Assembly: GCA_044892525.1 (NCBI GenBank)
Contig: CM097885.1
Coordinates: 27,468,001 to 27,532,000 of the forward strand
Source of the DNA: Schmidtea polychroa
Lineage: Eukaryota
Direction: 5' to 3'
Length of the DNA stretch: 64,000 bases
In this document: positions 1 to 64,000 of the stretch, in pieces
Numbering within the stretch: the first letter of the stretch is position 1
Layout of the letters: each line of letters starts with the position of its first letter
The notes under the pieces: generated by a model
What the model saw: only the letters and a program-made list of their open reading frames with translations
Told to the model about the DNA's origin: nothing
The model's database searches: none
Translations under genes and position numbers: made by a program

Positions 1-293
1 GTGCGAAAATAAATTCTGGTTTGTCATACTATACCGAGGTACGTTGGTTATCCTGCTCCAAGGTTCTCAAACAATTTTGGGATTTGAAAGACGAAATATG
101 TCAGTTTTTAACATCAAAAAAACAAGGCATCACCTTGTTTTCTGATACAGTATGGTGGCAAGATTTATCTTTTATGGTTGATATAACGAAACACTTATCC
201 GATTTAAATTTGAAACTGCAAGGAAAGGATCAAATCATTACAAACATGTGTGACCAGGTTAATGTATTCAAATGTTACCACATTTTCTTCAAA

Positions 294-379
<86 letters not shown>

Positions 380-527
380 TTATTATTATTATTAATAAAA
401 AATGTTTTTTAGTTTTGTTGAGTTTTTAATTAAATAAATATTAACGTCGGTGTGTCAGACTCCACATGTTCTGAAAAACAATTATTTATGTTGCGGCCCG
501 CAGGCCAGTTTGAGTTTGAAACCCCTG
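1..527 (+). mobile_element. 3' remnant of a hAT (Buster/Charlie/SPIN-type) DNA transposon
   Basis: ORF 21-~270 has hAT transposase motifs (YTEVRWLS, LSFMVDITKHLSDLNLKLQG); right terminus gagtttgaaacccctg at 512-527 (reverse complement CAGGGGTTTCAAACTC) resembles hAT TIRs; internally deleted and interrupted by (TAT)n. Confidence 0.75.
296..394. repeat. (TAT)n microsatellite
   Basis: Near-perfect tat run; explains the poly-Tyr tail of ORF 21..395. Confidence 0.95.
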
Positions 528-691
528 CCGTAAAGGAAATACTGACAAGAATTGGATTCATCGTAGTGACGATTAATAAAAACCTTTTCGTAAATAACGA
601 GGAGGCAGGTTGCAAGTATGACAAATATGCATACGGGAGCTTGACTAGAAAAGCATATATCTGAAAACTGAAAAAGGATTGTTATATATAC

Positions 692-815
692 AGTTATGAC
701 GTCTTCAACTTCTAAATTCATAAAATCAATAAAACAATAATAAATGCAGTTAAACTATATTTTCCAAAAACACGCTAAAAACCATATTATTAAAACAAAA
801 CAACTTTCCATAACT
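692..815 (-). repeat. 3' LTR of Gypsy element 1
   Basis: Identical to 5837-5960; preceded on the minus strand by purine tract aaagaaggggag. Confidence 0.95.
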
Positions 816-825
816 CTCCCCTTCT

Positions 826-3800
826 TTAAGGAACTGCCCATCTCTTAAGCAATTCAATTAATCTGAGTTTCTTTGTCGTCCCGTCACTCAATTCCACCTG
901 GTGTTCTGACAAAAACTTTGATATGACAAAAGGACCTCCATACTGTAGTCCATTTTTGTCGCGATTTTGTGGTTCTTTCCGAACTAATACTTCCTCCCCC
1001 ACCGCGAAACATCGATTCGTTCTCTTCTCTGTTTCCATCCCTTTCATTCGTTTAGCTGCTTTCTCAATGTTCTCTCTTACCAATCTATGTATCTCAACTG
1101 TATCCAATGTCGTCTGAGGCAATGTTGAATGAAGGTTAATCTTCCTCCCAAAAACAATTTCAAATGGAGAAAATCCCGTCGCGCTCTGTTGTGTCACGTT
1201 GATACAAAATTCTACTCGAGGAAGTAACTCCGCCCAATTTCGCTCTCCTAGTCCACCTGCTAATGATGTTGCCAGCAAGTCTCTGACTGTCCGTATTTTT
1301 CTCTCAACTAAACCGTTAGATTGATGCTAATATGGTGAACTGAACTGTTGCGTAATACCCAGTCTTCCTAGATTTGTTTTCATAAAACCACTATCGAAGT
1401 TCTTCCCTCTGTCTGACAGACAATTTCGCGGTTTTCCGAACCGCTATATCCACTTCTCCAATATGGCTTTGAAAATCGATCTCTCGTCTTGTCTCTCCAG
1501 TGCGGTCAGACTGACCATTTTGCTAAAACGATCAATGATAACTAGCATATACTTGTACACTCCACCATTCTTCATGTGCGCTATATCAATGACCAACTGC
1601 TCTAAAAATTCTGAACTTATTATCGGCAACAATCGTTCCTTTGTCTTCTCCTGCACTATTTTCCTTCTGCAGCATATCTCACATACTCTCAAACAGTTTT
1701 GTATAGTTTCTTGCATGTTTGGCCAAAGAAATATGTTGCTCATATAGCTAATTAACTTCTTTACTCCAATGTGACACATTTCAGTATGTATTCCTTTAAC
1801 TAACGTATTTGAGTAGTCTATCGGCACCAGGATGACATCTTCTCTAATAATAAAAACCCATCTTCTAATTTTATGTTGTTATGCAAATTGAAAGGAAATT
1901 TCTTTTTATTCAAGTCATTTTTTCCTCTTCTCCCTGTAACACTCTTGTCATGTGAATGAAATCTACATCATCTTGTTGCTTTTCTAAGAGTTTTGTCATC
2001 GACTCAGTCTTCTGTAATGAGCTGATATGTCTTACTCTGGCTTTTTCTTCTTTTGCGTCTTCATGTATAGTCTGGCATTGTGCACATAACATCCCTTTAA
2101 TCCTTGATATTCCGTCCGTATTTCCATGTTCCTCTCCTTTCCTATATTGAAGATCGAAATCATATCCGGAAAGGTTGGCTAGCCAGGTTTGAAATTGCGG
2201 GCTTATCGGTTTTTTTGTGTATCTCATGAAAACCAACGCCTTGTGATCTGTTCGTACTACAAATGACTTTCCGTATAGATATTGTTTAAAATACATTACA
2301 TATTCGTGTATGGCCAGTAACTCCTTCCTAGTCACACAATAACCTTTTTCATGCGCGGTCAAGTGTCTCGACCCATATGCAATTACCACTTCAGTACCAT
2401 CTTCTTTAGTTTGACATAAAACTGCTCCGATGGCCCCAAAACTAGTGTCTGTATCCAGAATAAAGTTTCTATCCATTCTTGGGTAATCTAGAATTGGAGC
2501 TTCACACAACTTTGTTTTAAGTAATTCAAAACTATTGTTGCAATCTTCTGACCAATTAATCTTTTTCTCACAGCCGGACGTAGCTGCATGTAGGGGTTCC
2601 GCAATTTTCGCATAGTCTTTTATAAACTTCCTATAGTAATTGGTCATACCTAAAAAGGATCTTAATTGTTTGGCGCATACTGGTATTTCTGCATCTTGAA
2701 TCTCTTTAATCTTCTTGTCGTTCGTTTTTATCCCACTTGCACTTACAATGTGCCCTAGGAATGTCAATTCTTCTTTATACAGATTACATTTTTCTGGGTT
2801 AATTCTCAACCCCGCTAGTTGAATTCTTCTGAATACTTCCTCTAATCGGTTATTGTGTTCCTCTTTGTCTTTTCCATAGACAAGAATGTCGTCGAGGTAG
2901 ACAACAACACCCTTAAATAATATTCCATTCAACATTGAGTGCATCATTCTTTGAAACGTCGCAGGGGCGGTTGCTAGTCCAAAAGGAAGTCGGTTAAAAC
3001 AAAACTGTCCTTGCCTTGTACTGAAAGCCGTGACCTCTTGAATTTTCTTCGCCATTCCAGCTTGATAATATGCTTAACCTAGATCGATGGATGTGAAATA
3101 TTTTGAATCTGCCAGACAATCCAGTAGAAATCGTGTATCTGGCATTGGAAAAGATATCTTTTCAGTGATCGCATTCAACCCTCTATAGTCGACACACATC
3201 CTTATTGATCCATCTTTCTTAGCCACAATCACTAGTGGCGCGTTCCATGCACTTTTGCATTTTCTAATAACTCTCGCTTCTAATAAGTTTGTGACAAGTT
3301 CGTCAAGATTTTGTTCTAAATGCATTGGTTGTCTTCTTGGCTGTAACATTACAGGCCCACCTACTATATTCATTTCATGTTGAACAACTTTCGTAAACCC
3401 GAGATCAAACGTTGAAGCCATAAAAATACCTTTGAACTTCCGTAGCAATATGTCTAACTGTTCATTCTTCCTGTCTCCAAGCATTAATAATGCTTTCTCT
3501 TCTTGTTGTGAGTCCACATATGTCCTCCCTACTTGTGACGCTTCAATATTGTCTACCTCTACCAGTCGAATACCAAATCTCTCCATTGTATCTACACCCC
3601 CAATGAAATCTGGACGTATATCTTTGACAACTATAACATTAATAATTCTTTTTTTCCCATTCCAATCAGCTTCTATCGTCATTGCTCCTAACGGTCTTTC
3701 CATTCCCGTCGAAAATACTCCACAAAGAGAAATTGTGCTCTGCTTCAACCTCGGTTTCCCAATCTTTGTCCAACTTTTTTCACTCATAACTGATACTGAC

Positions 3801-3895
3801 GCTCCAGAGTCCCAAAGCATGTCAATCGCCGTCATGTTTATTACAATCTTACTCCACTTTCTTCTGTCTGTCGTCTCATACATCTTCTGCATCAT
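826..3895 (-). pseudogene. pol: Gypsy pol (protease, RT, RNase H, integrase) with stops/frameshifts
   Basis: Protease LWDSGAS (3074..3895), RT YLDD and RNase H LDTDTS (1910..3055), integrase HHCC/IDRFSK (1444..1827), integrase C-terminus (826..1278); in-frame stop at 3074-3076 and further breaks. Confidence 0.9.
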
Positions 3896-4245
3896 GTCTT
3901 CATTTCGCTTCTTTCTACTGATTATTGTGTCGACCTCACTGACGAAATGAAAGCAATGGGATCGTCCTTGTTTTTTGGTTTATCCGTTGATTTTTTTATC
4001 GTTTCTTCGTAATTACTGTATAAATCTTCTGTGAAATCACCATTATTTCTTTCGTGATCTTCTTCGTAAATACATGCCACTCTATTCTGATATCCATTTC
4101 TATTTTTAAGCAAAAAACAATCTCTGAATCCATGACCTTCTTTTACACAGATTAGACATTTGTCTTTCATAGGACATTCAAAACGCCGGTGCCCTTTTTC
4201 TCCACAACAAAAACACTGACCTGGTGTCAGTTTCACTGGATGAGG

Positions 4246-4845
4246 CAGTGGCGTAACTAGGGGGGGGGACATTTGTCCCCGGGCGCCAAAATTAGGGAAG
4301 CCAATTTGGAACAAAAATTAAGTAATAAATTATTCTTAAGATCTAAGAGATTAATATATTTTTTATTACTTCATTAGTTTCTTAGAATAGATGTGCGTGC
4401 ATTCAGTTATTTGCAATATTTACTTATACGTGTATATTTAGTTAGTGTATAAATAAAAACACAAAAACTTTATTATTTTAAATTTTAGTACGTTTACGTT
4501 ATAGTTAATCCATTTTTGGTCATAATACTAAAAAAAGGTAAGTGTTATAATATATATACTTTATTTATTCTCTACGTAAATAATACAAGACAAGTAGTTA
4601 CTAAATTTGTAATTTTAAAAATTACATTGATTAACCGTGTTTTTTGTTTTAAAAAATTTAGAAAAAGTATCATCATGCCTGGAAGAAAACTTAGCGGCGC
4701 TGAAAATAGAAAAAGAAAAAGACAACGAGAACAAGAGGCAAATAAATCAAAACTTAATATTTAATGTTAAACTTTATTTTGTCTTATTAAAATCTGTTAA
4801 ACCTGTTTCGTTATTCGTCATTAATATTCTTTAAAAAAATTAAAT

Positions 4846-4880
<35 letters not shown>

Positions 4881-4934
4881 GGGCGCTAATTTCTCAGTTG
4901 CCCCCAGGCGCAAGAACCTCACCGTACGCCACTG
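4246..4934 (+). mobile_element. Non-autonomous hAT deletion derivative inserted in gag
   Basis: TIRs cagtggcgta/tacgccactg; perfect 8-bp TSD ggatgagg (4238-4245, 4935-4942); internal MPGRKLSGAENRKRKR resembles the N-terminus of ZMYM1-like hAT transposases. Confidence 0.9.
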
Positions 4935-5825
4935 GGATGAGGCGAATCTCTTCCTTTGCTGTCATTAAATAATCTTCTTGCAATAACTTTAAGCGATACT
5001 GTAGGTATTCTTCTCTCTGGTTCTCATGTCTCGTATCGTCCTCTATACCGCTCATTTTCATTCTTGTCTTCATTTACAATTGGTATAAACCGACCATTAC
5101 CAGGTCTATTCCTCTCATGATTAATCTCTCGGTGTTCATCGTGTTGATGTGCAGTTGTCTTCACAATTGTTCTTTGGTCTCGTCTACCCTCGAATTTACC
5201 ATTTTTCATCACTGATGCGTAGGAGTCTCTTCTTATGGCATCAATATTGAATTTATTGCCATTCGTCATCTCGATCTTCTCCTGAATTTTTGCCATATCC
5301 CTGGCAGCTTCAAAACTTGTCACTTTCCCTGATAAGAATATTTCTTTTACTCTATCGTCTTTCGCTCTGTTTGACATAATGTCTCGAATAATCTGTTCAT
5401 CAGACATTCCAGAGCTAAATACACTTTTAACTAAACTTCTTACTCGTATTTCGAAGACTTGGAATCTTTCATCTCTCTCTTGCTGAATTTGAGCTAGTTC
5501 CACAATCTTGTTAGTAATGGTTTTTCTTACTGTAAAAGTTTCTATAAACCACTCTTTTGCCATTTCATCGGTCATCTTCGCTATTTTCGCCGCTTCCCAT
5601 AACATCGATGCCGCATCTGTCAACAAAAGATCCAATGCGTCTACTAGACTTTGATCTTCTATTCTCAGCCATTCCATAATATCCTTTAGCCAAAGTTCGG
5701 CTTCAGATCCAACTTTTCCGTCAAACTTTCTTACATTAAAATTTAACATCTCACGTGCTTGTTTTGACAAGGAATCTAACATATTCTTAGTTCCTTTCTT
5801 TTTTCCTATCGCATTGATTTCCTTG

Positions 5826-5836
5826 GCGTGGTCGCC
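5826..5836 (-). promoter_or_regulatory. Primer-binding site of Gypsy element 1, probably tRNA-Arg
   Basis: TGGCGACCACG directly after the 5' LTR, complementary to a ...CGTGGTCG-CCA tRNA 3' end (tRNA identity from memory). Confidence 0.7.
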
Positions 5837-5960
5837 AGTTATGACGTCTTCAACTTCTAAATTCATAAAATCAATAAAACAATAATAAATGCAGTTAAAC
5901 TATATTTTCCAAAAACACGCTAAAAACCATATTATTAAAACAAAACAACTTTCCATAACT
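5837..5960 (-). repeat. 5' LTR of Gypsy element 1
   Basis: Identical to 692-815; adjacent to the PBS. Confidence 0.95.
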
Positions 5961-7202
5961 TATACAACAGTAGAATGAGCCACTTTGAATGACTTCGCCG
6001 ACGAGGGAGTATTGGAACACAGTTCAAACAATAAACCTGCTCGCCAGCGAAACCTTTCTCTGAGGCTAACGAAAATGAAAAAACATAAGCGAATTACAAT
6101 AATTCAGCTTAAATAAGGTTATAATTAAATCATGCGCCATGACACGAATAATTAGATAATAATTTTGAATTGGTAAAACAACAAAATTTGTTTTCATCCC
6201 CAATTTTTGATAAAAATTAAAATTAAAGATCCGAGTGTTATAGATGGTATAAGACAACCACAGGCAGAATACGAATTTCAGGACCTAATTTTTTTGGTTA
6301 TTGAATGATGTTGTGATAAAAGTATTACTAAGAAATTTCCTTTTAATCTTGATTTAGTTTGAAGTTATATGGTAATAAGAATTTAATCCCAAATTACTAT
6401 TTGAAATTTTCGTTATTAATTTACTGTTTAACTTACGACACGAAACTTATTTACAATTTGACTACAACTAATTATTCGACCTACCATTTTACGACCTAGC
6501 CGAACGAGTATTTATAAAAGATGAAGCGTTGAGCTAAGAGACAAAATTGAAATAACCATTATCGTTAACTATACTTATCTAATAACAGAATGTCTCAATC
6601 AAGCTGTCACGACGAGGAAGAATCATACCGACAGACTATTACTCGGCTCCGAACCAGATACATTGGGTTCAAGATCCATGACTGGAACTGAGGTCTGGAT
6701 CTGGATAATTATGGTTCAGTCATACGGAGTGGCCCCGAGCCCGATGCCCCGGCGTTGGTGAAAGTAGAACCGAAGAACAATCTGTTACAGGAGGCCCGCG
6801 ACCGAGCGGCCATGGAATTGGAGGCAGCCCAAGCGCGGCTGAGGTTTATACACGAGAGGTTTATACACGACACCCTCAAAGATCAGTGTGAGGAGTTAAA
6901 ATTAAAATACTAAATTAAATTAGTTCATGATTAAAATTTGTAAAATTTTAATTGAAACTTAAATTATTTTAAGATATTAAAATTGAAATGATAATTGAAA
7001 TTTTAAAATAAAATAATTTTTAATAAAATTGAAATTCAAGTATGAATGCGATGGTATGTTGATATTTGGTTGAAATTAAAATTTAGAAAATGTCCCAAGA
7101 ATATTTGTTTATATAATCAGATTTAATGAAATATAATTTTGGATTTAATAGTCTTAGTAATTTATTTTGATGACAGAAGAATTAAATGTTATAGCTTCTA
7201 AC

Positions 7203-8288
7203 ATGGCGACCATTCCAACGGATCTGCTTATTGGAAGATTACTTCCAGAAAAATTCCACAGAGGAGGTGACCTCGAATTATTTATCAAAGAATGTCAGAG
7301 GTTCTTTGAAATAACGAAGACACCAGTAAAGACCCAAATGGTACTAGTTATTACACTTCTGGACAGGACTTTGATTGATGAATATGAAACCGCAGAAGGT
7401 AAAACCGTTGAACAGAAATTAAGAGCAGCTTTTCATCGACCAACGTCATTGATTGATGACTTAAGAGAAGCCTTGAACTACGAGCAAGGTAACGAATCAG
7501 CGGAAATATTTATAGAGAAAATATCAAAAATGACTAAAAAATTGGCCTCACACACTTGGAATGAGGAAGAAATTCAGAAATGTTTATTGACACATTGTGT
7601 AAAAGATAAAGAAGTCAGGAAAGAAATCGAAATGAAAGATCTCAAAACGGCGGAACAAATTAAAGAAACTATAAAGAAGATAGAAAAAGTTAACAAGGTT
7701 ATTGAACAAGTAAACACGGTGAGATCAATACGACCTACAACTGGGGGAAGAACTTATAGAGATGTAGTACAAGTTGGAGCCACGAAGAGAAAAATCAACG
7801 AATGGAAACCAGAGACAAGAATTAAAGTGATAGAATGCTGGACGTGTCAAAAACCGGGACACAGTAGCAGAGAATGTAATATAAAAAGAAGATTTCAATG
7901 TTATGCATGTGGTGTTGAAGGTCACATACGAAGAGAATGCCCAACAATCAAATGTCATAGATGCAATGCACGAGGACACAAAGAAAGAGAGTGCTACACA
8001 AATATGGAAAGACGAAATCAAGGAAGAGATCGAGACCAAAGGAAGATGTCAGGAGGAAGAATTCAAAGAAATACCTATCAACAAAGGGAAGATATGTATC
8101 AATCAAGGAACGTACATCAAAGACAATGGGGAAACCAACAATATAACAGAAAAGATATTGCAGCTATCGAGTCTGATGATGAGATGATGAATACAAAACA
8201 GTCAAGCCAGCCAGACGAGTATAACAGGGAGAATGACCCAAACGAGCACGCTCCGTCAAACGGGACATTGATCGGAGCAATTTACTAA
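7203..8288 (+). CDS. gag: Gypsy Gag with three CCHC zinc knuckles
   Basis: Open frame; CWTCQKPGHSSREC, CYACGVEGHIRREC, CHRCNARGHKEREC; first ATG at the LTR/PBS junction is 7203. Confidence 0.9.
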   Translation: MATIPTDLLIGRLLPEKFHRGGDLELFIKECQRFFEITKTPVKTQMVLVITLLDRTLIDEYETAEGKTVEQKLRAAFHRPTSLIDDLREALNYEQGNESAEIFIEKISKMTKKLASHTWNEEEIQKCLLTHCVKDKEVRKEIEMKDLKTAEQIKETIKKIEKVNKVIEQVNTVRSIRPTTGGRTYRDVVQVGATKRKINEWKPETRIKVIECWTCQKPGHSSRECNIKRRFQCYACGVEGHIRRECPTIKCHRCNARGHKERECYTNMERRNQGRDRDQRKMSGGRIQRNTYQQREDMYQSRNVHQRQWGNQQYNRKDIAAIESDDEMMNTKQSSQPDEYNRENDPNEHAPSNGTLIGAIY

Positions 8289-8311
8289 GTAATATTGATT
8301 TCAACCAAAGA

Positions 8312-11300
8312 ATGAATGCTAACGGTATGTGTAATTTAAGTATGTATGATGATTGTATGATTGATAAAGATTGTAGTGTTTTTGAACGTGATATTAATAA
8401 TAATAGTAGTGTAGAAATCAAAAAGTCGAATGATAAGGAAATTCAGAAAAAATTTAAAGAGGAGTGTAAAGTAAATGAATTAGTAAAACACGAGGAAAGA
8501 ACTATAGAGAAAATTTACAAATTCCTCAAGAAAAATGGAGACGTGTGTATTAATGAAATTGTAGAAGATACTAGAGAGCAGAATATTTTGTCAGTAGAAG
8601 AACAAAAAGGTCCGGTGATAACATATAATATAATGCAAGGTAGACCGAGTACAACACTGGATATCCAAGGGCGGAAAGTAGATTGTTTATTGGATACAGG
8701 AGCGCGAATTAATGTGATGGCTAAATCTGTAATTGATCGATTAGAAAATATCGAAATATTAGAAACAAGGGAATCGCTAAGATGTGCAAACAACAGTAGA
8801 TTAGAAACTATGGGTAAAATAAACATCAATGTTAAAATGGGCAGTTATTGAAAGAAATGTAACATTCATTATAGTAAAGAATTTAATACCAGAAATTATT
8901 GGAGGAGTAGAACTACAAAGGTTATTTGGTATAGAATTGAAATGTATACTAGAAGAACATGAAAAACGTAGTGATTTCATTTGCGAAATAGAAGCTAGAT
9001 TTGGGCAGATTATAACAGATGAAGAAAGATTACGTCATGCCATCGACGTTTTAAAGGTTACCGGAAATAAGAGACTGTTAGAAATATTTCAGGCAAACAA
9101 GAATGTTTTTATGGCAGATAAATGGGACATTGGGTGTACCAATCTGATAAAACATAAGATCATCACGAAAGGAGAGCCAATAATGATTAAACCGAGACGT
9201 CAGCCAATAAATTTGGAAGACAAGATTGAGGAAGCAATAAAAAATCTAGAAAACAACGGAATAATTAGGAAGTGTAATTCACCGTGGAACACACCTTTAG
9301 TTTGTGTATGGAAGAAAGAGATAAAAGACATCAGGCTTTGTCTAGACTTCAGACAATTAAACAAGATAACAGAAAGACAAGCATTTCCAATGCCAAATGT
9401 AGATGAAATTTTAGACATCCTACACGGATCCAGATATTTTAGCTCAATCGACTTAGGAAATGCTTATTACCAAGTGAAGTTAGATAAAGAATCTCAAGAG
9501 AAAACAGCATTCTCAACAAAAGAAGGACAGTTCTGTTTTAACAGGATGCCGTTCGGTATTGCAGCGGCACCAGGAACATTTCAAGAATTAATGACGAAAG
9601 TATTGAAAGATTTGTGGAAAGATGGAGTGATGGTATATTTAGACGACATCCTAATATTCACAAAGACAGAAGAAGACCATTATAACATATTTGAAAAAGT
9701 CCTAGGGAAGATCGCAACAGCAGGACTAAGATTGAACCCCGAAAAATGTCAAATATTTAGAAAAGAAGTGAAGTTTCTGGGACACATAATAAATAAAGAC
9801 GGCATACAAACAGATAATACTAAGATAGAAGCAATACAATCATTTCAAAAGCCAAAATGTGTAAAGAATCTGAGGAGCTTTCTGGGTATCTGTAACTATT
9901 ATCGACGGTTCATAAAAGACTATGCAAAGAAGGCAAGAGCACTAGAAAGCATATGCGGAAAAAACAATGAGAAAATAAGATGGACAGAGATGTGTGAAAA
10001 GGCTTTCGGGGAAATGAAAGAAGCATTGATAACCGCCCCAGTATTGGTATTTCCAGATTTCAGAAAAGAATTTATATTAGACACAGACGCGAGCTTCGAT
10101 ACTATTGGAGCAGTTCTTTCGCAAAAGGATGAAAAAGGACATGAACATGTCATTGCATATGGTTCACATGCGATGAGCAGCCACGAAAAAGGATACTGCA
10201 TTACCAGAAAAGAATTATTGGCAATATACTATTTTTGTAAACATTTCAACCATTACTTATATGGTAAGAGATTCGTACTGAGAACGGACCATAAAGCTAT
10301 TACGTTTATGGTAACAACGAAGAAACCAATAACTGCTCAATTCCAGACATGGATCAACTATTTAAGCAGCCTGGATATTAAAATGGAATACAGGAAAGGA
10401 ACAAGCCATACAAACGCGGATATGCTATCCAGGAAAACATGCGGAACATGTGTACAGTGTATGATGGAACACGAAGACCCAAAAACCGGCAAAATTAAAA
10501 CCAGAATATTAACAGTAACAGCAGAAGGCGGATATAACAAGTGGCAAAATGACAATATGGAGGTCCAAGAAATAAAGAATAAGTTAGAAAATAAAGATTG
10601 TAAGTTCATAATGGAAAACAACACGGTACTAACTAAGCAAGGTAAAATATGGATACCGTCAGATAATAGACAGAGGATGATAAAAGAAGTACACGTATTA
10701 CTGTGCCATGCAGGTGCATAGAAAGTAACGAAATATATCCAAAATAACTGCGACATGGAAAATTTAGCAACGGAAGTAAAAAAGGTAATTGAGAACTGCG
10801 AAAGATGTCAGAAAATGAAAACGATAACAACCAAGACAAAGGAGGAAACTCAAAGAATAAAGAGTACAGAACCATTCGAGAAGATATATATGGATATATG
10901 TGGGCCATTGAAAGAAACGTTCAACAAAAAGAAATATATTTGCGGAATCATTGACCACTATAGTAAATACATCTCATTAACGGCCATAAACAAGCAAGAC
11001 GAAAAAACAATTAGTGAGACGTTATTAAATAAATGGATATTAAAGTTTGGAGCTCCAAAAGAACTTCATGTAGATTGTGGGAAGAACTTTGAAGCAAGAA
11101 GTATAAAAGAACTAGCAAAGGCAGCTGGCATTGAATTAATTTTCTCAAGCCCATATCACCATAACACGAATGGTATTATTGAAAGACAATTCAGAACAAT
11201 CAGAGAGTATATTAACGCGTCATTGAATGAAGGAGGAAGGAAAAACTGGGCTGATATAGTGCCAGAAATAGAATATACTTTAAATGCAACAGTTCAAAAA

Positions 11301-11657
11301 ACAACGGGAGTAAGCCCAGCAGAGATTATATTTGGGAGGAAAATCGACAGAATGAAATGGTACTCGAATAAAGAAATAAATAGAGAAGATATGGAAAAGA
11401 GAATAGAGGATAAAACACTAAAACCAAAAATAAGCAAAACAGTGAGAGATTTTGAAATGGAAGATTTGGTTTTGATCAAACAAGAAATTCGAAATAAAGA
11501 CGATGCAAGGTGGGAAGGGCCGTACAAAGTGATAAAGAAAATACATGAACGGAGCTACTTACTTAAAGATCAAAATGGGAAGATGGTAGTCAGAAATGTT
11601 GAGAAGATCAAACATTTTAAAAAAGGGGGATGTGAGGAGTTAAAATTAAAATACTAA
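8312..11657 (+). pseudogene. pol: Gypsy pol (PR-RT-RH-INT) with one frameshift and one nonsense codon
   Basis: LLDTGA protease; frameshift near 8830-8850; YLDD RT; LDTDAS RNase H; TAG at 10719-10721 inside the integrase HHCC region; DDE core (MDICG, VDCG, IER) and EGPY in 10755..11657. Confidence 0.92.
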
Positions 11658-12265
11658 ATTAAATTAGTTCATGATTAAAATTTGTAAAATTTTAATTGAA
11701 ACTTAAATTATTTTAAGATATTAAAATTGAAATGATAATTGAAATTTTAAAATAAAATAATTTTTATTAAAATTGAAATTCAAGTATGAATGCGATGGTA
11801 TGTTGATATTTGGTTGAAATTAAAATTTAGAAAATGTCCCAAGAATATTTGTTTATATAATCAGATTTAATGAAATATAATTTTGGATTTAATAGTCTTA
11901 GTAATTTATTTTGATGACAGAAGAATTAAATGTTATAGCTTCTAACAATCAGATTCGCCCATTACCCGTGGAACTGGCCGAGATCTACCCACCGGCACAA
12001 TCGAGTAAGCCCAAACGCAAGCGGCTAGGGCGAAATACCCGAGAAAATCTGAAAAGAGTCTGGCTATCGGAACAAGAGAAGTTAAGAAAACCCGGGTCAA
12101 CTCCAGCATCCCGATCACGATTGAATACATGGATTCTAATGTAGTGATACACATACTGTCAAGACTTGTGATAATTGAATAAATAGTTTAAACAATCTAA
12201 TGTGCATGAGGGTGAGTCTTGTGATCGTTGAAGACAACGAAGGTGTTTGAGAAAACAATTTCGGT

Positions 12266-12496
12266 AAGGGACCTGAGTAAATCGGACACATGCCTTCTAA
12301 CGTAGTCCGTGGACCCATAGAGTACTCGACAATTATAGTGCCGTTAGCGCGCTCACTTTTTGCGAGTACTCACCCACTTGATACAGTACCAACGTTGATT
12401 ACTCAACGGGTATCAAACCGTAAATAATGTTGCATCTTGGGGTTACGCTGGTAACAGCACTGAAGGATAGATATTTGATCACCAGTAACCCACCAT
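12266..12496 (+). ncRNA. Candidate structured RNA, copy A (four hairpins)
   Basis: Conserved with 46287-46516; stems cggac/gtccg, gagtactcg/cgagtactc, ttgatac/gtatcaa enclosing cgttga/tcaacg, gggtta-ctggt/accag-taaccc; compensatory and G-U differences between copies. Confidence 0.55.
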
Positions 12497-13003
12497 CAGT
12501 TTTATCGACGTCATTGTGGATTTCCACTATTTTTACGTTTTCTTTTTATTTTCATTATTTTTTCGCATTTATTTAATTCAAAAGATGATTTGTACTCATT
12601 TGTATTATTTTTTTCATTTTTAATGATTTTACTTTATTTCTCATCCATTATCGTCGCTACGATGGATTAAAAATCTAATTTTTTGTTGTTTTTTGATATC
12701 CGGCGATACTTGGTGTTTATATATCAATATTTTTTTGTTATCATTTTTATTTGTGATTTTTGAATCATAAACGATAGTGACGTCCTCTATCGGTGCGACC
12801 GAACTAAGGTGAACCTTATTAGCATTGACCCGATGTACAATACTTATGTATGCATCTGTAATCAAGAGACCACGAGTATTTTCTCGATAAATTGGCAATT
12901 ATAAATCCAACATATCGTGTAAACCAAGTTATTATGTATTTAATAAATTTAAGTAAAATTAATCATTTTATAATGTAACATGAAATTTACAAATACTTAG
13001 AAG

Positions 13004-13164
13004 CAGTGGCGTAGATAGAGGACGGAATAACCCACAACGGGTAATACCCGACCGCAATTGAAAAATAATTAAATATCTTTAAAAATTTCATGAGCTGAAA
13101 CCGTTTTCAAGGGGTGACACCTTATATATCAGGTCGGGTGTCAACCATTTTAGCTACGCCACTG
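13004..13164. mobile_element. hAT MITE
   Basis: TIRs cagtggcgtag/ctacgccactg; 8-bp TSD cttagaag/cctagaag (7/8). Confidence 0.85.
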
Positions 13165-13621
13165 CCTAGAAGAATTGACTTTTATTTGTATATACTTTAA
13201 TTGGTACAAAAAATAATATTTTACTATGAAAGTTTAAAATATATAGAAGCTTTAAATGTTATTTATTTAAGATTTATTAACTGTGATTTTCAAAATAACA
13301 TCGAAATTATTTAAAATTTTAAGTAGGATTTATAAGTGTGCACAATAAAAATTATTAATTGTTTAATGGAAAATGTATTATTTATAACCACTTTCACCTT
13401 TTATAAATTTTTTCGATAGTGATAAAGCAATAAATTTTAAAATTTTATTAGATGTTTTTGATATACAATAAAATTTACCTTGTTTAACTGATTTCTAATT
13501 TGGTAAATTTTATAAAATATAATAATGGATTAAATATTTTTAATATATTTTAGATTTTATCAAAGAAATTTTTTGCAATATATTTTAAAATAAGCAAACG
13601 AAATCATTTTTTTAATTTTAG

Positions 13622-14857
13622 ATGAGTATTCTACAGTTTATTTGGGTTGGAGATTTAGATGAAACAAAAACGCAAAGGCTCCAGAACCCCCAGGCTTTGT
13701 CCTTTGATCGATGCCATCCCAAGAAAATGATAGTCAGACAAGACAAAAAAGAAACTCGTATTGGTAGAAAAAATTCTAAAATGCCCCCAGATTACGCATT
13801 AGAGAGTGCAGTTAGTAATCGTATGATCTCAAGGAACCATGTAACTATTGAAAGATTAAGTAAAGGAAATTATATGTTATATGATCACAGTTTAAACGGG
13901 ACATATGTAAATTTTGTTCGTGTAATTGGTGGAACTATTCTAAAGCATGAAGATGTCGTATGTTTCGGACATATTAATGGTGCAAATATTAAACCAGGTG
14001 AATCAGTTACACCTTTTGCTACTGATCTAAAATATCGAGTAGAAATAATTGATAAAGTAGGCACAATTCATGAAAAATCTGGTTCTGTTAGAAAAGGAGA
14101 GAACTATTCTCAATCAGAATCTAGTCAATATGAGGAAACAATTACCACAGAACAGAAGCAGAAAAAGGCTAAACATAAACCATTAAATGATAAAACTAAA
14201 AAAGTTAAAGTGGTTAAGCGTGAATCAGACGATTCAGATCAATCTTCAGATTCTTCAGAAAGTAGCAATAATAATCTAAGCAGTAGTTATAAAAAGCAAA
14301 AAAAACCAGTTGATTTGTCATCTGTGTCGAGTTCAGAAGATGACAGATTAAAAAGTTCTAGTAAAGATCGTCAATTTTCTAAAAAATCATTAGATAAACC
14401 GAAGAAACATTCCACAATGTCAGAGTCTCGTTTCAACGATTTATCGGCCCGTAAACGCAAATCCGGTAATGAAAATAACGCGAATCCAAAGCTTGGTTTC
14501 AAAAAGTCACATGAATCGAAAAGACCAATGAAAGGTGATGAAGATCGCCGGATGTTATCGTCTGGAGTTAAAGATCGAAAATTGCATTTAAATCAGAAAT
14601 CCCATTCGAAACCAAAATATTCGGATAATAATGGCAATGCAAATGCGAATAAATCTATGAAGCGAAATGTAAATTTAAATTCCAACTATGACTATGAAGA
14701 GTGTAGTGCTCGTCCATGTTTGCGGCCGGATGGTGAAACTTTAATCGATTGGATTATGTGTGATAAATGCACCCAATGGTTTCATCAATCATGCGTTGGA
14801 CTTGACGAGGCAGTGGAAGATGACGAGAGTTACTATTGTCCATATTGTGTTCATTAG
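13622..14857 (+). CDS. TCF19: TCF19-like protein: N-terminal FHA domain, S/K-rich linker, C-terminal PHD finger
   Basis: FHA motifs IGR, ISRNH, SLNGTYVN; PHD CSARPC...WIMCDKCTQWFHQSCVG...YYCPYC; intact 411-aa ORF. Symbol rests on domain architecture only. Confidence 0.8.
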   Translation: MSILQFIWVGDLDETKTQRLQNPQALSFDRCHPKKMIVRQDKKETRIGRKNSKMPPDYALESAVSNRMISRNHVTIERLSKGNYMLYDHSLNGTYVNFVRVIGGTILKHEDVVCFGHINGANIKPGESVTPFATDLKYRVEIIDKVGTIHEKSGSVRKGENYSQSESSQYEETITTEQKQKKAKHKPLNDKTKKVKVVKRESDDSDQSSDSSESSNNNLSSSYKKQKKPVDLSSVSSSEDDRLKSSSKDRQFSKKSLDKPKKHSTMSESRFNDLSARKRKSGNENNANPKLGFKKSHESKRPMKGDEDRRMLSSGVKDRKLHLNQKSHSKPKYSDNNGNANANKSMKRNVNLNSNYDYEECSARPCLRPDGETLIDWIMCDKCTQWFHQSCVGLDEAVEDDESYYCPYCVH

Positions 14858-17046
14858 AAGAAATTATCCCCCAAACAATAATAATTTAAAATTACTGATG
14901 TTATTTCATTTCCAATGTTGAAATGCTGCCACCTTGTTTACTTGCTACATTTAGCGTAGTTTAAATGGCACTAAATTTATTTTTTCATTTTAGCTATTAA
15001 TCACATGTTGATGCTAATTCAAAATCTGCGTTAATTAACGATCTGAAATTGTCCAATGAGAACCCGTGTTTATAATTGACCATTAATTGTTCGATTTTTG
15101 TCATTGGGATTGTTGGCAAGTTTGATGAATTATTATTACATTTGGAGAAATTGCATTTATGCTGATAATGATGAGATGATGTCAAGACGAATTTATCTGT
15201 ATATTATTCTGTGTTTCAAATGTTTCTGGTTATACTTTACTCGATGATAATATTATATTAATATTAATACTTGTTTAATTACCAAAGTTGAAAGTTTTCA
15301 GTTAATCTTGTTGGTTTTCTCAGTGTACATATTATTACTGATCTAGCCATTGTGATTTTGGAAATTGTCTGGCAATATTTTTTTTTAATAATTGCATAAT
15401 GTTGTTAAGTAGGAATTTTCAGCCGTTTTTACTTGAATGAATTCCAATAAATTTGCATGTTCTTTAATAATATTAATTAAATAATCATATTTCAATAAGG
15501 TGGGAATGTGGAGGTACATTTTTGGGAAATTGTCTAATAGTTTACAATATGTAGAAATATACTTTTAATGAATGTTTCAATCTTTGAATTTTTGAACAGG
15601 TTGAAATTATTCCATTCTTGCTGTTTTGGGTATTGTAGACATTGAGTCGACTCTGTACAATTAGCCTTAAACAATGAAAATTAATTTAAAATTTCCAGTA
15701 TTTTAAATGCATTAAAAAGTACAGAATAATTATTTCCATTGATCTGTATATGTATTGATATCAATTAAATGTAATTTTTGAATAATAATTTTATAGAATC
15801 CATGTTTAAGAAGTTATTTGATTTGCAGATAAATTTAACACAATAATAAGCAAACCTTTTGCAAAAGGTTTAAATGCAAAAAATAATCAGATGGGAATAC
15901 TTTGCTAGTTCAGAAAATGATGAATGGTTAGTACAAATCCCATTAGAGACTGTGGACCAGTGTACTCGATTTCCTGTGCATAATAATTGATCAAGGATTT
16001 CTCAGAAGTTTGAGGTTGCAAACTTTATGCAGGTTATCAATATATCTTTTCGTCAATAATTAATCCCTAAATATTTGATAATCTAAAATGTATTAGCAGA
16101 CACAGTGGCGGTCTTTAAGATTAGACTGAAAGCGTTTAATGCAATGGGATCACTGGTTATTTCAGTTGTCACTACTGCGTTGCACAATCTAGTATGTAAG
16201 TACTGAATGAATGACTTGAATTTATTTTGGCGCGTCAGTAGATACTAGAACATACATATAAACATTTCCTATTATGGTCACACTGAATGGGTTAATTAGA
16301 TTATTAGTCTCTTTAGGCCTCAGTGACCATTTTTGGTTTATTAGATCAATAATCACATTTTCCAGAGAACCGCTGTTACGAGATAATTACGTAATTTGGA
16401 TCGATAATTAATGGTTCTATTAATCGATATCGTTGAACAAATCATGTTGATTTTTGGGATTTAACCAATAAATTACTATTATACTGAGCGCTATTAAAAC
16501 AGAGATAACCGAATCAAATATATCTAAATTTAGAAGCGAACTTATTACTTTAACCGACTTTAGGGATTTAATAAAAAGATGAGGTCCAGATCCTAGAAAT
16601 AGATTATCCCAACTTTTAATCATAGAAGCCAATCAGAATTAGAATTAATTCAATTTGAATTAACTTTGACCTTATTGCCAGGCTTAAGAACCCAGAATTA
16701 TTCAAATGGTAATTCAATATTACTGTTGGAAAATATTTACTTTCCCGGTAAATTTGTATTGTAAGATTGACAGTGATATATATATTGACACCCTTTGATT
16801 ATTATACAAATTTTTGGTTCCCCATAATTGTAAGTGACCAACAATTGCTTTAAAAGTGGACCCTAAAAATTCTTTTGTTACTTCCTCTTAACTGGAGGTC
16901 ATCAATATTTTACTTATCTAAGAGTTTTTGTATCTCACATACGTTATTTTCTATACACAAATAAAATAGGCACCGATATTCAATATAGCCGCGATGACTT
17001 TATTCAAGACAAATATTAAACAAAATCTAATTATTATATGCTAGCG

Positions 17047-17365
17047 CAGTGGTTCTCAAATCGTGTTCCGCGAAAATAATGACATTTTACCTTTAAATTT
17101 GCATTTAAGATACATATCATCAAAAACCGCAATTAATTTTTTTATAAGATGATTCAATAAGAAAACCGTTACACAGCTATATAAACATACAAATATAAAA
17201 GTGTTTTTATTGCTTGTTATTGTTGCGCGTGGTATTTTCTTTGCTTATAAGAAGGCATTGATTACGTTTACGACAGATTTATAGTAATTTGTGATTGGTC
17301 ACTCATGGTGGGCAGGTATTTTTTTTGTCAGTGTTCCGCGCTTTTATATTAATTGAGAACCATTG
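17047..17365. mobile_element. hAT (Charlie-type) MITE
   Basis: TIRs cagtggttctcaa/ttgagaaccattg; perfect 8-bp TSD tgctagcg (17039-17046, 17366-17373). Confidence 0.9.
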
Positions 17366-17469
17366 TGCTAGCGGCTAGTTAAAACTGACTACAAACTTAA
17401 AAAAGAGAGTCATAAAACACTTTATGTTTCATACAATTGTTCCAGTTAATCAAAATATATGAAATTAAA

Positions 17470-17931
17470 AAATATAAAAGATGTAAAACAGTGGGTGTCC
17501 AGATGTGAAGGTTGCCAACAACACAAAGTGAATAGACACACCAATTACCCCTTCCCAAACGGGTTTAAGATTCGACACTGAACTCGTCGGCAAACTCCCA
17601 GAAGACAACGCATTCTGTTACAACCTGACAATGATTGATCAAAAAACACGCTGTTTCGAGGCAATTTTCTTTCCATGGCATCAATGTACACACGGTCCTT
17701 CATGTTTTAATATCCACCTGGTTTCCACGATATGGAATTCCAACCGCTATCACCACAGACAAAGGAGTAAAATTCGAATCAGTTCTTTTTGAACGTCTTA
17801 CAACCAGCCTTGTCATCAAACACTTAAGAACCATCACATATAACCTACAGACAAACTGCCTCACGAACTTATCGACCTCTACAATGACTCACCATGAGAC
17901 GAGATCAGTCTCACGCGCAAACATTTTTTGA
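17470..17931 (+). pseudogene. Degenerate Gypsy integrase fragment
   Basis: KDVKQWVSRCEGCQQHKVNRHT then WFPRYGIPTAITTDKGVKFES; frameshifted. Confidence 0.75.
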
Positions 17932-18579
17932 GCTTAGACACTAACATGTCATTCACATATTCTACCTCGTACAAACCATATATACTACAGTTTCTTTCCT
18001 CAGTAACCTACACATGAATTAGAACAATCTACTCTTCGAACCTCAAATCCAGATACAAGAGTCCATTCTAAATCATAGAGCTGTACAAAAATACATATTT
18101 AATACATATGTAAAACTTATACATAGTAAAACTAAAAAACAGTTAATTCCAAAAGATTACATAATTTCAAAAATGTTTTATTACATGTTTATTCTCTGTC
18201 GGAGCTATAAGAAATAACGCTCTACCGATATCTCTTTTTAATAGGATGTTCAAAGGTTTCACCATATGAATTTTTGTTATTTTCTCTACTTAACTCTTAC
18301 CAAGCCAACTGTTTACAATTTGTAGTAAATATATTTTAAAATCCAATTACTCTATTGAACTTTGAGCAAAACCAATTTCCTTCTAGCGACATTTTCGTGT
18401 TGGATAGACTAATGAGGAAATGTGTTTGTCGTTTGACTATTATATTCACATTGGAAAGTATGATGTGTACATCCTCAACTGTACAAGTGACTACAATTTG
18501 TAGTTAATAGACCTATGTGGTAGAATTAATTTTTGAAATTCATTATGAAGACATATGACAAGGTAAACACATAAAACAA

Positions 18580-18720
18580 CTCAAAGGTTGTAGCAAGAAA
18601 CACATTCAGTTTTCTTCACGGTCACTGTGATCAGCACAGACAACTGAATGACACTTATTACAGGTTTCTCGAGAAGATTTTACACACATTGCACATTTTC
18701 GAGGTGTGTTTTTTGTGTAT
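18580..18720 (-). pseudogene. Cys-rich fragment resembling the piggyBac transposase C-terminal domain
   Basis: Manual translation PRKCAMCVKSSRETCNKCHSVVCADH, preceded by an AG acceptor; no catalytic domain seen. Confidence 0.4.
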
Positions 18721-19118
18721 CTATTATGATAAATAATTCCATATTAATGCATAAAATATCATAAATTTCCTAGAAAAACACCTGAAATTTAATTATTAAT
18801 ATATTTATAAATGATAAATTATAAATGATGACTAACAGTAATATTTAAGAACTTGAATAATTATATCTCATAATTATATAAAATCAAAATTCAAGTCCTA
18901 AAAATTACTTCAATTCAAAAATTTACCGTAAAATGATTTTTGAAAAATAGAATAAATGAAATTAAGTTAACATTGTCATATAATTGGTGACTCACCTCAG
19001 GTGGTGATCACACCAATGTATATTATAGACAATGTTAACTTTCGCGGTTAGGTGTATACAGCATCCAGTTTCCATTCTGAATTATGAAATACAACAGATA
19101 GTAAATAGACAAGTACAC

Positions 19119-19371
19119 CTGGCGAGCAGGTTTATTGTTTGAACTGTGTTCCAATACTCCCTCGTCGGCGAAGTCATTCAAAGTGGCTCATTCTACTGTT
19201 GTATAAGTTATGGAAAGTTGTTTTGTTTTAATAATATGGTTTTTAGCGTGTTTTTGGAAAATATAGTTTAACTGCATTTATTATTGTTTTATTGATTTTA
19301 TGAATCTAGAAGTTGAAAACGTCATAACTGGCGACCACGCCAAGGAAATCAATGCGATAGGAAAAAAGAAA
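19119..19371 (+). repeat. Inverted segmental copy of 5795-6047 (flank, TSD, LTR and PBS of Gypsy element 1)
   Basis: Reverse-complement match including host flank; LTR copy at 19206-19329 with two substitutions. Confidence 0.92.
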
Positions 19372-19427
19372 ACCATTCAAATTTCCATTTTAAGTCTTAA
19401 AAACAAAATTCAATGATTTATGACATT

Positions 19428-19467
<40 letters not shown>

Positions 19468-21255
19468 TATTACCACTTAAGTTATATTTTGTTGTTCTTT
19501 CTCTATCCCGACGTATATCATCATAATGTAATACGGCTAGTATGCTATATAAAAACAGAATTGATCATTGTTTTGAACATTAACTAAAGCCTGACAGTTT
19601 TTCAGGTAATTTGGCGTTTTAATGTAACTTGAACCTAAGTAAATATCTTGATTTATATATATATGTCTGATAATTTAGTTAAAATCATAGTAACTTCTAA
19701 TATTTTATGAATTCTCCACCCACTACTTTGTTGAGTGTATTTCTCCAACTTTTCTTTTAATTTTTCAATTCCATCATTAATAAATGAAGATGACATTGTA
19801 ATTGCTTTATTCGACAAACACCATTTTTTAATTTCACCATCCTCTTTGATAAACTCTGCACAAAGTCCAAATTGGATTTTTACTGTCCCCATTCGTTGAA
19901 TATGATCTTCTATTTCTTTGATGAGACAATCTGGAACAACAATGTCAGGAGAATTAATTGCAGTTACATCGCTTGTCAATTCAACACGAGAACCATTTAA
20001 GTCAGACTCCCGACGTGGACACAATTGTATGTTAGAGACTCCATTTCCGTAAAATATTGACTTTCGTTTTATGGTGCCAGAGATTTGTCTAACTATATTT
20101 ATAATTAATATTAAACAACTTAAATAACATAACTTGTAACATATTCTTTAATCTGCTTAGGATCGTATGATGTATTCATTTTCGATTGTACTATAAAAAA
20201 TTAATAATTGTTAATAGTAGAAGGAGCATTACTTTCAGCGATCATCCTGCTCTTCGTTTCTTCGAATCTTCTAAGATGGTGTCCGTGTTGTCGTACAAAC
20301 ATTAACCACCTACCTGGTGATATAATGAGACATTCCGGACATATGTAACCCGATAAGGTAGAGTCATTTATCTTGAAATATGATGATGTAACTGATTTAC
20401 AGTTCTCCACATCTTCATGACTTTCGGCAATACAAAATTTATATAAACTCATCCGTTCACTAAAAGAAAATAATCATTAATATTAGATAGAGAATAAAAA
20501 ATTATTCACTTATATAAGTTAAATTAAAAGTTTAAATGACACACATTTGAAAAGTTACTGCTTATATATTACACATGATTAAATTCTGACCAATCAAAAT
20601 CAAGGAAGGGGTAGGAAAAATAAATGCATTACGTTGCAGTATTTTAAAACTTCAATATATTTTAAAACACATTTTGACGCTAAAGTTTACTTATTTAACA
20701 TTTTCATAATAATTTAATAAAAATAATGTGATGAACCCACAAAGTAATATCATTTTTCATCAAATTGCAAAACAGTAATAACGTTTTCATAAATATTACA
20801 ACAAAGTAGTAACATATTTCAGAAAATTTCAACAAAGTTGTAAAATATTTATCAAATTGTAACTAAAATAATAAAATAATTGCAACAAAGTAATAAAATA
20901 ATGATGTTAATTGGGACAAATCAATACATTATTTCGAAGACGGACAACAAATTAAAAAGAATATTGTAATAAATTGTGAAGTCTTTCAGTAAATTACATC
21001 AAAGTAATAACATATTTTGGAAATATTTCACCAGATGTAAAATATTTAAGCAAATTGCTATAAGATTATAAAAATATTGCAACAAAGTAATAAAATAATA
21101 CAAAATTTTAAACACTAGATCAATCCATTTTATAGAAAATTAATTTTTATCTCTATAATATATGAATAAATATCCAAGGAAATTACGTGTAACAATGTAT
21201 ATTCAGAATTTAATTCTCTACAACATGGCGCAAATACAATTTCAGTTTGGTGCTT

Positions 21256-21720
21256 TGTGTAATGCACACATGTTTTTACAATAAATTTGTATTTTTTCGC
21301 GCGGTTAACGTTATTTTCTTGGATTTTTATTCATATAATATATAGATAAAATTTAATTTTCTATAAAATAGCTTAATTAAAAATTATGTATATTGTTTAG
21401 TGTGTAATACACACATTTTTTACAATAAATTTGTAATTTTCATACATTTAACCTAATTTTCTTAGGATTTTTTTCATATCATATATAAATAAAATTTAAT
21501 ATTCTATAAAAATAACTTGATTAAAATTTATGTATCTTGATTTCTGTGTAATACACACATGTTTTTACAATAAATTTGTATTTTTCATACATTTAACCTA
21601 ATTTCCTTGAAATTTTATTCATATAATATATAGATAAAATTTAATTTTCTATAAATTGGATTGGTTAAAAATTATGTATCTTGTTTTGTGTGTAATACAC
21701 ACATGTTTTTTAATTTTCTA
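21256..21720. repeat. ~145-bp tandem repeat, about 3 units
   Basis: Motif tgtgtaatacacacatgttttt recurs near 21256, 21401, 21545 and 21690. Confidence 0.85.
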
Positions 21721-22309
21721 TAAAATGGATTGATCTAGAGTTTAAAATGTTGTATTATTTTATTACTTTGTTGCAATATTTTTATAATCTTATAACAATT
21801 TGCTTAAATATTTTACATCTGGTGAAATATTTCCGAAATATGTTATTACTTTGTTGTAATTTACTGAAAGACTTCGCAATTTATTACAATATTCTTTTTA
21901 ATTTGTTGTCCGTCTTCGAAATAATGTATTGATTTGTCCCAATTAACATCATTATTTTATTACTTTGTTGCAATATTTTTATTATTTTAGTTACAATTTG
22001 ATAAATATTTTACAACTTTGTTGAAATTTTCTGAAATATGTTACTACTTTGTTGTAATATTTTCTAATCTTGTTACAATTTGCTTAAATATTTTACAACT
22101 GTTGAAAATTTATCTGAAATATGTTATTACTTTGTTACAATTTTTATGAAAATGTTATTACTGTCTTGCAATTTGATGAAAAATGATATTACTTTGTGGG
22201 TTCATCACATTATTTTTATTAAATTATTATGAAAATGTTAAATAAGTCAACTTTAGCGTCAAAATGTGTTTTAAAATATATTGAAGTTTTAAAATACTGC
22301 AACGTAATG

Positions 22310-22425
22310 CTTTTATTTTTCCTACCCCTTCCTTGATTTTGATTGGTCAGAATATATTTATTTTTCCTACCCCCTTCCTTGATTTTGATTGGTCAGAATT
22401 TAATCATGTGTAATATATAAGCAGT
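22310..22425 (+). promoter_or_regulatory. Putative Pol II promoter (duplicated ATTGG/CCAAT box and TATATAAG)
   Basis: ttttgattggtcaga occurs twice (local duplication), followed by tatataag upstream of the 83-aa ORF and PolB; mirrored at ~20560-20600. Confidence 0.4.
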
Positions 22426-22529
22426 AACTTTTCAAATGTGTGTCATTTAAACTTTTAATTTAACTTATATAAGTGAATAATTTTTTATTCTCTATCTAAT
22501 ATTAATGATTATTTTCTTTTAGTGAACGG

Positions 22530-22781
22530 ATGAGTTTATATAAATTTTGTATTGCCGAAAGTCATGAAGATGTGGAGAACTGTAAATCAGTTACATCATC
22601 ATATTTCAAGATAAATGACTCAACCTTATCGGGTTACATATGTCCGGAATGTCTCATTATATCACCAGGTAGGTGGTTAATGTTTGTACGACAACACGGA
22701 CACCATCTTAGAAGATTCGAAGAAACGAAGAGCAGGATGATCGCTAAAAGTAATGCTCCTTCTACTATTAACAATTATTAA
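22530..22781 (+). CDS. Small Cys/His-containing protein upstream of PolB, unknown function (mirror copy at 20201..20452)
   Basis: 83-aa ORF with YICPEC and HGHH, open in both arms. Confidence 0.45.
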   Translation: MSLYKFCIAESHEDVENCKSVTSSYFKINDSTLSGYICPECLIISPGRWLMFVRQHGHHLRRFEETKSRMIAKSNAPSTINNY

Positions 22782-22957
22782 TTTTTTATAGTACAATCGA
22801 AAATGAATACATCATACGATCCTAAGCAGATTAAAGAATATGTTACAAGTTATGTTATTTAAGTTGTTTAATATTAATTATAAATATAGTTAGACAAAAC
22901 TCTGGCACCATAAAACGAAAGTCAATATTTTACGGAAATGGAGACTCTAACATACAA

Positions 22958-25900
22958 TTGTGTCCACGTCGGGAGTCTGACTTAAATGATTCTCGTGTTG
23001 AATTAACAAGCGATGTATCTGCAATTAATTCTCCTGACATTGTTGTTCCAGATTGTCTCATCAAAGAAATAGAAGATCATATTCAACGAATGGGGACAGT
23101 AAAAATCCAATTTGGACTTTGTGCAGAGTTTATCAAAGAGGATGGTGAAATTAAAAAATGGTGTTTGTCGAATAAAGCAATTACAATGTCATCTTCATTT
23201 ATTAATGATGGAATTGAAAAATTAAAAGAAAAGTTGGAGAAATACACTCAACAAAGTAGTGGGTGGAGAATTCATAAAATATTTGAAGTTACTATGATTT
23301 TAACTAAATTATCAGACATAATACATGTATCTGGTAAGTTTATTTACATTATATATATATATATATATATAAATATAAACAAGATATTTACTTAGGTTCA
23401 AGTTACATTAAAACGCCAAATTACCTGAAAAACTGTCAGGCTTTAGTTAATGTTCAAAACAATGATCAATTCTGTTTTTTATATAGCATACTAGCCGTAT
23501 TACATTATGATGATATACGTCGGGATAGAGAAGGAACAACAAAATATAACTTAAGTGGTAATATATATGTATTTAGAGTTAAAATGGAAATCAGATTGGT
23601 TTCCAATGAAGTTGGTTAACATTTGCCAATTTGAAGCAATGAATCCAAATCTAGCGATCAATGTTCTCAAATATAATAAAGATCCAATTAAACAAAAAAC
23701 TAATGATATTTTCAAGAATCCGTTCGTTGACTTGGTATATAGAAGTACTTCGACGGGATCTCAGATATATCTCCTATTGATTGAAGAAGGTAATATTTCT
23801 TTTAATCATTAAAAATATTAACTAAATTTTAGAATTAAATTATCATTTTTTGGCTGTAACTAATCTCGATCGACTGCTGAATTACAGAGATAGAGTAGAA
23901 GGAGTCAGAATCCAATCACATTGGTGTCATACATGTCTTCATGGGTTTCAAAAACGTCCTGCTTTTGAAAGACATATAGGTCTTTGTAGGAAGAATGTGG
24001 AGCGTACGACTCTATACTCAATGCCAGAGAATAAATATATCGAATTTAAAGACTGGAGTAAAACTATAAAACAGCAGTTTGTTGTCTACGCGGACTTTGA
24101 ATCAATATTACCTCTAGACGACAAACACTTCCAAAAACATGAGCCGATTGCATCTGAATTTGTGCTTCTTCATCAAGGTTGTCCGATCCGAAATGAAACA
24201 TTTGTTGGGAAAAACTGTATCATTCAGTTCATATAAGCATTGGATGATATAGCTACAGACATAGTTTATCCGTGGTATAAAATTAATGGATCAAAGGAAA
24301 TGATGGAACTCACGTGGGAACAGCAGGAAGAATTCACGACTCAAACTCATTGCTACCTTTGTAAAAAGATTATCAATATACCTGTTCGAGATCATGATCA
24401 TTTTATTGGTCAATATCTGTAAGCAGCGTGTCAAGATTGTAATTTGGCTAGAATAATCAATCCGTCTTTACCTGTTGCAATTGGAAAATTCCCCGATTGG
24501 AATTTAATTGTTATTCCTCAATCAACAGATAAGTTTTTCACACTTACAGCGACATCGAAAAGCAGAAGAATTAGATTCATTGATTCTTTACAATTTTTAA
24601 ATAGCAGCTTGGCAAATTTATCAAAAAACTTGCCACGTCTTCCACTTACTTCAAAGATTTTCAATTCTCATCTAATAACTGGTAAAGGCATATTTCCTTA
24701 TGATATTGCTACGTCAATGGATGTTTTACAGTCAATAACAGAATTACCATCGATTTGGGAGGGAGTTAGTCAAGAAGATTATATACATGCAAATCAAATC
24801 TGGCGACAATACAACTGTGAGACACTGCTAGATTACATGCTCGTATATCTCAAGTTGGATGTTTTTCTGTTGGCCGATGTTTTTGAAGCTTTCAGAGAAA
24901 AACATTTGACGAAGATGGACTTGAGGCTCTATCGTTTGTTTCCATACCCGGATTAAGTTGGGCATCAGCTATTAAACAGTTACCTGAACCGGTAGAACTT
25001 ATTCAAGATCCAGAGCTTTACCGTTTATTTGAAGCTGGTATTCGTGGTGGAATGACATTTATCAACAAACATCATGTTGAAGCTGATGAATCAACACAAA
25101 TGTCAAACCTAGATGTTAATAATTTATATGGATGGGCGCTGTCGCAAAAACTTCCTGTTGGTGAATTTAGATGGATAAATGATCAGACTGAAATGAATGG
25201 TATTGTTGAAAGATGTGCAAATGGGGATGAGTTTGATTGAGATCGTGGATATGTTCTAGAGGTTGACATCGTCATTCCTGTTAGTATACAAGATAAGTTA
25301 GATGATTTACCTATAGTTCCTGAGCTTTGTTATCCACCTGGTAGTAAAGTTGAAAAGCTGTTGTTAACTCATGAGCCTAAGAAAAACTATGTAGTTAATG
25401 GTAGAGTTTTGACTGAATGGTTGAGTTATGGCGCAAAAGTCACAAAAGTTAATTGTGCTGTAGAATTCAAGCAAGTAGCTATTTTCAAAGGCTATATTTA
25501 TTACAATACTCAAATGAGAGCAGCTAGTACAGATTCATTTCAGCGAGATTATTATAAGTTAAAGAACAACAGTTTATACGGTAAAACCGTGGAAAACCTT
25601 AAGAAACGTATAAATTTGAGATTATGCAGCAAAAGCAAAAGATTGATAACTTATTGTAGTAATCCTATGTTTCGTCGTAGCATCAAGATTGCGGATGATC
25701 TCATTGCTGTTATACTTGATAAGGAAATGGTGTGTTTAGATAGACCAATGTATATTGGACAAACCGTACTTGATTTATCTAAACTTCGCATGTACCAGTT
25801 TCAATATAAAGAACTACAGAGTTATAGAGAAGAATTCAATTGTCAAATTAATATCGTAGCCGGTGACACAGATTCCTTCTTTTTAGAGTGTAAAAATGTT

Positions 25901-26389
25901 GATTTACGCTTACAACTGTATCCAAAAATGGTTGTCGATGGGCTCCTAGATACTTCAAATTATCCAGTGACTGATCCATTGTTCTCAGATAAAATTTGTT
26001 CGGTAATCGGGAAACTCAAGGATGAGAATAAAGGAAATCAATATAAAGAATGGGTGTTTCTTCGACCCAAGTGCTACTCACTCCAAGGCGATAAAAACAC
26101 TCTAAAAGCCAAAGGAATAAGACTTACAAACTCTAATCTTACACATGAAGCCTATAAAAAAGTGTATACTGATGGTGGAACAGTGAGCATCCCACAAAAA
26201 AGAATAGGAAGTGTCAATCATCAGTTGTATACTTTCATGACCGAAAAACGAGCTCTCCAATGTTTGGATGATAAAAGGTATTGGTACAATTGTAATGAAA
26301 GTTATGCCTACGGTCACTATAAGATTCGTCAAATGCATATTGCAACTGCTATGTCTAGAAATGAATGCAAATCGAAACAAGCACTTTAA
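22958..26389 (+). pseudogene. polB: Polinton/Maverick-type protein-primed family B DNA polymerase, intron-containing, decayed
   Basis: SSGW, GSSYI..P, zinc finger, VYADFES exonuclease, CYLC..RDHDH (endonuclease VII-like), FIDSLQF, KGIFPY, IRGG, LDVNNLYG, KLKNNSLYGKT, GDTDS, RPKCYS; GT-AG introns at 23334-23395, 23558-23576, 23790-23832; several stops and frameshifts. Confidence 0.92.
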
Positions 26390-29300
26390 CAATTAAATTT
26401 ATGTGAATAATAAAATATATATTGTGAATTGTTTGACTTAGTTAATTAAAATGTGTTTTATCATTTAATTATTCATTTGTCCAATTAATTTAGATAATTA
26501 GTTTCAAGTAAGAAATATTATTTTTGTGTTTATTTTATTTATTTATTTATTTTTTCCGAAAAATTAATATCCAGTTTATCTAAAATTAACTCAGCGTTTT
26601 ATTTTATAATAAATTAAATAATTTCTAATTAAAATTTTATTCAAATTAAATAATTACTAATTAAAATTTTATTCAGATTGAAATATTATTGTTATAATTT
26701 ACCTCTTGTTAGAATATAATGTAAATGTAAAATTAAAAAAAAATAATAATAATAATAAATAAATAAATAAATAATACTAAAATAAAAACATAATAAAATA
26801 ATTAATTAAGAAAATTAAAAAAAAATAATAATAATAATTAAATAGCGTAAGTAATTAAAATAAAATATTAATAAACTAATAAATTAATTAAATGTAATAA
26901 ATTAAAATAAAACATAATAAAATAATTAATTAATAAAATTAAAAAGAAAAAAAAATTAAAAAGAAGTAATTAAATAAAATGTTAATTTAAAAAATAAATG
27001 ATTCGATTAGTCTATATTTGATCTTGATATTCCATGACCTTGAAAGTGCGCTGGAGTCCTTACTATTCACTACTAGGTATAAAAAGGCAAAGTGAAAAAA
27101 GATTCTGGACCCACACAATCTGAAGCTTTTTGATGTTTAGACATCGCCATAAAGTACCAAGAGGCATGTAACATAAGACAACTTATGCGTTAAAAGTATT
27201 TGCAATTAAGCAGCTTTAAAAAGAACAGTGAATTTTAGGCAAAATTTGTTAATAAAAATTAATTTAATATTGAAACTTATTGTATATCTTGACAAATATA
27301 GAATTACATATTGTATGTGCATGTCTTTTATTGTCAATTGGGGACTTTTCGATTACCCGGATTAGTCTTTATCCTAACTATCTCCATTCCCAATCGGTCC
27401 GGATAATCGAGGTTCTACTAGATTTTATAAATTTGGCAAATATTTTTTGGTATTTTTTTCAAATTTCACCACTGATTTCTTTTTCATTGACATTGTATTA
27501 ATTAAAAAGCTTGAATACTATGAATCAGTTGTTCATTGTCAAGCTTTCTAAAAAATAAAGAGAAATAAATTTTAAAGTGCCAATCGATCAAACTCATTGA
27601 TTATTGATCTATGGTATTGATTATCTATATATTGATTTTTTCAAAATTTCAATGGTAATGGTATAGACTTATTTTTGATAAAGTTTTCCTTTGACTTCTT
27701 GAATGACACACACAAACATAAACAAACAAACAAACACACACACATATATATAAATATATATATCAGAGCCGGGTGCTATTTTTGTAATTTGCAAATAAAT
27801 TTTGTGAAAATCAATCTAAAATGCAATATTGCGTTTCATATTGGAAAATGATTACTAATTAAAAATCAAAACAAATCTCGACAACATATATTTCACAATT
27901 AAAATTCGACCAAACACAATTATTATTATTAAACGAAATGACAGGATTACTATTTGTACAATTGATTCCATTTTCGATCACAGTAAATTTAACGCGCTTG
28001 CTGCAATGAATGCAGAACCCGCCCGAGCATCTTTCTTGGTTTTATAAAATGATTCCGAAACGTAGGTGTTGCTTAAAATGGTCACCTAGTCACAACAAAG
28101 CACACATTAAAAATAATCTGATTTTGGATGGTTATTTTTTTCTTAATATTTCAATGCAAGAAAATTTTAAAATAAACTGTAATCATCCCCATTTGCCATT
28201 GATTTATATTAGAAATAATCAATATATTTTTATAAATAATTAGAGATTACGAACCAATAGCAATGAGTTCTAATCTCTATATGGTTTTTATAGTTTATCT
28301 TGAAGATACAAAAATGTTGAGGTCAGCAACGATAATAGTGACGTCATCCTCTATATTTTAGTCGGAATAATATTTTAAAAATTTCAAACTCCCGCGCTAT
28401 AGTGAGATAAAAGAAAAAAGTAAAATTCAGTTTAAATCAATATTTGCACATTTTAATCAATAATTAACCATTTAAATCAATACTTGAATTTCTATTTTGC
28501 ACTTAAAAATACTTATTTGCGGCTTGACCTTGAAATGGGGGGTGTAGAGGTCTCTGTTGATTACCAGCGCGCGATAACTAATGGTGGCGTAAGGAGCTCA
28601 CATCTACCTACCTACCCTTTTTATTGATTTTATATTTTAAAAAAAATATCGATTGTTATTATTAAAACAAAAATTGAAAAGAAAATAAAATAAAATCAAT
28701 TATTATTCAATGCAAAAATAATTAATAAAAATTACTATTGGAAAAAATTTTAAAAAAATATTTTTTTAAAGTAAAATTTGAACTTGAAATAGGTTTTGAA
28801 ATTTGACCTTGGGATTGTTATGTATGGTTGTGGGCAGATGTGAGCTTTTTGACTCACTATCAGTTATCGCGCACCTACTCCCTTTGCACAGCCTACTAGC
28901 GATAGATTATTTCAAATTCGCCCTAAAATTTCCCGAAGTGCAATATTGATTTTGAGTGCAAAATGTACTTTTATAGGCCCATTTTTTATTTTCTAACTGA
29001 AATGTGGGTTATCAGTATGAGTTATCGCGTTTATAATTTTAACATGTGTATATTGATTAAAAAGTGCTATTATTGATTTTATGTGAAAAAAAACTATTAT
29101 TGATTTTTAGTGAAAAAAATGCTATTATTGACTTTTAGGAGAAAAAAGTGCAAAATGAAAATTATAACTAAAAATGTGACTATAGTGTGCTTTTAATATT
29201 TTAACCAGGCATCCTTCATAAAAAGATGTATTCTATGATGTCACACAATAATATATATAAAAATTGCAAAAAAGTTTTATTTGAGTTACCTTTTTCGCGT

Positions 29301-30029
29301 TTTTAAGAAATATTTTTAGAACATTCGGAACCCGGTACATTTAGTCGTGACATCCTTAACAAAATAGTTGCATCTCGATTTAACTAAAAAGATTCTTTAA
29401 AAAAATTCTCGAAAGGCTTTTTGGTTCTCCCAGAAATTAAGAAAGTATAAAACCAATCGATAATTCTCAAAAATTCGGCTATGCCCGAATGTATTATGAA
29501 TTATCGTGGATTTTGATCGGTGAGTTATCGATATCTCAGCATACTCCCAGCACTATGCAAAGGGCTAATATTGATTTTATAGTGCAGAAAGTGGAATTTT
29601 TATAATTTCGGTTCCTCGCCCTACAAAATATAGATTCTTGAGATAAAGATATGTTGTTCTCCCCTTTGGCTTTGGCCTTTAATAACTCGTGTTTAAATTT
29701 GCAAATGGCATGAGGCTATCAAACAGAGGGAAAAACAGAATTGAAGGTAATAATGGATAATTATTTTATATAAAGAAATAAAAAAATTGAGATAGAGATT
29801 AAAAAACCCCACAAAAAGTCAAAGATGCCTGGACAAAATCAATAAATGCGCCCCGACTGCACTATATATATATATATATATATGCGATTGATACATGAGC
29901 ATAATCAGCTGATGATAATTGGATATGAATTATGGGCTAGTATAACTCTTGTTCCACTGACTTAGGGAGTAGCAGGAGGCAAATTTATGTTTATTGTCAG
30001 TTTTATAAATTAAATATGAAAATATTAGT

Positions 30030-30208
30030 TATAAATAAATAAAATAATTAAATAACAATTACCTATAATAATAATAATAAATAATAAAAATAATAACAAA
30101 TAAAAAATAATAATAATAAATAATAAATAATAATATTAATAGAAATAATAATAAATAATAATGATAAAAATTAAATAACAATTATAATAATAATTAATAA
30201 AAATAATA

Positions 30209-30253
<45 letters not shown>

Positions 30254-30990
30254 TAAAAATAAATAATAATAATAAAAAATAATAATAATAAATAAAAATA
30301 ATAATTAATAATAATAATAATAAATAATAAAAATAATAATAATAAAAATAAATAATAATAATAAAAAATAATAATAATAAATAAAATAATAATTATTAAT
30401 AATAATAAATAATAATAAATAATAAAAATAATTAAAAATAATAACAAATAAAAAATAATAATAATAAATAATAATAATTAATAGAAATAATAATGATAAA
30501 AATTAAATAACAATTATAATAATAATTAATAAAAATAATAAATAATAATAATAAATAATAAAAATAAATAATAATAATAAAAAATAATAATAATAAATAA
30601 AAATAATAATTAATAATAATAATAATAAATAATAAAAATAATAATAATAAAAATAAATAATAATAATAAAAAATAAAAATAATAAATAAAAATAATAATA
30701 ATAATAATAAATAATAAAAATAAATAATAATAATAAAAAATAATAATAATAATAATAAATAAAAATAATAATTAATAATAAATAAAAAACAATAATAATA
30801 ATAAATAATAAAAATAATTAAAAATAATAATAATAATAATAAAAACAAATAATAATAATAAATAAAATAACAATAATTATAATAATAATAATTAATCATA
30901 ATAAAAAATAATAAATTATAATAATAAATTATAATAATAAATAAAAATAATTAATAATAATTAAATAGTAATAAAATTGTCAATATTAAT
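30030..30990. repeat. Degenerate (AAT)n low-complexity satellite
   Basis: Almost only A/T, built of aat/aaat units. Confidence 0.95.
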
Positions 30991-32498
30991 CAATAAAAAT
31001 TAATCGCGAAATTATTAATTATTAATCGAAACGATAAATTGACGTGATTGAAATTTAAATCGAAAATAGAAAAAAAATAAATTAATATTCAAAAGAAGAT
31101 TGTTTACTCAGTTGAATATTAAGTTTCCATTTGATATTTTTGCATCGAGTTTCTCCACTCATTTGCGGTTTTTCATTGGAGCAAATTTGTCGACTGCATT
31201 AGGAGAATTGAAGAGACTAAATTGAAGAAATGCATATCAATGAAACAGCCTGATGTTTGTAGTATTATTTAAAATATTTAACAGTTAAAAAGAAATTTAA
31301 GATTTTTTTTCTAAACTTTGAATGAAACGATTTAAAATTTTTTTACTAATGTCCTTCACAAGTGCTATTGAAAGTGTGATTCATAAGATGATTGTCGTTT
31401 GAACCATTCTACCCATTAATCAATAATTATTTTTCTGCGAAATTTGATCGATTTACAATAAAGATCTGGATTAAATTCCAAAGCAGAATTTGATTATTAC
31501 TAATTCCTGATATTCAGAAAGGGTTTTATAATGTCGTAGTGCATATGTTAAATAATTTAAATAATACTATTAAAATCAGGCAGTTCATTGAATTGATTTT
31601 ACAAAACCGAATTCATTTCTCACAGAAAATAAATCTTATAAAATAGTCAAGAAATTCATAAGAAATATTTTATTATTATTTATCGATTGAATTTTATAAT
31701 AATAATAATAATTATTTTTGAAATCGATTTATTGCATTTATATTCAATTAATTATTTGTTAATTTAATTTAACTCGTATAATTTGCTAAGAATTTATAGT
31801 AGAATAAAGATTCACTGTTTCCAGTGTGAATGGAGTCAGAAATAATTTATATAAGATTATTGGCATTGTAAAATTGTTTTCATTACCTCAATGAAGATTA
31901 AATTTGGAAATTAATTCACCTGAAAAAGTTCAAATTTGTTATTGTCGATAACAAATTTCAAAACTGTTTAAATGAAAATCAAAAAAATATAATAAATCGG
32001 AAAGTATTTTATATGAAGCGCTGGTGGTTAAATCACAATTCTAAACAGTTAACATTCAATTAGCAACGGATTTATTGAGAGTATTTAATTAACTTATTAA
32101 CTTGTAACATTATTGTTTCCGTTTATTTTCTTAATTAAATTTTCCCCCTTTTTTCTTATTGATATAATTAATTCTTATTTCTTTTATTATCAAAATTTAT
32201 TACTATTTTTAAATAACCTCGTTTATATTATATATAAATATAATTATTATAATTAATTTTCCTGTAATTTATAATGATGAATTCTCAGAATATTTTACTT
32301 ACTAAATAATAAAAAAAAAATTCGTAATGGTTTAAAAAACGAAAGAAACTTGAAATTTACAAACAAGATTTTTGCGCAAATTGCACAAATTTTGTCATTA
32401 GAATGAAATAAAGTTGAAATAAATGAATTGAAAATAATTAATAATTTCAAAGACGTACACCCTAATATTATTGATTTGCTTAATCAAAATCGACCTAC

Positions 32499-33353
32499 CG
32501 AAACTCTAAATTGCCTCATATTTGTAGGACCGATATGTTCGACATCTTCATAAATCGGCGGAGTGAGTTTGTTTTTTTGGCAGTATTCCATTAATATTGA
32601 AACAGGATTCTTATCGATTTCCGGTTTTTTAATTTTCGAAACGGTTTTCTCAACTGGGGTTGCTAATCCACGACGATTGATTTTGGCTTCGAATTTCATT
32701 GGTTTCACAATTCCATCACTTTCTTTACCTAAGCCTTCACCGAATCGCCAACCCATTTTCGAAAGCAATCGCGCTCCATATGTATTATCTCGGGGGCAGT
32801 TCACTATTGTCGTGTAACAAGTTGTTTTGTCTAATGATTCCATTGAAATTTCTGGATCCGACGGTTCTTCAGATATTTTATGAATTTCACCTTTAGATAT
32901 AGGATACATAGCGTCTAATTTGATATTAATATTAGCCGATGACGAACTAATAAAGTTTTTTGAAAGTGGTGGAGGCGCACGAAATCTGGTAAAATTATTA
33001 TATTTTGGTACTTGAAAACTCTGAGGATTGGGTTTAAAACTATAATTAGGACCTGAAACCTTTAGATTAGGTTGGGATTCTTTCAAAGCATTATAAAATT
33101 TATTCATATTATCGTAAGCTTTTTGTTTGATTTCTTCAGTATTTTCACGTGGATACTTCGGCTGAAGTAAATTATATTTATTTATATCATCAGTATTTAT
33201 TCTCTTTCTATCAAGTTTCTTTTCATCTTCACTTGGGTTTAAAACCAAAGGAACTTTAGAACTAATGCCTGCAATAAATTATTGACTTATAAAATTAAAA
33301 AATATAAAATTTTAACCATTATTTTGACAAATTGATGATTCCAAATTATCCAT
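32499..33353 (-). CDS. G-patch + dsRNA-binding-domain protein (SON C-terminus-like), first two exons
   Basis: Exon 1 33317-33353 (MDNLESSICQNN), 48-nt GT-AG intron 33269-33316, exon 2 with G-patch GARLLSKMGWRFGEGLGK and dsRBD start KNPVSILMEYCQK; donor gtaggt at 32498; downstream exon not located. Confidence 0.75.
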
Positions 33354-33623
33354 TTTAATCTTAATTACTACTAAATTAGAACATGAACAAACGATATTGA
33401 TAAATAGAACATTAACACTTACTATAAAAATAAAAAAAACTAATTTTTAAACGTACAAGTTTTATTAACTTAAATATTTAATTAGGTTTTTAAAATATTA
33501 ACAATACACTACTACATTTAGCTCAATATAACAAAATAAAATGATTTGAATATTAATGTTTAATTACAACAATTTCAATTTAACATATTTATCATTTTAA
33601 AAGTCTTAATGTCTATTTTAGTA

Positions 33624-33625
<2 letters not shown>

Positions 33626-33693
<68 letters not shown>
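33626..33693. repeat. (ATT)n microsatellite
   Basis: Perfect att run. Confidence 0.95.
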
Positions 33694-33987
33694 TTGAACA
33701 AAATTGTAATTAGGATTTGTAGTGTATTATTTTTGTTATTATTGTGTTAATTATATTAAAAAAAAATAAAAAAACTATATAGTAAATTATTTCTATAGAG
33801 AATTACAAAATTTAATAAAATATAAAAATCAATACGACATTTACAAGTCGACAGACAATCAACGAACGGAATTCACATAAAATTAAACAATTAACGGAGT
33901 GGAATTCTTATTTAGAATACGAGAAAAATTGAAATTATAGATAACAGAATAAGATATTCATAAGTTTAAATCAAATAGATTGTTAGA

Positions 33988-34177
33988 GTTAGGGTTAGGT
34001 TAGGGTTAGGTTAGGGTTAGGTTAGGGTTAGGTTAGGGTTAGGTTAGGGTTAGGTTAGGGTTAGGTTAGGGTTTGGTTAGGGTTAGGTTAGGGTTAGGTT
34101 AGGGTTAGGTTAGGGTTAGGTTAGGGTTAGGTTAGGGTTAGGTTAGGGTTAGGTTAGGGTTAGGGTTAGGGGTTAGG
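33988..34177 (+). repeat. Interstitial telomere-like array, 11-bp unit TTAGGGTTAGG
   Basis: Alternating TTAGGG and TTAGG over about 190 bp. Confidence 0.93.
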
Positions 34178-34269
34178 ACAGATATATTAGGAAAAACCTG
34201 TGGAGTCAGATTCAGGAAACTATTTGAAGTTGAGAGACTTGCCAAAAAACCAAGGCTATAACAATTACA

Positions 34270-35170
34270 TCGAAGGAATCAGTAAACAAACTAGAATCAA
34301 CCGAAATGTTCGAAATTACATTCATGGATATATGTAGATCAATGCGAGAAACAAAAGGACGTAAGAAGTCTATATTGGCTATAATAGACCAGTATATTAT
34401 GTATCAAGTCTTGACAGCTATAACAAAACAAGACGTGGAAACAATAAAGAAAACGATTTTACTAAGAAACTTGATATTAAACTATGTTCTTCGAGTCCAT
34501 ACCATCACCAAACAAATGGACAGATAGAAAGACAATTCAGAACAATATCAGAGCTGATAAACGCTACTTTACGGGAAAGAAGGAAGAAGTATTTGGCAGA
34601 AATATTACCAGAAGTCGAATTTACATTAAATGCAACCAAACAAAAAGCGACAGGAAATAGGCCGGCAGAGTTAATGTTTGGAAAAAGTAATATCAAGAAA
34701 AATGGTACGGGTCAAAAGAAAAACAGGTAGAGGAAGAACAAGAAGAACAAACAGGGAGGAAATTTAAAGTAGGAGAATATTTGTTAGTAAAATTAAAAAA
34801 ATGCAACAAAACCCAGGACCATATAAAGTGATCGAGAAAGTGCATGACAGACGATATATCTTAAGAAACGAGAATGGTAAAAAAATTGAAAGAAACGTGG
34901 AAAAACTTAAAACATATGAGGGGATATGAGGAAGATGAAAGGTTCTAAAAGTTTTAATTAGAAATTTAATTAAACTTTAAAAAATGTTTTATCGAAAAAT
35001 ATTTTAAAAGAAACATTAAAATTTTTTTAAATAGGAAACAAAAGAAAAGATAAGTTTTGAGTGTATAATTTATTAAACAAAAATTTATGGAATTATATAG
35101 TGATTTGCAAACAGATTTTAATGTTTTAACGGATGAGAATCCTAATAATAAGAACTGTTGGTTTATTGAG
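34270..35170 (+). mobile_element. Degenerate Gypsy 3' end (integrase remnant, PPT, probable LTR) related to element 2
   Basis: FMDIC, AIIDQY, SPYHHQTNGQIERQFRT, LPEVEFTLNAT, GPYKVI, RNVEKLK across frames, then gagggga and AT-rich LTR-like DNA; right boundary uncertain. Confidence 0.75.
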
Positions 35171-37244
35171 TTGGTGACAATATTTGGAAATTCAACTTTT
35201 ACTCTGACTCCAAAGCGTGTTTATTAATTCACAATTCAACACTCTCGCACACAATAAGCTTTATTAATATCACACGGGATTATACAAACTTCAATTACAA
35301 CTAATTAACTATAAACCAATTTATCACAAAGATCTTATTTCGACACTACGTGAAGAATAACCCTTTCTGTATTCAAAACAATAATCACTAGCCGTCAACT
35401 ACTCAAATACAGGATACGTTGATCAATTGTTCTATTTGCTTTGACCACACAATTTATTTACTCTACTTTTACTTTATATTCAATTTTATAAAAGATTCTC
35501 TTCACTTCTCATTTCACTCTGTTTTGATTCTCCATTTTAACTCTTCGTCTCTAATTTTGCTCTACTTTTTGTCTCTAATTTCGTTCTGTTTTGTTCTCAA
35601 TTTCGTTCTGTTTTCATTCTGTTTTCGTTTTACATTTGTTTTGATTTCTCGTCCACCAGTTTTCCTTTATATAGTTATTTTGTTTATGGCACTGGCGACA
35701 GATTTTGATTTCCTATTTCCATTTTCTTCTGAGTTCCCCACTATGTCAGTGATTAATTGTCGATGCTCGCGTTTGTGTGCGCTTTTTACTTTCTTTGTGT
35801 TTGGGTTGTGTGTGCACACAGACGCGTAAAATTGTGAAAATGGTTTTGTGGTTTGGAGCTTTGGATTGGTTGGAATTTATTGGTTTTTGGCTGAATTCGA
35901 ATTATTGTTAGTGTGGTGTTTACGGATCTATTTAAGTTTTTTGAGTGAGTTTGGATCGAGTGGAATCTTGAGTTTTTGAATTTCTTTTGAAATTCCTGTA
36001 CTTTTTGCCAAATATATGATTTCAAATCAAGTTTTTGAGATTTCTTCAGTGGATTTAATTATCAAATCAAATGATCATGCTATTCAAGGCGACAGGGGCG
36101 TTCACATATCTCAGAATGGTATATGGGTGACGTGCAAGGATGGATTTATTGAAAGACTTGAATCTGATAACTCAATGGAAATTGGAAATACTGCAAACGA
36201 AACTGATGGTTCCTTTTTTTTGACTCCAAGAGATCCTGATAACTTTAATGGTGTTTTTGGCCAACTAATATCAAATTTATTTGGTGGATTGCTGCCGCAG
36301 GATTTTAGATCCGATTCGTCAGATTTCATGTTTTCAGATCAAAGTTTTGACAAGTGTGTAACGAGAATTAAGAATCAATTTGAACAAATGAGGCAGATAT
36401 TGAGAAATTACCAGTCAAGGAAATCACTGCGGCTAATGATACAGGTTTCAGTTGTCTGTCAGATTATGAGGTGGCTTATGAAGTGTACGAGTTGCTCCGT
36501 CGAGACACGCGGACAATTATACGAAGGACCATTCTTCAAAGGACAATTAAACAGTCAGCCTTATCTGTGACAGATGTCGAGATATTTTTTCTTTTTCCTC
36601 TTTTGTTTGACCGCCTTCTCCCAGCAATTACGTTATCACTGGCAGGCTGTCGAGATAAGAATTTTGTTGTTTTCCGCTTTTCCTGATTTCAAAATTCCTT
36701 TTCCTTTTTGTACTAATTAATCAGTAATGACCTTGGCTTTTATTCTCATGTTTGATTCCTTTTATTTCTTTTATCTTTCTCATTTTTAATTTCTTTTTAC
36801 TTCCGTTTTCTTTTCTGAGTCTCTATAGATCGTCCCGCTTGTCATGACGATTTTCCTTTAGGTAATTTTATTTATAAATTGTTTATAAATTGTTTATTTA
36901 GGTATTCTCAACAGAACCTTTTTTTCAAAATCACGACCGATTTCTTTTCCAATGACATTGTATTTATTAAAAACCTTGACTTAAAAAAATCAGTAAATAT
37001 ATCGATGATTTTGATATTCATGAAGTATATATGTATAATTTTGAACGTCACTCCACTCATTTTAGAACAGTACTTCCAGAATATTATAATAATTTTAGAA
37101 AATGTTTTATTAAACTTTATATACATATAGGCAATACCAAATTTCGGATTTTCCAAACATGGAAAACGAACGCTCATTCATTTTAACTGAATACTAGAAA
37201 AAGAGTATCCATTAAGAGTTTATCAACGAAATCAATACAGCAGC

Positions 37245-37445
37245 AGTATATTGTCTATTCCCTAATAAGACTCAGCAACCTATGACCGCTTTATTGTGAA
37301 ATTTAAAAACATTTTTCTAATTGTATCACCGAAAAAGATACTAACTGATTTTGAGTCAGTGTCAATAGGAGCATTCAACTATGGATACCCAGGAGCATCA
37401 GTAACAGAATGTTGCTTCCATCGAAATCAAAGTGTTCTAAAGAAG
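37245..37445 (+). pseudogene. Mutator (MULE) transposase fragment
   Basis: Manual translation VYCLFPNKT...PKKILTDFESVSIGAFNYGYPGASVTECCFHRNQSV, the MULE D...CxxH region; frameshifted. Confidence 0.7.
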
Positions 37446-40281
37446 GTCATAAACTTACTGTTGGGCTAGAACTGATTTCTAGACCCAAACTTATAACTGT
37501 GACTGAAATGTGTAGGTGCACAACATGCAAAAAGCAAAAAGTATAGTTAAATATTAAAAACTACACCAAATAAACAATATTAATTAAAGGAGAAAACAAC
37601 AAAAACATAAACATAGAAATTAAATAAAATTATACCAAAAGCAAGAAGTTATGCCAAATCTAACTCAAAAATAACCAAATAAACATAGAATTACAAAAAA
37701 ACAAACTCGAATAACTTAAAAAACGGTAAAAACAGTAAAAAATTCCAGAAAAACCCAGAACATTCCATAAAAATGGCAATGATCATCATAAAAGCTACCT
37801 TGAACAATAAAAGTTAGAAAAATAACTAAATTAGTAATAAAAATAAAAAATCTTAAAAAGAAATTCATAAAACATCAGTTAAAATAAAAATAAAATTAAA
37901 ATTAACATGGAATGTTCTGGAACCGTTCCAAATCCATCATGGACGTCGAATTAACAGAAAATAATTAAAAAATAAAAATTTAAAAATAAAAACAAAAATT
38001 ATGGCACAAAAATTGCCATTAAAAATAGCAAAATCGCAAAATAGAAAATTCTGGAATAAAAAGAATTCGAGTTTGTTTTAATGCATCAATACATACACGT
38101 GTACAAAATAGGTATATATACCGACACGTTTCGGTCATAATTTAATCATTTTTATGCCAAATTTTTGTGAAGAAATTTCTAACACTGATAGTGAGTATTG
38201 ATTTTTGTTTTTGATTTTATTATTTGACTAATTATATGACTAATATTTTAAAACCATTTTTTCCTTTTTTATTTTTTTTTGTTTTGTTAATTTGTTAAGG
38301 GATGTACGAAGGTTCAACGGCGTACTGGTATTCCTACGTCGTTGTTCAGTCCTGCATCCAATTTATTAAGATTTAGGACATGCATTATGAATATTATACT
38401 GATTACTTATTATACGAATTTTTTTTGTTCGTGTCCTTCGGAGGTCGAACTACTTCATGGTCCTGCCATGGAGTTAGGTCGAGGAAACCCTCCGTCTGAC
38501 TCTTTGTATTTATTAAAGGTCAGCCGTAAAGGGTTGACTTAGCACATAACATTAAGGTTTGTGGAAGTGGTCACAGTGGGACCATGGAAGCAATATTCTT
38601 CCCGACCTTTGCTTAATACACAATTAATTTCAACATTTAAAATCATGGACAATATCTCTACACTAAGGTATTAATCTGAGTAGAACTCATACCTAAACTT
38701 ACACAATTCTGCACTCACACTCATGTAGTTGGTTGACCCATAAAAGTAATCTCAAGTATAATTTAACAGGCTAATTCAAATATAAATGTAGATATGATAA
38801 ACTTAACTCTTCAAATTTAAGTACAAAATTTAGGGTTTCTATATCGAACATAGTTAGATAAACGATAAATGTGTAATTATCCCAACTTAAAAACCTCAGC
38901 TATGAACAATGTGAATAAATCTTAACTATGAAATAAACCAAATTTAGGTGTATATGGATCAGAAAATATGAATCTAGTTATGTATAGATGGTATATGCAG
39001 TTAACGTTGAAAAGGTAACCCATTTATAAAGGTAGATAGGCGTTGAAGATGTATCTTATAAAATTTCGGTATGAATTTGGGGGACTAAAAATCTAAATCA
39101 TAATTAGTTACGAAAGAATCGTTTTTAATCTTAAAACCATAAATCATAACGATCATAAACATTGTACATAAATTGTATCGATCTTAAAGTTATAATTTCT
39201 CAAAACATAAATTATCGAACTTATAAATGTTATATATAAAGTTTATTGATAGTTATAGTTAAATCTTACTTTATAGAATATAAATTAGAAATAGTGGTAT
39301 ATGGATCTTGATCACAAATATAACTCATAATTATTAACTATATATGTATATTAATTCTGAAAATTATAAACTATAATTAGTTGTATATATAAGGTTTATG
39401 GATGTAAACTATAAGTGATTATAAGTAGCGGCGTATTTACCTGTAGGCAGATTAGGCATTTGCCTAGGGCCTCGGATTTATAAGGGCCTCCAAAATCCAA
39501 AAAAAAATTATAATTTTTTTAAAAAAAAAAAAAAAACAAAGTCGTAGCATTTCAGATTTTAAACTTTAACAGTTTTAAAATTTTCAGAGTTAAAACCTTT
39601 TGGGGCCTCAATTTCTATAAGTAAAAGAATTTGCACATATTCAAAAAGGAAAAAATAACAAATAGGATAAAAGCAAAATCCAAGCAAGGTTTGAATTTTT
39701 ATATTTTGAATATAATATATTTTATTTTGTAAAGGCCTACTAATTTTATTTTATAAATTGAATTTGAGGCCCCACGAATAGGTTTTAAACTCTGAAAAAT
39801 TAAAAAAAAAATTACAAAAAAAAACAATAGTCCGTAGCATTTCAGATTTTAAACTTTTTATTTACAAAATAAAATTAGTAGGCCTTTAAATACAAAATAA
39901 AATTATATGATACACAAAATAGAAATATAAAAATTCAAATAGGAAAAAACAACAACCAAGCAAGCTTTGAATTTGTATTTGTATTTTGTATATTTCTTTT
40001 CCAAAACAGAAAATGCATATGCAATTTCATTTCATTTATTGTTTGAATTTTGTTACACGTTAACATCATGATTTTGAATATTGAAAATAAATATTTGTAC
40101 GTATTGACTATTAGCATAATTTTGATTTTAGATTGATATTTTCCGAATACCCAACAGTTTTTTTTAAACTACCAAAACCAATCGTTGTTTCTTCTTGCTT
40201 TCGTCATTTAATATTTCATAATTCAATCGACAATTATTCCATTTTATTTTTAAAGAAAAATATTGACAAATATACGTTAAA

Positions 40282-42980
40282 ATGAAAAGAACTTTCGAGT
40301 CTGGCGCACAAAAACGATTGTGAAAAAAAATTCAATTGAAGGAAAACGAAAATCAAAGAAACTCCCTTGCTAAATTTATGTCTTTGGATAAAAATGTTCC
40401 ATCTACCAGTACTGCGACTGCAGATAAAACTGTTTCACTACCAGTAATAGCTGGTAGCGATGTTAATCTTTCGATAAGCAGTCTTTGTGCAGAAGTAGGT
40501 GCAAGTGATAATTGCGTTCCCACTACCAATGACATTGAGGTTGAAATTGAGAGTGAAGTAGTAAGTACAAATACTTATCCTATCTTTACTGACATTGGTT
40601 TATGGCCAAAAATAATTACTAATGATTTGATTGAACATTGTATCTGTACAAAACCCAAAAATGTGGGAGATTTAGAATCTTCTAAAAAATGTTATAAAGA
40701 TAACAATGATCAACAAATATACCGAAAATTAAATGATGTACATTTTTATACGACTAAAATAAACGGAGTTCAAGAGCTAAGAGAATGGTTGATTTATTCT
40801 GAAACAACGAAATCTGTTTATTGCTTTGCTTGTAAACTATTTAGTAAAAAATCTAATGTTCTAGTTTCAGGATATTCAGATTGGAAAAATATTGTAGACG
40901 TTTTGAAAAGACATGATGAGTCGAAAGAACATAAAAGTTGTATGTGTGCTTATGTTCGTCGTGCTAAAATAAGTGGTCGCATCGATTCCAAACTTTTACA
41001 GGTAATAGAAAAAGAGTCAATTTATTGGCGAGAGGTATTAAAACGAGTCGTTGCTACAGTTAAACTTTTGGGGAGTTTGGGTTTAGGGTTCAGAGGACAT
41101 GATAATTCTTCCAAAGGCAATTTTTTCAGCTGTATTGAATATTTGGCTGAATTTGATGACTTCTTAAAGGTTCACTTAGAAAAATACAGTAATTGCGGAA
41201 GTGGGCATGTTACCGTATTTTAGCGCATATAACGCGCACGTTATACGCATTTTTACAAACCGTGCACCCCCCCATGCGCGGTATCTGTGGGTGCGCGCTT
41301 TATGATTTATATTTTACACGTGGCGGCATTGCCAGTGGAAATATTTTTATGATGTGACAGTAACCCTACCATCGGTTTTATTGTTTATTGTAATCAGATA
41401 CCGTGCGCGTTATATGCGCTAAAATACGGTAATTATTTATCTAAAAGTACGTGTGATGAATTTATAGAACTTATGGGCAAAACCGTACAAAAATCCATTG
41501 TTGATGAAATAAAACAAGCTAACTATTTTGCTCTTATAGTTGATTCCACGCCTGATGCAAGCCATACTGACCAGTTAACTATTATTATCAGGTACGTAGA
41601 TCTGGATCAAAAAATTCAAGAAAGGTTCATATGTTTTATTTCGATTGAATATCATGATGCAACATATTTAGAAAAAACGATTTTGTCCGCCTTGTCAGAA
41701 TTAGGGTTGAACATTAATAATTGCCGGGGACAAACGTATGATAATGCTGCGAACATGTCAGGCATTTATAACGGTCTCCAAGCCAAAATTAAATGTTACA
41801 GCAAAAATGCTGAATTTGTACCTTGCGCAGGACACTCTTTAAATTTAGTTGGAAATACAGCAGCAGAATGTTCTTCTAAAGCTATTAGATTCTTTGATTT
41901 TATTCAAAATTTGTTTGTTTTTTTTCCTCTTCGACAAAGAGATGTGATCAGCTAATGAATACTGATCAAACATTAAGCCATACTTTAAAACGTATATGCG
42001 ACACTCGATGGTCATCTAGAGCTGAAGCTGTATTAACTGTAAGAATGAATTTTTCTTCCATAAAAACTGTTCTTGGTGAAATTTGTATTAACCCATCTGA
42101 AAAACCCATAGCGAAAATTGAGGCGAAAAAATTACATAGCAGTTTTGAAGATTTAGAGACGGCTCTGTTATTGATTTTTTGGAATACGCTATTGCAAAGA
42201 ATCAATGCCACCAATAAATCGTTACAAAGCAAAGAATGTAACTTACAAAAAGGAACATATTTATTGAAATCTTTATCAGAATTCATACTTAGTATTCGAA
42301 CTAATGATGCATATTTTCACCAAATTGAAAAAGAAGCCATCGAATTATCTGGTAGTACAGAATACTCAACAGCAAAATATCGAAACAGGAAAAGAAAAAT
42401 ACTATTCGATGAAACTTCTGATAATGACACAATTTTATGTGGGAAAGAATTATTCAAAGTTGAAACATTTTACTCAATTTGTGATACTTTAAACTGTGAA
42501 ATAAAAGAAGGTCTGTAGTTTATGACAAGGTATTAGAAAAGTTTCTAATATTTGTTGATTTAGATTTGCCTGAAGAAAAATTTGCTCAGTGTGTATCAAA
42601 TTTAGCTGAACACTATAAAGATGACATAAATCAATTAGTATTCAAAGATGAGGTTGAACAGTTCCTTCATTTTGTAAAATTGGAAAAATTATTAACACTT
42701 CCTGAAATGTATGCATCAATTCTGGAAGGTTTATCTTCAACATTTCCAAACGTTGAAATAATCCTAAAAATTTTTTTAACAATCCCAATTGCAAATGCGT
42801 CTGGTGAGAGATCATTTAGCATTCTTAAGCGGGTCAAAAACTACCTAAGGACGTCACTTGGCCAAAAAAAACTAAATCACTTGGCTATCATGGCAATTGA
42901 AAGCGATCTAGTAAAAAAATTAACTATGACTCATTAATTGATAATTTTGCAAAAAATAAATCACGAAATAAAATATTATA
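40282..42980 (+). pseudogene. ZMYM1-like hAT transposase with stops/frameshifts
   Basis: REWLIYS..YCFACKLF, FRGH, DSTPD, GQTYDNAANMSG, CAGHSLNL, DTRWSSR, ASGERSFS (dimerization domain) over ORFs 40336, 41473, 41955 and 42566. Confidence 0.9.
41213..41429. mobile_element. Tc1/mariner (pogo/Tigger-type) MITE inserted in the hAT transposase
   Basis: Perfect 28-bp TIR ccgtattttagcgcatataacgcgcacg with TA duplication; removal restores GSGHVNYLSKSTCDEFIELMG. Confidence 0.93.
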
Positions 42981-43344
42981 AATGGGCTTTCTTTGGTCAA
43001 AATTTAGAAACCAAGCCATGAAAAAAAATATTAGAGGGGCCACAATAATTGATTTTTGTCTAGGGCCTCAATTTGTTAAAATCCGCCTCTGAATTATAAG
43101 TTCTAACTCTAACATATGGAATATAAATAATGCCAGGTAAATCGGCATTATAAATATAATCTATAAAGAGGTATCAAGAGGTACCAGTTACAAATGATTA
43201 TACTTAATATTTAACTATAAATATATAAAGTATAAATAGCTAGAATAGCTTGCCTTTAAGTACACGACGTTAAAAAATTTAGAAATAAAAATTATATTTT
43301 GTTGAAATTATAAATTATAAATTGAAATTAATTATATTTCTTAT

Positions 43345-43700
<356 letters not shown>

Positions 43701-45061
43701 TAAATAATTATTTCATAAAAATAAAATTATAAAACAAATTATTGATCTTGGGATTCCCCTATCTCTAAATTTAGTTCAGTGGCCCTATCTTCCAATAAAA
43801 GTGCGGAAACTCACTAAATTCTATTTTTAGTAACACCCCCCCCCCGGAAAACGACCTCTATATTACTAATGGGGGAATATATATGTATATATGGATAATA
43901 TAAGTGTGTGTGTGTGTGTGTGAAGATACAAGTATACATGCGTGATTCTGGATATATTCCCATAAATCTACCAAATAGCTGTCCGGATCTCAATGCGGTA
44001 TCATGACCACAACCCTTTGTGGTAATAGTATGAGGAGAAATAATTTACTGAAACAATTTATTAAAATAATTTACTAATTTATTAAAGTTATTAAATTTAT
44101 TTCAAACCCAAATCAAAGGAAGTCTAAATTTATTAATCTCTAAAATTCTGACAAAATTATCAAATCGAAGGACGAGGAGCTTGATGGTGAACTACGTTTG
44201 TTGATCCAGTCGCCCTGTATGTTTGCATCATGGTTTCTTCGAATCATATTCATGCCAAAGTCCTGTGGGCACAGGTGAGGAAATGTATCCCCTGGGGTGG
44301 GAGGGCCTCTGGGTGGTTCCTTCGGTTTTTTTTATTGGTTCAGCGATTTTAGTGTTGTTTTGATGTGATAATGTTGGATAGCCGACTATACTTCTTGTGT
44401 CTCTTATACGTAATCATTGTCAGGTAAATCCACCAGGACGATTAGTGGGTGGAACCAACCTTGGGATGACCGGGCCATCACACCTCATTGAATTGTGGTA
44501 AGCTTGATTGCTGAGCGAGTCTTCGAGTTTTCTCGTTGGTGCTGTCAGGCAGTCCTTGCTCAGGCTGGATGTCGTGGTAGGTTGTTGGTCAGTGGTGATT
44601 GTTGTGGGAGTGCGGCCGACTACTGATATTACTGAAATGTAATTAAAAAATTTACGATATCAACATTTAATATTTTCAGTTGTTTATCTTATCATAGCAA
44701 AATTAACCAAAAGTACAAATTGATTCAAAATTCATTATTTATCATTAATTATAATTATATCAACAAAACAACGAAAAAATTTAGATACTGTTAAATGACT
44801 ATAACAAAACAAAAAGTACTAAAAATCAAGGTTCCATGGCTTTATTCAAATTATTAGTTACCAAATTTTTTCTATTAGATAAAAATTTTTTTTGTCTTCT
44901 TAATTTAATTGATTGAAAATTATCGCCAAGTTAAATTCAATCTTCGTGTTAAAAGCACTTAACTTACTTACAGTAACTTATTATTTAGTTGAGATATTTT
45001 ATCATAACTTCAATTTGTAAGTCATTGGTTGGGAACAGGTTTTAACATTTGTACTGCAGAC

Positions 45062-46117
45062 ATGTCACAATCAAGCGACCACAGTGAAGAAGAGGACCAA
45101 CATATGATCACTCGACTCCGTACCCGGTACATTTGGTACCACATCCATCGGTGGAGTCAGGGACGGGATCTGGATAGCACTAATCGAGTTATCTGAAGTG
45201 GCCCCGAACCAGATGCCCCGGCGTGGGTGAAGATAGAACCGGCAAACAATGTACTCCAGGAGGCCCGTGATCAAGCGGCTGGTGCCGTAGAGGCCACCCA
45301 GGTGCGACTCAAGAAGATCGAGTTGCAAATCAGAGCAGAAAGGGAGGGAGTGCCCCTGGAGGAGCTAGAGGAGGCCGAAGCACCCCCACGAAAGAGAGGG
45401 AGGCCCCGCAAATGCCGATGGTGATCAAGGACTGACTCTTGACTTACTATAATCAACTCCTTTTCATTGTTTATATTGTGATGAATAATCAAAAACTGGT
45501 TGAGGATCATATTTTACTCCTTTTAATAAATTATCTTCTGAATAAATTGTCTATTTAATATCTAAAAGTATTGTTATGCATGATATTGATCTTATTATAT
45601 TGAATGAGTGGAATGCTGCAAGAAGGTAATCATTGTATTTTTTCTAGTGTTCAAACTATGTGAAAATCTACAAAGGGACAGAGAAGAAGCCCAAAAACAG
45701 GCCGAGGAGCTCCGCGTACGAGTGGACCAGCTCAAAGGGCGGTGCCGGAAACTCGAGGGCACCTGGTTTAGTCCCGAAACAATGAAGAAGAAAACAGCCC
45801 AGATCCTCCAGCTGCAAACACAGGCCGCCCAGGATCAAATGGAAATTCGTGCCCTAAAACTGCAGGTACGCGCGCTCGAAACCAAACGGAATGAACAGTT
45901 GGTGCAGGAGGCCGTGGCAAGACAAATACGGCCACTGGCCGTTGAACTCGCAACAATATATTCCCCGGCCGCTGAAAATAAGCCCAAAAGAAAACGGCTC
46001 GGACGGAATATTCGTGAAAAATTAAAGAAAGCTAGGCTGGCCGAATACGAGCGGCAACCAAATTCATCACAAGCGTCTACGACGGGGTTGGCCAGCTCTA
46101 CCAACAAGTCGATTTGA
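45062..46117 (+). pseudogene. Copy B of unknown coiled-coil protein gene with AT-hook and basic motif
   Basis: ATG 45062, one in-frame TGA (Arg codon in copy A), AT-hook PRKRGRPRK, AT-rich intron-like spacer, then coiled-coil segment and KPKRKRLGR; homologous to copy A. Confidence 0.65.
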
Positions 46118-46286
46118 ACTTCTTTCTGTCTTGTATATTTTGTAGTGTGTGTCGTATATTTTTGTAGCATCAAAATAAATTTTGTTAAAATAATTCATAT
46201 GTTGTAGTAGTAAAATAATTTCAACTATATTTTATGATTGCCTGAGAAATGGGAGTTTGTGCGTAAGGTTGGGAAAACAATTTTAA

Positions 46287-46516
46287 TAAGGGACCTGAGA
46301 AATTGGACATACACCTTTTAACGGTAGTCCGTGAACCCATAGAGTACTCGACAATTATAGTGCCTTAATGCACTCACTTTTTGCGAGTACTCAACCCTTG
46401 GTACAGTACCAACGTTGATTACTCAACGGGTACCAAGTGGAAACGTAATGTTGTATTCTGGGTTACACTGGTAACAGCATTAACTAACAAACCTTCAACC
46501 ACCAGTAACCCACCAT
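46287..46516 (+). ncRNA. Candidate structured RNA, copy B (four hairpins)
   Basis: Same stems as 12266-12496 with cttggtac/gtaccaag, agtgc/gcact and tggac/gtccg variants. Confidence 0.55.
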
Positions 46517-47088
46517 TACTATGAAGTCCGAATACAAAAGCGATGATAAATTGTGTGGATTTGTGCGATGTTTAACAGCACTCGCACATGTCCCAGTTGA
46601 TGATGATGGTGAATCATTCGACTTGCTAGCTAAACGGATGCATAAACACGAAAAAAGATGAACCGACCGTGGATCAAGAGTTCATGGATGAATCTTCCGT
46701 GAATGAAAAGTTTGCATGCCATTCTGGTTTACGTTGGAAACAGCATAAGGGATATAATGATGGTCATCTGTAACCCACCAATGATATATTGAGAATAGTG
46801 AAGGTATTGATAAATGACAAAGAATTCACATCCGACCATACATTCTCTGCGAACTAGTGACATCCAGATTTTTTTGAGTTAAATTAGATTTATTTTTTCT
46901 AAAATTATTTTATTTTAAGTACATACACACCCATGATTTGTTATTTTAAACCTTAGTTGTTAACATGAATTTAATTGATTATTTCAAACAATCAAATTAT
47001 TAAATAATTTTATTTTTATTTTATTGTGGCCTTTCATTAGCGATTTTAATAAGAATTTTTCATAATTCTTATTTAATTATTTTTTATT

Positions 47089-47678
47089 ATTTTTCGAGCC
47101 ACTACATTCCTAATTTATCTGATTACGGTTTTTGTATGAAAATACAACCAATAATCATTCTTCATTTTTGATATTTTTAATTCGCTCTTTCATTTACTAT
47201 TCTCATTCTTTTGAGTCCACAGGTTTTTCGAATGCGTTGTTTCTCACTTAACTATATCATTGTAACTAATTGCGTTTATCAATTTTATTATACTTGTTTA
47301 TTTATCCTCAATGTGTTGTGTACTTTACTTTGTACTGTTTTATGTATAATCATATATTTTGATTCGATTTGGTGCAGTTTCCTTGCTATATATTTACAAC
47401 GCATTTTCGGCTCTAGCCCAACAAAATGGTTAGATTGTTGTTATATTGACGTGGGATTTTGGATTTCCTTTGAATTGGGTTTTCATTTTCTGTCTTTTGA
47501 GTCAATGTTGATAGGACATTTATTTGATCACGTACTGTAATGCTTAATTTGGGCGAATGTCTCGATGGCCCTGTTCTTGTATTTCAACACTACAACTATA
47601 CCAAGTTTCAGTCCAATAGTTGCATAACAGAAATCGTAATGATGTAGCACAACATAAAATGAAAAGGTTATATGCCAA
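47089..47678. repeat. Left copy of ~590-bp direct repeat flanking the Polinton
   Basis: Near-identical to 60757-61342; ends exactly at the agtagt terminus. Confidence 0.92.
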
Positions 47679-48572
47679 AGTAGTGTGTTTATATCCCTAA
47701 CCAAAACAGCCCTCCCAACAAAACATACCTCCATTACGCCTAAACCATTAGAAAAACAATCTAAAACTTATACTTTTATAGTATTTTAACCCTATATTTT
47801 TGAAAACAACCACCCTTAATGACTCTAAACCCTCAAACTCAAAAGCTTCAAACTAAAAACATAAAGAGAATAGAAAAGAAAATGGTATTATGAAAAAGTT
47901 GGAGGGCTATTTTGGTTAGGGATATAAACACACTACTTGAGGATGTCAACTAGCAACTTGCTATTTGACTAATTTGACTCATTAAAAAATAAATATAAAA
48001 ACATCATAAAAAATCAAAACAGGGTTATACAAAAGTTAAATATTTTATAAATCTTGAAGAATAAAAAATTTTATGAAATAGTAAAACTGCTCTGAGAGGA
48101 CAGTGGTTTTTTTTTTTTCACTGTCCTCTCAACAGTTTTTTTGATCCGGATCATTTTTTTATTCAACCTCTTTCGTTTATCAAATCTCTTCCAATATACA
48201 AGCTGGCCAGACTTATACATCAGAATCAATTCGATCTTGAAAGTACAAATGAATTCGAAAGCGAATCCGAAAGAGGTCCGAAAACAACTGAGAAAGGGAT
48301 CGATCCGGGTGTGTTCGAAAGACTGGTGGCGATAATTACCGATTCGCCATCACACCCGTTTCAATATATATTTTTTTCATATTTATGTTTAAAAATTAAT
48401 TAATTAATAAAAAAATAAAATAAATAAAATAAAATATACAACTACTTTATAAATCTAAGATACCCACACCATTTTCAATATTATTTTCAAATTTTTAATA
48501 TTATTTTATGTTGAAAAAAAACTAACCTCAGATGTGATTTGAACCGCTATCTATTTGAACCACTGTGCCAGT

Positions 48573-48842
48573 CTAGCCCACTGCGCTATCTTGCTTTGGA
48601 TTTTTGTCATTTTTACAACTATAAATAATCGATTCAAGTTCTTTAACTCTTTCCTGTAATTGTTTCATTTTCTTTAACCTTATCTCAGCAACTTCTACAG
48701 CTTTCATGTAAAAATGTCGATACTTTTCATTCTCTACCATCAACTCTTTGATGTATTCTAATGGTTCTTCTTCTCTTCTTTTCATTCTCTTATGTTTAAC
48801 TTCATTCAATTCATTTCTCATTCTTTCAATTAAGTCAGTCAT
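48573..48842 (-). CDS. Small coiled-coil protein of the Polinton, unknown function
   Basis: 89-aa charged helical ORF with aaaATG context, divergent from the capsid gene. Confidence 0.55.
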   Translation of the reverse strand: MTDLIERMRNELNEVKHKRMKRREEEPLEYIKELMVENEKYRHFYMKAVEVAEIRLKKMKQLQERVKELESIIYSCKNDKNPKQDSAVG

Positions 48843-48889
48843 TTTATAAATATTTTTTTTATTGGATATATTAATTTTAATATATAAAA

Positions 48890-50176
48890 ATGAATAATAT
48901 AAAAATTCAAGAAAAAAATAAATTAAATCTTGATTATAATAAAGAATTTACTCATGAAATCAAGAAAAATGATGTACTTAAAATATCCCCAACTTCAGGA
49001 TCTATAGCAAACTTAAATCGTAGGGGTGATATAGTTTTTCAATCTCTTCAAACATCAAACCCAATAGATATTTGTAATGCCAAATTATATTATAAAATTG
49101 AATTAGAAATTGAAGCAAACAAAGATATAACCCTAGAAAATAATTTCTTTCCAAATTTATTCTCCAACATGAGATTAAAACTAGGATCATCAGAAATTGT
49201 AACTGTTTTACATCCAGGAGTATATTCTACAATGTTAAATTTTATTTTGACTGGTTGTGATTATAAAAATGAATATGGTAAATTAACAGGTTGGATTCCT
49301 GATGTTAATAAAGGGGATTTAGATAAAGATGGTTTAGATATAAATTATGCTTACTATAAAAGAGCTGAACTTTATAAATCTAAAAAATTTGAAGGTTATT
49401 TTGAATTAAAACACTTGTTTGGATTCCTTCAAAACTATAATCGTATACTTCATAATGTTTTTATAGAATTAGTTTGTAATAGAGTAGAAGGTGATAAAAG
49501 ATTGTTCTATGGAGATAAGGATACAACAGCTAAATTAAAAATATCAACACTTGAATTGCATATACCTGAATGGCCATTAAATCCACATTCTGAAATCAAA
49601 CTCCTTGAAAGATTAAATTCCAACAAGTCTATAAATGTAAATTATTTAAATAGAATCTGTAGTGAATTTAGTATGACAGAGGGTTCAACATATTCTATAA
49701 AGGTAGCAAATTTAGCATACCGACCAAGATATATCTTGATTGGATTCAAAGAAGTAGATTCATCTTTCCAAAAAAATAACAACCTATTTATTCAAAAGAT
49801 TGAAAATGATAATTTAAAAACAATCCAAATTCAATTAAATAGTTCTTATTATCCAATAAATAGAATGGAATTTAATATTGAAAATAATGAAAACATATTC
49901 CCATATCTAAATTATATTGGAACATGTTATGATTTCAAAGTTGAACCACAATTAAGTTTAGAAGATTTCAAAAATTTATATTCTATATTTTGTATAAATG
50001 TATCAGATCAAGATGATAGATTAGCCATAAATAATGTTGATGTTACACTTCATGTAACAAAGGATTCTAATTTCAAAGCTAAAGTATATACATTAATATT
50101 AGAAGAAAAGAAAATAGAAATGAAATTATATGGTGGAAAGATTTCAATTATTGAAAATGTTAGGGGAGATTCTTAA
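48890..50176 (+). CDS. Major capsid protein (double jelly-roll, Polinton PY/hexon-like)
   Basis: Intact 428 aa, beta-rich; NNFFPNLFSNMRL, PRYILIGF, YSIFCINVS motifs; genomic context. Confidence 0.8.
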   Translation: MNNIKIQEKNKLNLDYNKEFTHEIKKNDVLKISPTSGSIANLNRRGDIVFQSLQTSNPIDICNAKLYYKIELEIEANKDITLENNFFPNLFSNMRLKLGSSEIVTVLHPGVYSTMLNFILTGCDYKNEYGKLTGWIPDVNKGDLDKDGLDINYAYYKRAELYKSKKFEGYFELKHLFGFLQNYNRILHNVFIELVCNRVEGDKRLFYGDKDTTAKLKISTLELHIPEWPLNPHSEIKLLERLNSNKSINVNYLNRICSEFSMTEGSTYSIKVANLAYRPRYILIGFKEVDSSFQKNNNLFIQKIENDNLKTIQIQLNSSYYPINRMEFNIENNENIFPYLNYIGTCYDFKVEPQLSLEDFKNLYSIFCINVSDQDDRLAINNVDVTLHVTKDSNFKAKVYTLILEEKKIEMKLYGGKISIIENVRGDS

Positions 50177-50193
50177 TATTTTAACATTTTAAA

Positions 50194-51633
50194 ATGTCTC
50201 TAAATAAACCGTATTGGAGATGTGAAACTTGTAATTGTCAAGTTACAAAATATCACAAAGCAAATCATTTAAAAACTAAAAAACACATACTTGGATCAAA
50301 TACTAATTCTTGGTTAGAACCCAATCCTTCAAGTAGATTTGCTTTTGAGAATCAACTCTTTGAAGGAGGTGATCTACAATCTTCAAAAACAACATCTTCA
50401 ATATTAAAACCTTTTACTACAGAAAAATATCCAGGTGAAAGACATTTATTTAAACACAACTATACCGGACCAGGAACAAGATTAGATATTAGATTAGATG
50501 AAAATAATAATCCTAAACAAGGAGAAGAACCAATAAATAGAATTGATCAAGCAGCTTTAAAACATGATATTGCTTACAATTCAACAAATCTTAGAGATAG
50601 ACATGTTGCAGATGTGAATTTAATACATGATTTAAATAATATACAAAATCCATCAACTCAAGAAAAGATTCAAAAAGCTCTAGTTAAATTAGCAATGAAA
50701 GGTAAGATTTTCATAGGCTTAGGACTTCCCCCTAGGAAAGCAAAAGATGTTGCTAATAAAAAGATTATTGAACAAGCAGACGCTGAAAGATCCCTCGAGA
50801 ATATATCCAAGACTAGTTTACAAACCCCAACAGAATCACAAATAAAATATGCCAACGAATTACACCATGAATTTAGAAAAAATAAAAAATATTTAAAAGT
50901 TCAAGTACATGAAAAAGATCAAACATGGTCTGCAGATTTAGTCTTTATGCCAACCAAATCATCAGACCCTGAAAAATATAAAATAATTTTAACTGTAATA
51001 GATTTATATACAAGATTTGCTTTTGCAAGGTGTTTAGAAAATAAAACAGGATATTCTATTACAGAAGCATTTGAAAATATATTTGAACAACATCAAAGAA
51101 TTCCAAAATATTTATGGTGTGATAAAGGAACAGAATTTTATAACAAAGTTTTTACAAAGTTTTTAAATGAAAATGATATTAAATTATATTCAACAGAAAA
51201 CGAAGGAAAAGCAGTCGTAGTTGAAAGATTAAATAGAACATTAAAAAATAAAATGTGGAAATATTTTACTGCTATTGGAAAACAAAAATGGAACAATGAA
51301 TTGTTACAAAAGATTGTAAATGAATATAATAATGATGTACATAGTTCTATAAAATCAACACCTTTAAATGCTTCCTTGAATCCTTTGGAACTCATAAATC
51401 CTGTTGAAAATGATGTTATTGAAAAACCAAAGTTTAAAATTGGTGACCGAGTAAGAATATTTAAATATAAAAATAAATTTGAAAAAGGATTCACAGCAAA
51501 ATGGACAAATGAAATTTTTATTATAAATAAAATACATTATACAACTCCAATAACATATAGCATCATTGATTTAAATAATGAAAAAATATTAGGTAGATTT
51601 TATAATAATGAACTACAGAAAACAGATTTCTAA
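50194..51633 (+). CDS. Zinc finger + parvovirus-type phospholipase A2 + retroviral-type integrase fusion
   Basis: CETC..H..H; NYTGPG...IDQAALKHDIAY; WSADL, WCDKGTEF, VVERLNRTLK (DDE); FKIGDRVRI C-terminal domain; one open frame of 479 aa. Confidence 0.9.
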   Translation: MSLNKPYWRCETCNCQVTKYHKANHLKTKKHILGSNTNSWLEPNPSSRFAFENQLFEGGDLQSSKTTSSILKPFTTEKYPGERHLFKHNYTGPGTRLDIRLDENNNPKQGEEPINRIDQAALKHDIAYNSTNLRDRHVADVNLIHDLNNIQNPSTQEKIQKALVKLAMKGKIFIGLGLPPRKAKDVANKKIIEQADAERSLENISKTSLQTPTESQIKYANELHHEFRKNKKYLKVQVHEKDQTWSADLVFMPTKSSDPEKYKIILTVIDLYTRFAFARCLENKTGYSITEAFENIFEQHQRIPKYLWCDKGTEFYNKVFTKFLNENDIKLYSTENEGKAVVVERLNRTLKNKMWKYFTAIGKQKWNNELLQKIVNEYNNDVHSSIKSTPLNASLNPLELINPVENDVIEKPKFKIGDRVRIFKYKNKFEKGFTAKWTNEIFIINKIHYTTPITYSIIDLNNEKILGRFYNNELQKTDF

Positions 51634-52418
51634 AACAAACTTTTCCATATTTCAGCTTCTTCTCTATCCAAATAAATATAATTATATTTTTCTTTCCAAT
51701 GATTATCAACAAACATATCAAACATATTCTTATCAGGTTCAACATTTGAAAATAAATCATTATAAATCATATTCTTATCACGGCGATCTAATTTAAAAAA
51801 TATAAAACAATTAGAATTATTTCTTATTGAATTTTTATCTAAAGCATAATAAGTTTGAGATATATAAATAACATTACAATTATTATGTCTTCCTCTTGTA
51901 AAGTAACTCTTTTGAATCTCTTGATTTTTCATATTAACAACATCATCAAATATAACTAGAATCTTTTTATCTTTAGGAAGTAAATCACAATGTTAAACAT
52001 CTTCAGGTTTATTAGAGAATAAAACTTGAATCCCCTGCCCCTCTTCACAAATATAATCATTTTTATTACTAATATCTGATTCTAAAATCTTTTCCTTATA
52101 CCAATCAACCATATCACAAGGTTGAAAAACTTCTTCAGGACATCTATGTTGATTTTTAAAAATATCAATTATTGCTTTTTTAGTTAATTTATTTGCAAAT
52201 CCACATTTCAAAAGTTGTAATTCTGGTTGATTTATAGTTGTAGAGTAAAAGATTAAATTATTATAATCTAAAAAACCATCTTCAAGCAACATTTTCAAAA
52301 CAAGTACATTCTTTCCACATCCAGAAGAACCAACAATTAATAATCTAAAATTATCAGGAAATACTTTATTATTAAATTTAGATTTATGTCTATTTAAAAT
52401 TGGTTTCCAAATATCCAT
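51630..52418 (-). pseudogene. A32/FtsK-like DNA packaging ATPase with one in-frame stop
   Basis: Walker A GSSGCGK; TAA at 51993-51995; read-through gives Walker B LVIFDD, then RGRHNNCNVIYISQ. Confidence 0.9.
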
Positions 52419-52433
52419 TTTATTTATTTAAAA

Positions 52434-53027
52434 ATGACAACTGAAGAATCTTTGCAAGAATTAATAAATTCAAATAAAAATAAATCAGTAGTAATTGATG
52501 GTAAAAAATATTTTATTGGAAAACATGTAAAAGAACAAGTTAGAGCGAAGATTAAAGAAGGTGGCATTCTTCCATTAGCTGCTTTAATACCTGCAATCAT
52601 TGCCGGACTATCAGGTGCTGCTGAAATAGCTGGAGGAATCGCAACTACAGTTCAAAAAGCTAAAGAATTTCAAAAGACAGACCTAGAAAAAGAAAAATTA
52701 CAAACTGAAATCGATTCAATAAAAAAGAAGGGACTGTCCGAAGGTCAAAATTCCGTTGGAAAAGGTCTCTATCTTAATCCATATCAGAAAGTGTCCGAAG
52801 GTCAAAAGTCTCAGGGGAGTTCCTTCGTTGGAAAGGGTCTCTATCTTGATCCTTATAAAGGCCGCGGTTTAAATGATTTTTTAAAAAATCAAATTTCATC
52901 ATCTGAATCTTTATCTTCAAAAGATAAAGATGATTTAAAAAAAATGTGTAAATCTTTAAAGAATGGATGCCTTTGTAAAACTAAAAATGGTAAAGGATTA
53001 TATTTAAAATCTTGGAAGGAACCATGA
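52434..53027 (+). CDS. Putative virion core/membrane-active precursor protein
   Basis: EGG followed by hydrophobic ILPLAALIPAIIAGL; repeated GKGLYL motifs; 197 aa. Confidence 0.6.
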   Translation: MTTEESLQELINSNKNKSVVIDGKKYFIGKHVKEQVRAKIKEGGILPLAALIPAIIAGLSGAAEIAGGIATTVQKAKEFQKTDLEKEKLQTEIDSIKKKGLSEGQNSVGKGLYLNPYQKVSEGQKSQGSSFVGKGLYLDPYKGRGLNDFLKNQISSSESLSSKDKDDLKKMCKSLKNGCLCKTKNGKGLYLKSWKEP

Positions 53028-53049
53028 TACCATTTTTGATACCATTAAA

Positions 53050-53916
53050 ATGGTATATGAAGAAAGATTAGCACTTTTAAAAAAATTACAATCAGAACAA
53101 AACAAGTATAATAAAAAAGATACAACTCAACATGCTGAATCTATAATATTAAATGAGGTAATCCAAAAACAACAACGACCAACAATTAAAGCTATAAAAG
53201 GATTAAATGAGCAAGCAAAATTTAAAGAGTTGGAAGATAAAAAACAAAAAATAAAAGAATTGGAGTGGGAGAAAGAATCCACTGAAAATCATCCTGAAAG
53301 TCATTCTGAAAGAAATCAAAGAAAACGTAGAAGAACCTCTAATGTGGAAGAAGAAGAAATGTTTTTAAAAACAAAACCTCTTAAAGTTAATCCTAAAATT
53401 AGAGAAGGTTTAAGTGATTCAATTAAACCCACATTTCATATTAATTCTGAAGGATATTCAATAATAACAATTAATAAACAAAACTTTACTTTATATACAA
53501 CTCCAGAAAATAAATCACATATTCATTCACAAAATGTTTATAATAATGAATATTTAGACTTTGAATTTACAGATGATTTTTATAGATTACTTTGTGGATA
53601 TCCTTCAGATGATGTTGAAGAAATTAAAAAATATTTAAATTTTATAAGATCAATAAAAGCTAGTTCAAAAGCAAAACACATTCAAGATTTAAAGAAATAT
53701 TTAGATAGAAATGAAAAGGGTTATGTTGTTAAAGAAGGTGATGGTATAAGGGTTAAATCAAACCCAATCAACCTTTTTATTGAATTAAGAAAACTATTAG
53801 CAGCTAAAAAAGCAGGTCATAATAATTTAGATTCTGATATTTTAAAGATTTCTAAAGATTTGTTAAAACAAGGAATAATTTCAAAAGATAAATTTAATAA
53901 ATATACGAAGTTATAA
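53050..53916 (+). CDS. Polinton protein of unknown function
   Basis: Intact 288 aa; NLS-like RKRRR; C-terminal LLAAKKAGHNN helical motif; tightly packed with neighbours. Confidence 0.7.
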   Translation: MVYEERLALLKKLQSEQNKYNKKDTTQHAESIILNEVIQKQQRPTIKAIKGLNEQAKFKELEDKKQKIKELEWEKESTENHPESHSERNQRKRRRTSNVEEEEMFLKTKPLKVNPKIREGLSDSIKPTFHINSEGYSIITINKQNFTLYTTPENKSHIHSQNVYNNEYLDFEFTDDFYRLLCGYPSDDVEEIKKYLNFIRSIKASSKAKHIQDLKKYLDRNEKGYVVKEGDGIRVKSNPINLFIELRKLLAAKKAGHNNLDSDILKISKDLLKQGIISKDKFNKYTKL

Positions 53917-53938
53917 ATACAAAGTTATAAAATATAAA

Positions 53939-54403
53939 ATGACTAATCCTTCAATATTAGATTTTTTAAAAACATTTGGAATAAATGCAAAAACAAATTT
54001 TGATTTAAAAGATTATGCAAATTATTTAAATTTAAAAATAAAAATATTAATGAATGATGAATTATCAAGTCTGAAAGATATTCTGAAAGAAGACACTCAA
54101 AAGAAACGAAGTCCCCTGAATATTATTATAAATTATCAAAATTCAAATGAGAAAGGATCTCATTGGGTTTGTATATATAATAAATCTATATACTTTGATT
54201 CTTTTGGGATTAAACCTACTAAAGAAGTTGAAGACTATCTCTCGAGGGGTTCCACTTTTAATTCTTTACAAGTTCAACCTAATAATACTAAAATATGTGG
54301 TATTATAAGTTTATATGTTTTGTATAGAATGAATAAATCCAAAGGAGAAGGTTTCACTTCCTTAATCCAAGAAATTTATAATGATTTAAAATCTCTATTA
54401 TGA
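53939..54403 (+). CDS. Adenain/Ulp1-like cysteine maturation protease
   Basis: GSHWVC, YFDSFG and QVQ....CG catalytic motifs. Confidence 0.9.
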   Translation: MTNPSILDFLKTFGINAKTNFDLKDYANYLNLKIKILMNDELSSLKDILKEDTQKKRSPLNIIINYQNSNEKGSHWVCIYNKSIYFDSFGIKPTKEVEDYLSRGSTFNSLQVQPNNTKICGIISLYVLYRMNKSKGEGFTSLIQEIYNDLKSLL

Positions 54404-55170
54404 AAATGGAGCTTCGCAACCTTCTGGAAGATAATTTTAAAAAAATGGTAAACATAATGTCAGATAAATATTCAAAAACTTTATCTATAAATTCAAAAGA
54501 ATCAGACTTTACTATAAACTTTCAAGATTCAATAAAATTAGATCAAGATTTAAATTATGAATTAGGTCTATTATGGTTTTGTGTTTATAATACTATTTTT
54601 AATATAACTAAAGATAATAACATATTTTATTATATAAGCCCAAAATCTACAGATAAGATTATAATAACAATCGAACCTGGGGCTTATGAGATAAAAGATT
54701 TAAATAATATACTTTCTAAAAGAACAAATGGAGCCATTAAAATTAAAATGGATTTACCAACTTCAAAATGTATAATGACTTTAGAGAATATAGGAATTCA
54801 TTTTCAAAATAATAGTTTCTTTAGAACAATTTTAGGATTTACACGAAACCATTATATCACACCTATAGTTGAGAATATAACATCAGAAAATATTATAAAA
54901 ATAATAAATACAAACACAATAAATATTCATTGTGATTGTATAACAGGTTCTTATAATAATAGTAAACAAACAAATGTTTTATATTCCTTTCCCTCAAACA
55001 CAGTTCCTATGGGATATAAAATAGTTGAAAGAATGAATCCTCCAAATTATTTGCTTTTATGTAGAAAATATATAATGGATATTAATTTTAAAATTCTTAA
55101 CCAAGAAGGAGAATTGATTGATTTTAATGGAGAAGAGATTTCAATGTATTTACATCTGAAACAGGTTTGA
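54400..55170 (+). CDS. Minor capsid protein (penton-like, Polinton PX)
   Basis: 256 aa; PGAYEI, ILGF, INIHCDCITGSY, IDFNGE motifs; follows the protease. Confidence 0.8.
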   Translation: MKMELRNLLEDNFKKMVNIMSDKYSKTLSINSKESDFTINFQDSIKLDQDLNYELGLLWFCVYNTIFNITKDNNIFYYISPKSTDKIIITIEPGAYEIKDLNNILSKRTNGAIKIKMDLPTSKCIMTLENIGIHFQNNSFFRTILGFTRNHYITPIVENITSENIIKIINTNTINIHCDCITGSYNNSKQTNVLYSFPSNTVPMGYKIVERMNPPNYLLLCRKYIMDINFKILNQEGELIDFNGEEISMYLHLKQV

Positions 55171-55652
55171 AGATTCATTTTAAATTATTAATAAATGAGT
55201 TCTTATATTCCTTGTAATAGAGGTGGTGGAACAATAAAAACAGGGTTTAATACAGAAGAAATATTAACTTTAACAGAAAATAAATATATTAATGAAAGAG
55301 GTGATTCAATGAAAGGAGATTTAAATTTAAATGGACACAAGATAAAAGATTTATCTTTACCAACTGATGAAGGTGATGCTGCTAATAAAAAATATGTAGA
55401 TGGTGTTAAAAATTATACTGATTTAACAACAACAAGAATTGAAAGTTCATTAACAACAAAAATTGATACCTTGATAGAATCCAAAGTTAATTCTTTGATG
55501 GAATCCAAGCTTAATAATATCGAACAACGATTTAATGATAAATTTGACAAGTTACAAAGTCTGTTAACTGAACAAGTTGTAAAGTTAAATACTAGTATAT
55601 TAAACTCTAAAGATAAACAAATTATGAATACTAAATTTAATACAATATATAA

Positions 55653-58306
55653 CAGGGCTGGCAAAAGCGTCGACCGCGGTCGACTAGTCGACCGCGTAGC
55701 TATCGAAAGTAGCCCGCTAGCACTATGGAAAATTGCATATAAAAATCAGTTTTTTATTTATTGAATTTCTAACTTTATAAACATATTTAAAATAAGTTTC
55801 GATTCATATGACAAAAAAATTCCAATAAGAAACATAATATTAGTCAGATAACACTCAGAGTGTAGTAAATTTTTAGTTTGAAATTCAAATATATACAGTT
55901 AGCTAATAATCAGAATAAATTTCATGTGTTTGAACAAGTAGGTCATAAAATAAAAGCAAAACATTGACGCTACAATCTTCGATAAGGAATAAAAAAATAA
56001 AAAACAACCAAAATAAAATACAACAAACGTGTGTTTGTCTATTTCAATTTTGAAATCAAATTGTTTTCGTTAGAAAAATTTGAAAGCTTGAAGTATTCAG
56101 TATTGAATAATACCTGCTTATAATATTAATTTCAAAATTTTTTTATTAAAAAAAATTCTTTATAAAAGTTAACATTTTTAATTTTTGAGTATGTAAGTGT
56201 GTTTAACATTAATTTTCATATTTAATTTATTTTAGCTTTTATTATTTTCTTGTTTTAGCCCCAATGACACAACGGGCCAAAAAAACTAAAACGTACCATT
56301 ATAATACTGAATGGGAACAGGAATTTTTTTTCATAATGATGAAAGATAAGTGTGTTTGTCTCATTTGTAATTCAAACGTAGCACTACCTAAAAGAGCTAA
56401 CGTTGAACGACATTTTCGAACAGTGCACAAACAGTATGAAATTGACTTTCCATTACATTACGAGGTACGAAAAGACAAAGTCAAGCAGTTAAAGTCTCAA
56501 TTAGGTGCACAACAAACTTTTTTTACGAAATTTAACTCAAAATCAAAAACAGCTACCCTAGCATCATTCAAGGTAGTTAATATTTTGATGAAACATAAAA
56601 AACCTTTTGGAGATGGCGAAATATGGAAACAGGCGTTTGTTGAAGCTGGTGAGGTGTTATTCAAAGATTTTAAAAATAAATCCGAAATAATGGATTGTAT
56701 CAACAATATGTCATTGACGCGCAATACTAGCACGCAAAGAATGGTGGACATTAGCAAAAACTTGGAAGATATTTTGCGGCAAGATATTCGAAAATGCCGC
56801 TTTTTCTCTTTGCAATTTGATGAATCTACAGATTTCACTGATACTGCGCAACTATGCATCTTCATTCGAATGGTTTTTGATGATATGTCAACCAGAGAAG
56901 AATTATTGACTATTCTTCCAATGAAAGGACAAACAAGGGGTCAAGATATTTACAATTTATTCAAGTCTTTTATAAGTCGCACCCATTTCCCGATTCACAA
57001 GTTGGTATCAATTACCACGGATGGAGCTCCGTCTATGATCGGAAAACATGTCGGATTTGTAACACTTTGCAAAAAAGATGAAGAAATTCCCAGTTTTCAT
57101 TCGTATCATTGCATTATCCACCAGCAAACCTTATGCTCCAAAGTGTTGAACTCTAACTATGTAATGAATATTGCGTTTAAAATAGTAAATTCGATACGTG
57201 CAAGAAGTCTACAACGACGTCAATTTCGAACTTTGCTTGAACAATGTCAAATTGAAAATACTGAATTATTGTTACACACGGATGTAAGATGGCTTAGCCG
57301 TGCAGCATTTTTAAAACGATTTAGAGATCTTTTGCCCGGAATAAAACAGTTTTTGACTGGAAGAGAAGAATTATATCCCGAACTGGAGGATAAAAGTTGG
57401 CTGATAAATCTTGCTTTTCTTTGCTACATTACAGAGCACCTGAATAAATTAAATTTACAGCTTCAGGGGAGACACAAATCAATTCTTGACATGATAACGG
57501 CAGTAAAGACGTTTAAAGAGAAACTGTCCTTGTTTGTGCCTCAACTAGAACGGGGTGATTTGAAACATTTAAAAAACATGGAAGAAGAATCCAAAAATGC
57601 GCCAGGAATTCTTTAGGATAAATATACAAATCAAATTACTACCCTTTTAAATGAATTTAACACACGTTTCGCAGATTTATCTAAAATTGCAAATATTTCT
57701 ATGTTCATGTCATTCCCGTTTAATGATGTTATTGATACAGAGGAGATCGCTACTCAGATTAATGAATTTCTGGATTCAGATTCAGCTTGCTTAGAAGATG
57801 AGATAATAGCGTTGAAAAGCGACATTTACTTAAAATCAAGAGCTACAACCGAAGATAATTTTTGGAATCTTATTTCAGAAGAAAAATATCCAATTTTGCG
57901 GAGAGTAATTGGATATATGTCCGCATTTTTTGGATCCACCTATCTTTGTGAATCAGCCTTTTCTTCAATGAATGTCATTAAAACAAAACATCGATCTTGT
58001 TTGACAGATGATCATTTGGAATCATGCTTGCGGATCGCCATAAGCTCCTATTGCCCGAAATACGAAGAACTTGCTGATAAGATGCAGTGCCACGTATCAG
58101 GTGCAAGTAGTAGCAGTAAATAATATTATATTAAGATATGTTTACGTTCTAGTAAAGTATTATAAGTTTTTTTCTAATTCGTTTTGTATTTAAATAGAAT
58201 AAATAGAATAACTACAGGTAACAATTGAAAATAGTTTTTCTGGTAGACCGCCAGATTTAATTTAGTTAAAAGTCGCCCGCAAGACTTGAAAGTTTTGCCA
58301 CCCCTG
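55653..58306 (+). mobile_element. Full-length hAT (Buster/Charlie, GTF2IRD2-like) transposon
   Basis: TIRs cagggctggcaaaa/ttttgccacccctg; perfect 8-bp TSD atatataa (55645-55652, 58307-58314). Confidence 0.95.
56264..58123 (+). pseudogene. hAT transposase with a single in-frame stop
   Basis: CLIC..RHF zinc finger, DESTD, TTDGAPSM, HCIIH, VRWLS, STYLCESAFS; TAG at 57614-57616; both ORFs share one frame. Confidence 0.93.
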
Positions 58307-58902
58307 ATATATAATATAATAAATGAGATGATTACATCATTTAATAAAAGACTTTCAAATTTAGAGTCTCATACAACACACATTAATACCACACATAGTA
58401 TTAGAAAAGGAGCTGCTGAATTAGAACAGAATAAAACATTATTACCCCATACATATAAACATTTTATAGAACCAACTTTAATAACAACAAATAGTAAAGA
58501 ATGGAGTGTTTTTATGGTTGTAAAGATTATTGATCCTTATTTCTTTTTATTTGATGATGATAATGAAAGAATGAAATGGTTTGTGAAATGTGATTATAAT
58601 AGTAAGCTTGAAAAGGGTGATGTTATAATTACTGCTTATGATTTACCACACGGAGATTGGTATGTTAATACTCATTCACATGGACTACATAAAGTTAAAA
58701 GTAAGAATATTATTTTTAAAAGCATACTTGTACAATATATAGATTTAATATTTTATGAAAAAAAGGTTGATGTTGATGAAGTTCGTAAAGCATTGATGGA
58801 ATTGTATAAAGATATTCTCTCAACAAGAGTTTCTTTTGATATCCGAGTATTGGTGCCAGATGGTGCTCAGAAGAATAAAGTCTTATTTTTTTAATTATTA
58901 AA

Positions 58903-59481
58903 ATGGAAGAAGTAAGAGAAGAAAAAATTTACCCAGAATTGTCATCAAGATATTATTCTTCCAAGGCTCCCTCAGCTCCCACAGAACTTGAAATTATGAG
59001 AGTAAAAGAATTTAAGTCAGAAACCTTACATTTACAAGATTTATTAAAGCATTATAAAAAAATTTAAAATAGATGGAATAAAGGGAATACAGTTTTAAAA
59101 GTTATAGGTTATTCTTTAGGATTTGCATCTGCAATATTAACAGTTATTTTACCTATAACTTTACCAGTTTTAACAATTGCACCTGTACTACTTGGAAGTA
59201 TTTCAGTAGCTGATGGTTTCCTAACTGAAATAGTTTCACTATCTTATACTTCTAAAAAGAAAAGTTTATATCGTGAAGTTTGTTTATCAATAGAATTAGG
59301 AATCTCTAAATTATTTTTATTTCAATTAAAAGCTTTGGAAGATGGAATCTTAACTGATGATGAAATAATGAAATCAAATCAAATAATACAAGATATTAAA
59401 AATAATATTAATAGATTGAAAAGTGCTAATGTTATAACTAATAAAAAAATTAAACGAGAGAAATGGTTAAAGAATTCTTAA
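58903..59481 (+). pseudogene. Polinton membrane protein with YPEL and PSAP motifs (absent from the ORF track; one in-frame stop)
   Basis: Manual translation MEEVREEKIYPELSSRYYSSKAPSAPTE...; TAA at 59065-59067; hydrophobic stretch VIGYSLGFASAILTVILPITLPVLTIAPVLLGSI; ALEDGILTDDE; stop at 59479-59481. Confidence 0.75.
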
Positions 59482-59592
59482 AATTATAAATATATAAAAT
59501 GGATGCATTTTTAAAAAAAGTAGATCAGGTTGCTATAGTTGCTTAAATTAATTGTCGACATTTTATTATTAAAAAATTAAATATCGTTGTTT

Positions 59593-60752
59593 TCAGTTAT
59601 GGTTGAAAGCCAACCTATGAATCATTAATTTATAATCTTTAAATTCTTTATCACTTAGACCTTTTATATATTCAGAATCAGTATTAAAATATTTAAGTTC
59701 TAAACATATAGGATTAAAAACTTGAGAATATAAAGGCTTCTCGATTTCTCTCTCGGGATAAATAATTTCAACATTATAAATATCAAGATCGGTAATATTT
59801 GTATCATATAACTTATTCAACTTTTCTAGATTTTTTATTATCGGTATTAAATTATTTCCAATAGGTAGAGTTGTCTTTAAATCACTTAGGATGAATCTTT
59901 TATCATCATAATTTGATAATGATACTTTTTGAGATTCTATCAAGTGAATATCATGGTTTTCACTTTTAAGTTGATGTATTTCATCAATTTTATCTTTATG
60001 ATTTGGATTCAATGTATCTATATAATCTTGATGAGAAAGATTCTTTGCAACTGATTTCTGTATTCCTTTACATCTGTTATCCTTTACAGGTTTTTCTTCT
60101 TGTCCCTCTGGTCCTTTATATATAGGATATCTATGTGTAATGGTTTCTTCTGTTTCTGGAGTTTTAAATATAAATGATCTAGTTATAAATTCAGGATTTC
60201 TAAATGTTTCGTATGAATATTGTTTAGCACGAATAAATATTCCATTTTCTATAGGAGTAAAAGGTTTTTCATCTTTAAACGAAAATAATTCTCCAGATGA
60301 ATTTATTAAATTTGAAAGTATAGGATTTTCGGCTATATCTCTTTGTAAATCATGAGTTCTTATTGTTAAAAACATTGAATCTGTATCCATTGCATGCATT
60401 GATATATTAGAACCATATATAGGTTGTAAGATGTTATAATATGTTTCATACATTTGTAATTTTGAAAGTTCTAAAATTGAAAACCCTATAAATATTGGTT
60501 TGTTGTATGTTTTCTCAAAATTCTTTAGTTCTATTGCAGTAAGATTTTCAGAAAATACTTGTGCGTTTTTAAATGTAGGCTTTCCTAGCATACGATTATA
60601 GCGCTTAATATCTTTGGTAGTATTAGTTAAAAGTTCAATATGAGTATATTTATCAACATTCTCCATTGTTTTCCCAAAGACTGAATTGTTTAAAAGTTTA
60701 TAATTATTATCTTTAAAAAGGTTACCTTCTCTTTTTGCAATGTTTCGGCACC
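59593..60752 (-). pseudogene. polB: C-terminal part of protein-primed PolB, 5'-truncated
   Basis: YKLLNNSVFGKTMEN (read upstream of the listed ORF), PIFIGFSILELSK, MDTDS, RAKQYS, KGI, YDDKR. Confidence 0.9.
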
Positions 60753-60756
60753 TAAT

Positions 60757-61342
60757 ATTTTTCGAGCCACTACATTCCTAATTTATCTGATTACGGTTTT
60801 TGTATGAAAATACAACCAATAATCATTCCTCATTTTTGATATTTTTAATTCGCTCATTTACTATTCTCATTCTTTTGAGTCCACAGGTTTTTCGAATGCG
60901 TTGTTTCTCACTTAACTATATCATTGTAACTAATTGCGTTTATCAATTTTATTATACTTGTTTATTTATCCTCAATGTGTTGTGTACTTTACTTTGTACT
61001 GTTTTATGTATAATCATATATTTTGATTCGATTTGGTGCAGTTTCCTTGCTATATATTTACAACGCATTTTCGGCTCTAGCCCAACAAAATGGTTAGATT
61101 GTTGTTATATTGACGTGGGATTTTGGATTTCCTTTGAATTGGGTTTTCATTTTCTGTCTTTTGAGTCAATGTTGATAGGACATTTATTTGATCACGTACT
61201 GTAATGCTTAATTTGGGCGTATGTCTCGATGGCCCTGTTCTTGTATTTCAACACTACAACTATACCAAGTTTCAGTCCAATAGTTGCATAACAGAAATCC
61301 TAATGATGTAGCACAACATAAAATGAAAAAGTTATATGCCAA
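60757..61342. repeat. Right copy of ~590-bp direct repeat
   Basis: Near-identical to 47089-47678; continues tgccaa|ctacga with no element terminus. Confidence 0.92.
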
Positions 61343-61706
61343 CTACGACAGGTTATTGTTTTTTGTGAAATCCTTTTAAAAAGATATTTTCATTATTTCG
61401 AGAAAAATGTACGAACATTTCAATAGAGGAGTAACAAGACTTTGAAAATAATTTTTTAATTTTTACATTTATATATAATTTTAAAAAAATATTAATTTTT
61501 GTGTATTTTTTATAAAACAAACTTTTTAGTATATTATTCTTAAATAATTCTTATCACAATTTATAATAATCGTTATACTTTGATTGTTATACTAATTCAA
61601 TGTTTACTCACTTCATTATTCAAATTATTTTTTAATTAATTTTAATAACTTCAAAAGCGAATTTGATTAATTATAAATACATTATTATTAAAGTTGCAAT
61701 TGCAAA

Positions 61707-62101
61707 ATGAGTTCTCGAATCAAATTGCGACAGGAAATTGAACGGATGAAAGTTATGGAAGAAGAAAAATCTCAAAATAATGGAAACGGTAAAACTCAGA
61801 ATAATTTCCGAAATACTTTCAAAGGTGGAAACGAACCATTATCTCTTGATAATACTTATCTTCCAAGTTTAAGTTACCCAATCAACAATATGACCCAAAA
61901 TTACGATTACTGTGAATCCTATACAAACAATCCAAATAATGTTCATTTTACTTCAGAAATGCCAATTGTAACATATAATTTATTAACTAATATAATTTAT
62001 AAAATACAAATGATTGATAGAATTGCTTTGATGTGGATGACTTTATTGCTCTCGAAAACAATTATCACAGGAGAAATGATTCACCTTATATTGTCCCCCC
62101 A
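61707..62101 (+). CDS. Possible first exon of an unidentified host gene
   Basis: aaaATG start, 132 open codons, Asn-rich, ends at a gtaag donor-like site; no recognisable domain. Confidence 0.3.
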
Positions 62102-64000
62102 GTAAGATTTATATATTTTTTAAATGTTTAAAAAATTTATTTACTGTAAATATTAATATTAAAATTTTGATTTAATTTTTACGAAATTTACAGATTAAGA
62201 TTACGCAATAAATATGTATTTTTGAATTCTATAAAATATTTTTCAATATATCTAATTATCTCGTTGAGAAAAAAAATGTAGAATTTCGATAAATTTACAA
62301 TTTTAGATTACTGAATTTTAAATATAATATATATATTATATATACTACGCTTTTTGTATTGATTGATTTTACTTTGCACAACCTATATGGATTCGAGTAT
62401 TTCATTAATAAAGAAATTAAATAGAAATAGCAAAATAAGCCAATTTTGAGATTCGAACTATAATGATTCAATGTGCGCCCCCCTCCCCAACATCCCCTTT
62501 ACAACCACACCTTCTCAATGCACAACCAATCGCTTTTATTTAAACAATTATTTAAGATGCAATTAAATCACTATTAATAAATTATATTGTTAAATTCTTT
62601 TATACCAGAAGCGAATCAATCTAAACTAAGAAATAATATACAAAAGTTGATAAAAGGGATACGACAATTGTTTTCCGATATTGAAATACAAATAATCTGA
62701 ATTAGTGTGTAACTCCAATAAAAAATAACACAAAATGTACAAAATTAGCTGATTAAAAATGAAACTATGAGTAAAATACGAAACGTTTGATACGATATTT
62801 CCCCTCACCCCCCCCCCCCGTCCCACCCTCCCCAATCTATCTTGTTTTAATAATATCTTATAGAAATGGAATCGGAAGTGTGGGATAGCATGTCTAATAA
62901 CCGATTGAATGGTTGAATAAATTAGTTAACGCATAAAAATAGAAAGTCGTATTGATAAATGGAATAAATTTCAACAGTTAAAACGATTAAGTAAAAATAC
63001 CCATTTGTTAGTTAATAGAACCTAAATAGATAATACAATATTAATCCTTTGATTGCCCTAGTGATTTGTAACGAATTAACTAAAAGTGCCAAGCTGCTAG
63101 AGGAAAATAGAAATCATGCGCATTAACTAGGCACGCGGAGCGGTGGCCCCACTCTCTATAACTAGTCACATTAATACACATTCATAATAAAAAAAGAATA
63201 AACTAGAATCGACAAGTATAAAATAGAGATCGTATTAGTTCATGCGGAGCAGGAGCACGATCGCGCTATTTGGCACTCAAAGGGTATATATCAATACATC
63301 ACAATTAAAATATAAAATTGTTTTATTATTGCTTATCTAATTCATTGGGATTATAACACGATTCTATGTGTCTGTCTGGGAAAGGTGGGAGGAGGGCAAT
63401 TACACTATTATATAATCGAGTTTCCAATTTCACTGACCTATGGGATAACATTTTGAGGTTTTGAATAAAATCAAAAACTCTTTACTGGTTTCAAACGTTT
63501 TTTCCAATTGAACCATTATTTAACAAATTTAATTAATTATTGCTACCAATGGAAGTTTGATGAGTTTCAGTGAAATATGGTTGAATAAAATAGTTTAAAT
63601 TATCAAAAATCGCAGAAAAGAGAATCGAATGACCGCCAGTTTCAAATATTTACTGTTTTAGAAACATTTTCAGCATCTTAAAGATATCTTATTCAATTAT
63701 AACTGTGAATATTTCTTCCATTCTTCATAAACTTTCTTCACGAGGCTCTTTGATTTTGATATCTAAGTAAGAGTATACGTCTACAACTTCAGCTTATTAA
63801 AATGATTCCATTTTAATATTTTTGGTGCCATTTCACTGTAAAGTAACTCAAGATTTATGCTAACGTTTTTTTATTTATAACATATTCATTTCTTATTTAA
63901 AATCCAAATTGTGAGAGCTTTGTTTATAGCTAATTCAACAACTGATTCTTCTACTTGTATTATAGGAGTAATTATTATATCATTAAAGGTTTGGTTGGCC

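Follow-up and report, generated by a model that had tools for sequence, protein, structure and literature searches.

A high-copy 2.8-kb repeat unit of Schmidtea polychroa with small protein genes, a structured 3' block and an ADAR-like A-to-G patch

Two diverged coding sequences in a 64-kb stretch of Schmidtea polychroa DNA (here called the window) each carry a premature stop and are each followed by a similar downstream block. Are they remnants of a host gene family, of a virus or of a mobile element, and how did they spread? The original prediction took them for two independently disabled copies of a cassette, "protein + RNA", from an unrecognised mobile element or endogenous virus. Both copies lie where they had been placed, with an ATG at 6590 in copy A and at 45062 in copy B, and the acceptor-like AG is present before each, one base away in A and two bases away in B. 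The features are collected in Table 1.

Table 1. Positions of the features of the repeat unit and its copies in the window
Feature	Position	Strand	Remarks
Copy A, first 85 ORF1 codons	6590..6886	+	TGA at 6689; deletion scar, in-frame fusion to ORF2 end
Gypsy LTR retrotransposon within copy A	6887..11947	+	Secondary insertion, outside the unit
Copy A, ORF2 C-terminal part with KPKRKRLGR	11948..12144	+	70% identity over 40 codons
3' block of copy A	12222..12498	+	Ends ACCA at 12495, TCA at 12498
Left end of unit, begins TG	43743..43851	+	High-copy; exact start known to within 1-3 bases
GC-rich stretch, putative antisense gene, two open pieces	44143..44632	-	Strand and coding status putative
Patch, G in copy B where other copies have A	44176..44592	+	A-to-G hypermutation, ADAR-like
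ORF1 of copy B, 120 codons	45062..45424	+	Premature TGA at 45194
ORF2 of copy B, about 155 codons	45648..46117	+	Begins after the acceptor (45647); frame open from 45608
3' block of copy B, three hairpin domains	46236..46515	+	Last is 7-bp stem with GNRA hairpin, then ACCA
Degenerate third copy of the last block domain	46720..46781	+	nhmmer E 1.2e-5; ends at same ACCA

The coding parts are GC-rich as described (49-57%, against 30% for the window), and the copies are indeed diverged, with 67% amino-acid identity over the 122 codons compared. Over these codons the differences fall 28/27/60 by codon position, and the proposed substitution-ratio check gave a pN/pS of 0.33 (bootstrap 0.24-0.45), indicating that the frames were once under purifying selection. 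The premature stops differ as claimed, each copy being open at the codon where the other has TGA; this placement of the two stops at different codons rules out selenocysteine or TGA read-through.

Copy B had been credited with a single protein bearing an AT-hook, a coiled coil and a nuclear localization signal. The coiled coil, the KPKRKRLGR stretch and the RGRP core are all there, but they lie in two frames. Between the AT-hook part and the coiled-coil part lie a stop (45422-45424) and AT-rich sequence of about 220 bases, and splicing from the sole donor at the end of ORF1 to the good acceptor of ORF2 would shift the reading frame. Copy B probably holds two genes. ORF1 has a helix, a VKIE motif, a coiled coil and a C-terminal AT-hook-like RGRP, which scores 10.6 bits against PF02178 (E 0.59), below the Pfam gathering cut-off of 17.4; ORF2 combines a long coiled coil with the basic stretch. 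AATAAA signals lie downstream of ORF1 (45525 and 45541) and of ORF2 (46174). In copy A a deletion, flagged by a 15-bp tandem duplication at 6841-6870, has taken out the AT-hook together with the spacer and the greater part of the coiled coil, and fuses the start of ORF1 in frame to the end of ORF2. The Gypsy element within copy A has LTRs that are 99.7% alike, is flanked by a 5-bp target duplication and has gag zinc knuckles, reverse transcriptase (RT) and RNase H matched by Pfam; the copy A frame stays open across its empty site.

Among 1.84 billion representative proteins, ORF2 had one match, an unnamed 157-residue protein (P0005; 40% identity, E 6e-21) whose cluster consists of two unnamed ENA sequences from contigs of 638 and 549 bases. 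A profile search with ORF2 returned P0005 again and nothing else, and P0005 DNA was absent from the metagenome contigs searched. Neither ORF matched the set of longer proteins, the one set in which ORF1 was searched. The top ESM Atlas match for P0005, the chordate family 'zgc:113691' (0.95, 157 shared features), was not reproduced with P0001, and a literature search found no paper under that name; the remaining ESM Atlas matches are generic coiled coils. AlphaFold models ORF2 as long helices (pLDDT 78, pTM 0.34) and ORF1 with a pLDDT of 65, and the suggested structural comparison, a Foldseek search with both models, gave no match at E 0.001. Two proteins with one known relative would constitute a new family of likely accessory factors.

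The count of two copies did not hold. In the contigs of four runs, which hold at most 46% of the window's words, A and B appear as members of a very large, very high-copy family. These contigs delimit a unit of 2.8 kb in copy B (43743-46515), both ends of which are over-represented. At the left end, depth is 36,000-82,000 in the first bin and 900-2,800 in the next (three of the four runs), and the 3' block is the deepest-covered part of the family, about ten times deeper than the genes. Deletion derivatives are common among the contigs, some having internal deletions with filler letters. The high copy number, the sharp shared ends, the deletion derivatives and the lack of a match to any host gene or known element all support the proposed cassette of an unrecognised mobile element. 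Repbase, Dfam or a planarian repeat library may already list the family as an unclassified repeat; a literature search found no paper on this element.

As already noted for the two copies, RT and transposase left no trace: ORF1, ORF2, three minus-strand frames of 44106-44632 and four right-flank frames gave no Pfam match to them, nor to gag, RNase H, methyltransferase or tyrosine recombinase. The unit's frames likewise gave no Pfam match to a GIY-YIG endonuclease, and no Polinton/Maverick polymerase, integrase, ATPase or capsid was found within the unit. Polinton genes elsewhere in the window share no sequence with it.

The original prediction covered neither the left half of the unit nor the A-to-G patch found there. 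The GC-rich stretch of the left half (47.5% GC) contains open stretches of 70 and 63 codons on the minus strand; an acceptor-like AG borders it upstream, and four AATAAA on that strand follow it. It is probably an antisense gene. No Pfam match was found for it, and the X5 contigs lack cover at 44300-44635. No GT-AG joint fitting the proposed introns occurs among the contig joints listed (15 of 30).

Within this same stretch copy B departs from the rest of the family in one direction. Among the differences between B and the contigs that were listed (40 of 461), B has the G at 21 of 24 inside the patch and at 1 of 16 outside (Fisher p 3e-7); against one contig, at least 14 of 19 differences are A-to-G (p 4e-5). 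Distant contigs that are 81-82% alike (32 differences in 181 letters, 54 in 291) also carry A, so G is the derived state in B. The sites show no codon-phase bias (6/3/5), and since only 4 of the 21 follow C, CpG decay is no explanation. The 5' neighbour is G at 1 of 21 sites, whereas 24 of 80 A that stayed unchanged follow a G (p 0.02), and an A or T precedes 16 of the 21 (p 0.007). The preference is modest and loses significance when adjacent changed sites are scored as G (p 0.29) or when the comparison is confined to the best-known span (p 0.09). ADAR is reported to prefer 5' A or T over G across metazoans (PMC9989829, in excerpt), and planarians have active A-to-I editing (PMC8797187, in excerpt). 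Judged by its sequence pattern, the patch looks like ADAR editing fixed in DNA, and such fixation would make an RNA intermediate likely. There is no inverted partner of the patch within the window, which fits pairing with an antisense transcript. In the X1 contigs family-wide, purine transitions number 176 and pyrimidine transitions 94 at equal base content, with the patch included. A literature search found no paper on ADAR-edited genomic transposon copies.

The downstream block shared by the two copies is real, A and B being 83% alike over 252 bases (E 4e-63). The block of B folds better than all of 200 shuffles (z -3.3); for that of A the signal is less clear (z -1.7, with 10 of 200 shuffles as good). 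Changes in the block include one compensatory pair (G-C/A-U) as well as U-A/U-G and C-G/U-G changes, and the GNRA loop is kept in all three copies despite sequence change. With the two or three sequences available, covariation is not above shuffles (243 of 500 and 500 of 500 as good). The RNA half of the "protein + RNA" cassette is thus plausible from the compensatory pair, the G-U-tolerant changes and the GNRA loop, as seen in two to three sequences. Likeness is lost 0-4 bases past the same ACCA in all three window copies; the best fold of A has a 7-bp stem directly before the ACCA, that of B is one pair longer, and the third copy is degenerate. ARAGORN identified no tRNA genes. The block was also considered as the end of a minus-strand gene, which its indels and its lack of codon-phase bias (11/11/16) rule out. 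DNA patterns of the block had no matches in viral, metagenome and prokaryote collections. An Rfam scan of the window to E 1 found no ribozyme and a scan for the hammerhead core motif gave no matches; the sole Rfam match was to the unrelated, AT-rich mir-753 at 18842-18904.

How the unit spreads is the harder question. The reading toward which we lean is that it is a retroelement unit spreading by way of a plus-strand RNA that an RT encoded elsewhere copies into DNA. A full-length RNA would be made from the left end to the block, and the mRNA of the antisense gene would pair with it, so that host ADAR could edit the paired stretch; reverse transcription and insertion of the edited RNA would then fix the edits in DNA. 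The block may act as a cis signal for priming or packaging, with the terminal stem and ACCA as a candidate RT handle. The two coiled-coil products, ORF1 with its AT-hook-like motif and ORF2 with its basic stretch, would be nuclear accessory proteins that likely regulate the transcription or silencing of the element. The AATAAA signals on the plus strand within the unit would be expected to shorten such a full-length RNA, and no poly(A) tail was seen.

This retroelement reading takes three forms. One, put forward tentatively, is that the unit is a long LTR found on its own, containing the genes and derived from a larger LTR retrotransposon. The nef and sag ORFs lie in retroviral U3, and the unit resembles gene-bearing LTRs in its structured 3' part, the acceptors before its small accessory ORFs and its inferred RNA phase. 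HTLV-1 has an antisense gene, hbz (PMC10186651, in excerpt). Like solo and gene-bearing long LTRs, the unit starts with TG and may have a short imperfect inverted repeat with the end of A; A ends TCA and is complementary to the left end at 8 of 10 letters, and B ends TTA, boundaries chosen after looking and at a level of complementarity found 45 times in 128,000 positions. Its length falls in the range of Ogre LTRs (1.9-6.5 kb; PMC6431247, in excerpt); the excerpt mentions no ORFs inside the long LTRs of planarian Burro/GYPSM1. Other LTR hallmarks were not seen: neither a second LTR nor gag-pol, and neither a primer site nor a clear target duplication. Around B, 3 of 4 letters match as a target duplication, or there is a 3-letter TTA in TTA-rich DNA, neither convincing, and the left end of A is missing. 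In the one contig extending past the right end no tRNA primer site (TGG) comes next, the sequence before the left end has no run of 11 or more purines, and within the window no RT-bearing partner was seen and no copies are paired around gag-pol.

Somewhat more doubtful is the form in which the unit is whole, RT-less and moved in trans. The Mauriceville and Varkud retroplasmids, circular and mitochondrial, have RNAs ending in a 3' tRNA-like stem and CCA that their own RT uses to start cDNA (bioRxiv 10.1101/792986, in excerpt). The putative RNA of the unit would also end in a stem and then CCA, but the unit is nuclear, has no RT and has just the 7-bp stem and ACCA rather than a full tRNA fold. 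Penelope-like elements and Terminons (PMC6431247, in excerpt) share with it extra coiled-coil ORFs and a folded 3' end; in contrast to them it has no hammerhead ribozyme, RT or GIY-YIG domain, and no telomeric repeats were noticed at its ends. The third form, a DIRS-like derivative, we consider improbable. The proposed RNA intermediate, the right-end complement to the left end in one contig and a possible flanking trinucleotide recall DIRS-like elements (PMC7192593, in excerpt), whereas their gag, RT, RNase H, methyltransferase and recombinase are missing from the unit and the window contains no long inverted repeats.

Set against the retroelement reading, a non-autonomous cut-and-paste transposon with terminal inverted repeats (TIRs) is possible but rather unlikely; the window copies would have lost the right repeat, and the patch would be a rare accident, in which either an edited cDNA served as donor for conversion or an RNA-DNA hybrid was edited on its DNA strand. 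Non-autonomous TIR transposons with accessory genes occur among Mutator-like Vandal and CACTA elements, and the unit is like these in its deletion series, its small DNA-binding and coiled-coil proteins and its short inverted ends in one contig. That contig, one of the 26 of X7 (whose RNA origin is only guessed), extends beyond the block into 17 letters that complement the left end at 14 positions, the best match in the window. The inverted repeat is absent at all three window right ends, from nearly the same base, and alignment of the left end with the block is no better than for shuffles, of which 63 to 195 in 200 do as well. A TIR transposon would account for ends covered deeper than the middle, for internal deletions, some with filler (and with a duplication in copy A), and for genes each with its own acceptor-like AG and AATAAA; repeated GTAC/TTAC words in the block could be protein-binding sites. 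Neither in nor beside either copy is there a transposase, and an ADAR-like patch is unexpected in such an element and requires an extra event.

The remaining explanations are less probable still. The family could be real and the patch an artefact of assembly or polishing, leaving the mode of spread without evidence (a Helitron-like or other DNA element, for example). Every X1 and X4 contig has A at the listed sites, the G alleles of B being known from the window assembly alone, and clusters of same-type mismatches are a known artefact of Sanger traces (PMC2873906, in excerpt). Those clusters are G-to-A, however, the opposite change, and the patch is limited to one GC-rich stretch and follows the ADAR neighbour preference; the runs, given their incomplete cover of the window, may simply miss copy B. 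We regard an artefact as hardly likely. An endogenous viral element, consisting of the accessory genes and terminal structure of an unknown virus with many integrations, is very improbable. A-to-G patches are typical of RNA viruses, and the compact genes on both strands and the near-complementary ends in one contig would also suit a virus. However, viral contigs gave no match by DNA pattern or protein and predicted viral structures none at E <0.001, so this half of the original prediction is unsupported; the unit also has no polymerase or capsid gene, its copy number is transposon-like, and it has nothing in common with the window's Polinton pieces. Least probable of all is a lineage-specific multigene family of the host, with a conserved 3' element, of which the copies would be pseudogenes. 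The acceptors, the polyadenylation signals and the pN/pS would fit such a family; the sharp high-copy non-coding ends, the excess depth of the block, the deletion derivatives and the placement among transposons do not.

The retroelement reading could be carried further, to an undescribed class of RT-less animal retroelements: a three-gene unit in hundreds to thousands of copies, whose RNA bears a tRNA-like stem-ACCA tag read by a borrowed RT as in fungal retroplasmids, and which shows ADAR scars where its own antisense gene pairs with the genomic RNA. We think this unlikely as a whole. ADAR is regarded as protecting against double-stranded RNA from repeats, and its marks normally stay in RNA. 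If such a class exists, the unit would hold a DNA fossil record of germ-line ADAR action on a transposon. DNA copies keeping strand-specific A-to-G patches would make ADAR attack countable, datable and mappable from the genome alone, and would reveal an RNA stage in an element with no visible RT. Should the unit turn out to be simply a non-autonomous DNA transposon, what remains is a new repeat family with well-defined limits, of modest interest.

To the right of copy B, the stretch 46520-46870 was considered as part of the unit and ruled out, its depth being near single-copy. It has no Pfam match, and its first 46 codons bear what we take to be a resemblance to a Mutator-type transposase.

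In our view the unit around copy B is a genuine mobile unit, high-copy and unclassified, that encodes two small proteins, both new, and likely bears an ADAR scar. The original prediction had described two disabled copies of one AT-hook/coiled-coil gene, and both lie where it put them (table), with different premature stops (TGA at 6689 in copy A and at 45194 in copy B), the other copy being open at each position. Over 122 aligned codons the copies have 67% protein identity, differ mostly in third codon positions (28/27/60), and give a pN/pS of 0.33 (bootstrap 0.24-0.45) in a dN/dS-type check. The common downstream block is also present, and at 83% across 252 bases the two blocks are more alike than the genes. 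Copy A lacks everything from ORF1 codon 85 to the last 65 codons of ORF2, and its deletion scar carries a 15-bp tandem duplication.

Copy B does have the AT-hook-like and coiled-coil parts, but not in one protein, as a stop splits them. We read it as two genes, ORF1 and ORF2, because of this stop, the separate AATAAA signals, a donor at the ORF1 end that is out of phase with the acceptor at 45647, and the alignment to P0005, the sole homologue found for ORF2 (157 aa, from an unnamed ENA contig; E 6e-21 at 40% identity). This protein alignment opens at the same place as ORF2 behind the acceptor, which fits an exon start there. A 22-base intron (45626-45647) would give ORF2 a start codon, but is unusually short. 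Structure prediction gives mostly helical models for both proteins, and no fold matches were found for these models.

Six of 15 runs of one organism contain part of the stretch, and contigs of four runs were aligned at 80% likeness to 43740-47084 (1,809-1,902 contigs in three of the four). Summed contig depth, which is not copy number, is 28-76 in the right flank (46652-46875) and at most 19,000-34,000 over the ORFs; it is 36,000-82,000 over the first 112 bases of the unit, 192,000-339,000 over the block core, and below 600 beyond 46540. These depths show that copy B belongs to a very large repeat family with sharp limits, bearing out the predicted mobile element; an endogenous virus, offered with it, is very improbable, and a host gene family slightly more so. 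Several contig joints jump over internal parts of the unit, some with filler letters, and a subfamily may be without most of the region hypermutated in copy B.

That region is a patch of A-to-G differences, counted from 40 differences listed among 461 between copy B and the contigs. Inside the patch, 21 of 24 listed differences have G in copy B and A in every contig covering the site, versus 1 of 16 outside (p 3e-7). One contig has 19 differences from copy B in 258 letters, and at least 14 are of the G/A kind (p 4e-5); those 14 fall within 121 bases, where they account for 44% of the positions inferred to have once been A. Contigs merely 81-82% alike to copy B also carry A, so the G alleles arose in copy B's line. 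The sites have no codon phase (6/3/5), and C precedes only 4 of 21. G stands 5' of 1 of 21 sites versus 24 of 80 unchanged A's (p 0.02), and 16 of 21 sites have A or T there (p 0.007), a bias that is non-significant if changed neighbours count as G, or in the best-known span alone. Passages of PMC9989829 describe ADAR as disfavouring a 5' G and favouring U or A across metazoans. The patch is likely an ADAR scar. Its main weakness is that copy B's G alleles occur in no contig, leaving the window's assembly as their source; we nevertheless think an artefact improbable. A-to-G clusters are the ADAR hallmark, and G-to-A clusters that of APOBEC (excerpt of PMC2873906).

Because the patch is derived, one-stranded and unselected, editing of double-stranded RNA followed by reverse transcription is the simplest account of its presence in chromosomal DNA, and we lean slightly towards spread of the unit through reverse-transcribed RNA. 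Plus-strand RNA would have been edited while double-stranded, likely with mRNA of the antisense gene that the stretch between left end and ORF1 probably encodes, judging strand and coding by sequence: the plus strand is the edited one, the patch coincides with that gene, and no inverted partner was found in the window. Editing by ADAR of sense-antisense pairs (passages of PMC9989829) and by planarian ADAR2 of mRNA (part of PMC8797187) is reported. The edited RNA was likely unspliced and full-length, as the AT-rich spacers are still present in copy B, and so are its two non-coding ends. Reverse transcriptase would have come from outside, since the unit encodes none; the Gypsy nearby inserted later. 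Copy B would be either a lone long LTR, in line with its TG start and the 8/10 inverted match of its left end to copy A's end (an excerpt of PMC6431247 reports long LTRs for such genomes), or a whole RT-less unit whose stem-ACCA end is a candidate handle for a borrowed enzyme, by analogy with retroplasmids (bioRxiv 10.1101/792986, in part).

In all three copies of the block's last domain, a 7-bp stem around a GNRA-loop hairpin is followed by ACCA (chance at a given place 0.003, before allowing for several features inspected), and likeness stops 0-4 bases past it. Between copies A and B the block shows one compensatory pair as well as changes keeping G-U pairing; covariation, with 2-3 sequences, is no better than in shuffles, and Rfam contains nothing resembling the block. 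A single contig, of run X7, runs past the right end into letters complementary to the left end (14/17, the best match in the window), the first four common to copy A. This can be a terminal inverted repeat, an end-pairing leader, a DIRS-like complementary region (compare part of PMC7192593) or an inverted neighbour. A non-autonomous TIR DNA transposon is a rival, though an unlikely one beside the RNA route. Defining tests failed or were undecided for every family tested, so we file the unit in none; in the way it works it comes closest to a terminal unit of a retroelement that carries accessory genes. The literature, repeat databases and supplements aside, yielded no description of it, and the part of PMC11410931 seen gives repeat content by class level only.

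Features of the window, by position
Feature	Position	Remarks
Minus-strand Gypsy	691-815, 5795-6047	left of copy A; unequal LTRs, 125/253 bases at 3' end
Copy A	6590-12144	interrupted by Gypsy element 6887-11947 (LTRs 99.7% alike, 5-bp target duplication)
Probable MITE	12992-13176	185 bp, 26-bp inverted ends; immediately right of copy A
FHA + PHD ORF	13622-14857	411 codons, no interruption; host gene or retrocopy
Solo LTR	19119-19371	near-identical to that of the minus-strand Gypsy
1.5-kb inverted repeat	19456-20900, 22037-23575	92%; nested shorter repeats between arms; at front of type B polymerase gene (to 26389)
Minus-strand ORF	32484-33278	G-patch and double-stranded-RNA-binding domains
Unit of copy B	~43743 to ~46515	2,773 bases; starts TG
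Putative antisense gene	44143-44632	GC-rich; minus-strand acceptor-like site and AATAAA signals
A-to-G patch	44176-44592	
Skipped region	44330-44608	skipped with 11 filler letters by well-covered X1 contig
ORF1	45062-45424	120 codons, AT-hook-like; stop 45422-45424; AATAAA 100 bases downstream
Possible intron	45609-45647	17-base stretch, strong donor 45626, acceptor 45647; alternatively micro-exon joining ORF1 and ORF2 in phase
ORF2	45648-46117	coiled-coil; good acceptor in front; own AATAAA 46174
Block	46236-46515	three hairpin domains
46 codons	46517-46665	begin right at unit's end; no Pfam match; resemble piece of Mutator-type transposase
Third, decayed copy of block's last domain	46720-46781	E 1.2e-5
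594-bp direct repeat	47085-47678, 60753-61342	98.5% alike
Polinton/Maverick cluster	48573-60777	double-jelly-roll capsid, integrase with phospholipase A2-like domain, A32-like ATPase, several uncharacterised ORFs
Transposase ORF	56213-58123	

The transposase ORF, which we take to be hAT-like, interrupts the Polinton/Maverick cluster. The direct repeat flanking this cluster on both sides probably represents two insertions of another repeat, and its second copy truncates the start of a polymerase-like ORF.

Follow-up and report, generated by a model that had tools for sequence, protein, structure and literature searches.

What is a noncoding block that is better conserved than its flanks, and that folds into consecutive hairpins, doing behind a coiled-coil gene in the Schmidtea polychroa genome? 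The question is raised by two related segments, copy A at 12266..12496 and copy B at 46287-46516 of the 64,000-nucleotide stretch that was analysed as a whole (referred to below as the window). The first-pass annotation had taken them for two copies of a novel structured RNA of the plus strand, and had named a ribozyme, a packaging/replication signal or a guide-like RNA as conceivable functions. Both copies do lie at these coordinates; they are identical at 205 of 246 positions within 12250-12495, and their flanks are less conserved (100/170 in the preceding coding exon, 68/132 in the UTR and 84/205 beyond the block). The pair-preserving changes that had been quoted are present in the alignment of A and B, and one of them, the A-U/G-C swap in hairpin 3, separates subfamilies (30 G-C, 26 A-T and 4 other in a pattern count over 60 copies). 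In comparison to shuffled sequences, hairpins 1-3 gave z-scores of -3.3 and -4.9, with 0 of 200 shuffles as good for each copy. The whole 239-nt block of copy A folds more weakly (z -1.8; 11/200 shuffles as good), and that of copy B gave z -3.0.

The block is not a two-copy feature, as it is present in thousands of genomic copies. The genome searched comprises 781 Mb in four large contigs with about 30% GC. A first look returned about 2,900 candidates of the window lineage per query copy, and exact two-motif matches numbered 4,540 genome-wide, against 2 for a control pattern.

The block as the end of Burro LTRs

The block is the last ~250 bases (3' end) of the 4-5 kb LTR of the Burro/GYPSM1 giant gypsy-like retrotransposons, and we are nearly certain that it represents a structured RNA of the plus strand in this position. 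In all 60 fetched copies the similarity breaks off at an identical terminal CA, and a fixed 5' end is found about 5.0-5.2 kb upstream of the block (20 copies, with 10 kb upstream of each). The LTR ends read TGTTGGG...CCCACCA, i.e. TG...CA with a short inverted repeat. Both ends were located in 17 of 21 sequences; a 4-bp target duplication was exact in 12 of the 17 and agreed at three of four positions in 2, the remaining three being 5' or 3' LTRs of whole elements.

One whole element is flanked by the LTRs L063 and L065, which have the GAAT duplication in common. Frames between them encode a Gag knuckle, MATH, a fusion glycoprotein, RT/RH, integrase, ankyrin, TRAF and BIR, so that a gag-pol with the RT-RH-IN order of the Ty3/gypsy type lies between two direct LTR copies. 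The giant internal region with MATH, BIR, ankyrin and fusion domains agrees with the Burro/GYPSM1 layout given in the available text of PMC6431247, where these domains (the fusion domain being env-like) stand between gag and pol. The RT/RNase H of this element is 83% identical to that of lineage F3; the element is broken into several frames, and an RT element is likely nested inside it. At L112, an RT frame with a Pfam match was considered as the Burro RT and set aside, because it gave no match to the RT of Burro; it likely belongs to a nested element, and the Burro element's own RT was found in shorter frames. Our lineage labels (A, F2-F7) belong to this analysis and are not mapped to the published names Burro-1 to -4 or GYPSM1.

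Given the fixed 5' end, the 4-bp duplications, the primer site (see below) and the internal gag-pol, we dropped a Helitron, a Penelope element, a Fanzor-type guide RNA and a TIR transposon as candidates, and the guess of a guide-like RNA finds no support in a block that is an LTR terminus. A 3' tRNA-like structure ending in CCA was rejected as well, because other lineages end in CAACA and the CA is the LTR end. The block had also been read as an element standing free behind an AATAAA, the poly(A) signal of the coiled-coil gene. It is not a stand-alone element but the Burro LTR terminus adjoining the primer binding site, and the AATAAA is inconstant, as 28 of 60 copies and 9 of 30 primer-site-linked ones have it in their final 700 nt.

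In the window, copy A is the 3' part of a Burro LTR (6501..12495, plus strand); its 5' part is missing, it carries an internal deletion, and it is split by an unrelated gypsy element (6887..11947, plus strand; 317-nt LTRs, gag-PR-RT-RH-IN, ATCAG duplication) from which the module, as we call the folded block, is absent. Copy B is a complete solo Burro LTR (37459..46515, plus strand; TGTTGGG...CCCACCA, TTAC duplication), interrupted by a 3.7-kb insertion at ~39427-43092; its module occupies 46300..46515 of the plus strand, with helices P1-P3 at 46300-46443 and then P4. The primer site is missing behind both copies, and since they are thus orphan LTRs, they are likely inactive in the leader role proposed below.

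Elsewhere in the window, at 48890-55764 and 24444-24956, there are frames for a double-jelly-roll capsid, a phospholipase-A2-like protein plus integrase, and a protein-primed DNA polymerase B, which look like Polinton/adintovirus-like pieces. An inverted repeat pair of 1.5 kb (19456-23575; 92% identity, nested palindromes) adjoins the polymerase B fragment.

As to other parts of the LTR, TATA-like boxes were seen 580-655 nt into it, upstream of the block, in three of the eight LTRs scanned and were missing in the other five; "U5" for the block is therefore used here as a label by position only. A second GC-rich conserved block lies at LTR positions ~850-1200 (L064, L201, L196). Within it, the F3 and F4 LTRs are 82% identical over 126 nt, which is the sole long BLAST match between lineages, and this second block may be another structured element. 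Before the 3' LTR we found no polypurine tract (L196:4690-4730, L197, L198, L201, L203, L065), and a short or atypical primer is conceivable. All four primer-linked lineages have at this place a 7-bp hairpin with a 3-nt loop, followed by a GC-rich palindrome-like word, and the pattern has 1,121 exact matches, close to the 1,058 exact genomic copies of the primer site. A long-range pairing of this word with the linker behind P1 would involve 3-5 bases in A, F2 and F4 and does not fit F3.

The coiled-coil gene is itself borne by the LTR. It has two exons (45057..46117, plus strand), encodes a basic coiled-coil protein and has homologous frames in F2 and F3 (26-28% identity); it is absent from F4. 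The protein is Lys/Arg-rich; its versions share a GTWFSP motif, and those of F2 and F3 also have an acidic-aromatic tail (L197:842-1603, L198:6059-6817, L201:4971-5756). It gave no Pfam match, no family or fold could be assigned to it, and an atlas search produced one match at 0.84, to which we give no weight. Possibly, it could serve as a transactivator or an RNA-binding regulator.

Lineage F4 is a young, non-autonomous lineage with many copies, a 14-kb body, a Gag-like frame of 877 aa and no RT match (L195-L196, L203-L204); its 5' and 3' LTRs are 99.9% identical. The LTR, of 1,644 nt, is devoid of the LTR gene, while the module is intact. Because F4 keeps the module without the gene, we consider that the module acts in cis for mobilisation, and not for the message of the neighbouring gene. 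It is also kept in internally deleted A-type elements. Contigs of four sequencing runs were compared with a younger sibling copy (L124) rather than with the window copy, and such contigs cannot show RNA ends. Contigs of one run, which is guessed to be RNA, give weak hints: they cover the module, and among them one joins exon 2 of the LTR gene to the module, one spans the LTR end and the primer site, and one lacks roughly the predicted intron.

Fold and covariation of the module

The anatomy is given here on copy A, plus strand throughout. P1 (12283..12309) consists of an outer stem, an internal loop, a 2-bp inner stem and the loop CCUUCUA (12293-12299) with one or two variable bases; its tip, UUCUA plus the one or two free bases, presumably resembles a T-loop or a lone-pair triloop, for which it is a candidate. 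The linker G(A/G)ACCC (12310..12319), found in 27 of 30 loci and missing in lineages F3 and F7, is complementary to positions 51-56 of tRNA-Pro, in the T arm. P2 (12320..12371) is a long covarying stem with a 1x3 internal loop U/CAC (12354-12356) and an apical stem with a kept U-G pair, and we take the U/CAC loop under this pair to be a candidate C-loop by resemblance. P3 (12378..12416) has two covarying stems around an 8x1 internal loop, AGYACCAA/G (12385-12392). The helices form an open chain. The apical loops of P2 and P3 are free to vary, and across lineages they lack self-complementarity. P4 (12425..12495), a hairpin of variable length (80-140 nt), ends at the LTR terminal CA (12494-12495), and its 5' foot pairs, by prediction, with the spacer in front of the primer site.

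Thirty loci chosen by the primer site alone fall into four lineages, with 13 in A and 17 in F2, F3 and F4 together. GCTCAC is present in 30/30 of them, CAGYACCAAC in 27/30 and the P1 loop word CCTTCTA, in its exact form, in 26/30, while a downstream control of the same length gave 1, 0 and 0. Whole LTRs of the primer-linked lineages gave no BLAST match in five of six comparisons. With further lineages gathered by motif searches, beyond the primer-linked set, at least seven lineages keep the three helices with swapped stems; they are 47-69% identical within the block, and their LTRs are otherwise mostly unalignable. The loop letters CCUUCUA, CAC and AGYACCAA are near-fixed across lineages while the stems swap. 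The internal loops of the two window copies had been described as invariant; "acaattat" and "cactttttg" are indeed fixed inside lineage A, but only U and CAC-Y-U persist across lineages. The module also offers a sensitive way to mark Burro LTRs which nucleotide BLAST leaves unconnected.

Gathering the copies and building covariance models, as had been advised for a feature seen in two copies, upheld the covariation across many lineages. When 14 F2-F4 sequences were aligned by plain MAFFT, pairing held in 99% of cells and 13 of the 29 pairs showed changes on both sides; slid along the same alignment, the structure pairs in 32-45% of cells and has 1-4 such pairs. A model built from F2-F4 without lineage A matched only the two window copies in the 64 kb, with rough E-values of 5e-11 and 8e-9. 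With a second model, 94 matches from 96 loci were aligned; 88.9% of cells pair and 23/29 pairs change on both sides. We then ranked all 10,878 column pairs by a corrected G statistic in 75 sequences of 54% mean identity, having left out one cut match and 18 sequences more than 85% identical: pairs of the structure take ranks 1-11 and 15 of the top 20. There was no convincing extra pair, and no covarying pseudoknot or long-range pair within the top 45 of the 10,878. The structure guided the fitting of the later alignments (A4, A5 and A7), many of whose members were picked by loop motifs; it is therefore the MAFFT test, the model without lineage A and the primer-site loci that carry independent weight.

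G-U cells exceed C-A cells four to seven times (88 vs 22 in A5, 89 vs 13 in A4), and the plus strand is thus the folded strand. Together with the stems swapped across lineages, this bears out the earlier proposal of a conserved plus-strand RNA structure with covariation. So does the absence of a known family, as Rfam gave 0 matches at the gathering score for the window; in six loci, with E up to 5, there were 2 weak matches, both outside the module. In viral and metagenome collections, 2 and 28 pattern matches were found, 0/30 of which scored with the model.

Primer site, spacer and contacts with tRNA-Pro

Behind 5' LTRs the block is followed by a 7-8-nt spacer and then by the primer site, whose 18 nt are exactly complementary to the 3' end of the host tRNA-Pro(UGG). 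Four of the 60 fetched block copies continue into an 8-nt spacer and this site, and all 30 fetched primer-site loci lie behind the module. The usual spacer between LTR and primer site is about 2 nt, so that 7-8 nt (L081-L110) implies an unusual trimming of DNA ends before integration. Every primer site found is a tRNA-Pro one, and no lineage with a different primer was found: a search for another primer behind the F2-F4 spacer gave 8 matches, namely 7 point-mutated tRNA-Pro sites and 1 unrelated sequence after TGG. At L114 (G000:C1 ~130.9 Mb), tRNA-Pro(UGG) genes form a tandem array with a 475-nt period. As the tRNA-Pro(UGG) pattern has 1,555 exact matches genome-wide, the primer is very abundantly encoded.

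Folding with the primer site held open predicts that 4-7 of the 7-8 spacer bases pair with the P4 foot in all 21 distinct primer-linked sequences. Shuffled spacers pair less (1.2-5.1 bases on average), equalling the real spacer in one of the 21. The foot and the spacer change together between lineages, being UUGUA/UACAA in A and GAUCA, AGUCA or AGUUA versus UGAUU elsewhere. P4 is thus predicted to close across the LTR border with the spacer, and since the spacer is present only behind a 5' LTR, the full fold would belong to the leader of the genomic RNA. A pseudoknot had been suggested between an upstream "aatgttg" and the loop of hairpin 4. All 7 pairs are formed in 6 of 73 lineage-A copies and 6 of 7 in 52, with no compensatory change; moreover, the 5' strand is altered in sister subfamilies which keep the spacer-pairing TTGTA, and the loop word is absent from other lineages. 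On the predicted fold, the "aatgttg" strand is explained by the spacer pairing, and not by a pseudoknot.

Does the module also touch the body of its primer? The linker matches tRNA-Pro 51-56 (6 nt) in four of seven groups, and 373 of 2000 shuffles do as well; the best 7-mer match of conserved unpaired words to tRNA-Pro is equalled by 130 of 2000, and a 4-mer match of CCAA to the anticodon loop by most shuffled tRNAs. In none of seven settings did fixed-loop pairing with tRNA-Pro exceed 2000 shuffles. Lineage F3 is without the linker that matches the T arm, though its frames are long and intact-looking. From its letters, the linker is a candidate for a site like a primer activation signal. Another triplet in the P3 bulge was found in 111, 94 and 26 matches (controls 7, 18 and 2), with a pattern of scattered decay among the matches listed (100 of 111), and no lineage with a different bulge triplet emerged from them. 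A seven-copy set with two changes in this bulge was considered as a separate lineage and rejected: the six copies that were fetched have shared flanks, and the set is therefore a duplicated dead LTR.

A bolder idea, which we find doubtful, is that P1-P3 make up a tRNA-binding aptamer, in which the CCA-A bulge would read the UGG anticodon in the manner of a T-box specifier loop, P1 and the P2 loop would dock the tRNA body, and P4 would deliver the 3' end to the primer site. If true, an animal retroelement would have a compact, folded device for choosing its primer, in more than 4,000 genomic copies.

Proposed role and relation to known systems

We propose, with middling confidence, that the module is a 5' leader platform which positions the tRNA-Pro primer and the reverse transcriptase for initiation. 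The 5' LTR would be transcribed through the block, and P4 would close over the LTR border with the spacer, as predicted from folding and co-changes, thus bringing P1-P3 beside the primer site whatever the P4 length. Closed P4 is also predicted to shield the first template bases, while the fixed loops might make tertiary or ligand contacts with the primer tRNA, the RT or nucleocapsid. Additional contacts between U5 and the primer, involving its anticodon loop and T arm, are known from the retroviruses HIV-1, HIV-2 and RSV, according to the available text of PMC3185550 and PMC11251516. The early guess of a packaging/replication signal is among the supported ones, and the job would seem to be initiation rather than packaging.

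A packaging (perhaps dimerisation) signal, whose fixed loops nucleocapsid would read so as to select the 13-30 kb genomic RNA, seems to us rather unlikely, but it has several points on its side. The structured 5' ends of Ty1, Ty3 and HIV-1 hold packaging and dimer signals, as the accessible part of PMC11381356 describes. The module is intact in the Gag-only F4 and in internally deleted A-type elements (retention in F4 fits packaging and initiation equally), and its loops are fixed though Gag is only 43% identical between lineages, which calls for a conserved reader. On the other hand, all of it is within the LTR and 5' of the primer site, and spliced or short LTR transcripts would hence contain it as well, whereas retroviral core packaging signals are mostly 3' of the primer site. 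The P2 and P3 apical loops, free to vary and without self-complementarity across lineages, argue against packaging as well, and the pairing of P4 with the spacer points at the primer site. It is improbable that the module is instead a response element for the LTR-encoded basic coiled-coil protein, serving export or read-through of unspliced RNA in the manner of Rex/RxRE or Rec/RcRE. The two-exon gene for this Lys/Arg-rich protein does lie just upstream in A, F2 and F3, and the one contig that skips about its intron would suit such a role, but a protein of 26-28% identity between lineages, with no assignable family or fold, is a poor partner for near-fixed loops, and RT, at 83% identity, fits a fixed ligand better.

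Still less probable is a self-cleaving ribozyme, or a 3'-end-forming structure that replaces the poly(A) signal, like the hammerheads in retrozyme LTRs. Catalytic or ligand-binding RNAs typically combine fixed loop bases with free stems, 21 of the 30 primer-linked LTRs have no AATAAA in their last 700 nt, the region before the 3' LTR is unusual too in being without a purine tract, and retrozymes carry a ribozyme in each LTR (PMC6765202, in its accessible text). Against this stand the lack of an Rfam ribozyme match (E up to 5, six loci) and the open chain of helices, with no covarying pseudoknot or long-range pair in the top 45 column pairs; besides, a cut just before the primer site would remove the strong-stop template unless the RNA were circularised. 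Conservation at the DNA level, as an integrase attachment site or promoter/enhancer words with incidental hairpins, is hardly credible. The block occupies the last 250 bp of an LTR, the part bound by integrase, but attachment sites need only the last 10-20 bp, the stem sequences swap while pairing is kept, and the four- to sevenfold excess of G-U over C-A is a mark of RNA.

The leader platform proposed here would matter for several reasons. Cis-acting RNA structures have been mapped in few LTR retroelements, rarely with evolutionary proof, and a single genome here offers dozens of lineages in which stems are swapped almost freely around fixed loops, that is, a covariation-backed model and defined bases to test in a 300-nt RNA. 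If the module binds its primer tRNA via the anticodon, or self-cleaves, it would represent a new class of functional RNA. Burro is among the largest retrotransposons known and shapes planarian genomes; for Burro1, a role in stem cells and regeneration is reported (accessible text of PMC13465017, citing another study).

The element itself corresponds to Burro as described in 2018 and reviewed in PMC6431247: the same size of more than 30 kb, LTRs, thousands of copies, and frames for Gag knuckle, MATH, fusion glycoprotein, RT-RH-IN, ankyrin and BIR. The available text of this review describes the proteins, and the LTR RNA structure, the primer and the LTR gene of the present analysis are not among the features it covers. 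The fold is not described in the accessible portions of the literature searched (including PMC8532177, PMC13238120, PMC11410931 and PMC8797187), and the 2018 genome paper, its supplements or Repbase may annotate the LTR.

T-box riboswitches have a stem I in which an internal loop presents a codon-like triplet and then a purine, together with a T-loop-like hairpin. Similarly, the P3 loop presents CCA, the codon read by tRNA-Pro UGG, then a purine, and P1 is T-loop-like. In T-boxes, however, the AGUA strand is opposite the codon strand, and in the module it is on the same strand; unlike T-boxes, the module has no Rfam match. Retrozymes share with Burro a structured RNA within the LTR, a 4-bp duplication, a primer site and non-autonomous members, as far as the accessible text of PMC6765202 goes, but Burro LTRs measure 1.6-5.2 kb, autonomous members exist, and there is no hammerhead or other known ribozyme fold. 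The 5' cis-elements of Ty1 and Ty3, again leaders of LTR retrotransposons, combine signals for priming, dimerisation and packaging within a structured 5' end; Ty3 uses a split primer site for tRNAiMet, while Burro has a whole 18-nt tRNA-Pro site 7-8 nt from the LTR, and between the module and the Ty1/Ty3 elements there is no match in sequence or shape, as judged from the available text of PMC11381356. In position, the module is like the retroviral U5/PBS region (the HIV-1 A-rich loop and primer activation signal, RSV, HIV-2), where structured RNA likewise stands directly 5' of an 18-nt primer site, according to the accessible parts of PMC3185550 and PMC11251516. Four of the seven module groups also carry a word with complementarity to the 5' T arm of the primer, and the unpaired CCAA could read the anticodon loop. 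The module differs in having three separate helices with fixed internal loops over 150 nt, in lineages 33-85% identical, and its predicted tRNA pairing is not above chance. The Burro element and structured U5/leader regions are already known, and what appears to be new is the fold of the module itself.

Follow-up and report, generated by a model that had tools for sequence, protein, structure and literature searches.

Introns in the polymerase gene of a probable palindromic, polymerase-only Polinton derivative of Schmidtea polychroa

Polintons, or Mavericks (eupolintoviruses, Alpha-type adintoviruses), are reportedly also covered by Kapitonov and Jurka in 2006. In adenovirus E2B, the terminal protein and the polymerase are made by splicing and come from separate messages. 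Snap-back defective viral genomes, in which one end is duplicated, include cases among DNA viruses.

As defined in the part of PMC10748475 available to us, Polintons carry pPolB, an integrase and virion genes, and have inverted repeats of 100–1,500 bp and duplications of 5–8 bp. The order terminal protein-vOTU-pPolB, which is also the layout predicted here, is given in the accessible text of 10.1101/2024.03.18.585575. According to the portion of PMC8097293 that could be consulted, no introns were found in intact vertebrate Polintons. Introner insertions in dinoflagellate eupolintoviral elements are described in the sections seen of PMC12166617, and group I introns in those of PMC12220804. Neither a palindromic PolB-only form nor a spliced PolB is mentioned in the accessible parts of PMC6431247, PMC8502044, PMC8532177 and 10.64898/2025.12.11.693146, and a search of the openly accessible literature found no palindromic PolB-only Polinton and no spliced animal Polinton PolB. 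PMC8532177 reports that Polintons become de-repressed upon PIWI knockdown.

In this study, a PolB gene of S. polychroa was analysed that the initial annotation had described as a distinct, intronised PolB-centred element or a once-domesticated polymerase. The first description proved apt: the locus is probably a damaged member of a palindromic family derived from Polintons, with PolB as its only gene, that likely depends on host splicing, copies itself with its own polymerase and borrows an integrase.

The window copy and its palindromic family

The window, meaning the whole stretch of 64,000 nt that was analysed, belongs to an AT-rich 781-Mb assembly with four large contigs. Besides this element, it has LTR retrotransposons and hAT elements as well as a distant second Polinton. 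The parts of the element at the level of the arms are as follows.

19119..19371, minus strand: 253-bp piece that marks the left-arm break, 99% match to 5795-6047
19372..27074, no strand: remains of a palindromic element of ~13 kb with only the polymerase (inverted arms, sibling-arm match, family ends and target duplications)
19372..21200, minus strand: truncated left arm with the 5′ part of a second PolB gene; intron-1 donor deleted
19396..19473, minus strand: left-arm intron 2, 78 nt, GT..AG, with a different 3′ variant
21200..21710, no strand: non-palindromic centre of ~144-bp tandem repeats; its DNA also occurs in a sister palindrome family
27051..27074, minus strand: right terminus of the element (AGTAGTGAATAG... 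inwards)

The right arm of the window copy is complete; the left arm is cut at about 19372 and the left end is absent. The 253-bp piece at the break is the end region of an LTR retrotransposon located at 826-6047. The left arm ends about 24 nt past its intron 2 and no longer has the 5′ splice site of intron 1. The 78-nt GT..AG segment in this arm, which had been cited as support for the boundaries of intron 2, does exist, and the support is weaker than proposed, since its 3′ end and the start of the following exon differ from those of the right arm (the same variant occurs in sibling L022), the intron-1 donor is lost and the arm is cut. In the right arm, the PolB gene is interrupted by stops at 24234, 24420 and 25238, by frameshifts near 24890 and after the first acceptor, and by a deletion near 24477. 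This arm is also a mosaic, with 23396-23557 and 24530-26389 nearest to different subfamilies, which points to recombination between dispersed copies.

Other features were observed elsewhere in the window. The second Polinton (47679-60752) has a capsid gene, a PLA2-like/integrase gene, an ATPase gene and the C-terminal fragment of a PolB gene. Its end bears a mini-palindrome of 259 bp, and a hAT element is inserted at 56213-58123; it is flanked by a 594-bp direct repeat (47085-47678 and 60753-61342), and its terminal 18-mer occurs 433 times in the genome. An alternating TTAGG/TTAGGG telomere-like array with an 11-bp unit lies at 33980-34170, internal to the chromosome, and about 1 kb of nearly pure A/T (GC 2%) at 30000-31000.

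A search with a C-terminal piece of PolB gave 13,797 candidates, 108 of which were scored; these were 96–97% identical, had mostly 870-aa open frames and lay in inverted pairs. The PolB gene was 95–99% identical among dispersed copies, and the exact terminal 24-mer was found 210 times in the genome. On contig C1, at least 86 ends were listed, among which 37 pairs had a median length of 13.0 kb. The family is estimated at about 100 copies. Intact copies, the recovery of which had been proposed with the initial annotation, are palindromes of ~13 kb with AGTAGT ends and PolB as the only gene: each arm of ~6 kb has one outward-facing PolB gene and an AGTAGT terminus, and the centre is a short repeat-rich loop. 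All six elements obtained in separate stretches were palindromes with arms 99.1–99.98% identical and ends AGTAGTGAATAG...CTATTCACTACT. In some palindrome centres, those of the sister family described below included, an inward-facing pair of AGTAGTATGATTGG motifs was observed (L073:9141, L074:794, L077:8205-9410); this motif is terminal in a different complete Polinton family (L165-L168, L175/L176).

The absence of an adjoining capsid or integrase gene, noted previously for this copy, holds for every sibling examined. Open reading frames of at least 90 codons in the centres of the six elements were only PolB exons, frames overlapping these and spurious frames in repeats; integrase, ATPase, protease and major and minor capsid genes were absent from the six whole centres and the outer arms. 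Matches to ATPase, protease and capsid genes appeared only outside one terminus, in the Polinton hosting the inserted element. Among 10 copies that seemed to be single, 7 showed a second arm, and none had integrase or capsid genes inside the ends.

In 26 of 28 elements, the left and right flanks are unrelated apart from direct 6-bp target duplications (20/20 from paired exact ends on C1, two of them with common flanks; 5/6; 1/1; 0/1). They were missing in two elements, and one element had inverted flanks. The latter, together with the near-identity of the arms, could be taken to mean that the palindromes are assembly artefacts made by fold-back reads around a single-arm element. This is highly improbable given the direct duplications, the asymmetric centres and the arm-specific differences, including intron 2 of the window copy. 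Equally present are short palindromic derivatives of 5.6–7.5 kb, which still have target duplications. Two internally deleted palindromes of 5.6 kb with the same flanks represent a segmental duplicate (G000:C1 250.9 and 251.3 Mb; L137-L140).

The element was compared with Polintons on these grounds. The two share a protein-primed PolB linked to terminal protein and vOTU (for PF03175, E = 1.2e-32 in sibling L078), a 6-bp duplication, a size near 13 kb and the AGTAG ends seen in complete Polintons of this genome. In contrast, the palindrome lacks integrase, ATPase, protease and capsid genes, and its inverted repeat measures ~6 kb instead of 100–1,500 bp; the repeat accounts for almost the entire element and, as the polymerase gene lies within it, the element has two copies of that gene. 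The element does not belong to the Polintons in the full sense, having neither integrase nor virion genes, and would work like a Polinton satellite.

Comparison of L078 with six other copies gave pN/pS of 0.18–0.28, indicating that PolB was under purifying selection while the family spread; among near-identical copies the ratio was 0.17–1.81, based on too few changes for use. Host-type introns and purifying selection would also suit a domesticated host polymerase gene or its remnant. The probability of such an origin is close to nil, because the elements number about 100, are dispersed and near-identical, and have fresh target duplications; two have inserted inside other Polintons. A single fixed locus without element ends was not what was observed, and domestication is refuted at the level of the family. 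The two copies inside complete Polintons (L091:9825 with L083:430, and L153:6996) lie near an integrase start in one case and in a penton-like gene in the other.

Over 2,696 aligned columns, the two arms of one element differed by 0–2 substitutions and arms of different elements, six in all, by 1–96; 34 variants were private to both arms of one element and 5 to one arm. In the young pair L047/L059, the elements differed from each other at 1–3 positions. Identity of the arms is not absolute, since those of the window copy differ at intron 2. Such likeness might result from intrachromosomal gene conversion, the element being an internally deleted Polinton with real introns, overgrown repeats and no hairpin stage. 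The differing intron 2 of the window's arms fits this explanation, as do the copies being mosaics of subfamily segments, from which frequent recombination follows. However, young (L047/L059) and divergent copies were alike in showing 0–2 substitutions between arms, and the short derivatives combine the palindromic form with target duplications as well. We therefore regard gene conversion as an improbable account of the likeness between arms.

Introns of the PolB gene

The initial annotation had placed three GT-AG segments at 23334-23395, 23558-23576 and 23790-23832, and both their coordinates and their splice ends were confirmed. The count of three had to be raised to six, because an upstream frame at 22530-22749 was homologous to the N-termini of the uninterrupted PolBs P0005 (E = 1e-9), P0011 and P0027; the gene therefore begins upstream of 22958, its start being about 430 nt 5′ of that position, with three further phase-1 GT-AG segments there. 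All of its parts, listed below, are on the plus strand, and all six segments are phase 1.

22473..22522, plus strand: predicted intron inside the start codon (A/GT..AG/TG in 43/44 arms), 50 nt
22523..22749, plus strand: exon, N-terminal Cys/His-rich region (PolB N-terminal homology; frameshifted just past the acceptor here)
22750..22791, plus strand: predicted intron, 42 nt, phase 1 (GT..AG in 43/44 arms; open on retention in 0/44)
22792..22848, plus strand: predicted 57-nt exon (57 nt in 43/43)
22849..22889, plus strand: predicted intron, 41 nt, phase 1 (GT..AG in 43/43)
22890..23333, plus strand: exon of the terminal-protein (LF/PAD-like) domain, matching residues 2-125 of the folded homologue fragment
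23334..23395, plus strand: intron 1, 62 nt, GT..AG, at the terminal-protein/vOTU boundary
23396..23557, plus strand: exon carrying QFCF (23467), the predicted Cys box of the vOTU active site
23558..23576, plus strand: intron 2, GT..AG, shortened to 19 nt
23577..23789, plus strand: exon, middle of the vOTU domain
23790..23832, plus strand: intron 3, 43 nt, GT..AG, just 5′ of NYHF (23838), which holds the predicted catalytic His of the vOTU
23833..26389, plus strand: last exon with EndoVII-like insertion, exonuclease and polymerase domains, broken here

In siblings, the frame of the last exon is open over about 867–870 codons. The segments recur in homologous copies. In 44 distinct arms of the palindrome family, GT..AG was kept in 44/44 for intron 1, 42/42 for intron 2 and 44/44 for intron 3, and lengths varied from 46 to 87 nt for intron 1 (8 distinct lengths) and from 15 to 70 nt, mostly 41–65 nt, for intron 2 (22 distinct lengths), with intron 3 at 42–43 nt. 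The exon between introns 1 and 2 was 162 nt in 42/42 arms (all 44 in a second count) and that between introns 2 and 3 was 213 nt in 41/42. Such retention of GT..AG in introns of variable length between exons of near-constant length is far beyond chance. The 19-nt intron 2 of the window is a shortened, atypical variant and is probably too short for splicing.

The exons, with X placed at the junctions, were colinear with 47 long uninterrupted homologues from metagenome assemblies, the best of which were 54–56% identical (P0011, P0009). The alignment was gapless at junction 1 and had gaps of 1–2 residues near junctions 2 and 3, where some homologues showed gaps likewise. Removal of the three segments thus joins the exons in frame, as had been claimed, in the sense of colinearity with homologues; the window copy itself, with its stops, deletion and frameshift, is not open. 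With conserved GT..AG ends, a restored frame and insertion relative to homologues, which is clear for introns 1–3 and less so for the three 5′ introns in their variable region, the segments have the properties of spliceosomal (U2-type) introns. These results indicate that introns 1–3 are real introns.

For the 5′ region, no other in-frame Met lay near the start-codon intron in 43/44 arms. The 57-nt exon is symmetric, so that a single 140-nt intron (22750-22889) would likewise be in frame, and homology does not separate the one-intron and two-intron models. Five introns were compared pairwise: 8 of the 10 pairs scored at shuffle level, and two AT-rich pairs at 3/300 and 4/300. By this comparison, the five do not appear to be copies of one another.

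A predicted fold was obtained for a fragment of the L070 homologue (pLDDT 93), onto which the window exons map at 48–60% identity. Residues 11-119 resembled the LF/PAD domain of Y-family polymerases (Z 8.3, a middling score; rmsd 2.5, 92 aligned) and residues 133-264 resembled OTU proteases (Z up to 6.8, likewise middling; rmsd 3.5, 105 aligned). Foldseek gave no match at E ≤ 0.001, a search of the PDB with the P0005 sequence was uninformative, and no relative of P0005 was found in a viral contig collection. Intron 1 marks the boundary of terminal protein and vOTU, intron 2 is within the vOTU, and intron 3 is directly 5′ of the invariant His; the invariant Cys is encoded two exons earlier. Retention of intron 3 would, on the model, separate the predicted vOTU Cys from the His. 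As introns 1–3 split the terminal-protein/vOTU region, splicing would be needed for an active polyprotein.

Spliced RNA across the junctions was sought in contigs of four sequencing runs aligned to one sibling copy; run X1 is presumed to be RNA. One X1 contig starts at the acceptor of intron 3 and has a 13-nt loose end that is the end of the preceding exon, the short side of this exon-exon contig being 15 nt. Splicing was thus seen once, for intron 3 only, in one contig of a presumed-RNA run. In other X1 and X2 contigs, introns 1 and 3 were present unspliced, and no joints at introns were among those listed for the contigs of the four runs on this copy.

When retained, intron 1 leaves the frame open in 30/44 arms, intron 2 in 10/42 and intron 3 in 0/44, so introns 1 and 2 could be read through in some copies. 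The stop-free intron 1 and the unspliced X1 and X2 contigs would be expected if the segments were AT-rich insertions that inactivate or lengthen a passenger PolB, the element being copied by a helper polymerase. This is very unlikely, since there are six independent phase-1 GT..AG segments with both ends conserved, retention is never open for three of the five tested, purifying selection acts downstream, and the exon-exon contig joins the exons flanking intron 3.

Relatives, origin and proposed copying of the element

In the complete metagenomic relative L070, PolB is a single frame of 1,304 codons adjoined by integrase, ATPase and capsid-like genes. L070:11330-11806 encodes a TATA-binding protein (PF00352, E = 1.7e-18). 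A quick tree of 57 rows placed the intron-bearing PolB as sister to metagenomic P0004/P0005 (SH-aLRT 98). A phylogenetic comparison with the open reading frame at 59593-60752 had been suggested earlier; this frame can be placed on a long branch, with 26% identity to P0009, and says little because it is only the C-terminal fragment of a very distant PolB.

A sister palindrome family (L073/L074, L075/L076, L098/L099, L100) is also PolB-only and is without introns 1–3, its PolB being one frame of 1,214–1,331 codons across these intron sites. It is very young, with 36/36 scored copies ~100% identical. Its PolB is near-identical to that of the complete Polinton L095/L096, and both start with AGTAGGTAG. 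Because PolB and ends match, the sister family is a fold-back product of the PolB-bearing end of a Polinton; L073, L075 and L098, compared with L095/L096, thus show one end of a putative helper in palindromic form. The two palindrome families have common centre DNA (76–98%), and their PolBs are 58% identical and belong to different clades.

No complete Polinton with the intron-bearing PolB was found in the 10 apparently single copies, nor was such a parent among the best-scoring complete elements recovered by MCP, PolB and integrase matches, which were at most 63% identical. Several complete families in the genome start with AGTAG, one of them with AGTAGTGAATA like the intron-bearing family; candidate helpers therefore exist. 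The integrase is likely supplied in trans by complete Polintons, as suggested by target duplications around an element with no integrase of its own. An inverted duplication of ~35 kb, comprising the ATPase-integrase-capsid half of a Polinton and its flank, was observed at L169-L172 (G000:C3 ~24.23-24.27 Mb), with another Polinton in its middle and ends that have 11 nt in common with those of the intron-bearing family.

The element is likely copied in the following way. The structure seen in its DNA is the start: one outward-facing PolB per arm, AGTAGT ends and a repeat-rich centre. Host splicing, for which one junction in one contig was observed, would remove six introns of mostly 41–65 nt, creating the start codon and yielding a ~1,235-aa protein that unites terminal protein, vOTU protease and polymerase. 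By analogy to the Polinton and adenovirus model, the terminal protein would prime synthesis at either end, and the displaced strand would fold into a long hairpin, on which copying or repair would keep the arms alike. The retroviral-type integrase of an AGTAG-ended complete Polinton, as putative donor, would then insert the palindrome with the 6-bp duplication seen in the genome. As in the sister family, the PolB-bearing end of a complete Polinton would have been duplicated by folding back to give the intron-bearing family, and the half with the integrase and capsid genes would have been lost. The six introns were likely gained in this lineage during mobility. By analogy to adenoviruses, which use separate messages for this, the position of intron 1 may allow one gene to yield either free terminal protein or the full polymerase. 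Taken as a whole, a capsid-less, self-copying hairpin replicon that kept the polymerase, was duplicated by fold-back, gained six introns while spreading and uses splicing as an on-switch is a tentative reading.

Three known systems resemble parts of this scheme. Adenovirus E2B likewise has a protein-primed polymerase dependent on host splicing, whereas the introns of the palindrome, of only ~41–65 nt, interrupt the coding domains of a single polyprotein. In snap-back (hairpin) defective viral genomes, as described in the available part of PMC6140465, one end is also duplicated into a long inverted repeat and a helper is needed; the palindrome differs in being integrated, inherited dsDNA that encodes an apparently functional polymerase. 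Dinoflagellate introners are also spliceosomal-type introns inside Polinton-like elements, and, in the sections seen of PMC12166617, are copies of mobile families inserted mostly after integration. Unlike these, the palindrome introns are unrelated among the five compared, fixed across the family and spread with the element. This is also different from vertebrate Polintons, which are intronless in the portion consulted of PMC8097293.

Core genes of animal Polintons are described as intronless, and searches for such elements usually require open frames together with integrase and capsid genes. These searches would overlook or wrongly annotate a spliced palindrome that has only the polymerase. 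Six introns in a young multi-copy element with uninterrupted relatives make a compact test case for intron gain, and palindromes with identical arms bear on the proposed, unproven fold-back replication model of Polintons. If the hairpin-replicon reading is true, this family would be a datable record, in some 100 copies, of how introns were gained and how Polintons replicate by strand displacement in an animal.

Follow-up and report, generated by a model that had tools for sequence, protein, structure and literature searches.

A conserved folded block at the right end of an abundant flatworm mobile family in Schmidtea polychroa

Conserved folded ends on mobile elements are already known as a kind of thing. 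R2-type non-LTR retrotransposons have a structured 3' UTR of about 250 nt and short internally deleted derivatives. Penelope-like elements show 5' truncation, partial tandems, kept introns and an optional coiled-coil ORF1, and the Naiads among them are described as having no hammerhead and very high copy numbers (PMC8557442). In the Mauriceville and Varkud retroplasmids of Neurospora, the reverse transcriptase (RT) starts cDNA at a 3' tRNA-like structure with a 3' CCA (10.1101/792986). Animal retrozymes are defined by a hammerhead, have no ORFs and are thought to be moved by Penelope-like elements (10.64898/2026.07.22.740005).

Here we describe a repeat unit from a 64,000-nt stretch of Schmidtea polychroa DNA (GCA_044892525.1, contig CM097885.1, positions 27,468,001 to 27,532,000 of the forward strand; hereafter the window), in which two ORFs are linked to a folded block present in copies that we call A, B and C. 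Penelope-like elements offer the closest overall pattern (PMC8557442, PMC6431247). As in Athena/Terminons and Naiads, the unit has coiled-coil and basic accessory ORFs and a possible kept intron (PMC6431247, PMC8557442), together with a conserved folded 3' end and a truncated copy that may stand in partial tandem. Unlike Penelope-like elements, it has no RT, no GIY-YIG and no hammerhead; it is also set apart by its one TAACCC word in place of a run of reverse telomeric repeats, and by the roughly 200 nt of unrelated DNA that separate C from B. The closing 7-bp stem and A-CCA recall the retroplasmids, which however are circular mitochondrial DNAs encoding an RT, whereas the flatworm unit is a nuclear interspersed repeat without one (10.1101/792986); nor does the block have the T-loop or cloverleaf of the retroplasmid tag.

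Other comparisons are partial in the same manner. The flatworm host, the short high-copy unit, the CA end and a possible 4-bp duplication are features that the unit has in common with the taeniid ta-TRIM/lennie (PMC4558846) and the planarian Gypsy element Burro (PMC6431247), but unlike TRIMs and solo LTRs it has no paired LTRs, no primer-binding site and two orphan ORFs under selection. It is small, high-copy, structured and non-autonomous like the animal retrozymes, and unlike them lacks a hammerhead and contains ORFs. Size, 3' position, fold conservation and internally deleted copies agree with R2-type 3' UTRs, whereas the upstream ORFs encode neither an RT nor a restriction-like endonuclease, and no target-site specificity is evident. 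As there is no RT and no hammerhead in the unit, we do not file it under Penelope-like elements or retroplasmids. None of the terminal patterns that we tested, whether LTR, poly(A), hammerhead, inverted repeat or Helitron, suits the family, and we cannot assign to any known family an element that joins orphan ORFs, one basic and one coiled-coil, to a fold that lacks a ribozyme and ends in ACCA. We found no paper describing the element; the repeat libraries Repbase and Dfam lay outside the search, and it may be catalogued there as an unclassified repeat.

Conservation and fold of the block

The block is a real, strongly conserved, folded stretch of about 250 nt (Table 1). Self-comparison of the window (blastn) aligns A and B at 82.9% identity over 252 columns (E 4e-63), which bears out the second copy reported in a preliminary description of this locus; that match spans 46269-46516, so the conserved block begins about 18 nt to the left of its earlier limit at 46287. 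A profile built from A and B and run over the 64-kb window (nhmmer) finds a third copy of the module, C (E 2.7e-5), and A, B and C are the sole block copies in the window. Nothing to the left of the last module is retained in C, which lies 265 nt from the corresponding module of B. The right end at GTAACCCACCA is common to all three copies (3/3), and this motif occurs three times in the window against 0.27 expected. Its recurrence at 46770 had been noticed before and is confirmed: the whole last module matches there.

Table 1. Features of the repeat unit and its copies, in window coordinates
Feature	Coordinates	Strand	Remarks
Upstream part of repeat unit in B	44187..45061	.	GC-richer island (~44160-44630) and AT-rich spacer
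ORF1 of B	45062..45424	+	120 codons; Arg-rich start, end RKRGRPRK; in-frame stop at codon 45
ORF2 of B	45604..46117	+	long helices, then basic KPKRKRLGRN; open frame 45650-46114
Structured block, copy B	46269..46516	+	right end of repeat unit; starts 18 nt left of 46287
Hairpin 1, YGGAC/GTCCG stem	46304..46331	+	U-G in B, C-G in A
Hairpin 2	46342..46392	+	9-bp stem, two palindromic GAGTACTC words; inner AGTGC/GCRCT stem
Hairpin 3	46398..46436	+	TTGRTAC/GTAYCAA stem enclosing CGTTGA-TTAC-TCAACG
Terminal module	46460..46515	+	GGGTTAC, small hairpin (GNRA-type loop), ~26 variable nt, GTAACCC, A-CCA
Copy C, truncated diverged terminal module	46720..46780	+	GTAACCCACCA end kept; one mismatch in 7-bp stem
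Copy A, gene 5' half (start of ORF1)	6590..6886	+	in-frame stop at codon 34
Insertion in gene A: unrelated LTR retrotransposon of Ty3/Gypsy type	6887..11947	+	
Copy A, gene 3' half (end of ORF2)	11948..12144	+	from sequence comparison with B
Structured block, copy A	12247..12496	+	from blastn and profile matches

Identity between A and B is 83% in the block with gaps counted and 85% ungapped, as against 55% and 61% in the coding tail, 34% and 48% in the spacer from the stop codon to the block, and 28% and 44% downstream. The intervening 3' region has diverged, as the preliminary description stated, and the block stands at 83% against 28-55% in its flanks. Third codon positions are only 54% identical in ORF1 and 33% in the ORF2 tail, and within the block substitutions avoid the stems; the proposal of selection on the structure is upheld by both comparisons. 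Spacing is the same in the two copies inside the block, but the claim of equal spacing fails outside it, where 173 nt separate the stop codon from GGGACC in B, against 124 nt in A. The AATAAA reported in both copies is present between the ORF2 stop and the block (46174-46179 in B, 12178 in A), a weak signal in AT-rich DNA. The inner ~26 nt of the terminal module vary freely among the aligned copies.

Folding was scored against dinucleotide shuffles. Plus-strand RNA of B (46287-46516) gives z -3.7 and that of A (12266-12496) z -2.1, both better than the shuffled controls, and the minus strands give -2.4 and -1.2. Windows of 261 nt reach -2.6 (B) and -2.3 (A), the cores -6.0 and -5.3; the upstream flank gives +1.05, the downstream flank -1.95, the ORF segments about 0 and copy C alone -0.4. 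Folded as DNA, the block reaches -2.4 to -4.0 (B -2.9/-4.0) and the core -4.4 to -7.4, values similar enough to those for RNA that energy cannot separate RNA from single-stranded DNA. Alifold energies are likewise nearly equal by strand (-55.8 and -54.8).

Seven helices can be drawn in both copies, with 85 of 86 cells pairing. Columns that differ between A and B make up 5 of 86 paired and 34 of 144 unpaired positions (Fisher p 4e-4), in a structure that was itself drawn from A and B. Of the four changed pairs one is compensatory, two become G-U on the plus strand and one is broken, and covariation between the copies is not significant (241 of 500 shuffles reach the same level). Two elements pair firmly in A and B alike (probabilities 0.88-1.0), namely hairpin 2 and the inner stem of hairpin 3. 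Hairpin 2 stands at 0.99-1.0 in A and B, its outer stem invariant and its inner stem U-A in one and U-G in the other; the inner stem of hairpin 3 stands at 0.89-0.94. Firm pairing is confined to a single copy or a single window for hairpin 1 (0.08-0.66 in B, 0.24-0.71 in A) and likewise for the outer stem of hairpin 3 (0.75-0.84 in B, 0.08-0.11 in A). The sole compensatory pair, G-C in B and A-U in A, lies in that outer stem. The TTAC loop of hairpin 3 reads GUAA on the minus strand, so an argument from GNRA loops is not strand-specific.

Folds compete in the last 60 nt. The GGGTTAC/GTAACCC stem has a probability of 0.19-0.88 in B and 0.10-0.97 in A, and the small hairpin that it encloses one of 0.96 in A and 0.02 in B. 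The 7-bp stem followed by A-CCA is a possible acceptor-like end, judged from its sequence: a 7-bp stem, a discriminator base and CCA are the shape of a tRNA acceptor end. This stem is invariant in A and B and therefore gains no support from covariation. It competes with the taatgttg/cagcatta helix, which had been described as completely paired in B. That helix can indeed be written there (46446-46453 with 46475-46482, one G-U), but another fold is favoured over it. Within B its probability ranges over 0.06-0.58 with the choice of window and drops to 0.00 when just the last 77 nt are folded; for A the value is 0.00.

Reading frames and extent of the repeat unit

What had been called a single coiled-coil gene upstream of the block proves in B to be two ORFs separated by an AT-rich spacer. 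ORF1 is 59% identical in amino acids between A and B, with differences by codon position of 21/22/40 over 87 codons (third positions 40/83, p 0.004), and ends in a motif that we take to be AT-hook-like. ORF2, of about 165 codons, is modelled from its single sequence by AlphaFold2 with helices at residues 2-37, 42-104 and 111-135 (mean pLDDT 82, pTM 0.37); 28 of 40 residues in its tail are identical to A, and differences by codon position are 10/7/27 (third 27/44). The concentration of differences at third positions shows purifying selection on both ORFs during the divergence of A and B. A candidate 22-nt GT-AG phase-1 intron (45626-45647) could join an upstream ATG to ORF2; no spliced joint for it appears among the contig rows shown. 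The ORF1 starts (45052-45064 and 6581-6592) have a CAG within 2 nt upstream, after a pyrimidine- or AT-rich run, which by its sequence resembles a splice acceptor, either of a 5' UTR intron or of a spliced-leader site. In copy A the start of ORF1 is fused to the end of ORF2, leaving an internally deleted gene. The Gypsy-type element inserted there is near-complete, with 317-bp LTRs 99.7% alike and a 5-bp target duplication, ATCAG; frame changes, together with a stop at 10719-10721, break up its pol.

Neither ORF has a match in Pfam. No relatives of either were found among 5.8 and 1.84 billion proteins, and at near lengths none of 89 candidates for ORF2 (protein search) and none of 875 for ORF1 (alignment search) was confirmed. 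Exact protein look-up returned 0/7, and none of 61 viral stretches was confirmed as an ORF relative. Two matches in a representative protein search (E 1.5e-4 and 5.8e-4) were rejected, both being internally repetitive.

The unit is highly repeated. Of the sequence words sampled, about half occur in four runs of a single study. Across 43900-47200 (3.3 kb), 1,701 and 1,691 contigs match at 80% likeness in two DNA runs, which come from one study, possibly the source of the window, and are not independent; more than one third of them (608 and 654) are less than 90% alike. Contigs pile up on the block, thin out leftwards and drop abruptly rightwards, and single block sites varied in up to 48-51 contigs. 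Summed contig depth, which is not copy number and cannot rank the parts of the gene, is 196,353 and 297,523 at 46342-46452. It ranges from 1,100 to 45,000 in the ORFs and spacers, from 250 to 8,200 at 44011-45120 and from 58 to 474 at 46564-47007; in this last stretch a single identical contig has a depth of 22 or 57. In run X1 the sum falls from 26,152 to 110 across 46563/46564. As a rough inference, copies number in the hundreds to thousands. The unit ends near 46516, and the block is the right end of an abundant flatworm mobile family.

The upstream part is common to fewer copies. It has no counterpart upstream of A, its A/B similarity does not rise above shuffles, and three minus-strand stretches of it have no Pfam match. 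Overlapping contigs cover 44187-44372, 44218-44645, 44662-45022 and 44886-45129, and contigs from other copies join 45775 or 45873 directly to the block, as internal deletions would. By this bridging and these joints, the upstream part, the ORFs and the block travel together. The preliminary description had linked the block to the protein. Contigs of other copies do join the ORF region to the block, but the constraint is best seen as acting on a mobile element that multiplies, and a host gene followed by a 3' regulatory element is the poorer reading. Linkage of ORFs and block follows from their belonging to a single element and gives no evidence that the protein binds the structure.

Among the runs listed as sharing the sampled words, none is an RNA run. 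Contigs from X5 (27 records) and X7 (5), two runs whose RNA origin is a guess and which may be DNA, lie over the block and over pieces of the ORFs; they carry no information on strand, end or level. One X5 contig stops matching at 46512 and continues with TCAG as copy A does. It has no full ACCA, so ACCA may not be universal or the true end.

A further bias lies in the upstream part. At 44217-44592, among rows from the best 40 of 484, 20 of the 23 listed are A/G and 1 of 23 is C/T, a strand bias such as a single-stranded stage would give; at 19 of the 23 listed sites the window has G where other copies have A. The neighbours of these sites do not clearly follow the usual ADAR pattern. Strand-biased hypermutation could reflect RNA editing fixed by reverse transcription, or deamination of cDNA in the other copies, or else an assembly error.

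The window as a whole is AT-rich animal DNA in which mobile elements abound. Its host sequences include a single-exon FHA-PHD gene (13622-14857), for which 14 of 15 matches are named and all of these are flatworms, the best in trematodes and cestodes (the top match, at 85%, is the one outside the named set), and a host-gene exon with G-patch and dsRNA-binding features (32484-33278). A second Gypsy-type element lies on the minus strand at 691-5960, with 125-bp LTRs 100% alike, AGT...ACT ends in place of TG...CA, a TATAC duplication and a small inserted repeat near 4880-4935; the stretch 5795-6047 is duplicated in inverted orientation at 19119-19371. At 48573-60777 lies a Maverick/Polinton-like gene cluster whose ORFs we take from their motifs to be capsid-, integrase-, ATPase- and polymerase-like; a hAT-like transposase sits within it (56213-58123). 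On both sides of the cluster is a 594-bp direct duplication, 98.5% alike (47085-47678 and 60753-61342), the right copy overlapping the start of the polymerase-like ORF. A large inverted repeat at 19456-23575, with arms of about 1.5 kb (92-99%) around short tandem units, adjoins polymerase-B-like fragments (23826-26389) and may be a Maverick end or a palindromic satellite. A short inverted-repeat element (CAGTGGCGTAG...CTACGCCACTG) lies downstream of copy A at 13001-13168. Flanking the unit, translated fragments at 46521-46830 and 43926-44040 are, on our assumption from motifs, Mutator-type and Tc1/mariner-type transposase-like, and neither the Mutator-(MULE-)like nor the Tc1-like reading has support in Pfam or the atlas; copy C lies within the Mutator-like fragment. 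The sole match of an Rfam scan of the window, to mir-753 at 18842-18904 (41 bits against a gathering value of 62, in DNA of 16% GC), is probably compositional.

Readings of the folded end

The reading that we favour, tentatively and with somewhat less than even confidence, is that the unit is a non-autonomous retroelement, abundant and unclassified, that the block forms a cis-acting signal at the 3' terminus of its RNA, and that the copying enzyme is a reverse transcriptase encoded elsewhere. The unit is laid out as a variable upstream part, the basic ORF1, the coiled-coil ORF2 with its basic tail, and the folded 250-nt end, and a plus-strand transcript would run through the block and end at or near ACCA. 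A reverse transcriptase from elsewhere, of Penelope-like or other non-LTR type, would recognise the fold and start cDNA there, and copies would keep their right end and lose their left. The small basic and coiled-coil proteins would be the element's own RNA-packaging or chaperone proteins. The block may serve the copying machinery as a handle. An RNA stage that has the block at its 3' end is indicated by the fixity of the right end, the truncation of copy C and the internal deletions, together with a fold slightly better on the plus strand and the strand bias of the transitions. Several findings stand against this: faster divergence would account just as well for the thinning of contigs towards the left, the acceptor-like stem is mismatched in C and ranges in probability from 0.10 to 0.97, and the DNA folds as well as the RNA. 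The unit contains no reverse transcriptase or endonuclease, and no poly(A) or simple-repeat tail follows any of the three ends (longest A run 1, 4 and 3 in the 40 nt past A, B and C).

A narrower version of the retroelement reading, drawn by analogy, strikes us as a long shot. The element would be a nuclear animal retroposon whose RNA ends in an acceptor stem and CCA, where a helper RT would start cDNA, and its own basic and coiled-coil proteins would bind the 250-nt fold. The stem with ACCA would act like the tRNA-like initiation tag of retroplasmids, and no poly(A), tRNA primer or hammerhead would be needed, as in those fungal mitochondrial plasmids.

It is also conceivable, if unlikely, that the block is the conserved end of an LTR retrotransposon, either R-U5 or a whole 250-bp LTR, in an LTR/3' region with accessory ORFs. 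CA would then be the integrase end, the palindromic stems would serve RNA dimerisation or packaging, and the excess blocks would be solo LTRs; the basic proteins could, by analogy, act like Rex or Rec on a response element. All three copies do end in CA, and in A a purine run and then TG precede the block (12244) as a polypurine tract would, although the run and TG lie in different registers in A and B and a TG start is not fixed. In B, TTAC-TG at 44045-44050 and CA-TTAC at 46514-46519 form a possible 4-bp target duplication, and 4-bp duplications are the rule for the cestode TRIM and its partner (PMC4558846); yet there is no matching duplication upstream of A, and the flanks of B, judged by eye and by motif, do not resemble one interrupted sequence. 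No second block lies upstream of either gene in the window, no primer-binding site is found and no TGG follows any of the three ends, and there is no terminal inverted repeat beyond TG/CA. A minus-strand primer-binding site was also considered and rejected, there being no shared LTR beside A and B, and a similarity of 44030-44165 to a Gypsy LTR is no better than shuffles.

We give about the same low weight to a role as single-stranded DNA, in which a DNA element of rolling-circle or virus-like kind (resembling a Helitron, a parvovirus or a Maverick satellite) would have its origin or its terminus in the block, the repeated GTAC, ACCA and GAGTACTC words would be binding sites and the AT-hook-like ORF1 would bind DNA. 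The DNA folding scores of block and core agree with this, as do the perfect palindromes and the enrichment of short words in B (GTAC five times against 0.8 expected, ACCA five against 1.3; each three times in A), and a Maverick lies in the window. The unit itself, however, has no Rep, helicase, polymerase or Maverick core genes, and its ORFs lack the AAATG start context, whereas seven of nine neighbouring Maverick ORFs checked read AAATG or TTATG. No CTRR lies within 30 nt of any end, there is no AGTAGT end and no inverted partner at the left (block against 43950-44400, best score 20 over 10 nt), and the pair changes lean to plus-strand G-U. The DNA patterns of the block have no match in viral contigs or in metagenome contigs. 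A loose pattern of the last module picks up three viral loci that share only short stem words, have no tRNA and look unrelated. Two phage contigs (L002, 3001-3067; L003, 674-740) have in common a non-coding stem-loop of about 80 nt with CAGTG...CACTG flanks and a GTAACCCACCA end; it is not a tRNA (ARAGORN) and is related to the flatworm block only by short words. A telomeric reading was rejected as well: the (GTTAGGGTTAG)n run at 33988-34174 is an interstitial array of mixed TTAGGG and TTAGG units, and the block has its one TAACCC only.

The remaining two readings are less likely than an LTR end or a DNA origin. In one, which seems to us quite doubtful, a virus-like element would carry the block either as a small non-coding RNA or as a module for self-cleavage of an unknown type or for processing by RNase P/Z. 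Adenovirus VA RNA, gammaherpesvirus TMERs and mascRNA would be its parallels, and the tRNA-like module would be a cutting signal present in tandem, first in B and then in C. The spacing of these two modules and the moderate fold of the stretch between them (z -1.4 to -1.95) fit such a module; that stretch, however, is low-copy by contig depth. Rfam has no family on the block, and none to E 10 except two chance snoRNA rows outside it; ARAGORN finds no cloverleaf or tRNA in the block, and no B box occurs at a place common to the copies, although one A-box-like word with one mismatch was seen. No catalytic core sequence or fold of the self-cleaving ribozymes sought (hammerhead, HDV-like, hairpin, twister, pistol, hatchet) was found. 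The hammerhead falls for want of a core, with no CUGANGA on either strand of either copy; at the loose ends of contigs, too, CAGAGA stands (in 23 and 32 of them) in place of the window's CTGAG. A loose HDV-like descriptor matches both copies, without L3, P1.1 or a shared C-R-A, and no complete HDV or hairpin ribozyme motif is present. A host gene family whose conserved 3' regulatory RNA is bound by its own product, as the preliminary description implies, is very improbable, for all the purifying selection on ORFs and block and the Arg/Lys-rich motifs in both ORFs, given the very many divergent contigs, the broken state of both copies in the window, the position of the block beyond AATAAA and the failure to find ORF relatives where the window's host gene finds flatworm relatives at once.

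The many divergent copies of the family provide the depth for a decisive covariation analysis. Were the block an LTR end or a DNA origin, it would be a useful but ordinary addition to flatworm repeat annotation. If ACCA is instead a start of reverse transcription, it would link animal retroposons to initiation of the retroplasmid type and bear on template choice by telomerase-like and Penelope-like enzymes. If the RNA of the element does end in an acceptor stem and CCA, the block would count as a nuclear 'genomic tag' still in use today, and would add a new class to the known ends of retroelements.

Follow-up and report, generated by a model that had tools for sequence, protein, structure and literature searches.

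The window, a stretch of 64,000 nucleotides from Schmidtea polychroa, contains a Polinton/Maverick element in which a single unbroken frame joins a phospholipase A2 (PLA2) to a DDE integrase. The features of the element are listed in Table 1, together with related protease-integrase fusions discussed below; ↓ marks the bond at a predicted or reported cleavage site.

Table 1. Features of the Polinton/Maverick element in the window, and protease-integrase fusions at related loci.
Feature	Position	Strand	Remarks
Left terminal inverted repeat	47679..48614	.	starts AGTAGT; matches both ends of other copies, inverted
Capsid gene	48890..50176	+	PF21738, E 1.9e-26
PLA2-integrase fusion ORF	50194..51633	+	479 aa
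C2H2-like zinc finger, variable N-terminal module	50221..50286	+	C10, C13, H25, H31
N-terminal Gly site GG↓D, residues 58-60, predicted protease site	50365..50373	+	
Parvovirus-type PLA2 domain (Pfam span)	50443..50688	+	Ca-loop 50461-50475; H124-D125..Y128 50563-50577; D140 50611-50613
C-terminal Gly site G175-L↓G177, predicted protease site	50716..50724	+	
Variable PLA2-integrase linker	50725..50832	+	length differs widely among homologues; dN/dS 0.62
rve integrase	50833..51630	+	D248, D310, E344; beta-rich C-terminal domain; no chromodomain
Putative A32-like packaging ATPase	51630..52418	-	in-frame stop near 51993 in window copy
pX-like putative core protein	52434..53027	+	separate gene; six GG/GxG motifs, one of them a GG↓IL site
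Adenain/Ulp1-family cysteine protease	53939..54403	+	H75, D87, Q113, C120 intact
Putative minor capsid (penton) protein	54400..55170	+	homologues in related elements; no informative Pfam match
Remnant of putative protein-primed PolB	59593..60777	-	element ends near 60759 in window copy
Protease-integrase fusions	L073:274-1803, L085:128-1471, L112:1787-3145, L149:2740-4248		Gly motif at junction

Inverted repeats of approximately 900 bp were found at both ends in other copies of the element. Two other copies for which both ends were read are about 14-16 kb long, and one of the two is flanked by a 6-bp target-site duplication, which is named as a Polinton feature in PMC8097293 (here and below, papers are cited for the portions that were consulted). 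The window copy itself is broken: it carries the stop in the ATPase gene and a hAT-type insertion, and its right end is lost. The ATPase retains a Walker A motif, the match to Pox_A32 (E 0.003, below the cut-off) falls on the broken first half, and the frame was unbroken in 15 of 30 copies. The protease found no matches when used as a single-sequence query. A profile built from 22 relatives (A4) matched ASFV pS273R (E 1.2e-10) and adenain (E 9.4e-9), and the four residues listed in Table 1 were kept in 47-49 of 48-49 rows. The best PDB sequence match of the pX-like protein was a chain named PX (9lr9_E), at a weak E of 1.7; this protein is homologous to the pX part of PLA2X at locus L141. The putative penton was named from its size and position. 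The PolB fragment had no Pfam match but carries motifs that look PolB-like; the same region in other copies has open frames of 860-1078 aa. No ATAAAC box was present within 45 nt upstream of the 10 genes checked, and contigs from three presumed-RNA runs and one unlabelled run covered the fusion ORF only in pieces.

Several other repeats lie in and around the element. At 55653-58306 the element is interrupted by a hAT-like transposon whose ORF encodes a Spin-doc zinc finger (PF18658); this insertion is missing from the other copies examined. The left terminus and the truncated right end are each abutted by one unit of a direct repeat of 594 bp (98.5%; 47085-47678 and 60753-61342), which may have been left by aberrant integration or by local rearrangement. 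Elsewhere, nested long inverted repeats of up to 959 nt (99%) at 19456-26389, with a PolB-like fragment at 25514-26389, probably belong to a second Polinton-related element. Two elements resemble LTR retrotransposons by their ORFs (1444-5866, minus strand, and 6887-11930, plus strand), the latter with identical 300-nt direct repeats at its ends, and at 33988-34174 there is an interstitial tandem repeat of 11 nt in which TTAGGG and TTAGG units are combined.

The earlier note on this DNA read the ORF as one frame with PLA2 calcium-loop and catalytic residues followed by an intact DDE integrase, and both the Pfam matches and the conservation of these residues bear this out. Phospholip_A2_4 matched residues 84-165 (E 1.2e-9) and rve matched residues 239-332 (E 7.7e-12), both above the cut-off. 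In the PLA2 part of the window protein, Y90-T-G-P-G94, H124-D125, Y128 and D140 are all intact. When the protein was aligned with its 120 best homologues, H124 was kept in 115/115 and D125 in 114/115 rows with a residue at that position, Y128 and D140 in 116/116, and the integrase residues D248 and D310 in 120/120 and E344 in 119/120. The zinc finger, which the same note placed in the ORF, is real within the copy family of the window, where the two Cys and two His residues were visible and were retained in 46-47 of 47 source-genome copies. Zinc-finger Pfam models gave no match to this N-terminal Cys/His module. Outside that family the claim did not hold generally: both Cys residues were present in only about 25 of the 120 best homologues, the rest having DUF5679 or almost nothing at the N-terminus. 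Since the finger precedes PLA2, it is not the integrase's own zinc-binding domain.

An AlphaFold2 model of the fusion protein (87 sequences, mean pLDDT 84) predicted separate folded units, namely a small N-terminal unit, a helical PLA2 extending to residue 174 and an integrase beginning at about residue 214. Predicted disorder or low confidence was seen in the model at 36-66 and 177-180, the positions of both Gly sites. Fold searches with the whole model returned only integrases (retroviral, mavirus and MELD-virus). The PLA2 part alone matched models of parvoviral VP1 and entomopoxvirus PLA2, and its best match among solved structures was a rice PLA2 with a modest score (Z 7.3, rmsd 3.8, 91 aligned).

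The fusion is not peculiar to the element in the window. When the source genome (781 Mb) was searched with the fusion protein, a query that favors fused copies, 89 of 9,816 candidates were scored; both domains were in one frame in all 89, at 91-100% identity, and 64 of the 89 were free of internal stops. A control search used PLA2 only, with a distant PLA2 protein as the query. Of the 30 loci fetched, 27 had a scorable junction and 25 of these were in frame, one had a stop, and one shifted farther along the linker without a slippery site; of the three remaining loci, two were fused with a deletion and one had a stop. Comparison of 53 copies, in which the window copy was the reference throughout so that the comparisons are not independent, gave dN/dS values of 0.22 for PLA2, 0.24 for the integrase core, 0.19 for the C-terminal domain, 0.37 for the zinc finger and 0.62 for the linker. 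PLA2 and integrase are thus both under purifying selection, at a dN/dS of about 0.2.

Beyond the source genome, 889 proteins matched the fusion at E 1e-10. Both Pfam domains were present in 107 of the best 120 of these matches, and both of our own profiles were matched by 35 of the best 150 representatives at 50% identity. The earlier note had put forward recurrence of the fusion in other copies and species as a check; recurrence in other copies and outside the source genome is established, and an assembly error or a one-off fusion is ruled out by the 89 scored copies and by recurrence in the databases. The architecture is common in undescribed sequences. Shorter PLA2 relatives include proteins annotated in Lottia gigantea. 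Some PLA2-integrase fusions (L057:514-2499, P0106 and P0112) have an insert of 240-270 residues between the domains.

The borders of the PLA2 domain are marked by glycine motifs. FEGG (56-59) and FIGLG (173-177) lie where the earlier note had placed them. At the N-terminal site, a GG or GxG was found within 7 residues before D60 in 74 of the 89 rows having an extension of at least 8 residues, compared with a background of 0.002 per window in the integrase; the other 15 rows with an N-terminal extension had no such motif nearby. Several homologues that lack the extension start at or just before the Asp. At the C-terminal site, G175 was kept in 121/121 rows, and the sequence fit either GX↓G or GG↓X in 107 of the 121 and neither in 14. 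The P1' residue was Gly in 96 rows. P1 was Gly in 11 of the 25 rows without P1' Gly but in only 5 of the 96 with it (Fisher p 8e-6, uncorrected for relatedness; the 11 rows with P1 Gly fall in 6 tree groups).

The resemblance of these sites to adenain sites, as suggested in the earlier note, held in part. The adenovirus protease AVP requires Met, Ile or Leu at P4 (PMC4246237), but at the C-terminal site the window protein has Phe at P4, and across the 121 rows this residue is Lys in 71 and Leu or Met in 11. For the mavirus protease, cutting at GG↓X and GY↓G has been reported (PMC6048507). Judged by sequence, the Gly sites lie outside the strict adenain P4 rule and within the looser mavirus rule. 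Both the integrase and a lipase-like protein, the latter with GK↓G where its two fragments meet, are present in mavirus virions (PMC6048507). The last PLA2 helix stops at G175, a residue that also persists in stand-alone PLA2 proteins whose chains finish a few positions after it, so it may be partly structural.

Within the window element, GG/GxG motifs were found in the pX-like protein (6), at the capsid C-terminus and at the PLA2 borders; neither the integrase nor the putative penton nor the PolB fragment had any. The motifs recur at junctions in related proteins. A GxG or GG is present at the junction in all four in-frame protease-integrase fusions (Table 1), and PLA2X-type proteins have GG/GxG motifs at each boundary. 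Three other proteins (P0279, P0302 and P0264) resemble protease-integrase fusions. At loci L144 and L148 (minus strand), PLA2, the pX-like protein and the protease share one open frame with GxG/GG between them; the protease there may have its own Met despite the shared frame.

In many relatives, PLA2 and the integrase are adjacent and in different frames. This was studied at 183 loci on contigs labelled as viral, metagenome or prokaryote, the metagenome part being the best 80 of 493 matches. After duplicates were dropped, 42 unique PLA2-then-integrase junctions comprised 20 at -1, 14 in frame, 5 at +1 and 3 with a stop. Of these, 28 had both frames otherwise open (16 at -1, 8 in frame, 3 at +1 and 1 stop), so that the 20 intact split junctions favored -1 over +1 by 16 to 3 (p 0.004), with one stop; the 16 are related (46-79% integrase identity) and the p-values given here overstate independence. 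No Met precedes the conserved integrase start in 14 of the 16, and stop-start coupling of the ATGA type is out for these 14. The earlier note held that separate ORFs in other copies would count against its reading; relatives of this kind do not refute it, since most adjacent split pairs look like -1 frameshift junctions.

Consistent with this, an in-phase X XXY YYZ heptamer with both frames open was present in 12 of the 16 intact -1 junctions, mostly as A_AAA_AAC or A_AAA_AAA, the first heptamer lying 0-9 codons past the Gly site. Same-length windows elsewhere in the same genes predict 0.74 such junctions, and redrawing the codons with the peptide fixed predicts 5.0 (P 3e-5). Only 2 of 13 scorable in-frame fusions had a heptamer at the junction, and the linker of the window copy has none. 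Of the four -1 junctions without a heptamer, three have the non-canonical N_AAA_AAA and the fourth (L139) looks like an in-frame gene broken farther on. A strong downstream hairpin (z -2.9 to -4.6) was found in 4 of the 12 heptamer junctions and was missing from the other 8. A stem of 11 pairs, placed 7 nt past the heptamer and closed by loops of differing length, is common to L053, L054 and the truncated L058; all 33 cells are paired and two pairs are changed on both sides among the three sequences, a degree of covariation that was not significant in a shuffle control (119/500). A_AAA_AAC with a stem 7 nt downstream is present in these three loci and in L087.

Other properties of the split genes are less uniform. 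The PLA2 proteins of the frameshift type end in GL↓G followed by 5-18 mostly basic residues, and the first Met in the integrase of such elements lies about 45 residues inside the enzyme. Lys/Asn tails were uninformative as a sign of frameshifting, KN being found in 3 of 28 short PLA2 proteins. The close relatives L065, L068 and L080 are in three different frames and several junctions are plain A runs; some splits are surely decay or sequencing error. A DNA scan of viral contigs for a heptamer with integrase motifs yielded 62 loci, of which one was relevant and already among the loci examined. Polinton-type integrase and capsid genes were also found on contigs filed as bacterial or archaeal MAGs (L178-L204), where they are likely contamination.

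In the integrase tree, which was quick and midpoint-rooted and so leaves the ancestral state unsettled, -1 junctions were spread over several clades and alternated there with in-frame fusions. A minimum of 6 state changes was required among 51 tips, compared with 13 expected if states were shuffled (L139 was left out of this count and L189 relabelled as in frame). The window integrase belongs to a wholly in-frame clade (support 1.00). A stand-alone integrase with its own Met was the label on 46 of 113 tips, one of them wrongly, and at L141 and L145-L147 PLA2 is apart from an integrase that has its own Met. Since many Polintons have a stand-alone integrase starting with Met, the link between PLA2 and integrase is not obligatory.

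Taken from the sequences, these results make it probable (about 0.7) that PLA2-integrase is a precursor polyprotein of the virion core that is cut by the element's own protease, and that relatives make it by -1 frameshifting. Cleavage, frameshifting, PLA2 activity, packaging and a role in entry are all steps that we infer. The fusion product would be packaged whole, through PLA2 or its N-terminal part, and the protease would cut both Gly sites during maturation. The freed PLA2 would be the predicted membrane-breaching enzyme, a role drawn from the analogy with parvoviruses that is stated in PMC8502044 and PMC4642659, while the freed integrase would stay with the genome and travel in the particle. 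In many relatives a -1 ribosomal frameshift immediately past the second Gly site would give rise to this polyprotein, yielding much PLA2 with a short basic tail and little PLA2-integrase, a ratio like that of retroviral Gag to Gag-Pol; in the family of the window, the in-frame form would yield PLA2 and integrase at 1:1. The earlier note had proposed a packaged polyprotein, cut by the element's protease, that couples entry to integration. The Gly motifs, the protease-integrase junctions, the intact protease and the mavirus precedent give the first part of this indirect support. The coupling has been recast: after cleavage it would consist of co-packaging and ratio control, with no physical link during entry.

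Three other explanations were weighed. The fusion might remain uncut, with PLA2 staying attached at the N-terminus, where it directs the integrase to the particle or aids passage of the genome-integrase complex across a membrane, and with the Gly motifs acting as helix caps or hinges. We consider this unlikely. The position of G175 at the end of the last PLA2 helix, its retention in stand-alone PLA2 proteins, a P4 residue that does not fit adenain and a linker of only 3-5 residues in some relatives are all in keeping with an uncut protein, but the alternation of GX↓G with GG↓X suits a protease rule better than a fold, mavirus uses motifs of the same two forms (PMC6048507), and the motifs are found at protease-integrase and PLA2-pX junctions too while being nearly absent from the integrase (0.002 per window). 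Somewhat less likely still is a cleaved in-frame fusion whose split relatives reflect decay, homopolymer errors or an integrase made from a non-AUG start or by reinitiation. Among the intact loci there are indeed three +1 junctions and one stop, one family occupies three frames, a Lys-rich tail makes A runs likely, and L139 has the appearance of a broken in-frame gene. Against this, the breaks cluster about 0-9 codons past the Gly site in genes that are otherwise open, -1 is favored 16 to 3, heptamers exceed the peptide-fixed null, and A_AAA_AAC is followed at 7 nt by a stem at four loci (L053, L054, L058 and L087).

A purely intracellular transposon, in which the fusion lends the integrase a promoter and a start codon, a host protease of the SUMO/Ulp type or none at all acts on it, and PLA2 has no role in entry, seems very improbable. 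Such an element would account for the very many copies, which suit intragenomic spread, and no run among the listed matches is recorded as RNA; yet purifying selection acts on PLA2, whose catalytic residues are near-invariant, and the capsid, putative ATPase and protease genes have been retained.

In retroviruses, Gag-Pol places a virion protein ahead of the integrase, either in frame or by way of a -1 slippery heptamer and stem, and the viral protease releases the enzyme. The likeness of the Polinton genes to this arrangement is convergent. The element is dsDNA, the upstream partner of the integrase is a PLA2 core protein rather than a capsid protein, and the protease is a separate cysteine enzyme. 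We lean, by a small margin over even odds, toward the broader view that a large, undescribed branch of Polintons converged on the Gag-Pol strategy, in which the integrase would never be made except attached to a protein of the virion core (PLA2, or the protease in some lineages), its ratio would be set by a -1 frameshift that was repeatedly gained and lost, and a maturation protease would free the enzyme in the particle.

The closest known elements are adintovirus/Polintoviricetes Polintons with PLA2X (Starrett et al. 2021, PMC8502044), which share with the window element inverted termini, an rve integrase, a jelly-roll capsid, a putative A32-like ATPase, an adenain-like protease, a parvovirus-type PLA2 and a pX-like protein. 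In those elements PLA2 is joined to pX and is apart from the integrase, whereas in the window PLA2 is joined to the integrase and pX is separate; unlike theirs, the window integrase lacks a chromodomain. Mavirus (Born et al. 2018, PMC6048507) has a related protease that cuts GG↓X and GX↓G, and its virions hold an rve integrase and a cleaved lipase-like protein. These two mavirus proteins are separate products, MV02 and MV13, the latter predicted to be an alpha/beta hydrolase rather than a PLA2 (PMC6048507). Adenovirus pVI is a membrane-disrupting core precursor with a C-terminal xGL↓G site from which AVP releases a short basic peptide (PMC4246237), a form of site that resembles the GL↓G and basic tail of frameshift-type PLA2 proteins. 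It is not an enzyme and has no link to an integrase, and the Met, Ile or Leu required by AVP at P4 is mostly absent here. The PLA2 of the parvovirus VP1-unique region (PF08398) belongs to the same domain family, with the same calcium loop and catalytic residues, and is tethered to a capsid protein where the PLA2 of the window is tethered to an integrase.

The view that PLA2 of Polintons is usually encoded by a separate gene, held in the earlier note, agrees with published descriptions, in which it is joined to pX as PLA2X (PMC8502044), is a separate gene called CAP (PMC5803895), or is a lipase gene whose product is probably packed in virions (PMC4642659). For adintoviruses, -1 frameshifts have been suggested for the penton and hexon-protease genes, not for the integrase (10.1101/2024.03.25.586562). 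The consulted portions of PMC3671162, PMC11161782, PMC8097293, PMC7805220, PMC12567637, 10.1101/341131, 10.64898/2026.06.19.733378 and 10.64898/2026.07.28.741253 make no mention of a PLA2-integrase fusion. No published description of the fusion or of its frameshift was found in the sources covered; Repbase, subscription papers, bioRxiv supplements and the supplementary slides or maps of PMC8502044 may show the fusion. The fusion is thus a conserved and apparently undescribed architecture within a known class of element.

These findings affect how such elements are read. Because integrases of frameshift-type elements do not have a Met until about residue 45 of the enzyme, their genes are likely mis-annotated, and some copies that appear to be broken may be intact. 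They also bear on whether animal Polintons form infectious particles and on how the integrase reaches a new genome, for which a conserved polyprotein with protease-type sites and a frameshift switch would be a concrete mechanism of delivery. If a branch of Polintons did converge on a strategy like that of Gag-Pol, this would account for delivery of the integrase to a new nucleus and would argue, indirectly, for spread of these elements as particles.

Follow-up and report, generated by a model that had tools for sequence, protein, structure and literature searches.

The window analysed here, a stretch of 64,000 nt from Schmidtea polychroa (assembly GCA_044892525.1, contig CM097885.1, positions 27,468,001 to 27,532,000), contains a Polinton/Maverick element (adintovirus), which is recognised by its capsid and integrase genes, a weak ATPase match and inverted repeats. 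The element begins with a left terminal inverted repeat (47679..48614) that starts with AGTAGT and whose partner is missing here; the right repeat is present in two other genomic copies. A 51-nt internal inverted repeat (47665-47715 and 47901-47951) lies at the extreme end of the left repeat. On the forward strand follow the gene for the double jelly-roll (DJR) major capsid protein (48890..50176; PF21738, E 1.9e-26, over the Pfam cut-off) and a PLA2 domain fused to an rve integrase (50194..51633; PF08398 and PF00665, both over the cut-off). The PLA2 domain is of the parvovirus type (PF08398, E 1e-9), hence the capsid-encoding Polinton with PLA2 that a sequence-only reading of this DNA had proposed is indeed present. 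The fusion forms a single ORF of 479 aa (50194-51633), to which three metagenomic loci match over approximately 430 aa with 46-49% identity, so that the fused arrangement appears to be conserved. The A32/FtsK-like packaging ATPase is encoded on the reverse strand (51630..52418) and is represented here by two ORFs matching Pox_A32 below the cut-off (E 0.003). The ORF at 52434-53027 encodes a glycine/alanine-rich hydrophobic helix with three GKGLYL repeats and matched no family; a similar ORF exists on contig L135, and it may presumably represent the adintovirus core protein of the 'cupiennin'/pX-like type.

Further downstream on the forward strand, the region 53939..55170 encodes a putative adenain-type protease and a putative penton, which lack Pfam matches over the cut-off and which we assign by their position and by motifs that we take to be typical of these proteins. 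The putative penton (54400-55170) contains PPNY, a PPxY-type motif. It is followed by a fibre-like gene (55195..58894, forward strand), which ends 8 nt before the gene of interest and is split by a hAT transposon (55653..58306, forward strand; CAGGG/CCCTG ends, 8-bp target duplication) that is absent from two other copies; in another genomic copy the fibre-like gene encodes 345 aa. The earlier claim of a fiber thus stands as far as a neighbouring fibre-like gene is concerned, but the identity as fibre comes solely from another copy, in which 60 aa match a PHROG tail fibre (E 1e-7). The 'full entry/egress module' suggested for this element is a suggestion from gene content only. The gene of interest sits between the fibre-like gene and the 3' end of a protein-primed PolB gene (59593..60759, reverse strand), which has no Pfam match and is presumably identified correctly by its DTDS motif; the element breaks off at 60759. 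Altogether, the Polinton in the window is defective: its fibre-like gene is split, PolB is cut short and the right repeat is missing. The truncated element is flanked by a 594-bp direct repeat of 98.5% identity (47085-47678 and 60753-61342), i.e. the DNA immediately left of the Polinton reappears directly beyond the PolB breakpoint. This points to a duplication-deletion event and not to a normal target-site duplication. The start context AAAATG, noticed in a search for late-promoter boxes, is common to the gene of interest and eight of nine other element genes checked, and is therefore uninformative on the timing of expression.

The gene of interest occupies positions 58903..59481 of the forward strand and translates into 192 codons plus stop. 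It encodes a broken version of a membrane protein with late-domain motifs that is related to IIV-3 071L/IIV-6 259R and weakly SLATT-like. Translation bears out the features that had been noticed by eye, namely YPEL (aa 10-13) and PSAP (aa 23-26) within the first 26 residues, a long hydrophobic segment, the acidic ALEDGILTDDE and one interrupting TAA. The first motif reads IYPEL (58927..58941, aa 9-13), corresponding to the ALIX V-domain-type motif [LI]YPx[LI], and the second (58969..58980) is of the TSG101 UEV type, which is optional in the family. Kyte-Doolittle windows of at least 1.6 cover 50 residues (aa 64-113; 59092..59241) with five K/R in the left and four in the right flank, predicted to form a two-helix membrane hairpin with basic flanks. 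The acidic stretch (59332..59364, aa 144-154) links two helices through a turn; across the family its D and final E hardly vary. When the window protein was shuffled, 0.5% of the sequences had YPxL and 0.02% had P[ST]AP within the first 35 aa, and none of 200,000 shuffles had both. The premature TAA (59065..59067, codon 55) would leave a 54-aa peptide without membrane anchor; the window copy is a pseudogene and unable to serve as an ESCRT adaptor.

The stop at codon 55 is private to the window copy, since it was found in only one of 27 copies readable at that codon. The host genome contains 2567 candidate matches to the gene; the best 150 were scored, which are 95-100% identical, and 140 of these best 150 have no internal stop. 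Thirty close copies were inspected for the motifs, four of which lacked the anchor, and among the 26 readable ones YPxL is found in 25, PSAP in 24, both in 23 and ASAP in two. Ten more diverged loci share 40-77% identity with the protein P0002 (one of them 51% over a part); all ten adjoin the same fibre-like gene and nine a penton-like gene. YPx[LIV] is kept in nine of them, PSAP in five and ASAP in two, and the linker between the motifs varies from 1 to about 25 aa within host subfamilies. The gene family is under purifying selection, as shown by dN/dS values of 0.03-0.36 for the core in 40 pairs (dS above 0.05) of ten stop-free copies, one of eleven copies being left out for its length difference.

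Searches started from the window protein remained poor: it has no Pfam family, the word-based protein search returned only two near-identical proteins, and the direct locus search and the phage search gave no matches. The full HMMER search with P0002 found 175 representatives at E<=0.001. A first DNA scan for the acidic motif yielded 29 loci, none of them a homologue (best E 0.04), hence the acidic motif alone is not diagnostic. When a degenerate DNA pattern of the C-terminal acidic turn was run over IMG/VR, 18 of 20 loci were homologues, and the profile built from these iridoviral-type loci matched 85 proteins including IIV-3 MIV071L and IIV22_098L. CIV 259R, MIV 71L and DpAV4a 116 make up one of the 28 genes that Table 1 of PMC2712680 gives as the core of the invertebrate iridoviruses and ascoviruses, and we infer the label 259R for locus L077 in part from the pairing with 071L in that table. 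A profile of the helical core from 111 Polinton-side sequences recovered all 78 iridoviral-type proteins at 30-62 bits, whereas reversed decoys reached at most 19 bits, and the iridoviral and Polinton-side members share about 18-23% identity. Moreover, the three top matches of the fold search in BFVD, in which both sides are predicted models, were proteins of IIV22, Liz-CrIV and AVIV (E 3e-5 to 1e-4, TMq 0.51-0.60). Hence, by sequence comparison the family is homologous to the uncharacterised core gene IIV-3 071L/IIV-6 259R. To call it unannotated, as had been done, was an overstatement, because its members include MIV071L and IIV22_098L, i.e. genes already known as uncharacterised iridovirus ORFs; perhaps the family is also already known from adintoviruses under the names 'GasderminX' or 'SLATT'.

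In the Polintons, the gene is an accessory gene of the element. This genomic context is documented for the copies in the own genome, for four of eight metagenomic homologues and for contig L135. The eight homologues came from 34 loci that a core-only pattern retrieved from metagenomes and viral contigs, and the four lie beside a Polinton capsid or PLA2-integrase gene. On the 17.6-kb contig L135 the homologue, with IYPDL followed by PTAP, is placed inside a block of capsid, penton, ATPase and PLA2 genes, accompanied by a PolB-like ORF. Known domain families contributed little: Pfam matched nothing consistently across 128 members, and no Pfam SLATT family was among the 25 of 38 matched families that could be inspected. 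The ESM Atlas returned unnamed clusters labelled Nucleocytoviricota, Preplasmiviricota and Mollusca, and one DUF4231 lead at 0.84.

The conservation of the motifs was scored in 124 complete representatives at 50% identity; they remained from 150 that were taken of the 175, as 26 were without complete N-terminus or core. YPx[LI] occurs in the N-terminus of 93 of the 124 (shuffled mean 1.8, maximum 8), outside of the N-terminus in only one, and the dipeptide YP alone in 111. Of 101 motifs, 83 are preceded by L or I at -1 and 44 end in I and not in L; acceptance of YPxI by an ALIX-family protein is known from the fungal PalA. P[ST]AP is much rarer, being found in 17 N-termini (shuffled 0.12, maximum 2; four in the rest of the protein) and lacking in the other 107 Polinton-side representatives, and the two closest database proteins carry ASAP in its place. 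[PL]PxY motifs are absent from all 124 N-termini. If representatives whose best scored stretch covered the motif are left out, the counts are 74 of 102 for YPx[LI] and 14 of 102 for P[ST]AP. The background was very low, since among 192 unrelated ORFs one contained YPx[LI] and none P[ST]AP, and neither motif exists in the ten other Polinton ORFs or ORF pieces of the window. In the 128-row alignment conservation of 90% or more is reached only by Y16, P17, D158 and E165. All eight metagenomic homologues possess [LI]YPx[LIV]. Among the 18 iridoviral-type loci, which were found with the core/C-terminal DNA pattern, YPxL is present in all and P[ST]AP in 17; in the iridoviral members position -1 is polar or basic (KYPEL) and the hydrophobic stretch is less pronounced.

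The arrangement of the two motifs is free. In 65 of 66 proteins with both motifs PSAP precedes YPxL, the reverse of the order in the window, a count taken from 84 anchored proteins of the first searches that are 90% clusters and thus not independent. Across the family, P[ST]AP is found on either side of YPxL and S and T interchange. On the core tree, a quick tree of 134 rows and 148 columns with many unresolved forks, P[ST]AP requires 18 gains or losses, at least ten of which are forced by supported branches. Functional short linear motifs typically behave in this way, with spacing and order free, S and T exchangeable and gains repeated. In six relatives (P0088, P0093, P0112, P0128, P0166 and P0184) the motifs overlap as YP[ST]AP. 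Judged by these sequence statistics, the late-domain motifs of the family are not chance matches and appear strongly selected. The expectation that both motifs would be conserved among homologs was thus borne out family-wide for YPx[LI], but P[ST]AP recurs in only a minority of the Polinton-side relatives, which counts against a two-motif rule. As far as sequences can tell, YPx[LI] alone is the rule of the family and the presence of two late domains characterises this subfamily and the iridoviruses. YPXnL binds the V domain of ALIX and P(T/S)AP the UEV domain of TSG101 (PMC8402826), so they address two parts of one pathway, and the ASAP of tiger frog virus VP065L bound Tsg101 as well (PMC4880917).

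An AlphaFold2 model on the 128-row alignment (mean pLDDT 86, pTM 0.71) shows aa 1-38 without secondary structure, followed by helices at 39-97, 104-158 and 163-206. The first two helices form a long hairpin with the hydrophobic stretch at its tip, and the third follows the acidic turn. Hence, the motif-bearing N-terminus is predicted to be disordered and the protein to possess two TM helices with both ends, and thereby the motifs, in the cytosol, because basic residues flank the hydrophobic stretch on both sides (positive-inside rule); no signal peptide was seen. A lumenal topology, named earlier as a possible objection, is therefore not what the model of hairpin and basic flanks predicts. The hairpin is weakly SLATT-like. 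NCLDV proteins, several of them named SLATT, follow among the BFVD matches with E 0.05-0.4, and SLATT_1 and SLATT_4 are the NCBIfam models most often matched (at E<=0.05 by 24 and 19 of the 128 members, with best values of 1e-6 and 1e-4, respectively), while the query itself scores 14.8 bits to SLATT_1 against a cut-off of 41. PDB searches by sequence gave keratin as the best match (E 0.04), and by fold no match at E<=0.001, only generic helical bundles; no gasdermin was among the fold matches listed. The VIA-align top Z of 11 to BAR domains and coiled coils lies within the stated noise for helical bundles, and we do not claim a BAR-domain function.

Among known systems, the iridovirus/ascovirus proteins IIV-3 MIV071L, IIV-6 259R and DpAV4a ORF116 correspond to each other and are the true homologues, sharing layout and both motifs, although they are encoded by large NCLDVs and have PSAP before YPxL. 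The literature examined assigned no function to them. The orbivirus (bluetongue) NS3/NS3A protein rather represents an analogue that works alike: a protein of about 200 aa whose two TM helices are joined by a short loop, with late domains in its cytosolic N-terminus and basic motifs before TM1, it bridges a non-enveloped capsid to ESCRT (PMC7409164). Homology to NS3 is without evidence, the NS3 model reaching only E 0.11 and TM 0.25 in the fold search. NS3 uses PSAP and PPRY (NEDD4), whereas the present family uses YPx[LI] and an optional P[ST]AP; binding to the capsid is shown for NS3, and for the present family it is only supposed. The SLATT proteins (SMODS and SLOG-associating 2TM) share the layout of helix, 2TM hairpin and helix, but the profile and fold matches to them are weak. 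SLATT genes have been reported in Polinton-like viruses (PMC12220804) and are drawn on some adintovirus maps (PMC8502044), and in the open-access literature we found no description of a SLATT protein with an N-terminal late-domain tail. The adintovirus 'GasderminX' is a membrane-active accessory gene of beta-class virion modules, described as similar to the C-terminal domain of gasdermin, and the main text of that study mentions ESCRT nowhere (Starrett et al., 2021; PMC8502044). It resembles the present family by the position of the L135 homologue inside the capsid/penton/ATPase/PLA2 block; from the descriptions, the family may be GasderminX under a loose name. Finally, the same motif classes are used by retroviral Gag (YPDL in EIAV, PTAP and YPXnL in HIV-1, PSAP/LYPAL in MLV) and by the quasi-enveloped HAV, where they are combined independently of position (PMC8402826), but there they belong to the capsid polyprotein and not to a separate membrane protein.

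The potential partners exist in the host. Its ALIX V domain matches human ALIX with E 1e-18 over a stretch that comprises the KFY helix, which we take to be the site of the F676 pocket residue; a second gene with a V domain is present, as are two UEV domains. Given the motif, family members are likely to bind ALIX, and where P[ST]AP is present binding of TSG101 is probable. The best explanation we can offer, by analogy to NS3 and with somewhat less than even confidence, is that the family acts as the ESCRT adaptor for a membrane-wrapped exit of the Polinton. The [LI]YPx[LI] of the disordered N-terminus would engage the ALIX of the host and P[ST]AP, in the many lineages that have it, TSG101 as well; the membrane hairpin with its cytosolic motif tail would thus be the element's ESCRT adaptor. 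Its cytosolic helices may hold the capsid, so that particles would bud into endosomes or from the cell surface and leave non-lytically inside membrane vesicles; this capture and budding step is conceivable, with chances just below even. A wider version, in which Polintons and the invertebrate iridoviruses and ascoviruses share an old SLATT-derived adaptor for ALIX (and for TSG101 where that motif re-evolved) that wraps their capsids, is put forward only tentatively. However, ESCRT motifs also function in sorting and turnover and as decoys. As Polinton assembly presumably takes place in the nucleus, a further step would be needed before cytoplasmic budding. The ESCRT-dependent budding of tiger frog virus, a vertebrate iridovirus, is a precedent in favour of our explanation; that only three of its more than 20 proteins with putative L-domains bound counts against it (PMC4880917). 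The final I in about half of the motifs, the lack of P[ST]AP in most Polinton-side representatives, and the -1 residue and less pronounced hydrophobic stretch of the iridoviral members weigh against it as well.

Several other explanations have to be weighed. Chance matches in a dead transposon gene could be suspected, since the element in the window is truncated, its copy of the gene is a pseudogene, and four-residue motifs are common in proteomes. But the motifs are conserved across proteins of 18-40% identity, and shuffle controls, background controls and purifying selection all speak against chance, which makes this explanation hardly credible; for the family it was refuted by the shuffles and background ORFs, and it holds only as the non-function of the window copy. 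It is rather improbable, too, that YPx[LI] represents a YxxPhi sorting signal read by AP adaptors or the binding site of another Bro1/V-domain protein, e.g. HD-PTP, with PSAP as an incidental by-product of a linker rich in Pro, Ser and Ala. YPEL fits the established YxxPhi motif, the host has the second V-domain gene, and only 17 of 124 representatives possess P[ST]AP. However, YxxPhi does not need a proline, and 111 of 124 representatives retain the one at +1 (YP), non-proline YxxPhi is depleted (11 observed versus 37 shuffled), and P[ST]AP lies about 140-fold above composition-preserving shuffles and recurs independently.

Only slightly less improbable is the recruitment of ALIX and ESCRT-III at the nuclear envelope or ER for nuclear exit of the capsid or acquisition of a membrane, and not for release from the cell. 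ALIX is used in herpesvirus nuclear egress, and a dominant ALIX motif with an optional TSG101 motif would suit such a role, but we know of no internal membrane in animal Polintons. The relatives would also agree with this proposal, because invertebrate iridoviruses and ascoviruses, to whose core genes the family belongs (PMC2712680, Table 1), have internal membranes or virion-filled vesicles. The alternative to be taken most seriously, although still unlikely, is a SLATT-type pore or viroporin whose motifs deliver the pore protein to multivesicular bodies or vesicles, or titrate ALIX/TSG101, with lytic exit instead of budding; as a decoy, it would withdraw ALIX/TSG101 from membrane repair or abscission and so block them. 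This explanation draws on the same motif evidence as the adaptor reading, on SLATT_1 and SLATT_4 as the most often matched NCBIfam models, on the NCLDV SLATT proteins in the BFVD list (E 0.05-0.4) and on the view of SLATT proteins as putative pore-formers in Polinton-like viruses (PMC12220804). Against it stand the score of 14.8 bits at a cut-off of 41, a hairpin without conserved polar pore-lining column, and the fact that pore formation by SLATT is itself a hypothesis. NS3 functions as viroporin and adaptor at once, so a pore would be compatible with the adaptor reading.

If the wider version of the adaptor reading is true, it would describe the first identified exit machinery of Polintons and make them quasi-enveloped viruses that spread in vesicles between cells and hosts. 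Moreover, it would assign a function to a core gene of iridoviruses and ascoviruses and imply that a bacterial-type SLATT 2TM domain was converted into an ESCRT adaptor. Horizontal transfer of Polintons has been reported, and Maverick particles had not been observed as of one study (PMC8097293). How invertebrate iridoviruses are released is not known according to a review (PMC5923455), and a review counts 54 virion proteins for IIV-6. Among the matches listed for the open-access literature, we found no report linking Polintons or SLATT to ESCRT, none combining Polintons with egress, extracellular vesicles or late domains, and none on LYPxL in Mavericks/Polintons. An ALIX motif on a membrane protein common to Polintons and insect iridoviruses makes the exit of both testable.

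Outside of the element, the window contains further mobile sequences. Two Ty3/gypsy-type LTR retrotransposons with near-complete gag-pol ORFs lie on opposite strands at 1444-11657 (by eye), and fragments resembling the PolB of a second, different Polinton at 23090-26389 (ORFs 23090-23395 and 25514-26389; likewise by eye). A second hAT-like transposase (40378-42518) is fragmented and carries an insertion of a small inverted-repeat element (41210-41432). Besides these, an intronless ORF of 411 aa at 13622-14857 resembles a host gene, with an FHA-like N-terminal and a PHD-like C-terminal domain judged by eye.
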